Source: Octopus sinensis (lineage: Eukaryota). From it: a DNA stretch of 64,000 nucleotides. Shown piece by piece: positions 1 to 64,000 of the stretch. Positions within the stretch are counted from its first letter, which is position 1, and each line of letters opens with the position of its first letter. Where the stretch lies: NCBI RefSeq assembly GCF_006345805.1, contig NC_043000.1, positions 119,040,001 through 119,104,000 of the forward strand, given 5' to 3'. The notes under the pieces were generated by a model. It made no database searches and was not told the DNA's origin. It was given only the letters and a program-made list of their open reading frames with translations. A program made the translations under genes and the position numbers.

Positions 1-12524: not shown

Positions 12525-13209
12525 ATATGCCACCTGTTCAACTCCTACCGTTTCTAGGGCAACGAAGAAAACTTTTTTCGAAATCAGTGATATGAGCTTT
12601 TAGCAGGATAAATTTCAGGCAAAGTAACCTAGTTTCAGAGAAAAATCTTCTTTCGAAAGTTATGAAAATAATAATAAAAAAAAGGCTCAGAGAGTCCTTT
12701 TACCAGGCATAACAGGGTTAAAGAATAACTCAAAAACGTAGAAGAGAAGAAGAGATCACTTGAAAATCCAGTGGCTTCAATATCTGCTCGCGCAGATGTG
12801 CTGCAACGGTCATCGTCAGCTTCTGGTATCTTAGTAACGCTTACCCGCATCACGTTCCACTCGTTCGCTCTGACGTCGAAACAAATAATTTGGAGCATAA
12901 CACACACACGAGCTCGATCGAGCCGGCCGGTGGATAGTCGTTTCTTTCCTTCTCGTGCCACATGCCAAAGCTTCGAATGGTACTTCTTACTCTCATGCTA
13001 CAGTGTAAAATTAAACAACTCGTACTGGTTTTATGAACTCAGTATATTTATGTTTAGCGTCTGGTACTATTTTGTGTTCGTGAAGAGCAGTCGTAAGATG
13101 GAGAGATTGTAACATATCAACACACCATTTAAGATATATCTAGAATTCACCTCACATTTATACGTAGACTGCGTCAAAGAAATTTTCTTGTTATATAACT
13201 ATTCGTAAA

Positions 13210-13430
13210 GCGGCGAGCTGGCAGAATCGTTGGCACGCCCAACAGAATGCTTAGCGACATTTCATCCGTCTTTACATTCTGAGTTCAAATTCCGTTGAGG
13301 TCGACTTTACCTTTCATCCTTCCGGGGTCGATAACATAAGTATCAGTTGAACACTGCCGTCATTGTAATAGACTTATCTCCTTCCCCGAGCTTGATGGAC
13401 TTGTACCAAAATTTGAAATCGTTATATTAA
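13210..13430 (+). mobile_element. tRNA-derived SINE family B
   Basis: GGCGAGCTGGCAGAATCGTT A-box-like head, GAGTTCAAATTCC B-box, CCTTTCATCCTTCCGGGGTCGATAA central block. Many copies in the window (20345-20560 -, 22579-22910 +, 28612-28830 -, 41865-42085 +, 45176-45300 +, 49870-50090 -, 56307-56527 +). Confidence 0.88.
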
Positions 13431-13679
13431 TTATTCGTAGTTGTTGCGGCAACATTATACACTAAATACCCTACATTGAATAACCTATACTGCACTTTAC
13501 CAAATGGCTTACAGTATTTTGCTAAGTTTTCAAAGTAACTATTTTTATTCGATCTATTTCTTGCTCTCACAGCATAAAATTAACCTCATTATTTCAATCA
13601 GTTTACATACAAGTTTTGTTCTCTCAGATTCCATTGTTTTATATTTCATTTCGTAGATTACTAAACTTTCAATTTCTCT

Positions 13680-13951
13680 TACTTCTATTCAAGAATATCT
13701 TTTCTTTTACTTGTTTCAATCATTAGACTGCAGCCAAGCTGAGGCATCACTTTCAAGAATTTTAGACGAACGAAATCAACCCCAGCACTTGTCTTTTTAA
13801 AGCTTGGTGCTTATTCTATCGGTCTCTTTGCTGAGCCGCGAAGCACATGAGCACATCAAAACCAGTTGTCAAGCAGTGATGGGGACAAACACAGACAATA
13901 TGTACCCTAATATTTTTACCAGAGATCAATCCTATAGCCACTACACACGCA

Positions 13952-14018
<67 letters not shown>

Positions 14019-14035
14019 TTAATTTTCCGTCTACC
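13680..14035 (-). mobile_element. Diverged SINE family A 3' half
   Basis: Reverse complement of the family A tail and body; mirrored at ~49290-49600. Confidence 0.75.
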
Positions 14036-14859
14036 AAGTAAAAATGTAATGGAAAATTGGTCAGTTTCAAAACATTGATGTTCAGGTCAGAAAAGCAAAG
14101 TTTGAAGGAAATAGTAGTCATTTCCTTTGATTTCTAGATAGAAGCAAATGGGAAATAACGCTGACCAAAAACAAAAGAATATTACTCGGTGTAATTGAAT
14201 CAAAGATCTCTATATTCCAAAAGACTCCCTTCACGTGCCCGAAGAAAAAGCAAATGACGTGCTATCTCGGAGCTAGGAAATAGAGAACATCTGAGGTACA
14301 TCTTGAATAAAAAGGTACATCGAATGGGTTAATTGTTGCAGATATGTAACAATTTATAGCGTTTTGTCATAGAAATCGACAATTCTGAAAACATTCAAAA
14401 TCATTTATAAACCTCGTTTTATTGAAGCGAAGTATATTTACATAATGAACTGTATAAATCTACTAGAAATTCAGTCTTAATTCGTATTTCATCTAATATA
14501 TATAAGATATAAAATATTTTCAAATTTCATGCGAGTTTGTAATAAAAATTAAGCAATTCATAATTTTATAATGGCATATTTTAATAAGATTACTTAGCAA
14601 AGCTTTAAAAATTTTCAATTGATTTCTTAAGAGTGGTAGTAATACATTTCTACGTATTTCTACGTAATTTATTCAGTTAAGCGATAAAATTTCATAAAGG
14701 GAAATAAGAAAATATGTAAAAGATTGATGAAGAGCAAACTATTAAAAAACACCCAAAGAATGGCAAAATTCCGAGAACAATAAGGGACATTTTAAATAGT
14801 TAAATTTTCAATCGAAAAATACCCATCATCTTGTTTATTTCTTCTTCTCAGTTATTTAA

Positions 14860-15806
14860 TTAACATTTCCAATTACTGAATTCAGAAATTTTGTCCAGTG
14901 GAACTGGATTCTGAATCCATTGCAAAGCTTGAGACACAGTCACAATCCATACATCGTTATTGAGGGAAACTTCTTTCAAAAATGTCTGCAATGCAGCTAA
15001 ATTCTTCATAAGCCATGGCATATGCAAAAATATGCCGAAAGGTGCCTTATTTCTTTTGTAATGGCGATTAAAGTTGTATTTCAAGTAACTTATGACATCC
15101 TTTGAGTTTTGAGGAACTCTATTTTCATCAGCCATTGAAAAAGAATCATCTCCTGCTTCATTGTACCAACGTATAAGAGGGACTTCCCAAAATCCTGGAT
15201 ATGTGTTCTTTGGACAGCCTTTAAGTTGACAATATTTATATGTAACCGGGTAATCAAGTGTAAAGGGCCATATTGGTATTTCTGTAGTAGTAGAAAGTGA
15301 ACCTGTTACCATCGAAGTATCGTAGAGAAATTCATTATCTTTCAATGTCTCGTACTGGATCTTATTCCCTAGTGCAAGAAACGGTGAACGATATCCTACA
15401 AGATTTTCTTTTGGAATACTGGCCTTTTCACTAAGCCAGTTTTTCATGCCAACAATTTCACGATAATAATCAATGTAACTAGCACTATACCAGTATGAAA
15501 TTGGGAATTTATGCGTTTGGGTGTGAGTAGCTATTTCATGCTTTAGGTCATATAATTCTTTCACGAGAGCAGCATCAGTCGTTTCGCTGTGGGACACGTA
15601 AAACGTTGCTCCAATAGGACAGCCGTTTGGATTGGTTAGGTTCATGCTAAACAAATTTCTGTAATAAACGAAAGTACGCCGGAGAACTGCGTCGTCAAAA
15701 GTCAATAGAATTATCTGCGGAGTTGAATTTGTTGGAAGGGAGCCTGGAATTTCCGGCCCAGGACATTTACATTTCGGTAGCTTGCAATGTTCTGGTTGAC
15801 AGGGAC
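14860..15806 (-). CDS. Exon 2 of left chitin-deacetylase-like gene: CE4/NodB polysaccharide deacetylase domain (315 aa)
   Basis: Acceptor ttgtag|GT (phase 1, matching exon 1). Intact motifs TFDD, HTQTH, RSPF, YDTS, GIFLH. Stop TAA at 14860-14862; AATAAA at 14668-14673 on the minus strand. Confidence 0.93.
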
Positions 15807-16699
15807 CTACAAAGTAAAAAAACCATAAAATCAAACCAAAAGATGAAAGTTTTTTTTTTTTTAATGGATACGAACACACATCTGCTAACTAACTCTTATA
15901 TGGAATGAGGCCTAGAGCTATTGATCTACAACAATAAAAAAAGAAACAGGAGTTCCAACCATTGATACGGGTGTAAAAATGCAATTATACAAACAATAGG
16001 GGAAATCTGTGGAATCAGAGAAAACTGCGCAAAAAATTCATTTGTCGTGGGGATTTTGGAAGGTTGTTCATCAACAGAGAGCAGAATGATGCAGTTATCT
16101 TGTAAACATAACCATTTATACGATTATTGCTATCGGAGAAAAATAAATAATTATATAACACTATAAAGTAATCATTTCAAAGATCACTGAAATTCTTCGT
16201 GAAAATACATAGATCTGAACGTGTATGTTATGCATAGAAATACACCCGGTGAACGCCGCTGTTAAAGCGACTCCATGGCTTGCTTATCGAGGAATATCAG
16301 TGAACGCAGTTCTTTTCTAATATCGTGGAGAGATTTCCATCAACGTTAACTATACTTCATTTTAGCTGAATGGTTATTAACTAAACTTAAGCTATCTGAC
16401 GCATTTATATCAGTCAATGTATATTACACAGTAATATAATGGTATTTATTTTATCAAACCGGATAGGATGAAAGGCAAAGCAGACCTCGGCAGAATTTGA
16501 ACTCAGAGCATATCAGACAATTTATATTACACAGACCACTTGAGCTGATGTTTGTGAAACACAAAATTTAATTCTCTATTTTATCCCATTATTTGAATGT
16601 TTAAACATCTCCATTGCTAGAGATTACTCTTTTCATTTAATTTGCTGAGAGGCTACAAGTCTATGAGGTCGCAGTTTACGTAGATTTTCAAGTAGTTTA

Positions 16700-17540
16700 G
16701 ACTGAGAACACAACACTGCCCCGCCTAACAAGATGCCAGTCGTTTGCAGAGTTTAGTTCCAGGTGCTATAGGTACTCATTTTGGTTAACAGGCAGCTCCG
16801 TCCAAAAGAATGACGATTAATTGCTGGAGAAATTAAACAAATAAACTACGAGTGATGTCAGTGAAATACCAAGATGAAAGTAATTAACCAAAATAAATTC
16901 TGCTCAACGGAACAGACTGCCCTCAGACTGAGAAGAATTTCGAAAAAGGAACCGAGCAATAATACCGTTTTTGATTGGTGTAACACTATGAGAAATGTTT
17001 GTGAGCAATAAATGGTAACTACGCAGCAACTCGGTGGATTAGATTACTCAGGGTTTCCCTTTATCGTAGATTTAGATGAATCGAAATACATGAATCAGAA
17101 ATATCATTGAGGAAAGTGGGACGATGCGAGTCATTGAGCATTTGACTCAATAGAAAGACGTACAGGCAAAGGCTGTCTATGAAAGCCGATCGTAGGCGGG
17201 AAACACTTTGGTTGATTATAACCTTGTGGTTATTGGTAGAGAAACGTACGATATGCAATGGATGGGCGTCCTATGTTAGTTTAGGTAATATGTATACACA
17301 TGAAGTTGTAAGCCATACTTTTAAATTCGTAAATCAAAACAATGAGAGTATACATGCTCAAACAATCGAAGTGAGATGGGTGCTCGCCAATAAACAAAAA
17401 CAGCCAAGGCGACAATGCAGAATGGGCAGTGCTTTATATACATCGTATCTGCAGGGGTGTTTTTGGAGAAGTATATTCGGAAACCATGAACTGTCATTCA
17501 CGAATCTGATTTCATATGACATGTTTTGCTTATAAAGAAA
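16700..17540 (+). mobile_element. Degenerate Merlin / ISXO2-like (IS1595-family) DDE transposase relic in the intron, antisense to the gene
   Basis: FDWCNTMRNVC (16970-17005), DESKYMNQKYH, then DRRRETL..I...TICNGWASY..L..Y.HEVVSH..KFV....IHAQTIE..W...YLQGCFWR, the Merlin/ISXO2 motif order. Confidence 0.75.
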
Positions 17541-18276
17541 AATTTCTTGCAAACATTGTTTTCAAGTTTAATTTATTTTCTAGTTTAAATCTGTTCTGTA
17601 ATTGCTTCGGTGGCGTTTTTTTTGTTGTTATCTATGCAGAATATTACAGAATATACTTTCATTTTGGGTTTCCGCCCTCGTCACTTCCATTTGTGACAGT
17701 ATTACTCATTTTATCGCCAATTACTCTCATTATTTTATGACTCAAAACTATGTTGATCCTGATTATCAGAGTTTACTGGAGCGACAGGAGATAAAATACC
17801 CTATTCAAAAACCCAACCCGCAACACAGTCCGAGAATTGAGTCCAAAGTCACCTTTTCAGGATGAAATATAGTAGTTAAAATGACTATATCCTATACTAT
17901 ATACAATACCTCTTATCTAAAATAATCTATCAAACTTGTATACAAGATCGTTAACAAGTGGTGAATTACAATTTCGGATATAAACTCATGTTTTACGCCG
18001 TTTAATATTTTAAGAAATGGTCGTTCGTAAGAAGCAACATAAAATCGATAAGTGACTGCTTAGAATAGGAAATATTTTAAGCTTAAAAGATAAGAGAAAG
18101 AACAGCAGTTTTGAATAAATACCAAATTCAGAGTGTTGTAAACTGGATTATATATAACTCTAGTTCGACAATCAGAGATCACTTATTTCTTATTGAGTTA
18201 CTACTGTGGCAAGAGATAAAAATATCACTGAAAGAAGAGATTTGGTACATAAAATTCTTGAAAATATATTACTTAC

Positions 18277-18835
18277 CAGTGAGTTGGGGTTTAGAAGTAG
18301 TGGTTTTTGGCTGATCATCCTGGTTGTGGCACTTGACAGTTTTTGGAAGATTTGAACAGACACAGATGCTAGCTACTGGATTGAAATCTGTTCCTTCAGG
18401 ACAAGTTTTTAATACGCCTGTTTCAAATCCCGTACAAATATAGAACAGGGAATTGTTTGTTTCATGGCACTTATACTCATTGCTTTTTCTACAGCTTTTC
18501 AGAGAATGTAATGGTTTAGAAGTAGGAACACTGTGAGTGGTAACACGGGTGGTTTTTGACTGATCTCTATCTGATTTGCAAAAGTCAACGCCAGAGACTG
18601 GCCAGTCACAGCTCTTCGTTTTTGGATTGAAAATTATATTTTGAGGACAATTGATCAATACTTTTTTACCAAATGCACACTGATAGTATTGGAAATCGTT
18701 TGTTTCATGGCACTTATATTCACCGTTTGAACAGCTTTCCTGAGAATATGATGGAATAATAAATAAGACATGGAGCAAAATTAATGACAGCCAAAATGTG
18801 TGTTGGCGTTTCAGGTAAAAACCTTGAAAGCCCAT
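18277..18835 (-). CDS. Exon 1 of left gene: signal peptide, two CBM14 (peritrophin-A-like) domains, Thr-rich linker (186 aa + 1 nt); spliced product 501 aa
   Basis: ATG at 18835, hydrophobic WLSLILLHVLFIIPSYS, two Cys-rich domains with C-x12-C containing FNP and CDWP, donor ACT G|gtaagt in phase 1. Confidence 0.9.
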
Positions 18836-19069
18836 TTCGATGAACTATTTGTCAATATAAATGTATATATATATATTGATTAAAGTGTTATGCATAAAGT
18901 CTGAAGTTTAGGCTGCGACTAAAATTGCTTGATTTCTTTATTGCTTTTATACACTTTGTAACATAGAACGAACCACAATGACTATTAATGGGGAGGTTAT
19001 GTATAACTTTTTAAAAAATTCTGCCCACCATTCTCTCACATCGTCTATGTAGAGGGACAAGCCTTATTG

Positions 19070-19187
19070 TAAAGAAAGAAAGAAAGAAAGAAAGAAAGAA
19101 CGAAAGAAAGAAAAAAGAAAGGAAGAAAGATCGAAAGGAAGAAAGAAACAAAGAAAAAAGAAAGGAAGACAGAAAGAAAAAATTAAA

Positions 19188-19239
<52 letters not shown>

Positions 19240-19299
19240 GAAGGAAGAAAGAAAGGAAGAAAGAAAATATAATTAAATACAGAAATAAAGAAATAAATA

Positions 19300-19335
<36 letters not shown>
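19070..19335. repeat. (GAAA)n purine tract upstream of the left gene; shorter mirror at 43105-43250
   Basis: Direct inspection. Confidence 0.93.
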
Positions 19336-19517
19336 GAGCAGGCGTTTGACGAGTTTCTTTTTTTTCGGTAACAAGTTTTTGTGAATGTGAGAGTGAATGT
19401 AGAATGCAATGTCATGCTTCACAAGGACGTTTTAATAAGAGAAAACACTTTCTAAATCACGGAGATGTACTTGCATAGCAAGTGACCTGATCTAAGGTCG
19501 TGTGCTAGAATGAAAAC

Positions 19518-19796
19518 AATTGTAGCGTGGAAGGTGTTTATAAGTCATTTAGGAAACACAAAAACAGTAAGATTCACTTCAACATTTAAATTTATTTTGC
19601 CAAAATATTTTCGTCGCTTTGAGACCGCAACCTGATCACTGACAAAATTCCGTACAGCATGGAATTTTGTCAGTGATCAGGTCGCGGTCTGAAAGCGATG
19701 AAGATATTTTGGCAAAATAAATATAAATGTTGAAGTGAATCTAACGGTTTGTGTGTGTTTTTTTAATGGCTTATAAACACCTTCCACGCTGCAATT
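19518..19796. mobile_element. ~280-bp fold-back palindrome from a PLE-type terminus, with a hammerhead-like motif in each arm
   Basis: Arms invert around 19652-19660. Minus strand 19595-19647 reads UUUUGUCA GUGAUCAG GUUGC..GCGAC GAAAAUAUUU UGGCAAAA. Confidence 0.7.
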
Positions 19797-21465
19797 ACTT
19801 TCCACGTTTCCATTCCCTACTTACGCAGCAAATTTTTCCCACCTCAAGGCCACGAATACATATCGGTGGAACTGCGGGCCTTTCAGGCTTTACCAAGAAT
19901 ATTTGTAGAGTAATTTGAGTGCATTACATTCGACTAAAAATAACGATCACAGTATATATTTATTTCTTTCTTCTGCGATTAAAATTCCAAATTCTTTGGG
20001 GTGTTAGACGTGGTCTCTTCCACTTAGTAGACTTTAGTGTAGTTCGCTGTTGCAAGCGTATGGAACAGGTTCGTGACTGGAGATTGTCATAACTTCCCGT
20101 CTATACTTCCCAAGATGTCAAAAACTAACGCTAAATACTCTAGACAATTACCTCCTCCGCTTCTCTAACATCCCTGTATTCCGATCCAACCTCAACGTTG
20201 TACATCACTTCTTAACAGGCTAGCATATCATACATTCTGATCTTCTCAAGGTGCGAATATTTTCGTCTTTATCAATAGATTAGTTTCGAGGTCCAGATTA
20301 GACTCTTTACTCAAAGTTCACTCCAGAAAGTGTTGCCCGAAACTATAGTGATTTCAAATTTTGGCACAAGTCAGCAAACTCCGGTGGAAGGGGTAAGTCG
20401 ATTACATCGATCCCACTGCTCAACTGGTACTCAATTTAGCGACTCCGAAAGGATAACAGGCAGTCAACCTCGGCGGAATTTGAACTCAGATCATAAAGAC
20501 AGACGAAATGTCGCTGAGCATTTTGCCCGGCATGCTAACAATTCTGCCAGCTAGCTGCCTAAAGTTGCCTGTAACTATACTGATTTCATTCATTTACACT
20601 CACATATTCCCTTGGACATCGGCAACAAGGACTTCCACTTAACTGACTCAGACTTTCTTTCTTCGCCCTCCTACAAGGTATATGTTACCTCAAGCACTCT
20701 GTGAACTTAAGCTACCAATTTTCGACTGTATTTCTTCCTGCTTCGAAAGTGTTTATCTCACTTCACATCTATGCACTTGGAGGGTCATCCAACGATTGCT
20801 TTAGCGTAACTAGTCCGCGCATGCTCAGCTATGACTTAGATCTACACCACACCCACCTTCTGCAAACCAATAACATCTCATGTCAGCTAATTGATTATAG
20901 CTCCGTCTCTTTTCATACCAGTTATCCCTGGCAATAAATGTATGTTACTTGTGAGTTATGAGAAATAGCTAGGCATGAGATTGAAAGCAATCCACACGCA
21001 AACATGACCTCAATCCTACAAGTAGTTCCATAATAGATGCCCTGCAACAATTCATGTAAAGAACACAGAACCCAACACCTGGAGAAAAATCGCTAGAACT
21101 ACACGCTGGACCCGGTACTGCAACTCCTGTAAAACCATCTTTGGAACTGCAACGGGTAATTCCGTACCTCGCACCGGTTGAAAGCCTTAGTGAGTCTTAG
21201 ACTTAAAGTGACCCCGTTAGTCACTTACTAAAATTATTTCTACAAACTTTATAGAATCTTTCTTCATGCAACTTTACAATGACGATTGTTCATGAAGCAG
21301 TATACCCGCAGAGGAAATCACCTTCTTTGCTTCGCGTGTATGAAGTATCTCACAACATACACTAGTTAAATCTGGTCGCTTCGAGTGGACAATGTCCATT
21401 CTATTATCCTCAAACAATGCACCATCAGAAAACAGCAATCTCTTTCTGTTATTTACATTCATCGT

Positions 21466-21830
21466 GGAGGCGCAATGACCCAGTGATTAGGGTGGCAAAC
21501 TTACGGGTTCGATTCCCAGACCGGGCGTTGTGAGTATTTATTGAGTGAAAACACCTGAAGCGCCACGAGGCTCCGGCAGCGGGTGGTGGCGAACCCTACT
21601 GTACTCTTTCACAATACCATTCACTCTTTCTTCCCGTTTCTGTTGTACCTGTATTTCAAAGGGCCAGCCTTGTCACACATTGTGTCACGCTGAATCTCCC
21701 CGAGAACTACGTTAAAGGTACACGTGTCTGTGGAGTGCTCAACCACTTGCACGTTAATTTCACGACCAGGCTGTTCCTTTAATCGGATCAACTGGAACCC
21801 TCGTCGCCGTAACCGACGGAGAGCCAAGAA
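21466..21830 (+). mobile_element. tRNA-derived SINE family C; mirror at ~40608-40975 (-)
   Basis: TGACCCAGTGATTAG A-box-like, GGTTCGATTCCC B-box, tail GGAACCCTCGTCGCCGTAACCGACGGAG. Confidence 0.75.
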
Positions 21831-21904
21831 TTATACAGGCATTGGCATATGGCTACATACATATTCAGACGAATATGGGTAAAACATAAATATATACAAA
21901 TGCA

Positions 21905-22556
21905 TACACAGGGGTTGGTCAAAATAATGGAAACACCTAGCATCATAATTTTGAAATATCTATAAAACCGTCAAAAGCTTGTTTATCTTTATGTTTATTT
22001 ATATATTTATTATTAGTGTTGCTTAATGTTTTGCTAAAATTGCTGGGGCTTTTTCAGATATCATCAGAAAAAGATAATTAAAATTCATAAAAATGACCGA
22101 TCTATCGGTCTTTCAAAGAGATCAAATTGTTGGTGCTCGTATGGCAGGCGCTGGCGTAAAGAAAATAGCCGAAATGTTTGGTGAACTGTCTCGAAAGTAA
22201 TCACAGCCTTTGAGAAAGAGAGAAAAACCTCCTCGTTGAAACAAAACTCCGAAAGAAAACCAAAACTTTCAGATAGGGACCGGCGGATTCTTACGCGAAT
22301 TGTTAGGAAGGATCACAAAAGTACAGCTCCCAAAATTATTGCAGAGCTTAAAGACCACCTCGTAAACCCAGTTTTCACAAAATCTCTTCGCCAGGAGATG
22401 CACAAAGCCGGATTTTATGGGAGGGCTGCAATCAGATAACCACTACATTCAAAAAGAAACGTTGCAAAGCGTTTAGAGTAGAATTTAGAGTTATAACATT
22501 GGTTCCTAGAATGATTTTTTCTCGGACAAGTCATCCTTCACCAAATTCCAAGTAAT
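21905..22556 (+). mobile_element. Tc1-family transposon 5' end with decayed transposase N-terminus
   Basis: TA followed by CAGGGGTTGGTCAAAATAATGGAAAC TIR; MTDLSVFQRDQIVGARMAG..., GRKPK-like ERKPKLSDRDRRILTRIVRKD, GFYGRAA. Confidence 0.88.
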
Positions 22557-22944
22557 CTCATTCTCTACCTCTGTCTAAGGTGACGCGCTGGCAGAAACGT
22601 TAGCACGCCGGGTGAAATGCTTACCGGTATTTCGATAAATTAAGTACCAGTTACGCACTGGGGTCGATATAATCGACTTGATCCGTTTGTCTGTCCTTGT
22701 TTCTCCCGTCTGTGTTTAGCCCCTTGTGGGTAGTAAAGAAATAGGTATTTCGTCTGCCGCTACGTTTTGAGTTCAAATTCCGCCGAGGTCGTCTTTGCCT
22801 TTCATCCTTTCGGGATCGATGAATTAAGTACCAGTTGCGTACTCGGGTCGATCTAATCGACTGGCTTCCTCCCCACGAAATTTCGGTCCTTCTGCCTAGA
22901 GTAGAAAAGACTGTCTATCTATTTTCTCTTTCTAATTTTGTTTC

Positions 22945-23402
22945 TTTTGAAATATCTATAAAACCGTCAAAAGCTTGTTTATCTTTATGTTTATTTATAT
23001 ATTTATTATTAGTGTTGCTTAATGTTTTGCTAAAATTGCTGGGTTTTTTTCAGATATCATCAGAAAAAGATAATTAAAATTCATTAAAACGACCGATCTA
23101 TCGGTCTTTCAAAGAGATCAAATTGTTGGTGCTCGTATGGCAGGCGCTGGCGTAACGAAAACAGCCGAAATGTTTGGTGTACTGTCTCGAAAGTAATCAC
23201 AGCCTTTGAGAAAGAGGGAAAAACCTCCTCGTTGAAACAAAACTCCGAAAGAAAACCAAAACTTTCAGATAGGGACCGGCGGATTCTTACGCGAATTGTT
23301 AGAAAGGATCACAAAAGTACAGCTCCCAAAATTATTGCAGAGCTTAAAGACCACCTCGTAAACCCAGTTTCCACAATAACTCTTCGCCAGGAGATGCACA
23401 AA
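22945..23402 (+). mobile_element. Second copy of the same Tc1 fragment (left-arm-only block)
   Basis: Near-identical to 21950-22400. Confidence 0.88.
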
Positions 23403-23944
23403 GACTGTCTATCTATTTTCTCTTTCTAATTTTGTTTCTTTTTCTTTTATTTCTTTTCTTCTTTTCCTTTTTCTTTCTCTCACCACTTGTTATTCTCTGA
23501 GTTTCTTTTCGTTTTCGTTCTCTCGCCTCTGTCTACTAAGGTATTATGTGCGTGTGTGTTTATGCATTTGTATATATTTATGTTTTGCCTATATTTGTCT
23601 GTATATGTATGCAGTCAGGTACCAACGCCTGTATGTTTAGTGTATATAATGTATGTCTATATAGGTTGTTTGGTATGTGCATGTATTGCTAAATGTATAT
23701 GTATTTCAGGATGTTAGTTCTTTGTGAAAGTTTTTTAAACGTTTATATCTTTTAATTGATATAATTGATATAATTTATTTAAATTTATTGTTTTTTTTTG
23801 CCACAAATTACTTACCCTGGGTATTCAGGGCTTCTTCCTTCTACATAATCTTTGATTTAAGGTTTTCTTCGAATATTATAATAATATGATTTTCAACCGC
23901 AATTGTAATTTCATTCAAGCGTTTATTGAAAAGACCGTTAGTTC

Positions 23945-24765
<821 letters not shown>

Positions 24766-24913
24766 CTTTTATGTATTGATTAAGTCTTTTCTTGTTTGGT
24801 TTTAAAATAGGGGTTTTTTGTCTCGAATTATATTATATGATATTTTACTATAAAATTGGATTTAACCCTAAATCTGATTTTTCTCTGTAATTTTGGATTC
24901 ATTCCCTAATATT

Positions 24914-24969
<56 letters not shown>

Positions 24970-26369
24970 GTTTGTATGTGTCTTTCTGACTGTGTTAGTC
25001 TTCCATCACCGTTGAAAACCGTTCCCGCAACTAAGCGGTTCGTCAAAGGATTCCATAAGAATAAGTATTGGGCTTAAGAAATACGTCCTGCCGGTGATTT
25101 TGTCAACTAAATCCCTTCAAGGCGGTGCTCCAGCATGGTCGATCAGTAGGAGAAATGACTTTTTGACGTTTCGAACATAGTTCTTTGTCGGAAAGGAGAA
25201 AGAGAAAAGCCCAAAGAAGTAGAAAGAAATCGCCAACAGCACGTGTGTAGTTACATATACATCACCGTCTTTATGTCCCGGAATATATCACCATATCACC
25301 TTCTTCAGAAATATGCTACAGTAAGTTTCATTCCTAAGAACAACCCCTCTCACCATACCAACTATCGTTTTATCACGCTCTCAGCATCTGAGAGGTGATG
25401 TAGCCAGCCGCGCCCAACACATTAAATGTCTCCCCCTCTGCCATTACCCTCAGTACGACTTTTGCGAGGCAAGGTCAACTGGAGGCTAACTCTCGTACGT
25501 CATTCATTATTGGTTCTCATCCCGGAGAAATTTAATATGAACAGAGATGTTACATTCAACATCAGTAAATCACTTGAACCTGTTTGAAATTCGAAACTCA
25601 GGGGGAAACTGCCCCCCTATGGATCCTAACTGTGTCTTGCATCACTATCTTCTTGTCAGATCACACTGGTTCGTTGTGTTCAGAGATAACTCTCACTCTC
25701 GCCTTCTGTCCGTCTGTCTGTCTCTGGTTCTCTCTCTCTCTCAACTTTGATCATCCTTAAGGTTCAGTTTTAACTCACAGACCCTTAAACAATCCCCCAG
25801 CAACGCCCGCACTTCCCTTCTTTTGAGATGATGGATGACTATTTGAATGAGAGATTTAGGTGTTCTTTCTAGTCGGTCAGTTAGTAAAGTGGAAGCTCTC
25901 TCGCTTACTCGTTCACCACTAGCAACCTTTTCTCCTGTCCATTTATTACAGTGAGCCAGGACGATTGAATATTAAAATATTAAGTGAAAATGCGACTTTT
26001 TCCAGAATTTGGATTTTTTATACGGCAAGCATACCGTCCAGATCTCTAATTTGAGTATAACGGATGTCCTTCCATGTCCCTAACAATCCCGGAGGCCTTG
26101 CAGAGAAGCCGTTCTTTGGTGTATACATATACAGGTCAGCTATTACAGACGAAAGAAATGGGAAGTATACATTAAGCGTAGAGAGGAGGGAGAGAAAAAG
26201 AAAACGAAAGAGAAACAGAAACGGGAAACTAGGGAGAGAAGAGAGAAAAGGAAGAAGTTGCTAGCTCGTATGAAGTTGGAAAAGGAAAAAACACTTAAGA
26301 AAAGACAGTTCACTAAATGTGTGTAACGAACGCACACATAAAATAAAATTACACATACACACACACACA

Positions 26370-26422
<53 letters not shown>

Positions 26423-26989
26423 TTAAGTATATATTTGCATACAAATCCACATATATGATTATGTATGTAAATAATGAAAAATATGTACGCAAATACGTGC
26501 TCACATAAATATAAGTATATACACTATACGTATACATCCATGTACGTATGTACATAAATATAAATATAAACATACACATATACTTAAACACATACACAGA
26601 CGCACACATACACATACATAATCACACCCACAATACACACATACGCAATTGTATATATACAAACAATTTATTAAAGCTACTCAATGGATATAGTACTAAA
26701 ACTACAAATTTACAAAATGCAGCACCATATATAGAAATATCCATGAATTAAATGTAACAATTAAATGGGTTTCTAAAATGCAATGAAATAAAATACAATA
26801 ATAAAATTATAAAAACAAGAAGAATGAACCCCGGTAAATTTTCAGCTTTTCTTAATTTTTTTTTAAAGAATACGTCGAGATATACATTCGCTATCATTGC
26901 GATGCGAAATAACCATACATTACAAATACAAATTCAAAGGTGGCATTCGAAGCTTATTCAAATGTCAACATATATTATTCATATGGAAT

Positions 26990-27715
26990 TTTGTCAGTTG
27001 ATATTTTAAATTTTGTTGCCTACCTACAGGAATTTAAGAGTTTGCGTCTTTTATTAAGAGCGCTATTATCCATACACACACAAGCGCATACTCAGTACAG
27101 AGAGGCATAAATTGCATTTCATGGGCCTTTTATGAGCTCCATGTCTGTAAGCTGATGCTTTATCTGAGATTTTCCATGTTACATTGAAAGGACAAGTTTC
27201 ATTTTCTTTCAGTTCAAAGACATATTTCGCCAAACTAGTCTTTGTCCTATTTTCGGGGTAGCGGCAGGAATTTCAGTGGGAACAAAATCGGGTCTTGAAA
27301 GATTTTTCTGAAGTCCCTGTGTATGTTTTATATTCTTGTGAGCTTTCTATTTGTATTTTGGCCCTATACACAATACCTTTCTCCAGACATTTTCCTTCCA
27401 ACGGACAGGAGGTCTCATCTTTACAATTACAAATCTTCAGATTTGAACCGGCACTCTAGCTATCTGTAATTATTTTAGTGTTGTGTTGGCTAATGCAAGA
27501 GGCGAAGTTTTTACAACAAGAATAGTAATCTTCAGCGTTCTTCTATTAAATATTCTCTAAAATTTATGGCTAAGTAGAAAATGCCTAGAAACTAATTTTA
27601 AGAATTCTCAACCTATATTAGATTTTACGGCCATATTAAATGCTGGGTTGAACCACAAAACCTTTCTAGTTCTAGTTCTACGTGTGGTATTATTGCTAGC
27701 ATTAACTTGGGTGTA
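26990..27715 (-). mobile_element. Penelope-like element (Poseidon-type) C-terminus with GIY-YIG, decayed; mirror of 38030-38760
   Basis: Reverse complement of 38030-38760. Confidence 0.82.
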
Positions 27716-28844
27716 CTGGATCTTCTCAGAGAATCTACTATTCCTTCATGCATTGTTGTAATAGGTTGCAGTATTTTGAAATGCTGTCCCATTCAAAGAA
27801 ATTGATGATATTCGCCTACCTACCTATATATATATATATATATATTTTTAAATTCTTAAAAATATATTTTTCTGTCTATATATATGTACTACGAAACAAA
27901 CATGATTTTTATTGGAATCCTAATAGTTTTTGTTGAATACTTTCTTCAATACTTTCTTTAAACTGTTTTTAATATTTTTTTTAATTTTTATCAAAGAACG
28001 TATATATGTATTTCAGTATATTTGTGACAACCAGCACTCACCACAAAAAAGCTTATACAAAGCTTATATTTTACTTTTAACAATATTTTTCTAAAAAAGG
28101 AAACCGATCAAGTGAATAAACTTCTTTAGAATTGCATTTTCAAATCTTCTTTTATATATAGCAATGTGGAATAAACAGGAATTTTTTTTGTTTCTGGGCT
28201 AGTATGTCATGGTTCAGTGGTTTTTCGGACTGGTCATAGAGTTCAGAATGGTGTGAGTGTGTATGTGTGTCTCTGTGCACGACTTTATGTGTATGTGTAT
28301 GTGCTTGTGTCTGTGTTCATGGGCCGTTTTTAATTGGTCCCAGAGTTTTGTGTGGAGTATGTATGGCTTTGTGTACATTTATCAGGATGGTTTGTGAATA
28401 TGTGTGCACGTTTGTGTGTGTGTATATGTGTGAACGCGAAATAAAAGACTCCAAGAACTAAAGGCAATTCCTCTCAAGAGACATTACCCAGCATATATAC
28501 ACACATATGTACACACACAAACTCAGTCGTTCCCCAGTAAAAATCACACACATACACTCAAAGGAAAGAATCACACACATACACACACACATATATATAT
28601 ATATTTCTTTACTACCCACAAGGGGCTATACACAGAAGGGACAAACAAGAACAGACAAACGGATTAAGTCGATTATATCGATCCCAGTGCGTAACAGGTA
28701 CTTATTTAATCGACCCCGAAAGGATGAAAGGCAAAATCGACCTCGGCGGAAATTGAACTCAGAACGTAGCAGCAGACGAAATACTGCTAAGCATTTCGCC
28801 CGTCGTGCTAACGATTCTGCCAGCTCGCCGCATACACATATATT

Positions 28845-31800
28845 GGGAGTATGATAGAAGGCTTGCTCTTCCTTCAGTAGAAGAAAAAATTCAAATCGGA
28901 CCATGTTAACATCAAACATTTAGCTGCTGTGAGCATTATACTTAGTAAGTTTTTTAACTAATTTGTTTTTAATATACCAACTTAACTACGGGTGTCTAAA
29001 AAATTATCTTTATTACTATACAAGACCTTTTTACCTTCTTTTATGGATTTCGAACTGAGACATTCCTTCTTAATAATTGTTCGATAACTTTTAAATGAAA
29101 CTTTTAACGGAAACGTAAAATTAAAAAACTTGTGGCGCATGTTCACATAAATGGACTTTTTGAAATTTCTTCGCATTTAAGATATACTTTTTGCCACATT
29201 CACTTTGCTTAAACGTGCTTCACACGACAATGCCTAAAGAAAGAGGGCTATAATACAATCGACCAGAAAACAGATGATGAAAAGGAGACTTCATTCACCG
29301 TCATTGAATAGTAGAAAGTCTCAAATTGCAGGGAGATCGAATGATACGGCTGTTATGTCCACAGATGAGCGTTGTTGAATCGACGGAAGGGAGATTCTGT
29401 TCCCATGGTATCTTCTCATTCAAATGAGAATGATGACGAGACTGCGATTCAAGGCAGCGGTAAAGCCTCAGCAACTATATTCCCACAGGCTGCACCGAAT
29501 AACAAAAATGTTCGACAACACAACGATGGAAATGCAACGATTAATACAGATATACAAACCTGCAGACAAAAATAATCGGCGTAGACTTCGTTTAGACTGA
29601 AAGGCTGCTGCTGAAAGAGTTGCAAGAGCTGCAGAGGACGATGCTCAACGTAAACTACGTCTGAGTAGAGCGCTGACTCTACGGCATTTGCCAGAGCTGC
29701 AAAGAACGATGCTCAACGTGAACTACATCTGAGTAGAAACGATGCCTCTACGGCATTTGCTGGAGCTGCAGAGAACGATGTCCAACGTGAACTACGTCTG
29801 AGTAGAAACGCTGCCTCTACGGCATTTGCCAGAGCGGCAGAGAACGATGCACAACGTGAACTACGTCTGAGTAGAAACGCTGCCTCTTCGGCATTTGCCA
29901 GAGCTGCAGAGAACGATGCTCAACGTGAACTACCAATGCATAGAAACGCTGCCTCTACGGCATTTGCCAGAGCTGCAGAGAACGATGCTCAACGTGAACT
30001 ACGTCTGAGTAGAAGCGCTGCATCTACGGCATTTGCCAGAGCGGCAGAGAACGATGCTCAACGTGAACTAAGTCTGAGTAGAAACGCTGCCTCTACGGCA
30101 TTTGCCAGAGCTGCAGAGAACGATGCTCAACGTGAACTACGTCTAAATAGAAGCGCTGCCTCTACGGCATTTGCCAGAGCTGCAGAGAACGATGCTCAAC
30201 GTGAACTACGTGTGAGTAGAAACGCTGCCTCTACGGCACTTGCCAGAGCTGCAGATACCGATGCTCAACGTGAACTACGTCTGAGTAGAAACGAAGCATC
30301 TACGGCATTTGCCAGGGCTGCAGAGAACGATGCTCAACGTAACTACCTCTGCATAGAAACGCTGCCTCTACGACATTTGCCAGAGCTTCAGAGAACGATG
30401 CTCAACGTGAACTACGTCTGAATAGAAGCGCTGCCTCTACGGCATTTGCCAGAGCTGCAGAGAACGATGCACAACGTGAACTACGTCTGAGTAGAAGCGC
30501 TGCCTCTACGGCATTTGCCAGAGCTGCAGAGAACGATGCTCAACGTGAACTACGTGTGAGTAGAAACGCTGCCTCTACGGCATTTGCCAGAGCTGCAGAG
30601 AACGATGCACAACTTGAACTACATCTGAGTAGAAACGATGCTTTTACGGCATTTGCTAGAGCTGCAGAGAACGATGCTCAACTTGAACTACGTCTGAGTA
30701 GAAACGATGCCTCTACGACATTTGCCAGAGCTGCAGAGAACGATGCTCAACGTGAACTACGTCTGAGTAGAAACGCTGCCTCTACGGCATTTGCCAGAGC
30801 TGCAGAGAACGATGCACAACGTGAACTACATCTGAGTAGAAACGATGCCTCTACGACATTTGCCAGAGCTGCAGAGAACGATGCTCAACGTGAACTACGT
30901 GTGAGTAGAAACGATGCCTCTACGGCATTTGCTAGAGCTGCAGAGAACGATGCTCAACGTGAACTACATCTGAGTAGAAACGATGCCTCTACGACATTTG
31001 CCAGAGCCGCAGAGAACGATGCACAACTTGAACTACATCTGAGTAGAAACGATGCCTCTACGGCATTTGCCAGAGCTGCAGAGAACGATGCTCAACGTGA
31101 ACTACGTCTGAGTAGAAACGCTGCCTCTACGGCATTTGCCAGAGCTGCAGAGAACGATGTACGACGTGAACTACATCTGAGTAGAAACGATGCCTCTACG
31201 ACATTTGCCAGAGCTGCAGAGAACGATGCTCAACGTGAACTACTTCTGAGTAGAAACGCTGCCTCTACGGAATTTGCCAGAGCTGCAGAGAACGATGCTC
31301 AACGTGAACTACTTCTGAGTAGAAACGATACCGCTACGGCATTTGCCAGAGCTGCAGAGAACGATGCACAACGTGAACTACTTCTGAGTAGAAACGCTGC
31401 CTCTACGGCATTTGCCAGAGCTGCAGAGACAGCAGATAACAGATCCAATCGACAAGGTTGTGTTTCTCAGTACAAGGCCAATAGGCAAGGTATTTAGGGA
31501 GCAGTAAAAACAGGATGGTCATTGAAGGCTTTCAATTATGCTCCTACTAATGATTATGCAGACCACCCTGTCAATCAGATCGGCGGCATGTCGAAAACTT
31601 GTCAATTTTGCAATGCTAAAATTGGGTAGGTGAACCATCGGGATTGTCTTGTTCAAATGGAAAGGTAAAACCACCTACACGTAGGGATCCACCACAGCCA
31701 CTTAATCTTCTTCTTACAGGTACCCATTCTCTCTCAAGGGCCTGCCTTAATGATATCCGACATTACAATTGCGCCTTCCAGATGTCCTCATTTGGATCCA

Positions 31801-33884
31801 GTTATAAATTTGATAAGAGGGAATGTATGACAACTTTTAAAGTTCATGGTCAGGTGCATCATTTTATCGGCTCTCTGCAGCCTGTTGATAATAATCCACC
31901 GCAATTTCTCCAGGTATACTTTATTTCAGACAGCTTTCAACAGGCAGCAATGCAAAATTTATATGCCTTCACAGATGAAAACGATAAATACTCAATTAAA
32001 CTGCAAGTTATAATGGGCCTTCTTCTTGAACTGCAGGAAATGCTTCACAGGTACAACAGCCACATTCAGAGCTTTAAATACGCTTTGGAATCGGCTCCTG
32101 TGGAAAATTTCAGCGTTGTCATTGATGCTGATAGGTGGCTGTCCGGTGAACACGCAGGCCGCTACAATCCTCCTTCTTTCAATGAGGTCGCGATACTTCT
32201 AACTGGGTAGGAGGTTAATAAACGTGACATCTTTATTAAACAACGAGAGCATGGACTTCAGTGCGTTAATGAGTTAAACAGATCATACGATCCACTACAA
32301 TATTCCCTGGCTTGCGTTTACGGGGAGGATGGATACCATATCGGTATTCCACATTGGAACTCCTCTACAAAAACCGTTTCGTGTAAGGAATTCTTCGCAT
32401 TCCGATTTATGATAAGAGATAACTGCTTCAATCACCTCCACCGCTGCCAAGACCTCTTTAACCAATAAGCTACTGATGTGTGTGCAAAAATGGAATCCGA
32501 AAGTTTATGCTTCATTAAACTCAATCAAAAACACTACGCTGCAACAGTTATACTCACCTACGTGATGGAATGAATAACGATGCTGACCCTAAAAGTCTGG
32601 GAAAAGTATGCATTCTTCCTTCTACCTTCACATATAGCCCTCGATATATGCACGAAAAGACTCAAGGTGCAATGGTAATTGTAAGATATTACGGTCGATC
32701 ACATTTATTCATAACTTTTACATGCAATCCAAAATGGAAAGAACTTCAGGCAGAACTCCTTCCTGGTCAGACTTCTATGTGCCGTCATGATATAGTGGCT
32801 AGAGTATTTCACCTGAAATTGCATACACTTATGGATCTAATTAAACTAGGTGAGGTTTTTGGACCGTTAATTGTCACATGTACACGATTGAATGGTAAAA
32901 AAGAGGTCTTCTTCATGCCCATATTCTTATTTGGCTGACAACAAAGGTAAATTCCAACGACATCGATAAAATCATCTCTGCTGAGTTTCCTGATCCCTAA
33001 GTTGACAAGGACTTATACATGAAAGTTAGGGCCCATATGGCGCATGGTCCATGCGGACCAGGGTTTATCAAACAACTACCATGCGTTAAATACAAAAAAA
33101 TGTGCGACAAACATTATCCTCGTCAATTCGTTTGCGAAACGCAGACTGACTGTGACGGTTATCCGCTGTATATGCGTAAGCGACCAGGAGAAGGAGGTTT
33201 TACGGCTGTAGTTAAGAATCACGAAGTAGATAACAGATGGGTGATTCCCTACAATAAATTCTTGCTAAGTACTTTCGATGCCCATATTAATGTTGAATGT
33301 TGTAGTTCCGTGAAATTCATAAAATACATTTGTAAATACATCAACAAGGGTTCCGATGATGCTTCGTTTGGACTAAAAAAACGGTGAAAGTAGAGATGAG
33401 GTAAAACAGTACTTAGTTGGTCGCTACATCAGCAGTAATGAGGTATTTTGAAGGATATTCGATTTCCCCATTCATGATAGGTATCCTCCGATACAACATT
33501 TAGATATTCACTTAGACTATGATCAATGGATTGTCTACACCAACGAAAATGCTGCTGACTTGGCACAGACACTTCGTGAAACGACTTTATCAGCATTATT
33601 TAAACTTTGCGAAACTGACGATTTTGCAAAAACGTTATTTTATCCACAAGTACCAGCATACTACATATGGAACAGAAACGCATGGAGCCGTAGAAAACAA
33701 GGACAACCAATAGATAGATTTCCGGGCATCAAATTTTCTAATTGCTTGGGACGAGTTTTTACAGTCCCTCCTACTTGACATGAGTTTCTACTTACATGTA
33801 GTAAGGGGGCCAACATGTTTTCAAGATCTCAGAACATACGATAACCGCGTATGGTCATCCTACAGAGAGGCCTGTTTGGCTTTC
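28845..33884 (+). mobile_element. Decayed Helitron: 5' region, STPR-like repeat array, Helitron N-domain and HUH Rep; truncated before the PIF1 helicase
   Basis: MPK..RKR start at 29230; YNCAFQMSSFG, FKVHGQVHHFIGSL, HAGRYNPP, ILPSTFTYSPRYM, LFITFTCNPKW, IEW*KRGLLHAHIL (HUH), HGPCG, DNRWVIPYN, HINVE, IKYICKYINKGSD (Y2). Many stops and frameshifts. Confidence 0.94.
29635..31428 (+). repeat. ~26 tandem 69-bp coding repeats (23 aa ENDAQRELRLSRNAASTAFARAA), STPR-like
   Basis: Unit counted as 23 codons. E1, R6, R9, L10 and R21 match the score-and-three peptide repeat pattern. Confidence 0.88.
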
Positions 33885-34290
33885 ATCTTGGTTAATTCCC
33901 TTCCATTGTATTTTAAAATGTTTTAAAGGCTCTTGATATATGTGCTAATTAATAATTTTTTTGCTAGAAATTTTCTCATAAAAATTTCTTCTAAATCCCC
34001 TTAATTAATATTCAAAACCTGACAATTGAATAGATAATAATATCTGTTATTTAGTCTCTATTTTTATAATGGTCTTACAAAGTATAATGCTCACAGCAGC
34101 TAAATTTTGATATTAACATGGTCCGATTAGATTTTTTTCTTCTACGGAAGAAAGAGCAAACCTTCTTCTATCATACTCCCAATTGTGGTCAACTTGCGCC
34201 GCACGGTTTCAGAGGAGATAGTGTTAGTTGAAGGTTACCAAGCCTACCACAAACACACACGCAGACAACTCCAGGTCTATAAATATAAGA
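33885..34290 (-). mobile_element. 5' end of a Helitron-family element in reverse orientation
   Basis: Minus strand begins A|TCTTATATTTATAG..TGTGTGTTTG..ATCTCCTCTGAAACCG. Its interior is the inverse of 28850-28950, and a direct copy lies at 59138-59544. Confidence 0.65.
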
Positions 34291-34370
34291 TTTATCTTTG
34301 TGTGTGTGTACACACACACACACACACACATATATAAATATATATATGGATGTATATGTGCATATTCATA

Positions 34371-36047
34371 TCTATTATATCAAAGTCAATGTCTTAATGT
34401 GTGTTCGTGTCTTACTTAGACATTCGAAAACTGCTGCACCGATCATGATAAAATTTGGAACACAAAATCCAAGCCTAGGGAGAAGGGTAATGCTGTGTGT
34501 TTCATACAATTTCATGGACCAAAATTACTGAATAGATCCTTATGATATTTGAAACTTAGATTCAATGCATAAGGGCGGATATAATGCAATATGTTTGGTT
34601 TGAATTTCAGATGGCTTAAAATTTATAAATTCATAAATTTCAGATGGCTTAAAATTCAAACATTTTCGACGTTGATGAACTTTCAGCCATGGGTAATTGA
34701 CACACACCAGGAAGTATTCTCAAAGTTTCCACTTCACATGACGATTCTAACTCCCAAATTTTAGTCATTTCTTTTATGATCCAAAATTAGGTCATAAGTA
34801 CTGAATGGATCTTTACAAAATTTGGAAATTATATTCTATGCATAAGGGCCATAACCCCCATGACAATTCATATATTTTTGCTGTTGATGAAATTTTAGCC
34901 ATAGATATTAGACACAAATGAAGTAATATTTATAAAATTTCATCTTCTTACAAGTTAGAAAGACCTCTTCATGGGAAGTGAACACCCACAATTTAATCTT
35001 TTTATCTAAGCAAAGACGAATACAATTGTACTCTTGGAAGCTGTAGGGTCATCCGAGCATAAAATATGAGCATTATTTGTAAATCAATGGTACAACAGTG
35101 TAAGAGTTTGCTTTGACATATACTTAGATTGAGATTTCTGCAATGTGGTGCATAAATTTTTAAGTAAATGAGAAGCATCTTTGCCTCCACTGATTCAGTT
35201 GCAAAGTGTTGAGTAAAGTTATTTGGTTGCAGACCTCCTTTCAGCGTTTTTATTATCACCGGGTCACACATAGTCCCCAGATGGCAACATTGATTTCAAA
35301 GACTTCCCAGATGAGTGATTGGTTATTCAAAGACATTTATAGATTTTAAATTCATTCTGTCCAGTTACGTGTCAGCATAGTGGTCATTTGCAAACTCCAG
35401 AGGTGACACTTTCATTTCTCCTTAGCCCTCACGTCACACAGTTGTTAATGTTTATTTCAGTTGGGTCACGCCCTTCCAATTGTTATAGATTCGTAATGCA
35501 TCTTACGGTTGTGCCTGTCACCTGGATGGTGAGGAATCCTATAGTGGGAATGGTAACGACTAGAGTAAGGTAGCTGACTGCTTATTGTGATCATTCGTCT
35601 TTTGGTTTCCTGTAGCTTTGCTCGCTTTTACAAACCCAGTGAGCATATATTTCTTATTTCAAAGAAATTCAAACAATAGATATAAGACCCAAGTTAAAAA
35701 GATTCTCAACAATTCGAATTCTCTGGTTGACATTAAGACACCTACCTCCAATGAGGGGTCTTAACTCTCACATTTTAGAGCTCCATGACCTCCATTTTTC
35801 AGGAGCAAAATCCTTTTAACAGGTTCTATAAGATTGGAATTTTTGAATATGCGTATAAAAATCAGTAGTATCGGATACATGTGGCACGATTACAATTTTG
35901 TTAGGGTGTATAAAGAGGGAAATAACCCTCATCTGCAATTTTGATGAAATTCGGAAAATAGGTATTCCAGTTCATTACAGAAAATATAACAGATAAGTGT
36001 AATTATTCAATTGCATGTAACACGTTAAACGCCGGGTATCTCTGCTA

Positions 36048-36048
<1 letters not shown>
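34371..36048 (+). mobile_element. Non-autonomous Helitron
   Basis: Begins A|TC (34371) with a typical TCTATTATATCAAAG..TGTGTG..CCGATCATGATAAAATTTGG head and ends AACGCCGGGTATCTCTG-CTAG|T (36045-36049). Confidence 0.75.
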
Positions 36049-36093
<45 letters not shown>

Positions 36094-36369
36094 CGGTGTA
36101 CATTTAAACACATTAAGAGATAGCCATCGCTGGACTCCCTTACGCTAGAAGTTCAAACCACTAATTAGGGATAAATTCTCAAAGGGAATGAAAAATAAAA
36201 CATTTACCATCTATTTCCTGGACAATGGTTTCTGAATTTTTTAGCAAATAAAATAATTTGCCAGGCGATGTCTTCGTCAGCAGGTACGCCAAGATTAAAC
36301 ATATAAACACGAAGCTAATCCAGAATGTGCCTCTTGTATTTAATTTTTCAAATCCACCGCGCAAGCGCC

Positions 36370-37089
36370 GTTTTTTTATGTGGGGGACGTTTTTTTATTG
36401 GTACCAGAGTTGAGTGTGGTGTATGAATACCTCTGCGTATATTTAACAGGATGGTGTGTGTATATGTGTGTGATTTGTATTCGTCAGGGTGTTGTGTGTG
36501 CGTATGTGTATGTATATGTTTGTTCGCAGATGTGTATGTCTGCGTTTGTGTGTGTGAGTGTGTATGTTTGTGTGTGCTTTGTGTTGGTGGGGAAGTTATG
36601 TGTGTACGTGAGTGTGTATATGTGTGTATCTGAGTATGTTTGTGTTTTAATTGTCCTGACGTTGTGTGTGAGCAACCGTATGTGTTTGTGACGGTGCACA
36701 TATATGTGTGTGTTGGTGTGTTGTATTTATCAGGAGTTCTCTGTGTGTCCGTGTATGTTGTGTTATCCGGGTGGTGGGTATGTGTGTGCCTGTACGTTAT
36801 ATGCATGTTGGTACTGAGTATGCGTTTGTGTGTGTGTGTGTGCATATATGTGGGTGTGGTTTATGTAGTTTCCGGGTGTGTGTGCACATGGGTGTTTGTG
36901 TATTGTGTGAGTGTTTTGTGTCGTTTGTATTGTTTGTGTAGTGTGTGTGTATACGTGTGAGTATGTCTATGTGTCTTGTATTTGTCAGGGTGGTGTGTAT
37001 CATTGTGTGCGTGTACATGTTGGTGTGTATGTGTGTGTATGTCTGTGTGTTTGTTAGTGTTTGTTGGACTTGTATAGCTTGCATATATG
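36370..37089. repeat. Degenerate (TG)n-rich low-complexity tract
   Basis: Direct inspection. Confidence 0.85.
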
Positions 37090-38029
37090 TGTATGTGAGA
37101 TTTTTTACTTTGAGTGTATGTGTGATTTTTTACTGGGGAACGATTGAGTTTGTGTGTGTGTACATATGTGTGTATATATGCTGGGTAATGTCTTTCGAGA
37201 GGAATTGCCTTTAGTTCTTGGAGTCTTTTATTTCGCGTTCACACATATACACACACACGAACGTGCATACATATTCACACACCATCCTGATAAATGTACA
37301 CAAAGCCATACATACTCCACACTAAACTCTGGGACCAATTAAAAACGGCCCACGAACACAGACACAAGCACATACACACAAACAGAAACATACACATAAA
37401 GTCGTGCACAGAGACACACACACAAACTCACACCATTCTGAACTCTATGAACAGTCCGAAAAACCACTGAACCATGACATACTAGCCCAGAAACAAAAAA
37501 GAATTCCTTTTCATTCCACATTGCTATATATGAAAGAAGATTTGAAAATGCAATTCTAAAGAAGTTTATTCACTTGATCGGTTTTCCTTTTAAAGGAAAG
37601 TATTGTTAAAAGTAAAATATAAGCTTTGTATAAGCTTTTTTGTGCTGAGTGCTGGTTGTCACAAATATATTGAAATACATATATACGTGCTTTGATAAAA
37701 ATAATAAAAAAATATTAAAAACAGTTTAAAGAAAGTATTGATTGATTGATTCTAGTTTCAGCTCATGAGCTGGGGGCACCGTCATTTGAAGAAAGTATTC
37801 AACAAAAACTATTAGGATTCCAATAAAAATCATGTTTGTTTCGTAGTACATATATATAGACAGAAAAATATATTTTTAAGAATTTAAAAAAATATATATA
37901 TATATATAGGTAGGTAGGCGAATATCATCAATTTCTTTGAATGGGACAGCATTTCAAAATACTGCAACCTATTACAACAATGCATGAAGGAATAGTGGAT
38001 TCTCTGAGAAGATCCAGTACACCCAAGTT

Positions 38030-38760
38030 AATGCTAGCAATAATACCACACGTAGAACTAGAACTAGAAAGGTTTTGTGGTTCAACCCAGCATTTAATAT
38101 GGCCGTAAAATCTAATATAGGTTGAGAATTCTTAAAATTAGTTTCTAGGCATTTTCTACTTAGCCATAAATTTTAGAGAATATTTAATAGAAGAACGCTG
38201 AAGATTACTATTCTTGTTGTAAAAACTTCGCCTCTTGCATTAGCCAACACAACACTAAAATAATTACAGATAGCTAGAGTGCCGGTTCAAATCTGAAGAT
38301 TTGTAATTGTAAAGATGAGACCTCCTGTCCGTTGGAAGGAAAATGTCTGGAAAAAGGGATTGTGTATAGGGCCAAAACACAAATAGAAAGCTCACAAGAA
38401 TATAAAACATACACAAGGACTTCAGAAAATTCTTTCAAGACCCGATTTTGTTCCCACAGAAATTCCTGCCGCTACCCCGAAAATAGGACAAAGACTAGTT
38501 TGGCGAAACATGTCTGAGAATTGAAAGAAAATGAAACCTGTCCTTTCAATGTTACATGGAAAATCTCAGATAAAGCATCAGCTTACAGACATGGAGTTCA
38601 TAAAAGACCCATCAAATGCAATTTATGCCTCTCTGTACTGAGTATGCGCTTGTGTGTGTATGGATATTAGCGCTTTGAATCAAAGACGCGAACTCTTAAA
38701 TTCCTGTAGGCAGGCAACAAAATTTAAAATGTCAACCGACAAAATACCATATGAATAATA
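38030..38760 (+). mobile_element. Penelope-like element (Poseidon-type) C-terminus with GIY-YIG, decayed
   Basis: RKVLWFNPAFNMAVKSNIG*EFLKLVSRHF..HKF*RIFNRRTLK, GKCLEKGIVYRA..YKTY..SENSFKTRF..H, TSLAKHV*ELKE..VTWKI, KCNLCL, LNQRRELLNSCR. Confidence 0.85.
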
Positions 38761-39338
38761 TATGTTGACATTTGAATAAGCTTCGAATGCCACCTTTGAA
38801 TTTGTATTTGTAATGTATGGTTATTTTGCATCGCAATGATATCGAATGTATATTTCGAAGTATTCTTTAAGAAAACCTTCGACTGTCTTACATATCATTT
38901 TCAAGCTGAAAATTTACCGGGGTTCATTTTTCTTGCTTTTATCATTTTATTATTGTATTTTATTTCATTGCATTTTAGAAACCCATTTAATTGTTACATT
39001 TAATTCATGGATATTTCTATATATGGTGCTGCATTTTGTAAATTTGTAGTTTTAATATTATATCCTTTGAGTAGCTTTAATAAATTGTTTGTATATATAC
39101 GTTATGATCTAGATGTTTTTATGCGTATGTGTGTATTGTGGGTGTGATTATGTATGTGTATGTGTGCGTCTGTGTATTTGTTTAAGTATATGTGTATGTT
39201 TATATTTATATTTATGTACATGGATGTATACGTATGGTGTATATACTTATATTTGTGTGAGCACGTATTTGCGTACATATTTTTCATTATTTACATACAT
39301 AATCATATATGTGGATTTGTATGCAAATATATACTTAA

Positions 39339-39403
<65 letters not shown>

Positions 39404-39879
39404 TATATGTCTGTGTGTGTGTGTGTGTGTGTAATTTTATTTTATGTGTGCGTTCGTTACACACATTTAGTGAACTGTCTTTTCTTAAGTGTTTTTTCTT
39501 TTTCCAACTTCATACGAGCTAGCAACCTCTTCTTTTTCTCTCTTCTCTCCCTAGTTTCCCGTTTCTGTTTCTCTTTCGTTTTCTTTTTCTCTCCCTCCTC
39601 TCTACGCTTAATGTATACTTCCCATTTCTTTCGTCTGTAATAGCTGACCTGTATATGTATACACCAAAGAACGGCTTCTCTGCAAGGCCTCCGGGATTGT
39701 TAGGGACATGGAAGGATATCCGTTATACTCAAATTAGAGATCTGGACGGTATGCTTGCCGTATAAAAAATCCAAATTCTGGAAAAAGTCACATTTTCACT
39801 TAATATTTTAATATTCAATCGTCCTGGCTCACTATAATAAATGGACAGGAGAAAAGGTTGTTAGTGGTGAACGAGTAAG

Positions 39880-40529
39880 ATTACTTGGAATTTGGTAAAG
39901 GATGAGTTGTCCGAGAAAAAAATCATTCTAGGGACCAGTGCTATAGGCCTTACCTCCACTCTAAACGCTTTGCAACGTTTCTTTTTGAATGTAGTGGTTA
40001 TCTGATTGCAGCCCTCCCATAAAATCCGGCTTTATGCATCTCCTGGTGAAGTGTTTTTGTGGAAACTGGGTTTACGAGGTGGTCTTTAAGCTCTGCAATA
40101 ATTTTGGGTGCTGTACTTTTGTGATCCTTCCTAACAATTCGCGTAAGAATCCGCCGGTCCCTATCTGAAAGTTTTGGTTTTCTTTCGAAGCTTTGTTTCA
40201 ACGAGGAGGTTTTTCCCTCTTTCTCAAAGGCTGTGATTACTTTCGAGACAGTACACCAAACATTTCGGCTGTTTTCGTTACGCCAGCGCCTGCCATACGA
40301 GCACCAACAATTTGATCTCTTTGAAAGACCGATAGATCGGTCATTTTAATGAATTTTAATTATCTTTTTCTGATGATATCTGAAAAAACCCCAGCAATTT
40401 TAGCAAAACATTAAGCAACACTAATAATAAATATATAAATAAACATAAAGATAAACAAGCTTTTGACGGTTTTATAGATATTTCAAAATTATGATGCTAG
40501 GTGTTTCCATTATTTTGACCAACCCCTGT
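39880..40529 (-). mobile_element. Tc1 5' fragment, mirror of 21905-22556
   Basis: Reverse complement match; ORF KQSFERKPKLSDRDRRILTRIVRKD. Confidence 0.88.
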
Positions 40530-42648
40530 GTATGCATTTGTATATATTTATGTTTTACCCATATTTGTCTGAATATGTATGTAGCCATATGCCAATGCCT
40601 GTATAATTCTTGGCTCTCCGTCGGTTACGACGACGAGGGTTCCAGTTGATCCGATTAACGGAACAGCCTGGTCGAGAAATTAACGTGCAAGTGGTTGAGC
40701 ACTCCACAGACACGTGTACCCTTAACGTAGTTCTCGGGGAGATTCAGCGTGACACAATGTGTGACAAGGCTGGCCCTTTGAAATACAGGTACAACAGAAA
40801 CAGGAAGAAAGAGTGAATGGTATTGTGAAAGAGTACAGTAGGGTTCGCCACCACCCGCTGCCGGAGCCTCGTGGGGCTTCAGGTGTTTTCACTCAATAAA
40901 TACTCACAACGCCCGGTCTGTGAATCGAACCCGTAAGTTTGCCACCCTAATCACTGGGCCATTGCGCCTCCACGATGAATGTAAATAACAGAAAGAGATT
41001 GCTGTTTTCTGATGTGCATTGTTTGAGGATAATAGAATGGACATTGTCCACTCGAAGCGACCAGATTTAACTAGTGTATGTTGTGAGATACTTCATACAC
41101 GCGAAGCAAAGAAGGTGGTTTCCTCTGCGGGTATACTGCTTCTTGAACCATCGTCATTGTAAAGTTGCATGAAGAAAGTTTCTATAAAGTTTGCAGAAAT
41201 AAGTTTAGTAAGTGACCACTTTAAGTCTAAGACTCACTAAGGCTTTCAACCGGAGCGAGGTACGGACCTACCTGTTGCAGTTCCAAAGATGGTCTTACAG
41301 GTGTTGCAGTACCGCGTGCAGCGTGTAGTGCTAGCGATTTTTCTCCAGGTGTGGGGTTCTGTGTTCTTTACATGAATTGTTGCAGGGCATCTATTATCGA
41401 ACTACTTGTAGGATTGAGGTCATGTTTGCATGTGGATTGCTTTCAATCTCATGCCTACCTATTTCTCATAACTCACAAGTAAAGTACATTTATTGCCAGG
41501 GATAACTGGTATGAAAACCGATGGAGCTATAATCAGTTAGCTGACATGAAATGTTATTGTTTGCAGAAGGTGGGTGTGGTGTAGATCTAAGTCATAGCTG
41601 AGCATGCGCGGACTAGTTACGCTAAAGCAATCGTTGGATGACCCTCCAAGTGCATAGATGTGAAGTGAGATAAACACTTTCGAAGTAGGAAGAAATACAG
41701 TCGAAAATTGGTAGCTTAAGTTCACAGAGTGCTTGAGGTAACATATACCTTGTAGGAGGGCGAAGAAAGAAAGTCTGAGTCAGTTAAGTGGAAGTCCTTG
41801 TTGCCGATGTCCAAGAGAATATGTGAGTGTAAATGAATGAAATCAGTATAGTTACAGGCAACTTTAGGCAGCTAGCTGGCAGAATTGTTAGCATGCCGGG
41901 CAAAATGCTCAGCGACATTTCGTCTGTCTTTATGATCTGAGTTCAAATTCCGCCGAGGTTGACTGCCTGTTATCCTTTCGGAGTCGCTAAATTGAGTACC
42001 AGTTGAGCAGTGGGATCGATGTAATCGACTTACCCCTTCCACCGGAGTTTGCTGGCTTGTGCCAAAATTTGAAATCACTATAGTTTCGGGCAGCACTTTC
42101 TGGAGTGAGCTTTGAGTAAAGAGTCTAATCTGGACAGCGAAACTAATCTATTAATAAAGACGAAAATATTCGCGCCTTGAGAAGATCAGAATGTATGATA
42201 TGCTAGCCTGTTAAGAAGTGATGTACAACGTTGAGGTTGGATCGGAATACAGGGATGTTAGAGAAGCGGAGGAGGTAATTGTCTAGAGTATTTAGCGTTA
42301 GTTTTTGACATCTTGGGAAGTATAGACGGGAAGTTATGACAATCTCCAGTCACGAACCTGTTCCATACGCTTGCAACAGCGAACTACACTAAAGTCTACT
42401 AAATGGAAGAGACCACGTCTAACACCCCAAAGAATTTGGAATTTTAATCGCAGAAGAAAGAAATAAATATATACTGTGATCGTTATTTTTAGTCGAATGT
42501 AATGCACTGAAATTACTCTACAAATATTCTTGGTAAAGCCTGAAAGGCCCGCAGTTCCACCGATCTGTATTCGTGGCCTTGAGGTGGGAAAAATTTGCTG
42601 CGTAAGTGAGGCGACATAGAATCGGTAGGGAATGGAAACGTGGAAAGT

Positions 42649-42927
42649 AATTGCAGCGTGGAAGGTGTTTATAAGCCATTTAAGAAGCGCACACAAACCG
42701 TTAGATTCACTTCAACATTTAAATTTATTTTGCCAAAATATTTTCATCGCTTTCAGACCGCGACCTGATCACTGACAAAATTCCATGCTGTACGGAATTT
42801 TGTCAGTGATCAGTTTGCGGTCTCAAAGCGACGAAAATATTTTGGCAAAATAAATTTAAATGTTGAAGTGAATCTTACTGTTTTTGTGTTTCCTAAATGA
42901 CTTATAAACACCTTCCACGCTACAGTT
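42649..42927. mobile_element. Fold-back PLE palindrome with hammerhead-like motifs, mirror of 19518-19796
   Basis: Arms invert around ~42785-42793; GUGAUCAG core and GAAAAUAUUU on both strands. Confidence 0.7.
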
Positions 42928-43218
42928 GTTTTCATTCTAGCACACGATCTTAGATCAGGTTACTTGCTATGCAAGTACATCTCCGTGATTTGGAAAGTGT
43001 TTTCTGTTATCAAAACGTCCTTGTGAAGCATGACATTGCATTCTACATTCACTCTCACATTCACAAAAACTTGTTACCGAAAAAAAAAAACTCGTCAAAC
43101 GCCTGCTCTCTTTCTTTCTTTCTTTCTTCCTTTCTTTCTTTCTTTCTTTCTTCCTTTATTTTTTCTTTCTGTCTTCCTTTCTTTCGATCTTTCTTCCTTT
43201 CTTTTTTCTTTCTTTCGT

Positions 43219-43250
<32 letters not shown>

Positions 43251-43490
43251 TACAATAAGGCTTGTCCCTCTGCATAGACGATGTGAGAGAATGGTGGGGG
43301 GAATTTTAAAAAAAGTTATGCATAACCTCCCCATTAATAGTCATTGTGGTTCGTTTTATGTTACAAAGTGTATAAAAGCAATAAAGAAATCAAGCAATTT
43401 CAGTCGCAGCCTAAACTTCAGACTTTATGCATAACACTTTAATCAATATATATATATATATACATTTATATTGACAAAGAGTTCATCGAA

Positions 43491-44064
43491 ATGGGCTTTC
43501 AAGGTTTTTACCTGAAACGCCAACACACATTTTGGCTGCCATTAATTTTGCTCCATGTCTTATTTATTATTCCATCATATTCTCAGGAAAGCTGTACAAA
43601 AGACGGTGAATATAAGTGCCATGAAACAGACGATTCCAAATTCTATCATTGTACAGGACCTAAACACGGCATATTGCAATCTTGTGGGAAAATACTACGT
43701 TTCAATCCACAGTATAACGTCTGTGACTGGCCAGTCGATGGCGATAGCTTTTGCAAAACACAGAGAGATCAGTCAAAAACCACCCGTGATGTTGGAGCTA
43801 CAAAGTATGTAGTTACTACTTCTAAACCATCAAATTCTCTGAAAAGCTGTAGAAAAAGCAATGAATATAAGTGCCATGAAACAAACAATTACCAATTCTA
43901 TCTTTGTACGGGATTTGAAACAGGCGCATTAAAAACTTGTCCTGAAGGAACAGATTTCAATCCAGCAGCTAGCATCTGTGCCTGTTCAAATATTCCAAAC
44001 GCTTTCAAGTGCCACAACCAGGATGATCAGTCAAAAACCACTACTTCTAAACCCCAACTCACTG
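43491..44064 (+). CDS. Exon 1 of right gene: signal peptide, two CBM14 domains, Thr-rich linker (191 aa + 1 nt); spliced product 508 aa
   Basis: ATG 43491, same N-terminus as the left copy (34/35 aa), two Cys-rich FNP/CDWP domains, donor ACT G|gtaagt at 44064/44065. Confidence 0.9.
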
Positions 44065-45934
44065 GTAAGTAATATATTTTCAAGAATTTTATGTACCAAA
44101 TCTCTTCTTTCAGTGATGTTTTTATCTCTTGCCACAGTAGTAACTCAATAAGAAATAAGCGATCTCTGATTGTCGAACTAGAGTTATATATAATCCAGTT
44201 TACAACACTCTGAATTTGGTATTTATTCAAAACTGCTGTTCTTTCTCTTATCTTTTAAGCTTAAAATATTTCCTATTCTAAGCAGTCATTTATCGATTTT
44301 ATGTTGCTTCTTACGAACGACCATTTCTTAAAATATTAAACGGCGTAAAACATGAGTTTATATCCGAAATTGTAATTCACCACCTGTTAACGATCTTGTA
44401 TACAAGTTTGATAGATTATTTTAGATAAGAGGTATTGTATATAGTATAGGATATAGTCATTTTAACTACTATATTTCATACTGAAAAGGTGACTTTGGAC
44501 TCAATTCTCGGACAGTGTTGCGGGTTGGGTTTTTGAATAGGGTATTTTATCTCCTGTTGCTCCAGTAAACTCTGATAATCAGGATCAACATAGTTTTGAG
44601 TCATAAAATAATGAGAGTAATTGGCGATAAAATGAGTAATACTGTCACAACTAGAAGTGACGGGGGCGGAAACCCAAAATGAAAGTATATTCTGTAATAT
44701 TCTGCATAGATAACAACAAAAAAACGCCACCGAAGCAATGACAGAACAGATTTAAACTAGAAAATAAATTAAACTTGAAAACAATGTTTGCAAGAAATTT
44801 TTCTTTATAAGCAAAACATGTCATATGAAATCAGATTCGTGAATGACAGTTCATGGTTTCCGAATATACTTCTCCAAAAATACCCCTGCAGATACGATGA
44901 ATATAAAGCACTGCCCATTCTGCATTGTCGCCTTGGCTGTTTTTGTTTATTGGCGAGCACCCATCTCACTTCGATTGTTTAAACATTCAAATAACGGGAT
45001 AAAATGGAGAGTTAAGTTTGTATTCCACAAACATCAGCTCAAGTGGTCTGTGTAATATACATTGTCTGATATGAATGCATCAGATAGGTTAAGTTTAGTT
45101 AAGAGCCATTCAGCTAAAATGAGGTATTGTTAACATTGGTGGAAATCTCCCCATAATATTACAAAAGAACTGAAGGCGGAGAGCTAGCATATTCGTTAGC
45201 ATGTTGGGCTAAATGCTCAGCGCCTTTCTTGCGTCTTTATGCTCTGAGTTCAAATTCTGCCGAGGTCTGCTTTGCCTTTCATCCTATCCGGTTTGATAAA
45301 ATATATACCATTATATTACTGTGTAATATACATTGACTGATATAAATGCGTCAGATAGCTTAAGTTTAGTTAATAACCATTCAGCTAAAATGAAGTATAG
45401 TTAACGTTGATGGAAATCTCTCCACGATATTAGAAAAGAACTGCGTTCACTGATATTCTTCGATAAGCAAGCCATGGAGTCGCTTTAACAGCGGCGTTCA
45501 CCGGGTGTATTTCTATGCATAACATACACGTTCAGATCTATGTATTTCCACGAAGAATTTCAGTGATCTTTGAAATGATTACTTTATAGTGTAATATAAA
45601 TATTTTCTGTTCTCCGATAGTAAAATGGTTATGTTTTCGAGATAACTGCATCATTCTGCTCTCTTGAAAATCAACCTTCCAAAAATCCCCACGGTAAATG
45701 AAATTTTTGCGCAGTTTTCTCTGATTCCACAGATTTCCCCTATTGTTTGCATAGTTTCAATTTTACCCCCGTATCAATGGTTGAAACTCCTGTTTCTTTT
45801 TTTATTATTGTAGATCAATAGCTCTAGGCCTCATTCCATATAAGAGTTAATTAGCAGATGTGTGTTCATATCCATTTTGAAAAAAAACCGTCCATCTTTT
45901 GATTTGATTTGCTTTGTTGTTTTTTACCTTGCAG

Positions 45935-46887
45935 GTCCCTGTCAACCAGAACATTGCAAGCTACCGAAATGTAAATGTCCTGGGCCGGAAATTCCAGGCT
46001 CATTGCCAACAAATGCAACTCCGCAGATAATTCTATTGACTTTTGACGACGGAATTAATGAGCACAATATCGGTTATTACAGGGATTTGTTTGGTTCTAA
46101 CATAACAAATCCAAACGGCTGTCCTATTCAAGCAACATTTTTCGTTTCCGGCGATTATACTATTTATAAAAATGTGAAAGAATTATATGGCCAAGGACAT
46201 GAAATAGCTTCTCATAGCAAAACGCATAAACTTCCACACGCCTATTGGTTGAATTCTGATTACGAGACTTATACCGATGAAATAGTTGGCATGAAAAACT
46301 GGCTTATTGAAAAGGCCGATATTCCAGCAAAAGATATTCGTGGAATGCGCTCACCGTTTCTTTCAATGGGAAAAGATGCCCAGTTCAAAATGTTGAAAGA
46401 TAATAGATTTTACTACGATAGTTCGATGGTTACAGGTTCAGTTTCTACTACTACAGAGATACCAGTATGGCCCTTTACACTTGATTACCCGGTTATCAAA
46501 AAATATTGCCTACTTAAATACTGTCCAGAGAAATCATATCCAGGATTATGGGAAGTCCCACTTATACGTTGGTACAATGACGAAGGAAGTGCTTGTTCAA
46601 TGGCTGATTCCTGTATAATTCCTCAAAACTCATCGGCTGTCGTAAATTACTTGAAAGACAACTTTAATCGCCATTATAAAAGAAATAGGGCACCTTTCGG
46701 CATATTTTTGCATGCACCTTGGCTTAAAAATAACTTAAAACCATTGAAGAAATTTTTGGAAGAAGTTGCCCTCAAAAACGATGTATGGATTGTGACTGTG
46801 TCTCAAGCTTTGCAATGGATTCAGAATCCAGTTCCATTGGACAAAATTTCTGAATTCAGAAATTGGAAATGTAAATTAAATAACTGA
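45935..46887 (+). CDS. Exon 2A of right gene: CE4 chitin-deacetylase domain (317 aa)
   Basis: Acceptor ttgcag|GT in phase 1; motifs TFDDG, HSKTH, RSPF, YDSS, CSMADSC, GIFLH; stop TGA 46885-46887; AATAAA at 47026-47031. Confidence 0.93.
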
Positions 46888-47109
46888 GGAGAAACAAACA
46901 AGATGATGGATATTTTATGATTCAAAATTGAAGTATTTAAATATATACTTGTTCTCGGAATTTTTACATTTTTACCATTTTTACATTTTTAACATTTCCA
47001 TTTTTGCAGTTTTATCGCTTAATTGAATAAATTGAGATATACTGAAATATATTCTTGCTGCACTTCATAAATCAATTCATAAACAAATAACACATATAAA
47101 TAAATATGC

Positions 47110-47660
47110 GTGTATATTATTTGTATGTATATATAGGTGTATATGTTTGTATGTATACATAGGCGTGTATATGTTTGTATGTACATATATATATGCATTT
47201 AGATATATGTATATATGTGTGAATGTATATATATATGTGTATATATGTGTGTGTGTTTATGTATATATATAATGTGTATATGTATGTATATATATGTGTG
47301 TATATATAGGTATGTATATATGTGTATATATGTATATATATGTCTATATATATATGTGTATATATATGTGTATATATATGTGTATATATATGTGTATCTA
47401 TATGTGTGTATATATATATGTGTGTATATATATATATATTCGTATATATATGTATATGTATGCATAATGGTGTATATATGCAAATATGTATGTATATATA
47501 TGCGTACATATATGTGTGTATGCATATATGTGCATATATATGTGGATATATGTGTGTATGTATGCATATATATATGTATGTGTTTACGTAGTCATATATA
47601 TATGTATGTATGCATATGTGCGTGTGTATGTATATGTGTGCATGAATGTATATGTGTATA
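47110..47660. repeat. Degenerate (TA)/(TG) microsatellite tract (right arm only)
   Basis: Direct inspection. Confidence 0.93.
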
Positions 47661-48076
47661 CAGTGGCGGCCAAAATGTTCAGAACGGCATTGTTTTCGTC
47701 AGAAAAGTAGATATAATTTTTTTTATCAAAGTTGTTTTATATTCTGTAATTTTCACCGACAATAAATACGATATTATTTGTTATTGCTTGAGATTTTGAT
47801 GTAATTTGAGAGGATAATACAAAAGTTATGGATGATTTAGTGATTTACTGCAAAACCCATGGCGGTCAAAATGATCAGAACGGTTGCTTTTACTCCGTGA
47901 TTTAGTATATTTGACCGGCGAACTCTAATAATTTGAATTTGTTTACGTGACGGTTCGTTTACTAAACATTAGTAAGAATATTTGCAGTTTACTTTGTTAA
48001 TATAATGCCACTTACTCCGTTACCAATTCGTCAGCAGATTATTAAGCTTCGAAGGAAGGATAATTTAAGTATTGGA
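47660..48076 (+). mobile_element. 5' end of another Tc1-like element (right arm only)
   Basis: TA+CAGTGGCGGCCAAAATG TIR-like start; ORF start MPLTPLPIRQQIIKLRRKDNLSIG, cut off at the junction with the duplicated intron. Confidence 0.6.
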
Positions 48077-48718
48077 TAAAATAAATACCATTATATTACT
48101 GTGTAATATACATTGACTGATATAAATGCGTCAGATAGCTTAAGTTTAGTTAATAACCATTCAGCTAAAATGAAGTATAGTTAACGTTGATGGAAATCTC
48201 TCTACGATATTAGAAAAGAACTGCGTTCACTGATATTCTTCGATAAGCAAGCCATGGAGTCGCTTTAACAGCGGCGTTCACCGGGTGTATTTCTATGCAT
48301 AACATACACGTTCAGATCTATGTATTTTCACGAAGAATTTCAGTGATCTTTGAAATGATTAATTTATAGTGTTATATAATTATTTATTTTTCTCCGATAG
48401 CAATAATCGTATAAATGTTTATGTTTACAAGATAACTGCATCATTCTGCTCTCTGTTGATGAACAACCTTCCAAAATCCCCACGACAAATGAAAGTTTTG
48501 TGCCGTGTTCTCTGATTCCACAGATTTCCCCTATTGTTTGTATAATTGCATTTTTACACCCGTATCAATGGTTGGAACTCCTGTTTCGTTTTTTATTGTT
48601 GTAGATCAATAGCTCTAGGCCTCATTCCATATAAGAGTTAGTTAGCAGATGTGTGTTCGTATCCATTTAAAAAAACTTTCATTCTTTGGTTATCTTTCAT
48701 GGTTCATTTACTTTGCAG

Positions 48719-48750
48719 GTCCCTGTCAACCAGAACATTGCAAATGTTAA
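48719..48750 (+). pseudogene. Stub of exon 2B: internally deleted positional counterpart of the left catalytic exon
   Basis: Acceptor ttgcag|GTCCCTGTCAACCAGAACATTGCAA joins directly to ATGTTAATTAAATAAC, i.e. the first and last bases of the left exon 2 (~920 bp missing). Flanks match the left arm. Confidence 0.9.
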
Positions 48751-49311
48751 TTAAATAACTGAGAAGGAGAAACAAACAAGATGATGTGTATTTTTCGATT
48801 GAAAATTTAACTATTTAAAATGTCACTTATTGTTCTCGGAATTTTGCCATTCTTTGGGTGTTTTTTAATAGTTTGCTCTTCATCAATCTTTTACATATTT
48901 TCTTATTCACCTTTATGAAATTTTATCGCTTAACTGAATAAGTTACGTAGAAATACGTAGAAATGTATTACTACCACTCTTAAGAAATCAATTGAAAATT
49001 TTTAAAGCTTTGCTAAGTAATCTTATTAAAATATGCCATTATAAAATTATGAATTGCTTAATTTTTATTACAAACTCGTATGAAATTTGAAAATATTTTA
49101 TATCTTATATATATTAGATGAAATACGAATTAAGACTGAATTTCTAGTAGATTTATACAGTTCATTATGTAAATATACTTCGCTTCAAAAAGACGAGGTT
49201 TATAAATGACTACAATTGCCTTCAAACTTTGCTTTTCTGACCTGAACATCAATGTTTTGAAACTGACCAATTTTCCATTACATTTCTACTTGTTAGACGG
49301 AAAATGAAAGG

Positions 49312-49354
<43 letters not shown>

Positions 49355-50764
49355 AGTGGCTATAGGATTGATCTCTGGTAAAAATATTAGGGTACATATT
49401 GTCTGTGTTTGTCCCCATCACTGCTTGACAACTGGTTTTGATGTGCTCATGTGCTTCGCGGCTCAGCAAAGAGACCGATAGAATAATCACCAAGCTTTAA
49501 AAAGACAAGTGCTGGGGTTGATTTCGTTCGTCTAAAATTCTTGAAAGTGATGCCTCAGCTTGGCTGCAGTCTAATGATTGAAACAAGTAAAAGAAAAGAT
49601 ATTCTTGAATAGAAGTAAGAGAAATTGAAAGTTTAGTAATCTACGAAATGAAATATAAAACAATGGAATCTGAGAGAACAAAACTTGTATGTAAACTGAT
49701 TGAAATAATGAGGTTAATTTTATGCTGTGAGAGCAAGAAATAGATCGAATAAAAATAGTTACTTTGAAAACTTAGCAAAATACTGTAAGCCATTTGGTAA
49801 AGTGCAGTATAGGTTATTCAATGTAGGGTATTTAGTGTATAATGTTGCCGCAACAACTACGAATAATTAATATAACGATTTCAAATTTTGGTACAAGTCC
49901 ATCAAGCTCGGGGAAGGAGATAAGTCTATTACAATGACGGCAGTGTTCAACTGATACTTATGTTATCGACCCCGGAAGGATGAAAGGTAAAGTCGACCTC
50001 AACGGAATTTGAACTCAGAATGTAAAGACGGATGAAATGTCGCTAAGCATTCTGTTGGGCGTGCCAACGATTCTGCCAGCTCGCCGCTTTACGAATAGTT
50101 ATATAACAAGAAAATTTCTTTGACGCAGTCTACGTATAAATGTGAGGTGAATTCTAGATATATCTTAAATGGTGTGTTGATATGTTACACTCTCTCCATC
50201 TTACGACTGCTCTTCACGAACACAAAATAGTACCAGACGCTAAACATAAATATACTGAGTTCATAAAACCAGTACGGGTTGTTTAATTTTACACTGTATC
50301 ATGAGAGTAAGAAGTACCATTCGAAGCTTTGGCATGTGGCACGAGAAGGAAAGAAACGACTATCCACCGGCCGGCTCGATCGAGCTCGTGTGTGTGTTAT
50401 GCTCCAAATTATTTGTTTCGACGTCAGAGCGAACGATTGGAACGTGATGCGGGTAAGCGTTACTAAGATACCAGAAGCTGACGATGACCGTTGCAGCACA
50501 TCTGCGCGAGCAGATATTGAAGCCACTGGATTTTCAAGTGATCTCTTCTTCTCTTCTACGTTTTTGAGTTATTCTTTTAACCCTGTTATGCCTGGTAAAA
50601 GGACTCTCTGAGCCGTTTTTTTATTATTATTTTCATAACTTTCGAAAGAAGATTTTTCTCTGAAACTGGGTTACTTAGCCTGAAATTTATCCTGCTAAAA
50701 GCTCATATCACTGATTTTGAAAAAAGTTTTCTTCGTTGCCCTAGAAACGGTAGGAGTTGAACAG

Positions 50765-50989
50765 GTGGTATATCTCTCTTTTCTCTCTTTTACTTGTTTC
50801 AGTCATTTGACTGCGGCCATGGTGGAGCACCGCCTTTAGAGCAAATCGACCCTGAGACTTATTCCTTGTAAGCCCAGTACTTACTCTATCGGTCTCTTTT
50901 TGCCGAACCGCTAAGTTACGGGGACGTAAACACACCAGCATCGGTTGTCAAGCAATGCTAGGGGGACAAACACAGACACACAAACATAT

Positions 50990-51071
<82 letters not shown>

Positions 51072-51218
51072 GACAGGCTTCTTTCAGTTTCCGTCAACCA
51101 AATCCACTCAAAAGTCAATTTTCGGCCCGAGGCTATAGTAGAAGACACTTTCCCAAGATGCCACGCAGTGGGACTGAACCCGGAACCATGTGGCTGGTAA
51201 GCAAGCTACTTACCACTT
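50765..51218 (-). mobile_element. SINE family A, mirror of 12064-12524
   Basis: Reverse complement match. Confidence 0.88.
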
Positions 51219-52552
51219 AATTTTTCTGTCTGGTTAAATAAAATTTGATTATACAATAGAAACAATAGCAAAATTGCTGTTACAAAAAAAATATTTGTTT
51301 GCTACTGATGTATATTCTCGCCAAATTTCATATCATAGTATGAGTAGTTCCTGGAAACTTTCAACAAATAGAAAGGCAAAATGTTTCTTGTTTTAAATTG
51401 GGTAAATTTGATGACGTCATTTTTAAAATTATTGAAATTTTTTTTTTCCTGTGCTGTACCCTTATCCCTGTAAAGTTTCATGGTCATTGTCTTACTGGTT
51501 TTGGAAGACATTTTGAACACTATAGGAGACCTAAATTTTAGCTCATCTGAGAACAACTGATGATGTCATCAGAAGAATGGCCGACGTCAACAAGAATTTT
51601 ATAATGCAGAAATATTTACCTATCAATTGTCTATACATATGTCAACTTCCATTGTCATAAATTTAGTAGTTCAGGAATAAAGGAGGCGAGTGCCCTGAGA
51701 TCCACGTCCAACAGGCTTATGGAGCCCCTAAAACACCAGGGTTTTATAGGGCTAGAATGTATCTTGCAAGCCGAGCTGTTTCATACATTTTTCTCAAGGC
51801 ATTTCTGGTCAAAGGACTTTTGGCCCCAGCACACTCTCCTTATTTGATGGACCAGCTGCAGAATAGCTGAGATTTGTAAAAGTAAATTTATTGCCTCACA
51901 CCACATTTCCATTTCACTCTCCATCAGACCAGCAGGTCACTTCCGATCGTTTCTAAAAGAACACTCACTATAAAGATTCCTTTTCATAAACGCTTTCGAG
52001 ATCGTTTCTTCAAATGATTTGACACTGAATGATTTTTGGAAAACGCATTTTAATGTTCCTGATGCAGTGTTAAGGATTGTTGCAACATAAATGCAGCCTT
52101 GGCCTGTTGGAAACATACAGTTACAAATCTGCACAAAAGGCGGCAGGGTTCTTGTCTTAACAATCACTAACATGTTTTCATGGACAGGAACTGTTTTCCG
52201 TAGAGAATATTCTGTCTGAGCAGCTCTTTCAAGGAGAACATTTCTCACCTAGATACACTGGAAAAGTGCTAAAAAAGTGCAATAAAAATTGTCTGTCGTT
52301 CCTCTGCTGGTTAGTTTACTGCGGCGAACGGTGGTTTAATTTAGCAGGAATGAACAAAGAACTGATACAAACAACGATAACATGTATGCAAGGAATAAGG
52401 TTTCTCTTAACCTGGCCTATTGGAATGTGAGAAGCAGATAGCCCTGAAAGGAGCACATAAATGTGAAACAAAATGGAAGATATAGTACTCGAATGCCAGA
52501 GGTAGAGGACTATGCTTTACTGAAAAGCAGCAGATATATCACAAAACTTATT

Positions 52553-52963
52553 CTCTTTTACTCTTTTACTTGTTTCAGTCATTTGACTGCGGCCATGCTG
52601 GAGCACTGCCTTTAAACGAGCAACTCGACCCCGGGACTTATTCTTTGTAAGCCCAGTACTTATTCTATCGGTCTCTTTTGCCGAACCGCTAAGTGACAGG
52701 GACATAAACACACCAGCATCAGTTGTCAAGCAATGCTAGGGGGACAAACACAGACACCCAAACATACAGGCACACACACACATATATGTATTTACATATA
52801 TACGACGGGCTTCTTTCAGTTTCCGTCTACCAAATCCGCTCGCAAGGCAATGGTCGGCCCAAGGCTACAGTAGAAGACACTTGCCCAATGTGACACGCAG
52901 TGGGACTAAACCCGGAACCATGTGGCTGGTAAGCAAGCTACTTACCACACAGCCACTCCTGCG
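52553..52963 (-). mobile_element. SINE family A, mirror of 10316-10726
   Basis: Reverse complement match. Confidence 0.88.
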
Positions 52964-53550
52964 TATATATACATACATACATATACATACATATATACAT
53001 GTTATATAAACATACATATATTTGCATACATACACACACACACACACACACACACATTGTTGTGTCTGAGGAGTGTAATTTCTTTTAAGTGCTTTATTAT
53101 TTAACACACTCGCAGGTAAAGCTCCCATTCATTTAGTCATTTCCTAAAATTTTCTCTGCGTCATGCAACCTTTTCAATAGTCGTTGACTCTGTCCTTTAT
53201 CTGAGCTACGTTCTTTTTGTTTGTTTGTGCGCAAATGTGTGGGTCAGTGTGTGTGTGCATACCTAATCCAAAGACGAAATTTCACACAATATGATATATA
53301 TATATAAAATTAGAAAAAACCCACCTTTTATCAATTCAAAATGAACAATTAAATTACACCATCTAGAAAATTACATATAATAGAAATATTAAAATTAAAA
53401 TGACAATAAAATGTCAATGATTAAGTAAATGGCATATAATAATAATAATAATAATAATAAAAATAATAATAAAATAATAAATAATTATTAGTATTTTTTG
53501 CAATTTACTTACTCATTGACATTTTATTGTTATTTTCATTTTAATATTTC

Positions 53551-54460
53551 TTTTTTTTTTAGTTTCAGCTCACAAGCTGTGGCCATGCTGGGGCACCGCC
53601 ATTTGGTTTTGCTGCATGATTTTATTTCACGAATGCTTTTTAGCAAATGCCATCTGGTGCATGAGAGAGTTCGATGCAGCTGCCCTCATCTGCACCTCCT
53701 GCCGTGAAGTTGGTTCATCTGGGACACCTGACAAGAAGAGATCCAGTTTCATTTTAAAGACATCTGCATCCACTCCATGCAGATCTCTTAGGTTCTTCGG
53801 GAGGATACTGAAGAGCTGTGGGCCTCGGAAGCCCAGGCTATCACAGTATCTTGTCCTACATCTTGATGGCAAATTTGGAGTCCTTGGCACTATGCAGTGG
53901 CGCCCAGTTTTGGCATTTGTGTAACTCTCGATGCCAAAGTTTGGGACAAGTCCTTCTAGGATCTTCCAGATGTATATTATGGCATATCTTTCTCGCCTAC
54001 GCTCCAAGGAATAGAGTCTCAATCTCCTGAGTCTTTCCCAATAGCTTATATGCTGCACAGAGGCTATCTTCTTCGTGTAGCTTCGTTGGATCGCCTCAAG
54101 TTCTGTGATTAACTTGACACTGGATGGTGACCATAGCTGAGAGCAATAGTCAAAGTGGCTGAGGACAAGTGTCCTCCAGAGGACCATCATGGTTTCCTGG
54201 TCACTTGTTCTAAAAGTTCTAACAATCCATCCGGTCAGACGCCTACATTTCATTGCCAATTTAGCAACATGCACATGAAAGGTTGCATCAATACTCATGT
54301 AAATACCCAGGTCTCGCACTGATTGTATCTCTGGGAGTGCAATCCCTCCAGGTCCAGTGTATATATTAGGTATTGCATTTAATTTTGCATGCTGATAGTA
54401 TAAAGCTTGAAACTTTTCAGCATTGAACTGCATGCTATTCTTTTCAGCCCACTTGTATAT
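53551..54460 (-). mobile_element. 5'-truncated CR1/L2-group LINE (right arm only) with an uninterrupted 268-aa C-terminal ORF
   Basis: IYKWAEKNSMQFNAEKF, VRDLG, DYCSQLWSP, SLERRRERY, GVPDEPT; same family as 976-2370; A-tail at 53551-53560. Confidence 0.92.
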
Positions 54461-54531
54461 TGTATGTAATTTTCTAGATGGTGTAATTTAATTGTTCCTT
54501 TTGAATTGATAAAAGGTGGGTTTTTTCCTAA

Positions 54532-54592
<61 letters not shown>

Positions 54593-54603
54593 TATAAATA
54601 TAC

Positions 54604-54657
<54 letters not shown>

Positions 54658-54673
54658 GTATATATATATATAT

Positions 54674-54747
<74 letters not shown>

Positions 54748-54751
<4 letters not shown>

Positions 54752-55034
54752 AATTGCAGCGTGGAAGGTGTTTATAAGCCATTTAAGAAACACACAAAAG
54801 CCGTTCGATTCACTCCAACATTTAAGTTTAAGTTGTCAAAATATTTTCGTCGCTAAAATCCGCGACCTGTTCACTGACAAAGTCCGTGATGCAGCACGGA
54901 CTTTGTCAGTGAACAGGTCGCGGCTTTAGCGACGAAAATATTTTGACAAATTAAACTTAAATGTTGGAGTGAATCGAACGGCTTTTGTGTGTTTCTTAAA
55001 TGGCTTATAAACACCTTCCACGCTGCAATTGTTT
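54748..55034. mobile_element. ~285-bp fold-back palindrome (PLE-type terminus) with G3-C8 hammerhead-like motifs on both strands
   Basis: Arms invert around ATGCAG (54889-54894); related subfamily to 19518-19796. Confidence 0.75.
54902..54950 (+). ncRNA. Minimal hammerhead-like motif, G3-C8 variant; inverse copy at 54833-54881 (-)
   Basis: UUUGUCA (stem I) GUGAACA-G GUCGC-ggcuuua-GCGAC GAAAA-UA-UUU UGACAAA: 7-bp stem I, 5-bp stem II, palindromic AAAUAUUU stem III. Confidence 0.6.
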
Positions 55035-55099
55035 TCGTTTCAGCACACGATCTCAGATCAAATTACTTGCTATGCGAGTACATCTCCGTAATATATATA

Positions 55100-55141
<42 letters not shown>

Positions 55142-55627
55142 GGTCTCCCCAAGGAAATGACTAGAGACCGAGACCTATGGAAGTATGCTGTGCGTGAGAA
55201 GACCCGGCGGGACAAGTGAGACCATAACCCATGGCCTCTACCTGGGATGTAGCCAGTCGACATATGCATACCTTTCCTTCTTGGGACACAAATCTACACT
55301 TGTGAAGACCTGTTGAGGCAAGTGGAAATCAGAACCAAACTCGAAGTCGATCAACATCAATGGAAATTGCTAGCATGGAAAGCGGACGCTAAATGATGAT
55401 GATGATGATGATATATACAAACACACACATAAATCAGTATTTTTCAACTGGGGACCATATGACCTGCTAGTAGTTAGGTTCTATTGACCATCTCAACTTC
55501 CAAGTGGGATTTGTCAAACCAGTGGCTTATAGAAGCTACTTGACGTCGCTGAATTCAAGGCTGTCGAAACCCATATCACGACTACTATTAGTGTAGTTGC
55601 TATTGCCAGTTCCAGTACATTTGCTAG

Positions 55628-55684
<57 letters not shown>

Positions 55685-55869
55685 ATACTACTACTACCAC
55701 AACCACCACCACCACCAGCTTCAGTACAGTTAGTTACTTTCACCATACATATATACATATATACATACATTCATACATACACACACATGTATATATGTAT
55801 ATACATATATATATACATATACTCATACATGTATATATATATACATACACACACACACACACACACACA

Positions 55870-55907
<38 letters not shown>

Positions 55908-56527
55908 TCTTTTATTCTTTTACATGTTTCAGTCATTTGACTACGACCATGCTGGAGCACCGACTTTAATCGAGCAACTCGACCCCGGGACTTATTCTTT
56001 GTAAGCCCAGTACTTATTCTATCAGTCTCTTTTGCCGAACCGCTAAGTAACGGGGACATAAACACACCAGCATCGGTTGTCAAGCAATGCTAGGAGGACA
56101 AACACAGACACAAACACACACACACACGCATATATATATATACATATATACGACGGGCTTCTTTCAGTTTCCGTCTACCAAATCCACTCACAAGGCATTG
56201 GTCGGCCCGGGGCTATAGTAGAAGACACTTGCCCAAGGTGCCACGCAGTGGGACTGAACCCGGAACCATGTGGTTGGTAAACAAGCTACGTACCACACAG
56301 CCAAAAGGCGGCGAGCTGGCAGAAACGTTAGCACGCTGGGCGAAATGCGTAGCTGTATTTCGTCTGCCGTTACGTTCTGAGTTCAAATTCCGCCGAGGTC
56401 GACTTTGCCTTTCATCCTTTCGGGGTCGATAAATTAAGTACCAGTTACGCACTGGGGTCGACGTAATCCGTTTGTCTGTCCTTATTTGTCCCCTCTGTGT
56501 GTAGCCCCTTGTGAGTAGTAAAGAAAT
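55908..56527. mobile_element. Head-to-head SINE pair: family A (55908-56302, -) and family B (56307-56527, +), right arm only
   Basis: Both match the other copies; absent at the mirrored left position. Confidence 0.85.
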
Positions 56528-57269
56528 ATCTATATTTATATATACATATATATATATATACATATATATAAACATACTTAAAAGCACAAAATAAGAAATA
56601 ATGAAACGAAAAATTGTATTTTCCGAATGTACATATAATGCCATTTTATTTCATTATGTTTTAAAAATTAAATCAGCTAAATGCTTCCCATCATTGTCAA
56701 CACACTGTTGGAGACGTTCATGAAAGTTATCGATAACTCTATGGATCATTTCTTCTGGAATTGTGAAATGCGATTTCTTCTTTTTGGGATATTTAAAATC
56801 AAAAGTATTCAGTCATCGCCCTCAATTTATTGATGAATGAAAATGTGCAATATATATACACACATACATACATACATATATATACACGCATACATACATA
56901 TATATATAGGAATAGCCAGAATGTTATTCTTTAAAATATCTAAAGGTACGGGTGGCACAGTGTATACAAGATGCTCCTAGATCAAAACGGTTGTTCAATA
57001 AGTTTATATTATCCCTATATTTCAAAATTTGTTATATCTCCATAGAATAAAGTTCACATCCATCTCTACTATTCTTATAAGGCTGCACCTGTCTTATTAT
57101 ATACCATTTAAGCCTAAATCCGATATTTTTTCTTTCAACTCCCAAATTTTACTAGACAGCGTTATGCAACCTGCTTTATGTTTAAGTCTAAAGCTAGACA
57201 GATGGTTGTTTATACGTTTCTTCAGGTCTATAGAACATCGAAAATAAAATAGCTATTATTTGAAGTCAT

Positions 57270-58870
57270 TTCTGTACATTTATAAATTACGTTTTGGACC
57301 AGACACCGACCAGATACCAAAACTGAACTTGAAATATAAAATAACTACAAGGAAGAACTTGCGGGATATAAATTTAGAAATAAAAAAGGTTATGATGGAA
57401 TACGATTTATTTGAGAGGACAGAGCCATTAACACCGTGTGAACCTCAAATTAATCTGAGACCACAAGAAAAATTTCTGTGAGAACCCTTCTGTAAGACTT
57501 ATATGCCCAACTAAGTCGGATATTGGCCGGCTTACTAAGTCTATTTTGGACAATATTCTGCCCCATATAATCCCTAGCCTTCCTTTGAAATTATGGATTA
57601 ACACAGACATGGTAATCCATTGGTTTAAATCTTTAAATAATAATAGCGGATATTCCTTCATCCAGTTCGACATTAATAATTACTATTCTAGTATGTCTCA
57701 TATTCTCCTAAATAAATCACTCATTTCCGCTAAAAAATCCTCTTTCTCATAACTAGGGAAGAAATTGATATTATTTTACTAGCTAGGAAAACTATCATAG
57801 AATTTGAAGGAAAATTGTGGACCAGGGCTGATACCCCAAGTAATTTTGATATATCCATGGGTTCCAGTGACTCGGCGGAGGTCACTAATTTAGTAGGAAC
57901 TTATTAAAATTTTTAAGTAGAGAGATCCCTGAATTGCAAGGAGGTTTATATAGGGATGATGCATTATTCATCGTCCCTAGCAATAATAAATCGATCATTG
58001 AGAGAATAAGAAAGAAAATTAGTAGATTTTTCAAAGATTTCAACTTAAGTATTACTTATGAATATAACACTAAGATAGTTAACTTTCTAGATGTTACTTT
58101 GGATTTAAACTCGAAATTATATTACCCATATAGAAAAGATGGTGAAATTACTAGATATGTAAATAAGTTATCAAATCACCCCCCAAATATACTGAAATCG
58201 ATTGTTTAAAGTATTTCGAGAAGAATTACTAAATTATCTTCTAACAATGAAATTTGTAATTCTCACTCATATCATTACAATGTTGCCTCATCTAGAGCAG
58301 GATATAACCAGGAAATTGCCTTCCTAGATCTTGATAATACAAGCCTTTCGAATAAGAAAATGAATAAAAATGGCTCAAATAATATAGGATCTTCAACTTT
58401 AAAAAAATATGAATCAACCAAAACAGATAACCTATCATATAAACCTGATACAAATAATAGAAATGGTAGACAAGACACAAATAAGTATAAAAAGATTAAG
58501 TTAAGTTAAATAAATACAAATGAAAATATGAAAATCTCTCCCACTGATAAAAAACCTATTAAATATATGTATAAGACTGAAGATAATAACAAAACTCTGA
58601 GGGATATGGATATCACCAATCTTTCCTACCCTTACTCAAATAAAAAATTTCATAAGTACAAATATTGTATGGTTGAATATACCTTTCAACTGGGTAATTT
58701 CTACGAACATATATGACAAATTTATGTCCATACTAGAAACAAACTTCCCTGCTTCCCATAAATATTATAAAATATTTTCTCGTAAATCAGTTAGAATATC
58801 ATACTCTACTCTTCCAAATATAAGAACTATAATAGCTAGATTAAATAGGAAAAATATTAATTATTAAAAG
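57270..58870 (+). mobile_element. Decayed Penelope-like reverse transcriptase (Poseidon-type)
   Basis: PTKSDIGRLTKSIL, FIQFDINNYYSS, FDISMGSSDSAEV, GGLYRDDAL, VNFLDVTLDL, YPYRK, SNHPPNILKSI, RKSVRISYSTLPN. Confidence 0.88.
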
Positions 58871-59137
58871 ATTTAGTAATATAAATAAATTGAATGAAGT
58901 AGAATAAAATATTTTAAAATTTTCTATAACTATTACATAAATTCCATATATCTAGTGAAATTATTATGTTTTAATTGAAATGGTACTTTCCATATCTATT
59001 TCTGCAAGAATTCTACTACACCTAATTTCCCCCTTTTTTTATAAATATTACCCCTAACTGGCCTAATTTATTATACCTCATATAAACCATATTTCATTCT
59101 TGAATACTAAATTAATAATCCCTAATTCTAAAGACTT

Positions 59138-59544
59138 TCATCTTGGTTAATTCCCTTCCATTGTATTTTAAAATGTTTTAAAGGCTCTTGATATATGTGC
59201 TAATTAATATTTTTTTTGCTAGAAATTTTCTCATAAAAATTTCTTCTAAATCCCCTTAATTAATATTCAAAACCTGACAATTGAATAGATAATAATATCT
59301 TTTATTTAGTCTCTATTTTTATAATGGTCTTACAAAGTATAATGCTCACAGCAACTAAATTTTGATATTAACATGGTCCGATTTGAATTTTTTCTTCCAC
59401 GAAAGAAAGAGCAAACCTTCTTCTATCATGCTCCCAATTGTGGTCAACTTGCGCCGCACGGTTTCAGAGGAGAGTGTGTTAGTTTAAGGTTACCAAGCCT
59501 ACCACAAACACACACGCAGACAACTCCAGGTCTATAAATATAAG
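59138..59544 (-). mobile_element. Helitron 5'-end segment, direct duplicate of 33885-34289
   Basis: Near-identical over ~400 bp. Confidence 0.8.
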
Positions 59545-60029
59545 GCACATTCTGGATTAGCCTCGTATTTATATGGTTGGCTACATCACCTCTCAGATGC
59601 TGAGAGCGTGATAAAACGATAGTTGGTATGGTGAGAGGGAATGTTCTTAGGAATGAAACTTACTGTAGCATATTTCCGAAGAAGGTGATATGGTGATATA
59701 TTCCGGGACATAAAGACGGTGATGTATATGTAACTACACACGTGCTGTTGGCGATTTCTTTCTACTTCTTTGAGCTTTTCCCTTTCTACTTTCCGACGAA
59801 GAACTATGTTCGAAACGTCAAAAACTCATTTCTCCAGCGACCATGCTGGAGCACTGCCTTGAAGGGATTTAGTCCACAAAATCACCGCCAGGACGTATTT
59901 CTTAAGCCGAATACTTATTCTTATGGAATCCTTTGCCGATCCACTTAGTTGCGGGAACGTAGACACACCAACACCGGTTGGTTTTCAACGGTGATGGAAG
60001 ACAAACACAGTCAGAAAGACCACACAAAC

Positions 60030-60092
<63 letters not shown>

Positions 60093-60094
60093 CG

Positions 60095-62786
60095 AGAAAG
60101 AAGCAACAAGAATGGATAGGTTTTTAGTACAATCGTTTCATACAAGGACAGGCTTTATTAAAAGTTGTAAAAATTACAGCATATAAACGTGTCCCGTACT
60201 CATCAGCTAAAATACATGTGAGTTCTCTAGACATCCTAGTGGTTGAGGCTATACTCATGAAGTAATGTAGATAATTAAGTAACATAAACAGATTTCCAAA
60301 GTTCATTAAAGTTCTTTAAAGATGATGTACAGTCTTATCACAGAATTTTAAAAAAGTTCTAATAGCATCACAGAGAAGGTGACCTAATCCATAGAGCACA
60401 TATGAATTTCCAGAGATATGATGAGGGATTACATACTCACAGAAGACAAATTTATCCATTGTTAATCACAACGAGGTGGGTCTCAATTCCTGCTTATTAG
60501 CATTACAGAGAGGGTGAATTAATCCTTTGTATAGATGCACAATTTCCAATGGTGTAGATGTAAGTTTCCAGAGAAATGAAGAGGAATTTCATATTCACAG
60601 GCGATAAATTTATCAATGGTTGAACACAATGAGGTAGGTATCAATTCTTGTTATATGATTAGGTATTTGCCACATTAATCACATTACTGCTATTTACAAG
60701 AGGCTGTAGCTATTTAACTTATAAAGGCTGAAGGGCCTTCTGGAGAGGCCAAGAATAGAAAGGGAAGGGAATAGAAGAAAAGAGAGAAAATAAGGGAGGA
60801 GGGAGCAAAAAAAAGGGGGGGAGGGGACTAAAAGAGAAGAGAAAAGGAAAAAGAGAATAAGAAGAAGAAACAGAAAAAAGAGAAAAGAGAAAGAAATAGG
60901 GAAAGAAGGGAAAAAAATAAAAATAAAAAAGAGGGTTCTAGTTATCCAGAAGAATTAGTAGACGGCAAGTCTGGTTTTAATTTACAGGCATCTATGAACT
61001 AGAGGAGAATATTATTCTTTGGCCAGTAAAACAGTTAATTTATTGCTGTTGAAATCAGCTATGAATTTAAAGAGAATCTAAAGAGATAACACAGTCAGGG
61101 GTTTAGGGGTCAGATGCTAAAATCAAAAGAAAATACATTAGGAAAATCTAAGTATAATCTTATCAAAAAGTCAATAAAACTTACTTATTTAATTTATTCA
61201 TTTTATTGTCTTAAGGAGTTGCCGTTATTATTCATACATTGACGGACTACAGGTCAAATCTTAGAAGATCATTTACAAGGTGTTAGGGGATTGTCTATCA
61301 TAATGAAGATAATCATATTATCACCGAGGGGGTAGCCTTATTTATTTAATTTTGAAATAGAATTATGGGGCTATAGTATCTCATTTTATTTTATTAGAGT
61401 TATGCTACTTAAATTAGATTAAGTTAGGAATTAAAATTAAAAATTACAATTAAGATTTAAAATTAAGAATTTAAAAGATTATGAGTTTGAAATTAGGTAA
61501 AGCCTCAATTAAGCAGCGTATAAGTACTATTCATTTCCCTGTTCCCTAAAAACTGATGCAGATATAAGGAAAAAGATAACTGTGGTGTGAGAACTCTTAG
61601 TTATCTACTTAAAGCAGTGCTATACTAGTAGAAATCAAGTTATATCTATCTATCTAGTTACGGATATTCTAATCATTTAAAATATTTTAAAGTCTTCAAT
61701 TTAGCGTGGACACAAACTTGACCTAGTTCGATATGATTATTCAATAAGTTTCTATGTTTTCTATGCTTTAGAATTTCATACGTCTCCATGGAGCATAGTT
61801 GGCAACCAACCCTACTATTTTTATACGGAATTGCTCTCCTATTTCCCAATTAAGGTTATAATTTTTATTATTATTTTTGAGTTCCCAGATTTTGTTTGAA
61901 AGTGTGGTGGTACCAGCTTTATGACGTAAGTTAAAAGACGAGATGTGATTTCTAACTCTGGCTAGAAAATTAATTGTACATCCAACGTAAAGATATTTGT
62001 TATTCTCCGTGGATATGGTACATTTATAGATTACATTATTTTCCCCACATAGACCAGGTGCCGGGCATTTTGATTTTATTCTACACTTACACACAGGAGG
62101 AGCAACTTCAGGCTTTGGATTATTCTTGGGTAGATGTCTTAAGTTCCTATTATTTTGATTATCATTTCTATAGTTGGTGCTGATATCTAAAGTATTGCTA
62201 TTATTTATTGATCCTTCAGCTTCATCATTTAGGTTTAAAGCCCTACCATGATTTCTTATATTATTGGTAATGTTACTATTATTGTTAGTCTTTTTTTCCG
62301 ACTGCATATTGCTGTTATAAATATCACTGATATTTTCATTCTCCTTATTTTCTCCATTAGCCTTATATCTATTATTTCTATTATTAACATTATTACTTCT
62401 ATTAATATCGGCATTGTTATTATTACTATTAATGTTAATGTTATTAGTCATTCTGTGGTTACTAATTTCACCTATGTTTTGATAGTTGCTATTGTTGTTT
62501 TTATTGTTGGTAGTATTATTATAATTGCTATTGGTATTCATGCTGATATTATTATTTTTATTTCTATCTTTCCTGGCTAGTTTAATGTTTTTATTATTAA
62601 TCTTAGCTATTAAAGTGGACATATTTGGGAGGGTTGAATAAGAAATCCTAACTGTTTTCCTAGATATAATTCTATGATATCTATGAGAGATAGGGAAATT
62701 TTTTTCCAGAATTACTTTGAATTTGTTCTATATATCCGATTGTATCGCACAGTTGAAAGGGATATTCAGCCATAATATATCTTTTT

Positions 62787-62790
<4 letters not shown>
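60095..62790 (-). mobile_element. Penelope-like element 3' part: RT thumb, Asn-rich linker, GIY-YIG, long 3' region
   Basis: ILWLNIPFN..RKTVRISYSTLPNMS, CKCRIKSKCPAPGLC..NVIYKC..YLYVGCT..F..RVRNHISSF..TTLSNKIWELK..LNWEI. Confidence 0.85.
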
Positions 62791-62850
<60 letters not shown>

Positions 62851-62953
62851 CAGAGTAACCACAACAATGCGAGACAGGATCGGGAAAATAGTACCCGAAT
62901 ACCGGAGGTAGAGTAATATGCTTTATTAAAAAAGCAGCAAAAATATCACAAAG

Positions 62954-62995
62954 ACTGTTATTCAGAGTTTCACGTACCCGTTCTTCGGACAGTTT
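62954..62995 (-). ncRNA. Hammerhead-like motif (CCGAAGA variant), copy of 24026-24069
   Basis: AAACUGU CCGAAGA ACGgguaCGU GAAACucugaaUA ACAGU. Confidence 0.5.
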
Positions 62996-63583
62996 TGTTT
63001 AGAATGGAACAAAATAAGGATATTTGCATACATATACAATTACTGTTGAACATGGTTTTTGTTTCGTTGGTCCTTTGAACTAACAGTCTTTTCAATAAAC
63101 GGTTGCATGAAATTACAATTGCGGTTGAAAATCATATTATTATAATATTCGAAGAAAACCTTAAATCAAAGAAGATTATGTAGAAGGAAGAAGCCCTGAT
63201 TACCCAGGGTAAGTAATTCGTGGCAAAAAAATAGTAAATTTAAATAAATTATATCAATGAAAAGATATAAACGTTTAAAAAACTTTCACAAAGAAATAAC
63301 ATCCTGAAATACATATACATTTAGCAATACATACACATACCAAACAACCTATATAGACATACATTATATACACTAAATATACAGGCGTTGGTACCTGACT
63401 GCATACATATACAGACAAATATAGGCTATACATAAATATATACAAATGCATAAACACACACGCACATAATACCTTAGTAGACAGAGGCGAGAGAACGAAA
63501 ACGAAATGAAACTCAGAGAATAACAAGTGGTGAGAGAAAGAAAAAGGAAAAGAAGAAAAGAAATAAAAGAAAAAGAAACAAAA

Positions 63584-64000
63584 TTAGAAAGAGAAAATAG
63601 ATAGACAGTCTTTGTGCATCTCCTGGCGAAGAGTTATTGTGGAAACTGGGTTTACGAGGTGGTCTTTAAGCTCTGCAATAATTTTGGGAGCTGTACTTTT
63701 GTGATCCTTCCTAACAATTCGCATAAGAATCCGCCGGTCCCTATCTGAAAATTTTGGTTTTCTTTCGGAGTTCTGTTTCAACGAGGAGGTTTTTCCCTCT
63801 TTCTCAAAGGCTGTGATTACTTTCGAGACAGTACACCAAACATTTCGGCTGTTTTCGTTACGCCAGCGCCTGCCATACGAGCACCAACAATTTGAACTCT
63901 TTGAAAGACCGATAGATCGGTCATTTTAATGAATTTTAATTATCTTTTTCTGATGATATCTGAAAAAAAACCAGGAATTTTAGCAAAACATTAAGCAACA
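63584..64000 (-). mobile_element. Tc1 fragment, inverted copy of 22980-23402
   Basis: KQNSERKPKFSDRDRRILMRIVRKD. Confidence 0.87.

What the first reader, a model, noticed from the sequence alone, without database searches (positions are those of the whole stretch)
18277..18510. Chitin-binding exon differs almost only by amino-acid-changing substitutions
Seen (manual codon comparison of the last 77 codons of exon 1, left vs 43836-44064): 11 codons change the amino acid (e.g. TCC/TAC, GTA/GCA twice, GTC/GCC, GTC/TTC) and only one is purely synonymous (GAG/GAA). That is 13 differing nucleotides in ~230, against roughly 1% in the adjacent intron sample. The signal peptide is 34/35 identical, while CBM14 domain 1 is only about half identical, with indels. 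Inference: diversifying selection on ligand-binding domains and/or patchy conversion from other paralogs.
Basis: partly seen in the sequence, partly recalled or inferred. Interest (0 to 1): 0.75.

Follow-up and report, generated by a model that had tools for sequence, protein, structure and literature searches.

The report
Octopus chitin deacetylase duplicates, mosaic divergence
The flagged stretch is the second chitin-binding domain of one of two head-to-head copies of an octopus chitin deacetylase gene; the amino-acid-changing differences are really there, but in these 77 codons they fit neutral change on an older piece of sequence in a copy-swapping gene cluster, and do not prove selection.

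Summary
The adjacent intron differs at 1.3-1.6%, the signal peptide is 34/35 identical, and domain 1 is 52% identical with indels.

The window is Octopus sinensis CM016862.1:119,040,001-119,104,000. The two copies, L (minus strand) and R (plus strand), are two-exon secreted chitin deacetylases. Exon 1 carries a signal peptide and two CBM14 domains; exon 2 is the CE4 catalytic domain. They lie in inverted duplications about 97.5% identical.

For the flagged domain 2, omega is about 1.6-1.7 and does not differ from 1 (p 0.43-0.48). Neutral mutation alone gives 11 or more of 13 nonsynonymous changes with p = 0.30. The transition:transversion ratio equals the noncoding background.

A third paralogue and the O. 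vulgaris orthologue polarise the 13 differences. Seven are an older L-versus-(R, third copy) split, four are R-only, and both synonymous changes are recent and private to L.

The real anomaly is domain 1: 25% divergence in blocks, rich in transversions, with omega about 2.6 across five copies (p = 0.008). The cluster is a mosaic, and R's exon 2 comes from another paralogue.

Verdict: partly supported, moderate-to-low interest.

The parts
18277..18510 (-). Flagged stretch: second CBM14 (peritrophin-A) chitin-binding domain plus the short Thr/Ser/Pro tail at the 3' end of exon 1 of the left gene copy (L)
   Evidence: Translation and codon table. Pfam CBM_14 scores 25.7 bits against a cut-off of 22.1.
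18277..18835 (-). Exon 1 of L: signal peptide (about 18737-18835), CBM14 domain 1 (about 18548-18736), linker, CBM14 domain 2. It ends in phase 1 at a GT donor.
   Evidence: From 'ESC...' onward it is identical to RefSeq XP_029635419.2.
15807..18276 (-). Single intron of L
   Evidence: The donor GTAAGT after 18277 and the acceptor ...TTTGTAG before 15806 restore the Gly codon (G|GT).
14860..15806 (-). Exon 2 of L: CE4/NodB chitin deacetylase catalytic domain (L-type), stop included
   Evidence: Pfam Polysacc_deac_1 scores 24.0 bits. The TFDD, HTQTH, RSPF and FLH motifs are readable in the translation.
43491..44064 (+). Exon 1 of the right gene copy (R): signal peptide, CBM14 domain 1, CBM14 domain 2 (43836-44064 is the counterpart of the flagged stretch)
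45935..46887 (+). Exon 2 of R: CE4 catalytic domain of a different, older paralogue type
   Evidence: It is 84% identical in nucleotides to L exon 2, with dS 0.21 and dN 0.21. It is 94% identical in protein, and its 3.1-kb surrounding module 96.3% identical in nucleotides, to the exon-2 module of another O. sinensis cluster gene (L004). Pfam scores 37.4 bits.
44973..48077 (+). Module in the right arm (3' intron, exon 2, downstream DNA, satellite) that has no arm-level counterpart on the left. It makes R a chimera.
   Evidence: L004 42294-45385 matches it at 96.3%, whereas the left arm matches at only 84-87%.
48072..49209 (+). Remnant of the true arm counterpart of L exon 2. The acceptor and the first 8 codons are fused to the last 2 codons and the stop ('PCQPEHCKC*'), after a 908-bp deletion.
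   Evidence: It is 96-97.7% identical to L 16458-15782 and 14873-14401. Junction sequence.
9701..28585 (.). Left arm of the inverted segmental duplication
   Evidence: Self-BLAST. Collinear at 97-99% with O. vulgaris OX597817.1 (L002).
37088..53488 (.). Right arm of the inverted segmental duplication
   Evidence: Self-BLAST. Its distal end and the flank beyond it are collinear with O. vulgaris L001 at 97.4%.

Best explanation
The flagged stretch is the second CBM14 chitin-binding domain of L. L is one of at least three young copies (L, R, and a third copy called V4 here) of an octopus-specific, two-exon, secreted chitin deacetylase ('CDA7-like'). The copies lie in inverted and direct segmental duplications on Octopus sinensis chromosome CM016862.1.

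The L/R differences in the stretch are ordinary point substitutions with the same transition:transversion ratio as the noncoding background. They sit at the decaying edge of an older L-versus-(R,V4) block whose core is domain 1. The surrounding DNA (signal peptide, promoter, intron) has a younger common history.

Such patchwork genealogies are what non-allelic gene conversion and recombination among cluster copies produce. They are seen elsewhere in the same genes.

Within the block, amino-acid changes accumulate at about the neutral rate or somewhat faster. The subfamily has lost most of the purifying selection seen in the single-copy-type orthologue (omega about 0.45). So 'almost only nonsynonymous' is the expected look of 13 nearly unconstrained substitutions.

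Shown here: the gene structure, the counts, the polarisation of the differences, the mosaic, and the omega values.

Inferred: that gene conversion is the mechanism, and that relaxed constraint rather than adaptation explains domain 2.
For: Counts and gene structure.

Neutrality is not rejected for domain 2:
- NG86 omega 1.56, p = 0.43.
- ML omega 1.71, LRT p = 0.48.
- The neutral nonsynonymous fraction is 0.74, giving P(>=11/13) = 0.30.
- Transitions:transversions are 7:6 against 65:48 in noncoding DNA, p = 1.0.

Polarisation with V4 (O. vulgaris L001) and the O. vulgaris orthologue of L (L002):
- 7 differences are shared by R and V4, 4 are R-only, and 2 are private to O. sinensis L. Both private ones are synonymous.
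- Only the L|(R,V4) site class is enriched in domain 2: 9/235 against 16/2182 in noncoding DNA, p = 3e-4. The R-only and V4-only classes are not enriched.
- The same site class is 35/225 in the adjacent domain 1.

Mosaic history:
- Exon-1 and exon-2 trees disagree.
- Three mutually incompatible partitions occur within exon 1.
- V4 domain 1 combines R-type and Ov3-type blocks.
- R carries a foreign exon-2 module and a deleted remnant of its own.

Relaxed constraint:
- The L orthologue pair (O. sinensis against O. vulgaris) has exon-2 omega about 1.5.
- The O. vulgaris copy has a premature TAG in domain 2.
- The baseline omega is 0.41-0.50 in the 1:1 O. sinensis/O. bimaculoides orthologue, where dS (0.15) matches the intron divergence.
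Against: - All 11 L/R differences that predate the sinensis/vulgaris split are nonsynonymous (P = 0.036 under neutrality at kappa 2.6). They contrast with the recent changes on L (Fisher p = 0.033). This leans towards omega > 1.
- Nonsynonymous divergence in domain 2 (about 6%) exceeds the intron divergence (1.6%, p = 0.0014).
- Domain 1 shows omega about 2.4-3.6 in every comparison among young copies, and N 62: S 8 (p = 0.008) in a tree-free count. All six cysteines are kept (P = 0.012 if unconstrained).
- Codons that keep their amino acid carry no synonymous differences in domain 1. That is not what a wholesale import from an old paralogue predicts.
- No donor for the L-specific block was found in about 240 kb of cluster sequence or among 1.8 billion protein representatives.
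Confidence: 0.55

Rival explanations
1. Diversifying (positive) selection on the chitin-binding surfaces. After duplication the CBM14 domains of L, R and V4 were driven apart by selection for different ligand preferences (chitin or chitosan of different acetylation, or foreign chitin). Domain 2 is a milder case of what is seen in domain 1.
For: - Domain 1 omega is 2.4-3.6 among young copies, against 0.49 for the CBM14 of the 1:1 orthologue.
- The tree-free count gives N 62: S 8, p = 0.008, and p = 0.03 without L.
- The cysteine scaffold and open reading frame are kept despite 25% divergence (joint P = 0.0017).
- Conserved codons in domain 1 have zero synonymous differences.
- In domain 2, 11 of 11 old differences are nonsynonymous (P = 0.036).
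- Nonsynonymous divergence in domain 2 exceeds the intron divergence (p = 0.0014).
- Chitin deacetylase is among the 20 most abundant haemocyte transcripts in cuttlefish (PMC7551771), so an immune role is conceivable.
Against: - No test on the flagged 77 codons rejects omega = 1.
- Many replacements are conservative: V/A three times, I/L twice.
- The catalytic exon shows the same omega of about 1, so the effect is not specific to the ligand-binding domains.
- Since the species split, L has evolved at about the neutral rate and carries a stop codon in O. vulgaris.
- Domain-1 differences come in blocks, are rich in transversions (16:42 against 65:48, p = 2e-4) and are often 2-3 bases per codon. 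This violates the independent-point-mutation assumption behind omega tests. From general knowledge, both conversion and multi-nucleotide changes inflate such tests.
Confidence: 0.25
2. Decay of a redundant copy. L (or R) is on its way to becoming a pseudogene, and the differences are unconstrained drift without any function.
For: - Omega is about 1 in exon 2 and about 1.5 between the L orthologues of the two species.
- The O. vulgaris L orthologue has a premature stop.
- R is not annotated in either species.
- L's CE4 Pfam score (24.0 bits) is barely above the cut-off.
Against: - Both copies keep open frames. P(no stop) = 0.0005 for 170 unconstrained substitutions in exon 2.
- All CBM14 cysteines are kept (P = 0.012 in domain 1).
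- All CE4 motifs, both splice sites and the signal peptide are intact.
- The L-type exon 2 has stayed open over dS of about 0.2.
Confidence: 0.12
3. Assembly artefact. The two 'arms' are two haplotypes of one locus joined head to head, so L and R are alleles.
For: The arm divergence (2.5% with indels) is in the range of heterozygosity reported for marine molluscs (general knowledge). Palindromic joins are a known long-read artefact.
Against: - An independent assembly of the sister species O. vulgaris has the left arm next to the same 69-bp array (L002, 97-99%). It also has the distal right arm with its unique flank (L001 1-8194 matches window 51839-60090).
- The arms differ structurally. The right arm has a 3.1-kb foreign module and a 908-bp deletion.
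- The L orthologues of the two species are 99% identical, while L and R are about 97.5% identical. So the duplication predates the species split.
Confidence: 0.03

Closest known systems
Arthropod-type chitin deacetylases with one CBM14 domain and a CE4 domain (the insect groups containing CDA6-9, after which the RefSeq name 'chitin deacetylase 7-like' is given)
   Same: Secreted, with an N-terminal peritrophin-A (CBM14) domain followed by a CE4/NodB catalytic domain carrying the TFDD, H[ST]xxH, RxPF and LxH motifs.
   Different: L and R have two CBM14 domains. The second is found only in L, R and V4 among the copies sampled. The whole gene is two exons. It belongs to an octopod-specific cluster with head-to-head copies. 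Function in cephalopods is untested.
Ampliconic or palindromic gene families with arm-to-arm gene conversion (for example mammalian sex-chromosome palindromes)
   Same: Inverted segmental duplications carry a gene pair near the inner ends. Identity along the arms is patchy, and there is evidence of sequence exchange among copies.
   Different: The arms are only about 97.5% identical, not above 99.9%. The coding exons are more divergent than the flanks instead of being homogenised. One arm carries a module from a different paralogue.
Islands of divergence in duplicated genes that exchange sequence by conversion (theory of selection against homogenisation; examples in MHC, opsin and RH gene pairs; from general knowledge)
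   Same: A sharp peak of divergence (25% in domain 1) decays into the neighbouring domain 2 (5.7%) and then into flanks at 1-3%.
   Different: Here it has not been shown that selection maintains the peak. An imported tract from an unsampled donor would look the same.
Cysteine-scaffold secreted proteins with hypervariable loops (for example toxin-like or immune effector families)
   Same: Cysteines and a few scaffold codons are identical down to the third base, while the loops between them differ at 2-3 bases per codon.
   Different: The significance is modest. The domain is an enzyme-tethering carbohydrate-binding module, not a stand-alone effector. The catalytic exon is as fast-evolving as the binding domains.

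Membership tests
CBM14 (peritrophin-A chitin-binding domain) | Match to Pfam PF01607 above the gathering score | tested here: met
   Whole exon 1 scores 45.9 bits for L and 31.5 bits for R, against a cut-off of 22.1, with two stretches each. Domain 2 alone scores 25.7 bits for L (above the cut-off) and 21.5 bits for R (just below).
CBM14 (peritrophin-A chitin-binding domain) | Six-cysteine scaffold with conserved spacing and aromatic residues | tested here: met
   All cysteines of both domains are conserved in L, R, V4 and the O. vulgaris orthologue. The closest solved relatives are CBM14 domains of chitinases, tachycitin and chitotriosidase.
CBM14 (peritrophin-A chitin-binding domain) | Binds chitin | not testable with these tools
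   Needs recombinant protein and pull-down or ITC assays.
CE4 / NodB chitin deacetylase | Match to Pfam PF01522 and the catalytic motifs (TFDD, H[ST]xxH, RxP[YF], LxH) | tested here: met
   L scores 24.0 bits and R 37.4 bits, against a cut-off of 23.1. The motifs are present in both translations. The best database relatives are annotated chitin deacetylases of octopuses, other molluscs and arthropods.
CE4 / NodB chitin deacetylase | Deacetylase activity on chitin | not testable with these tools
   Needs an enzyme assay.
Genes under diversifying selection | dN/dS significantly above 1 in the flagged domain 2 | tested here: not met
   Omega is 1.56-1.71, with p = 0.43 and p = 0.48. Three paralogues give N 16: S 3, p = 0.23. 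P(>=11/13) = 0.30.
Genes under diversifying selection | dN/dS significantly above 1 in domain 1 | tested here: inconclusive
   The tree-free count gives N 62: S 8, p = 0.008. The pairwise LRT gives p = 0.11. The substitutions are blocky and transversion-rich, so they are not independent.
Paralogues exchanging sequence by gene conversion or non-allelic recombination | Different segments support incompatible genealogies | tested here: met
   Exon-1 tree ((R,V4,Ov3,Os4a),L) disagrees with exon-2 tree ((L,V4),(R,Os4c)). Partitions LR|rest, LRV|rest and RV|rest co-occur within about 250 nt, with 118 four-gamete-incompatible site pairs. R is a chimera. A PHI-type permutation did not show spatial clustering (p = 0.97).
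Paralogues exchanging sequence by gene conversion or non-allelic recombination | An identifiable donor for the divergent L block | tested here: not met
   No 13-mer of the L- or R-specific blocks occurs elsewhere in the window or in the 5 loci searched (L001-L004, L006). No close protein relative of L domain 1 was found (best hit <=48% identity). Only part of the cluster could be sampled.
Palindromes homogenised by arm-to-arm conversion | Inverted arms with near-identity (>99%) | tested here: not met
   Inverted arms are present, but 113 of 4507 aligned noncoding sites differ (2.5%). That is more than the 1% between the orthologous arms of the two species.

The most novel reading that the evidence does not exclude
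A young, octopod-specific subfamily of secreted chitin deacetylases is diversifying its chitin-binding modules under positive selection. It gained a second CBM14 domain, turned over the loops of the first, and lost a disulfide in the catalytic domain. Gene conversion shuffles the variants among copies. By analogy with the very high chitin deacetylase expression in cuttlefish haemocytes, the likely setting would be recognition or modification of foreign (fungal or parasite) chitin. That would be a chitin-directed innate immune gene family in cephalopods.
Probability: 0.15. Interest if true: 0.55.

Novelty: new member of a known kind. Interest (0 to 1): 0.33.

Why it matters
Seen in isolation, '11 replacements against 1 silent change' looks like strong adaptive evolution. 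Here, more copies and proper null models show that it is what near-neutral change gives.

The locus is still a good small natural example of how segmental duplication, exon-module swapping and patchy conversion build a lineage-specific enzyme family in a cephalopod genome. No paper on the octopus chitin deacetylase cluster turned up in the literature searches.

If the domain-1 signal holds up, it would point to functional diversification of chitin recognition in octopuses. That could be tested with simple binding assays.

There are also practical points for annotation. The RefSeq model of L lacks its signal peptide, R is unannotated, and the O. vulgaris model of L is spliced around a stop codon.

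Tried and rejected
1. Protein search with R exon 1 alone found nothing because of the word index. The full-length query worked.
2. An exhaustive HMMER search with L exon 1 against 1.8 billion representatives returned only distant multi-CBM14 proteins (<=48% identity) and no donor for L's domain 1.
3. Exact look-ups of the two exon-1 ORFs in public assemblies, in the hope of population samples, found nothing on record. The P0002 look-up also failed.
4. I tested whether L's domain 1 was overwritten by domain 2 (intragenic conversion). It was not: L states match domain 2 at 17/46 sites and R states at 18/46.
5. I considered compensated frameshifts as the source of the divergent blocks and rejected the idea. 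The nucleotide alignment stays in register and identity does not improve with shifts.
6. A k-mer search for donors of the L- and R-specific blocks in the window and the 5 fetched loci searched found none.
7. A PHI-type permutation test for recombination in exon 1 was not significant (p = 0.97), although four-gamete incompatibilities are plentiful.
8. I rejected a haplotype mis-assembly on the evidence of the independent O. vulgaris assembly and the structural differences between the arms.
9. I did not run structure prediction. The tool returns no coordinates, so surface or binding-face mapping of the variable residues could not be done.
10. Literature searches found no study of cephalopod chitin deacetylase evolution.

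Full report
**1. What and where**

The window is identical (100% over 25,346 bases) to Octopus sinensis assembly GCA_006345805.1, chromosome CM016862.1. That places it at 119,040,001-119,104,000.

It contains a large inverted segmental duplication. The left arm is about 9.7-28.6 kb and the right arm about 37.1-53.5 kb. An 8.5-kb spacer lies between them.

Each arm carries one copy of a two-exon gene, and the two copies face away from the spacer.
- Exon 1 is L 18835->18277 (minus strand) and R 43491->44064 (plus strand). It encodes a signal-peptide-like N-terminus, two CBM14 (peritrophin-A) chitin-binding domains and short Thr/Ser/Pro linkers. It ends in phase 1 at a GT donor.
- Exon 2 is L 15806->14860 and R 45935->46887. 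It starts after a polypyrimidine-AG acceptor that restores a Gly codon. It encodes a CE4/NodB chitin deacetylase domain with all catalytic motifs.

The nearest database proteins are 'chitin deacetylase 7-like' proteins of O. vulgaris, O. sinensis and O. bimaculoides. From 'ESC...' onward, L is RefSeq XP_029635419.2. R is not annotated.

**2. The observation**

- In the last 76-77 codons of exon 1 there are 11 amino-acid-changing codons and one purely synonymous codon.
- 13 of 229 bases differ (5.7%).
- The first 230 bases of the intron differ at 1.3%, and the whole alignable intron at 1.6% (15/922).
- The signal peptide is 34/35 identical.
- Domain 1 is 52% identical (33/64 aligned codons), with indels of one, one and three codons.

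**3. Is the replacement:silent ratio unusual? No.**

- Nei-Gojobori gives dN 0.068, dS 0.044, omega 1.56, Fisher p = 0.43.
- A pairwise maximum-likelihood codon model (F3x4, estimated kappa 2.6) gives omega 1.71 and an LRT against omega = 1 of p = 0.48.
- With this codon composition and kappa, 74% of random substitutions change the amino acid. So 11 or more of 13 is expected 30% of the time.
- The transition:transversion ratio in the stretch (7:6) equals that of the noncoding arms (65:48).
- Several replacements are conservative: V/A three times and I/L twice.

**4. Is the exon more diverged than its surroundings? Yes, but modestly for domain 2.**

- 13/229 exceeds the intron (p = 0.0012) and all 4507 aligned noncoding sites of this arm segment (2.5%, p = 0.007).
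- The arms are themselves patchy. 5.5% of noncoding 229-base windows reach 13 differences.
- The outstanding feature is the neighbouring domain 1 plus linker, with 58/231 differences (25%). It lies between a signal peptide with 1/99 differences and domain 2.

**5. More copies polarise the differences**

Public assemblies gave the following comparison sequences:
- The O. vulgaris orthologue of the left arm (L002), 99.0% identical over 12 kb.
- A third two-CBM14 paralogue, V4 (O. vulgaris P0004, locus L001). By collinearity it lies just beyond the right end of the window.
- Single-CBM14 copies from O. vulgaris (L003) and O. sinensis (L004).
- The O. bimaculoides gene (L006).

The 13 flagged differences divide as follows:
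- Seven are shared by R and V4 against both L orthologues. All are replacements.
- Four are R-only. All are replacements.
- Two are private to O. sinensis L. Both are synonymous.

Only the L|(R,V4) site class is enriched in domain 2: 9/235 against 16/2182 in noncoding DNA (p = 3e-4). The R-only and V4-only classes are at background level. The same class makes up 35/225 sites in domain 1.

So the excess in domain 2 is the tail of one older L-versus-(R,V4) block centred on domain 1. It is not ongoing independent divergence of each copy.

The 11 old differences are all replacements (P = 0.036 under neutrality; contrast with the recent changes p = 0.033). This leans towards omega above 1, but it rests on very few sites.

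**6. The cluster is a mosaic**

- Trees disagree between exons. In exon 1 domain 1, R, V4, Ov3 and Os4a are close (dS <= 0.08) and L is the outlier (dS 0.13). In exon 2, L and V4 are close (dS 0.07) and R groups with a different gene, Os4c (dS 0.01). L-R dS there is 0.21.
- The window segment 44973-48077 (3' intron, exon 2, downstream DNA and a satellite) is 96.3% identical to the exon-2 module of the L004 gene. It is only 84-87% identical to the left arm.
- The true arm counterpart of L's exon 2 survives at 48072-49209. It has a 908-base deletion that leaves 'PCQPEHCKC*'. R is therefore a chimera.
- Within 250 bases of exon 1, three mutually incompatible groupings each have several supporting sites.
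- V4's domain 1 combines R-type and Ov3-type blocks.

**7. Domain 1**

- Its differences come in blocks separated by perfectly identical runs of 26 and 24 bases. A permutation test gave p < 5e-5.
- They are rich in transversions: 16:42 against 65:48 in noncoding DNA (p = 2e-4).
- They are often two or three bases per codon.
- Synonymous divergence is 0.137, about five times the noncoding level of 0.025. That argues for older or imported sequence.
- Nonsynonymous divergence is higher still (0.33).
- Codons that keep their amino acid carry no silent change.
- All six cysteines are kept (P = 0.012 if unconstrained).
- Omega is 2.4-3.6 in all comparisons among young copies. It is 0.7-0.8 against the old paralogue Os4b and 0.49 in the 1:1 orthologue.
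- A tree-free minimum-mutation count over five copies gives 62 replacements to 8 silent changes (omega about 2.6, p = 0.008), and p = 0.03 without L. The pairwise LRT is not significant (p = 0.11).
- No donor for the L-specific block was found.

I therefore cannot separate rapid adaptive turnover of the loops from short templated replacements. The non-independence of the changes weakens any omega test.

**8. Constraint in the family**

- The single-copy-type gene compared between O. sinensis and O. bimaculoides behaves normally. Its dS (0.15) matches the intron divergence (13-14%), and omega is 0.41-0.50 in both the CBM14 and the catalytic domain.
- The young copies have omega of about 1 in the catalytic exon: L-R 0.97-1.03, L-V4 1.2, R-Os4c 2.6.
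- The L orthologues of the two species have an exon-2 omega of about 1.5, against an overall arm divergence of 1%.
- The O. vulgaris L orthologue has a CAG->TAG stop near the end of domain 2.
- Yet the copies are not simply decaying. The chance of keeping exon 2 open through 170 unconstrained substitutions is 0.0005, and the motifs, splice sites and cysteines are intact.

**9. Conclusion**

Patchy exchange among paralogues, and an older origin of the variable block, are supported. Diversifying selection is not demonstrated for the flagged domain 2. There the pattern is what about 13 weakly constrained point substitutions look like. Selection remains a reasonable but unproven hypothesis for domain 1.

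An assembly artefact is unlikely. The independent O. vulgaris assembly shows both arms, and the arms differ structurally.

No published description of this cluster was found. The only functional hint is very high chitin deacetylase expression in cuttlefish haemocytes (PMC7551771).

Noticed in passing
window 29620-31429: A 69-bp tandem array of 26.3 copies (91% matches) in the spacer reads as an open frame of 23-residue repeats. It matches Pfam STPRs (PF21107) at 41.7 bits against a cut-off of 27. STPRs is a 23-residue repeat family that I recall (not checked here) as DNA-binding. The same array borders the left arm in O. vulgaris, where it lies under an annotated 1875-residue product.
   Followed up: partly
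window 48072-49209: An exon-2-less remnant in the right arm. The acceptor and first 8 codons are fused in frame to the last two codons and the stop ('PCQPEHCKC*'). This is a 908-bp deletion with its end points just inside the exon.
   Followed up: yes
L002 about 13070 (O. vulgaris OX597817.1, orthologue of window about 18320): The O. vulgaris orthologue of L has a CAG->TAG stop in 'CHNQDD' at the end of domain 2. The annotated protein (CAI9720959.1) avoids it by splicing an upstream exon to the AG of the stop codon, so the model lacks both CBM14 domains.
   Followed up: partly
window 18737-18835 and about 20205; 43491-46887: RefSeq XP_029635419.2 replaces the signal-peptide part of L's exon 1 with an upstream exon. 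It uses the CAG acceptor exactly at the signal-peptide/mature junction, giving a product without a signal peptide. The intact R gene has no annotated protein in O. sinensis or O. vulgaris.
   Followed up: partly
window 15100-15140 (L exon 2) vs 46600-46640 (R exon 2): The L-type catalytic exon has lost both cysteines of 'GSACSMADSC' (it reads 'GDDSFSMADEN'). These are kept in R, in Os4c and in O. bimaculoides. This looks like a coordinated loss of a probable disulfide.
   Followed up: no
window 31644-33387: Helitron remains in the spacer. The ORF at 32570-32938 matches Helitron_like_N (95 bits). The neighbouring ORFs have no Pfam match.
   Followed up: partly
window 994-2109, 4075-4605, 53627-54433, 61768-62622: Retroelement debris: an RVT_1 reverse transcriptase fragment (76 bits) and ORFs with GIY-YIG endonuclease domains, which is compatible with Penelope-like elements.
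   Followed up: partly
window 1-975, 2369-3136, 8463-8902, 47094-47660: AT-rich satellite arrays of the TATATACA type that produce long spurious 'YIYIYVC' ORFs. One of them sits between R's exon-2 module and the remnant.
   Followed up: no
L006 1-1330 (O. bimaculoides CM046604.1): O. bimaculoides also has a head-to-head exon-1 copy about 9 kb upstream of its CDA7 gene, interrupted by an assembly gap. It shares 'TG.ETG.L.TC' with domain 2 of L and R, so the divergent arrangement and the domain-2-like sequence may be old.
   Followed up: no
window 18700-18721 and 18460-18481 (and R counterparts): A block of about 20 nucleotides (TATAAGTGCCATGAAACA and neighbours), plus TTCAATCCA, is identical between domain 1 and domain 2. 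The two domains are otherwise only about 47% identical in protein. This suggests either a recent internal duplication or exchange between the two domains.
   Followed up: partly

What the first reader, a model, noticed from the sequence alone, without database searches (positions are those of the whole stretch)
45935..46887. Deacetylase paralogs: identical ends, hypervariable blocks next to the catalytic motifs
Seen (manual alignment): 219/315 aa identical overall. The first 39 aa (38 identical) and last 32 aa (31 identical) are nearly the same, while the core is ~61%. Zero-identity blocks lie directly after TFDD (AVLRRTFV vs GINEHNIG) and near-zero after TF.VS (HSETTDAAL vs GDYTIYKN). All metal and catalytic residues are kept in both. 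Known: CE4 substrate specificity is set by loops around the active-site groove. Inference: conversion homogenises the exon edges while the loops encode different deacetylation patterns.
Basis: partly seen in the sequence, partly recalled or inferred. Interest (0 to 1): 0.7.

Follow-up and report, generated by a model that had tools for sequence, protein, structure and literature searches.

The report
Octopus chitin deacetylase paralogs, mosaic exon
Two neighbouring octopus chitin-deacetylase genes share near-identical regulatory and targeting parts but carry catalytic exons of different ancestry, one copied in from a third gene nearby and one from a fast-evolving lineage; this is an ordinary, if tidy, case of gene-family mosaic evolution.

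Summary

The window is Octopus sinensis chromosome CM016862.1. The two genes lie in a 16-19 kb inverted duplication whose arms differ by only 1.5-3%. The catalytic exons did not diverge in place:
- The focal exon sits on a 3.1-kb block 98% identical to the 3' part of a third gene, B', about 65 kb away.
- Microhomology marks both junctions of the block.
- A deleted remnant of the A-type exon lies just downstream.

The "hypervariable" blocks are conserved in the B type, from O. bimaculoides to silkworm enzymes. The A lineage is what changed: 76 nonsynonymous against 14 synonymous changes, with a cleft tyrosine and a cysteine pair lost but every catalytic residue kept.

Conserved ends with a diverged core appear in every paralog pair, so constraint is the main cause. 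Short conversion tracts are supported by tree incongruence (p=0.003). Clean synonymous divergence, however, is not significantly uneven (p=0.19). Differences are not enriched in active-site-face loops.

The parts
45935..46887 (+). Focal CE4 (NodB) catalytic exon, B type. It is the terminal exon of the right-arm gene, 316 codons plus stop.
   Evidence: ORF and splice acceptor. Pfam PF01522 at 37.4 bits. 94-95% amino-acid identity to gene B' of O. sinensis and O. vulgaris. It keeps 81/81 family-conserved positions.
14860..15806 (-). A-type CE4 catalytic exon of the left-arm gene, 314 codons plus stop. Over the compared parts it matches O. sinensis XP_029635419.2.
   Evidence: tblastn of the window's own A CE4 exon and exon 1 against locus L003 gives 100%. 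L003 is identical to window 30205-4860. PF01522 at 24.0 bits, against a cut-off of 23.1.
43491..44064 (+). Exon 1 of the right-arm gene: signal peptide plus two CBM14 chitin-binding domains. The donor is CTCACTG|GTAAGT.
18277..18835 (-). Exon 1 of the left-arm gene: signal peptide plus two CBM14 domains.
44976..48077 (+). 3.1-kb block derived from the B' gene: the 3' part of the intron, the CE4 exon, the 3' flank and a microsatellite. It replaces about 0.9 kb of the arm's intron.
   Evidence: 96.4% identity including gaps, and 1.9-2.1% substitutions, to B' of both O. sinensis (L004 42298-45385) and O. vulgaris (L002 13049-16141). Junction microhomologies are TGTTT and GAT.
48072..49209 (+). 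Remnant of the right arm's original A-type unit: intron end, a mini-exon (48719-48750, GTCCCTGTCAACCAGAACATTGC|AAATGTTAA) and the 3' flank. 305 codons of the exon have been deleted in frame.
   Evidence: 96-97.7% identity to left arm 16458-15782 and 14873-14401.
37088..53307 (+). Right arm of the inverted duplication.
   Evidence: blastn against the left arm gives 92-97% identity including gaps, and 1.5-3.1% substitutions.
9979..28585 (-). Left arm of the inverted duplication. It is orthologous at 99% to O. vulgaris OX597817.1 at about 48.28-48.30 Mb.
45259..45550 (+). Intron tract (-676..-385 from the exon) that is 98-100% identical between the A and B units. This is younger than the speciation-level divergence.
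   Evidence: site patterns 8:0.
43622..43721 (+). Island in exon 1 (first CBM14) where the arms drop to 55-68% identity. Positions 43622-43671 are 98% identical to another cluster exon 1 (L004, about 10001-10345).

Best explanation
The window holds two members of an Octopus sinensis cluster of secreted chitin deacetylases. Each has a signal peptide, two CBM14 chitin-binding domains in exon 1, and a metal-dependent CE4/NodB catalytic domain in exon 2. The genes lie head to head in a young inverted duplication whose arms differ by 1.5-3%.

Their catalytic exons belong to two older lineages. The B type is the canonical, conserved form. The A type split from it before the O. sinensis / O. bimaculoides divergence and then evolved fast at the protein level only.

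The right-arm gene originally carried an A-type exon. It acquired its B exon when a 3.1-kb piece of the nearby B' gene was copied into its intron, with microhomology at both junctions (inferred: template switching). The A exon downstream was later deleted.

The nearly identical exon ends arise mainly because the Cys-rich N-terminal segment up to TFDD and the C-terminal strand and helices are the most constrained parts of the whole family. Short gene-conversion tracts between the A and B lineages add to this, in the intron at -700..-385 and in the first 60 nt or so of the exon.

Shown here: the structure, the ancestry and the rates. Inferred: the copying mechanism, conversion, and any functional difference between the enzymes.
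For: - Species and locus: locus L003 is identical to the window.
- Arms.
- B block is B'-like at 98%, and equally distant from B' of both species. B'_sin and B'_vul differ by 0.5%.
- Junction microhomology.
- A-type remnant.
- Core dS: A against B is 0.26, above 0.146 for B_sin against B_bim and below 0.37-0.44 for B against C/D.
- Relative rate in the core: the A branch has 14 synonymous and 76 nonsynonymous changes, while the B path has 10 and 24. The synonymous difference gives p=0.54 and the nonsynonymous difference p=2e-7.
- B keeps 81/81 conserved positions. A keeps 72/81, having lost N44, a Tyr, G88, C222 and C228.
- The chance that the A reading frame stays open under neutral change is 0.012.
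- Conserved ends with a diverged core in all paralog pairs.
- Incongruent site patterns, p=0.003. Silent-site end runs, p=0.036.
- Fold: pLDDT is about 96 for both models, and the A model matches 5Z34/5ZNT at TM 0.92.
Against: - Clean synonymous divergence does not differ significantly between ends and core (p=0.19), and the conversion signal rests on few sites.
- The order of the three events (inverted duplication, B' capture and the B'-like tract in the left-arm intron at 17294-16509) cannot be resolved, because all show 1.5-3% divergence. A model with tandem B and A exons before the duplication, followed by reciprocal loss, fits almost as well.
- No protein matching the right-arm B gene appeared in the protein database.
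- Since capture, the B exon has 10 nonsynonymous and 0 synonymous changes, at about the neutral rate. It may be unconstrained or unexpressed.
- No A-type orthologue was seen in O. bimaculoides proteins.
- The right arm was not checked in O. vulgaris.
Confidence: 0.72

Rival explanations
1. The two inverted-duplicate copies diverged where they sit. Gene conversion keeps the exon edges identical, while diversifying selection drives the active-site loops apart.
For: The ends are near-identical at the DNA level, with 4 differences in 117 nt and 2 in 96 nt. Site patterns at the ends group A with B. The blocks are catalytic-face loops.
Against: The arms differ by 1.5-3%, but the exon core differs by 12-30%. 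The B exon is 98% identical to the B' gene and conserved in O. bimaculoides. A deleted A-type exon lies in the same arm. Only A changed. Differences are not enriched in those loops.
Confidence: 0.07
2. Constraint alone, with no gene conversion. The ends are identical simply because they are the most constrained parts of the protein, and the rare shared derived states are parallel changes.
For: Every paralog pair shows the pattern. For example, B_bim against C_bim is 95% / 67% / 89%. Clean synonymous differences do not differ significantly (p=0.19). The longest silent run is not significant.
Against: Site patterns are 6:1 at the exon ends against 5:20 in the core (p=0.003). The intron tract at -700..-385 runs 8:0 and is 98-100% identical, more alike than the orthologues are across species. 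Other mosaic tracts exist in the same cluster, in exon 1 and in the left-arm intron at 97% to B'.
Confidence: 0.15
3. The A type is a decaying gene under relaxed constraint rather than an enzyme with a new specificity, and the window's B copy is likewise drifting. The pattern would then carry no functional meaning.
For: The A-branch omega is about 1.0-1.4 and is not significantly above 1 (p=0.15). A has lost 9 of 81 conserved positions, including a Cys pair. A_sin against A_vul has 8.5 nonsynonymous and 1.5 synonymous differences. The B lineage has 10 nonsynonymous and 0 synonymous changes. No protein matching B was returned by the search.
Against: The A reading frame is intact in two species after about 90 substitutions (P=0.012 under neutrality). 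All catalytic and metal residues are kept. Beta strands are 87% conserved. The predicted fold is confident. A is annotated as a gene in both species.
Confidence: 0.2
4. Before the inverted duplication the gene carried both exons in tandem (B, then A), perhaps as alternative terminal exons. The two arms then lost one exon each.
For: The right arm still shows B followed by the A remnant. The left-arm intron carries a B'-like tract at 97% that ends just upstream of the A unit. The 98-100% identical intron repeats could mediate such a deletion.
Against: Just after the left junction, the right arm matches B' almost exactly over the printed ~50 bp, where the left arm differs at several positions (read by eye; the enclosing 90-bp window is 95.6% against 87.8%). 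That fits a later, arm-specific import. There is no transcript evidence for alternative use. The two models are not cleanly separable by divergence.
Confidence: 0.25

Closest known systems
Bombyx mori chitin deacetylases BmCDA8 (PDB 5Z34) and BmCDA1 (5ZNS/5ZNT), animal CE4 enzymes
   Same: Sequence E-values are 4e-73 and 1e-70 over the whole exon. The A model superposes at TM 0.92. The five motifs are the same, including the insect-type motif 4 (xMxDx) and motif 5 (FxH). The Cys-rich N-terminus, the loop insertion and the C-terminal region are also shared (PMC6463723). As in insect CDAs, CBM14 domains lie upstream.
   Different: Identity is only 32-45%. The octopus genes have two CBM14 domains and no LDLa domain. 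The A type lacks the cleft Tyr (BmCDA1 Tyr242 position) and the Cys pair flanking motif 4. The +1 subsite residue (BmCDA8 Gln125) is His in B and Ile in A.
Interlocus (ectopic) gene conversion among tandem or inverted paralogs
   Same: Identity is mosaic, with short tracts that group paralogs within a species against their orthologues. Several independent tracts occur in the cluster.
   Different: The signal at silent sites is weak. Most of the contrast between the ends and the core is explained by protein constraint.
Microhomology-mediated templated insertion (FoSTeS/MMBIR-type) leading to exon capture or replacement
   Same: A 3.1-kb donor segment from a gene on the same chromosome is inserted, with 5-bp and 3-bp microhomologies, and replaces about 0.9 kb of the recipient.
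   Different: The mechanism is inferred from the junctions only. The left junction lies in sequence that is itself homologous to B', so a homologous switch or a simple deletion is also possible.
Subsite-capping loop model of microbial CE4 chitin deacetylases (VcCDA, ArCE4A)
   Same: It carries the idea that loops around the CE4 active site set the deacetylation pattern. Here blocks 1 and 2 are loops following beta1 and beta2 on the catalytic face.
   Different: Animal CDAs lack those microbial loops and have a long, open cleft (PMC6463723). The differences between A and B are spread over helices and other loops as well.

Membership tests
CE4 / NodB-homology chitin deacetylase (animal type) | Pfam PF01522 match above the gathering score | tested here: met
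   B scores 37.4 bits and A scores 24.0 bits, against a cut-off of 23.1. A only just passes.
CE4 / NodB-homology chitin deacetylase (animal type) | Motif 1 TFDD (catalytic base plus metal Asp) and motif 2 H[ST]xxH (two metal His) | tested here: met
   TFDD is present in both. HSKTH (B) and HTQTH (A) align to HSISH and HSITH of 5Z34 and 5ZNS (PMC6463723).
CE4 / NodB-homology chitin deacetylase (animal type) | Motif 3 RxP[YF], insect-type motif 4 (xMxDx) and motif 5 ([LFV]xH, catalytic acid) | tested here: met
   RSPF, SMADS/SMADE and FLH are present in both. The flanking Cys pair of motif 4 is lost in A.
CE4 / NodB-homology chitin deacetylase (animal type) | (beta/alpha)7 barrel fold like the solved insect CDAs | tested here: met
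   AF2 pLDDT is 95.6 (A) and 96.0 (B). Foldseek on the A model against 5ZNT/5Z34 gives TMq 0.92 and E of about 1e-34.
CE4 / NodB-homology chitin deacetylase (animal type) | Measured deacetylase activity on chitin or chito-oligomers | not testable with these tools
   This needs recombinant protein. BmCDA1 itself is inactive without a partner (PMC6463723).
Interlocus gene conversion tract | Tree incongruence between the tract and its flanks, with paralogs grouping within a species in the tract | tested here: met
   Exon ends run 6:1 against the core at 5:20, Fisher p=0.003. Intron -700..-385 runs 8:0.
Interlocus gene conversion tract | Lower synonymous (silent) divergence inside the tract than outside | tested here: inconclusive
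   3/65 against 16/141 same-amino-acid codons, p=0.19. Silent end runs give p=0.036, and the longest silent run gives p=0.96.
Templated insertion / exon capture from a paralog | An identifiable donor of near-identical sequence, and defined junctions with microhomology | tested here: met
   The donor is B' (L004 42298-45385 and L002 13049-16141), with 1.9-2.1% substitutions. The junctions are TGTTT and GAT.
Mutually exclusive / alternative terminal exons | Two intact homologous exons in one gene, with transcripts using either | tested here: not met
   The second (A-type) exon in the right arm is reduced to a 32-nt remnant. The left arm has one exon only. No transcript data were available.

The most novel reading that the evidence does not exclude
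The octopus CDA cluster behaves as a cassette system. Exon-1 modules (signal peptide plus chitin-binding domains) and CE4 catalytic exons are repeatedly exchanged between neighbouring genes by templated copying and conversion. The A type would then be a genuinely neofunctionalised deacetylase, with its cleft Tyr and one disulfide removed and its +1 subsite changed, placed under the same promoter and targeting module as a canonical enzyme.
Probability: 0.15. Interest if true: 0.55.

Novelty: new member of a known kind. Interest (0 to 1): 0.32.

Why it matters
The finding gives a worked example, resolved to the base pair, of how a catalytic exon can be swapped between neighbouring paralogs while the promoter, signal peptide and binding domains stay the same.

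It also flags an octopus-specific, fast-evolving chitin deacetylase (the A type). Its altered cleft could be tested for a different deacetylation pattern, which is of some interest for cephalopod chitin biology and for enzymatic chitosan design.

It does not open a new kind of system. Gene conversion, exon capture and accelerated paralog evolution are all well known.

Tried and rejected
1. Look-ups of P0001 and P0106 found no gene on record. The O. vulgaris right arm and any annotation of the B gene could therefore not be checked.
2. I tested for conversion from A into B after the capture. Four of the 10 B-specific changes match A, which is not significant. Rejected.
3. I tested for enrichment of A/B differences in catalytic-face loops. 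None was found.
4. NG86 gives a core dS of 0.26 against 0.06-0.08 at the ends. This looked decisive, but it is inflated by multi-hit codons. The clean same-amino-acid count removes significance.
5. I rejected the idea that the two exons are alternative exons of one gene.
6. I rejected a haplotype or assembly duplicate as the source of the arms. The arms differ more than the two species do, and they differ in structure.
7. A literature search for octopus chitin deacetylases found nothing specific.

Full report
**What is there**

The window is eukaryotic. It is AT-rich and carries microsatellites and retroelement ORFs. It is Octopus sinensis chromosome CM016862.1, positions 119,040,001-119,104,000: locus L003, fetched through the annotated protein XP_029635419.2, is 100% identical to window 30205-4860.

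The focal interval 45935-46887(+) is the terminal exon of a two-exon gene.
- Exon 1 (43491-44064) encodes a signal peptide and two CBM14 chitin-binding domains.
- Exon 2 encodes a CE4/NodB deacetylase domain.

The partner gene lies on the minus strand, with exon 1 at 18835-18277 and the CE4 exon at 15806-14860. I call the left exon A and the focal exon B.

**Check of the observation**

- 219 identities in total;
- 38/39 at the start and 31/32 at the end;
- 150/242 (62%) in the core;
- 0/8 identities after TFDD, and one match after TF.VS.

The catalytic residues are intact in both copies. This was confirmed by alignment to the solved Bombyx enzymes 5Z34 and 5ZNS/5ZNT, using the motif definitions of PMC6463723.

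**Genomic context changes the picture**

The two genes sit head to head in an inverted duplication, right arm 37088-53307 against left arm 28585-9979. The arms are 92-97% identical including gaps, and differ by 1.5-3.1% in substitutions. Only the CE4-exon segment drops, to 84%.

Three facts show that the exons did not diverge in place.

1. The whole stretch 44976-48077 is B'-like. It comprises the 3' part of the intron, exon B, the 3' flank and a microsatellite.
   - It is 96.4% identical (1.9-2.1% substitutions) to the 3' part of another cluster gene, B'.
   - It is equally distant from B' of O. sinensis (L004, about 65 kb from the focal exon on the same chromosome; the fetched locus starts 37 kb beyond the window end) and B' of O. 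vulgaris (L002).
   - The two B' orthologues differ from each other by only 0.5%.
2. Both junctions show microhomology.
   - At the left junction the right arm follows the left arm up to CGATTGTTT, and follows B' from TGTTTAAACATTC.
   - At the right junction it follows B' up to TATTGGAT, and follows the arm from GATAAAATAAATACC.
   - The block replaces about 0.9 kb of arm intron.
3. An A-type remnant lies immediately downstream, at 48072-49209.
   - It is 96-98% identical to the left arm's A-type intron end and 3' flank.
   - The exon itself is reduced to GTCCCTGTCAACCAGAACATTGC|AAATGTTAA, a clean in-frame loss of 305 codons.

The right-arm gene therefore once carried an A-type exon and received its B exon from B'. 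All of these events show 1.5-3% divergence. They predate the sinensis/vulgaris split (0.5-0.9%), and they cannot be ordered among themselves.

**Which copy changed**

The B-type sequences are not variable.
- GINEHNIGYYRDLF and FFVSGDYTIYK are identical in the O. bimaculoides orthologue.
- They are recognisable in Argonauta and in Bombyx BmCDA8 and BmCDA1 (TFDDGINVINIE, VSHEYTNY).

I compared both copies at the 81 positions that are at least 80% conserved in 59 distant homologues.
- B keeps all 81.
- A keeps 72. It has lost Asn44, a Tyr of the YTxY element, Gly88, and both Cys flanking motif 4, among others.

The first Tyr of the YTxY element aligns to BmCDA1 Tyr242, which PMC6463723 describes as the only exposed hydrophobic residue of that cleft. 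The BmCDA8 +1 subsite residue Gln125 is His in B and Ile in A. The +2 residue Ser241 is kept in both.

A relative-rate test in the core, polarised with C_bim and D_sin, gives these counts:

| Lineage | Synonymous | Nonsynonymous |
|---|---|---|
| A branch | 14 | 76 |
| B path | 10 | 24 |
| Difference | p=0.54 | p=2e-7 |

The A-branch omega is about 1.3-1.4, which is not significantly above 1 (p=0.15). Even so, an open reading frame after about 90 random substitutions has a probability of only 0.012. The beta strands remain 87% identical, and the predicted fold is confident (pLDDT 95.6; TM 0.92 to 5Z34/5ZNT). A is therefore a maintained but rapidly changing enzyme lineage, known here only from O. 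sinensis and O. vulgaris.

**Age of the split**

Core dS values:

| Comparison | dS |
|---|---|
| A vs B | 0.24-0.28 |
| B_sin vs B_bim | 0.146 |
| C_bim vs D_sin | 0.145 |
| B vs C/D | 0.37-0.44 |

The clean same-amino-acid counts agree, at 11-13% against about 7%. In the core, A therefore left the B lineage before the sinensis/bimaculoides speciation.

**Why the ends are identical**

There are two components.

*Constraint.* Every paralog pair shows conserved ends and a diverged core. For example, B_bim against C_bim is 95% / 67% / 89%, and B_sin against D_sin is 87% / 67% / 94%. The contrast is mainly nonsynonymous: dN is 0.27 in the core and 0.013-0.023 at the ends.

*Conversion.* Using C_bim as outgroup, I counted sites that group A with B_sin against sites that group B_sin with B_bim:

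| Segment | A+B_sin : B_sin+B_bim |
|---|---|
| Intron -700..-385 | 8:0 |
| Intron -384..-3 | 1:7 |
| First 116 nt of the exon | 5:1 |
| Core | 5:20 |
| Last 96 nt of the exon | 1:0 |
| 3' flank | 4:10 |

Exon ends against core gives Fisher p=0.003. The intron tract is 98-100% identical between the A and B units, which is more alike than the orthologues are across species.

- Clean synonymous differences are 3/65 at the ends against 16/141 in the core, p=0.19.
- In a GENECONV-like permutation on 50 silent polymorphic sites, the end runs give p=0.036 and the longest run is not significant.

I conclude that short conversion tracts are likely, but that they are secondary to constraint.

Other mosaic tracts in the cluster make exchange plausible:
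- a 100-bp island in exon 1 where the right arm matches another cluster exon 1 at 98%;
- a 0.8-kb tract in the left-arm intron that is 97% identical to B'.

**Structure**

Block 1 is the loop after beta1 plus the first turn of alpha1. Block 2 is the loop after beta2 plus the start of alpha2. Both are therefore on the catalytic face.

Across the domain, however, the A/B mismatches are spread as follows:

| Structural class | Mismatch |
|---|---|
| Beta strands | 13% |
| Loops after strands | 32% |
| Helices | 35% |
| Loops after helices | 42% |

The divergence is general to the surface and is not focused on the active site.

**Caveats**

- No protein matching the right-arm B gene appeared in the database search.
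- Since capture, the B exon has accumulated 10 nonsynonymous and 0 synonymous changes, at roughly the neutral rate. It has 15 nonsynonymous and 0 synonymous differences from B'_vul, p=0.03. It may be unconstrained, or it may be under positive selection.
- The alternative history, tandem B and A exons before the duplication followed by reciprocal loss, is not excluded.
- The right arm was not examined in O. vulgaris.

**Verdict**

This is a new member of a known kind: animal CE4 chitin deacetylase paralogs shaped by exon capture, short-tract conversion and lineage-specific acceleration. Interest is modest.

Noticed in passing
window 29620-31497 (ORFs 29936-30421 and 30556-31497, + strand): A 69-bp (23-residue) tandem repeat array lies in the spacer between the two arms. 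It matches Pfam STPRs (PF21107, E=1.5e-10). In O. vulgaris the corresponding region is annotated as part of a 1875-residue protein.
   Followed up: partly
window 43622-43721 (right-arm exon 1, first CBM14): The arms are 98-100% identical around this island, but inside it they drop to 55-68%. Positions 43622-43671 are 98% identical to the exon 1 used by isoform X2 of the B' locus (L004, about 10001-10345). This is a second module of foreign ancestry in the same gene.
   Followed up: partly
window 45937-46884 against L002 14012-14959 and L004 43260-44207: The focal B exon differs from B' of O. vulgaris by 15 nonsynonymous and 0 synonymous changes (p=0.03). Ten of these changes are derived on the B lineage. 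No protein matching the right-arm gene was found in the database.
   Followed up: partly
L004 14350-15251 and L004 133-1077: The O. sinensis cluster holds further members. One is a frameshifted CE4 pseudogene (E). Another is an apparently intact D gene, orthologous to O. bimaculoides C (dS 0.145). The NCBI isoform models of B' reach across 29 kb to use the exon 1 that lies next to the pseudogene.
   Followed up: no
window 17294-16509 (left-arm intron): This tract is 97% identical to the B' intron (L002 11821-13147). It is flanked by intron sequence that is only 77% identical upstream, and by the A unit at 84% downstream. It is either an older conversion or part of a larger import from B'.
   Followed up: partly
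window 994-2106(+), 4078-4605(-), 61771-62622(-), 53630-54433(-): These are retroelement debris. There is one RVT_1 reverse-transcriptase ORF (E=3e-21). There are also ORFs with a GIY-YIG endonuclease domain (E=1e-6, plus a weak 3e-3), which suggests Penelope-like elements.
   Followed up: partly
window 24-3019, 8359-9016, 47117-47800, 39113-39640: Long TA/TG-rich microsatellite arrays give spurious ORFs of 130-300 residues (MYVYIYIY...). The array at 47117-47800 belongs to the B'-derived block and is shared with the B' locus.
   Followed up: no
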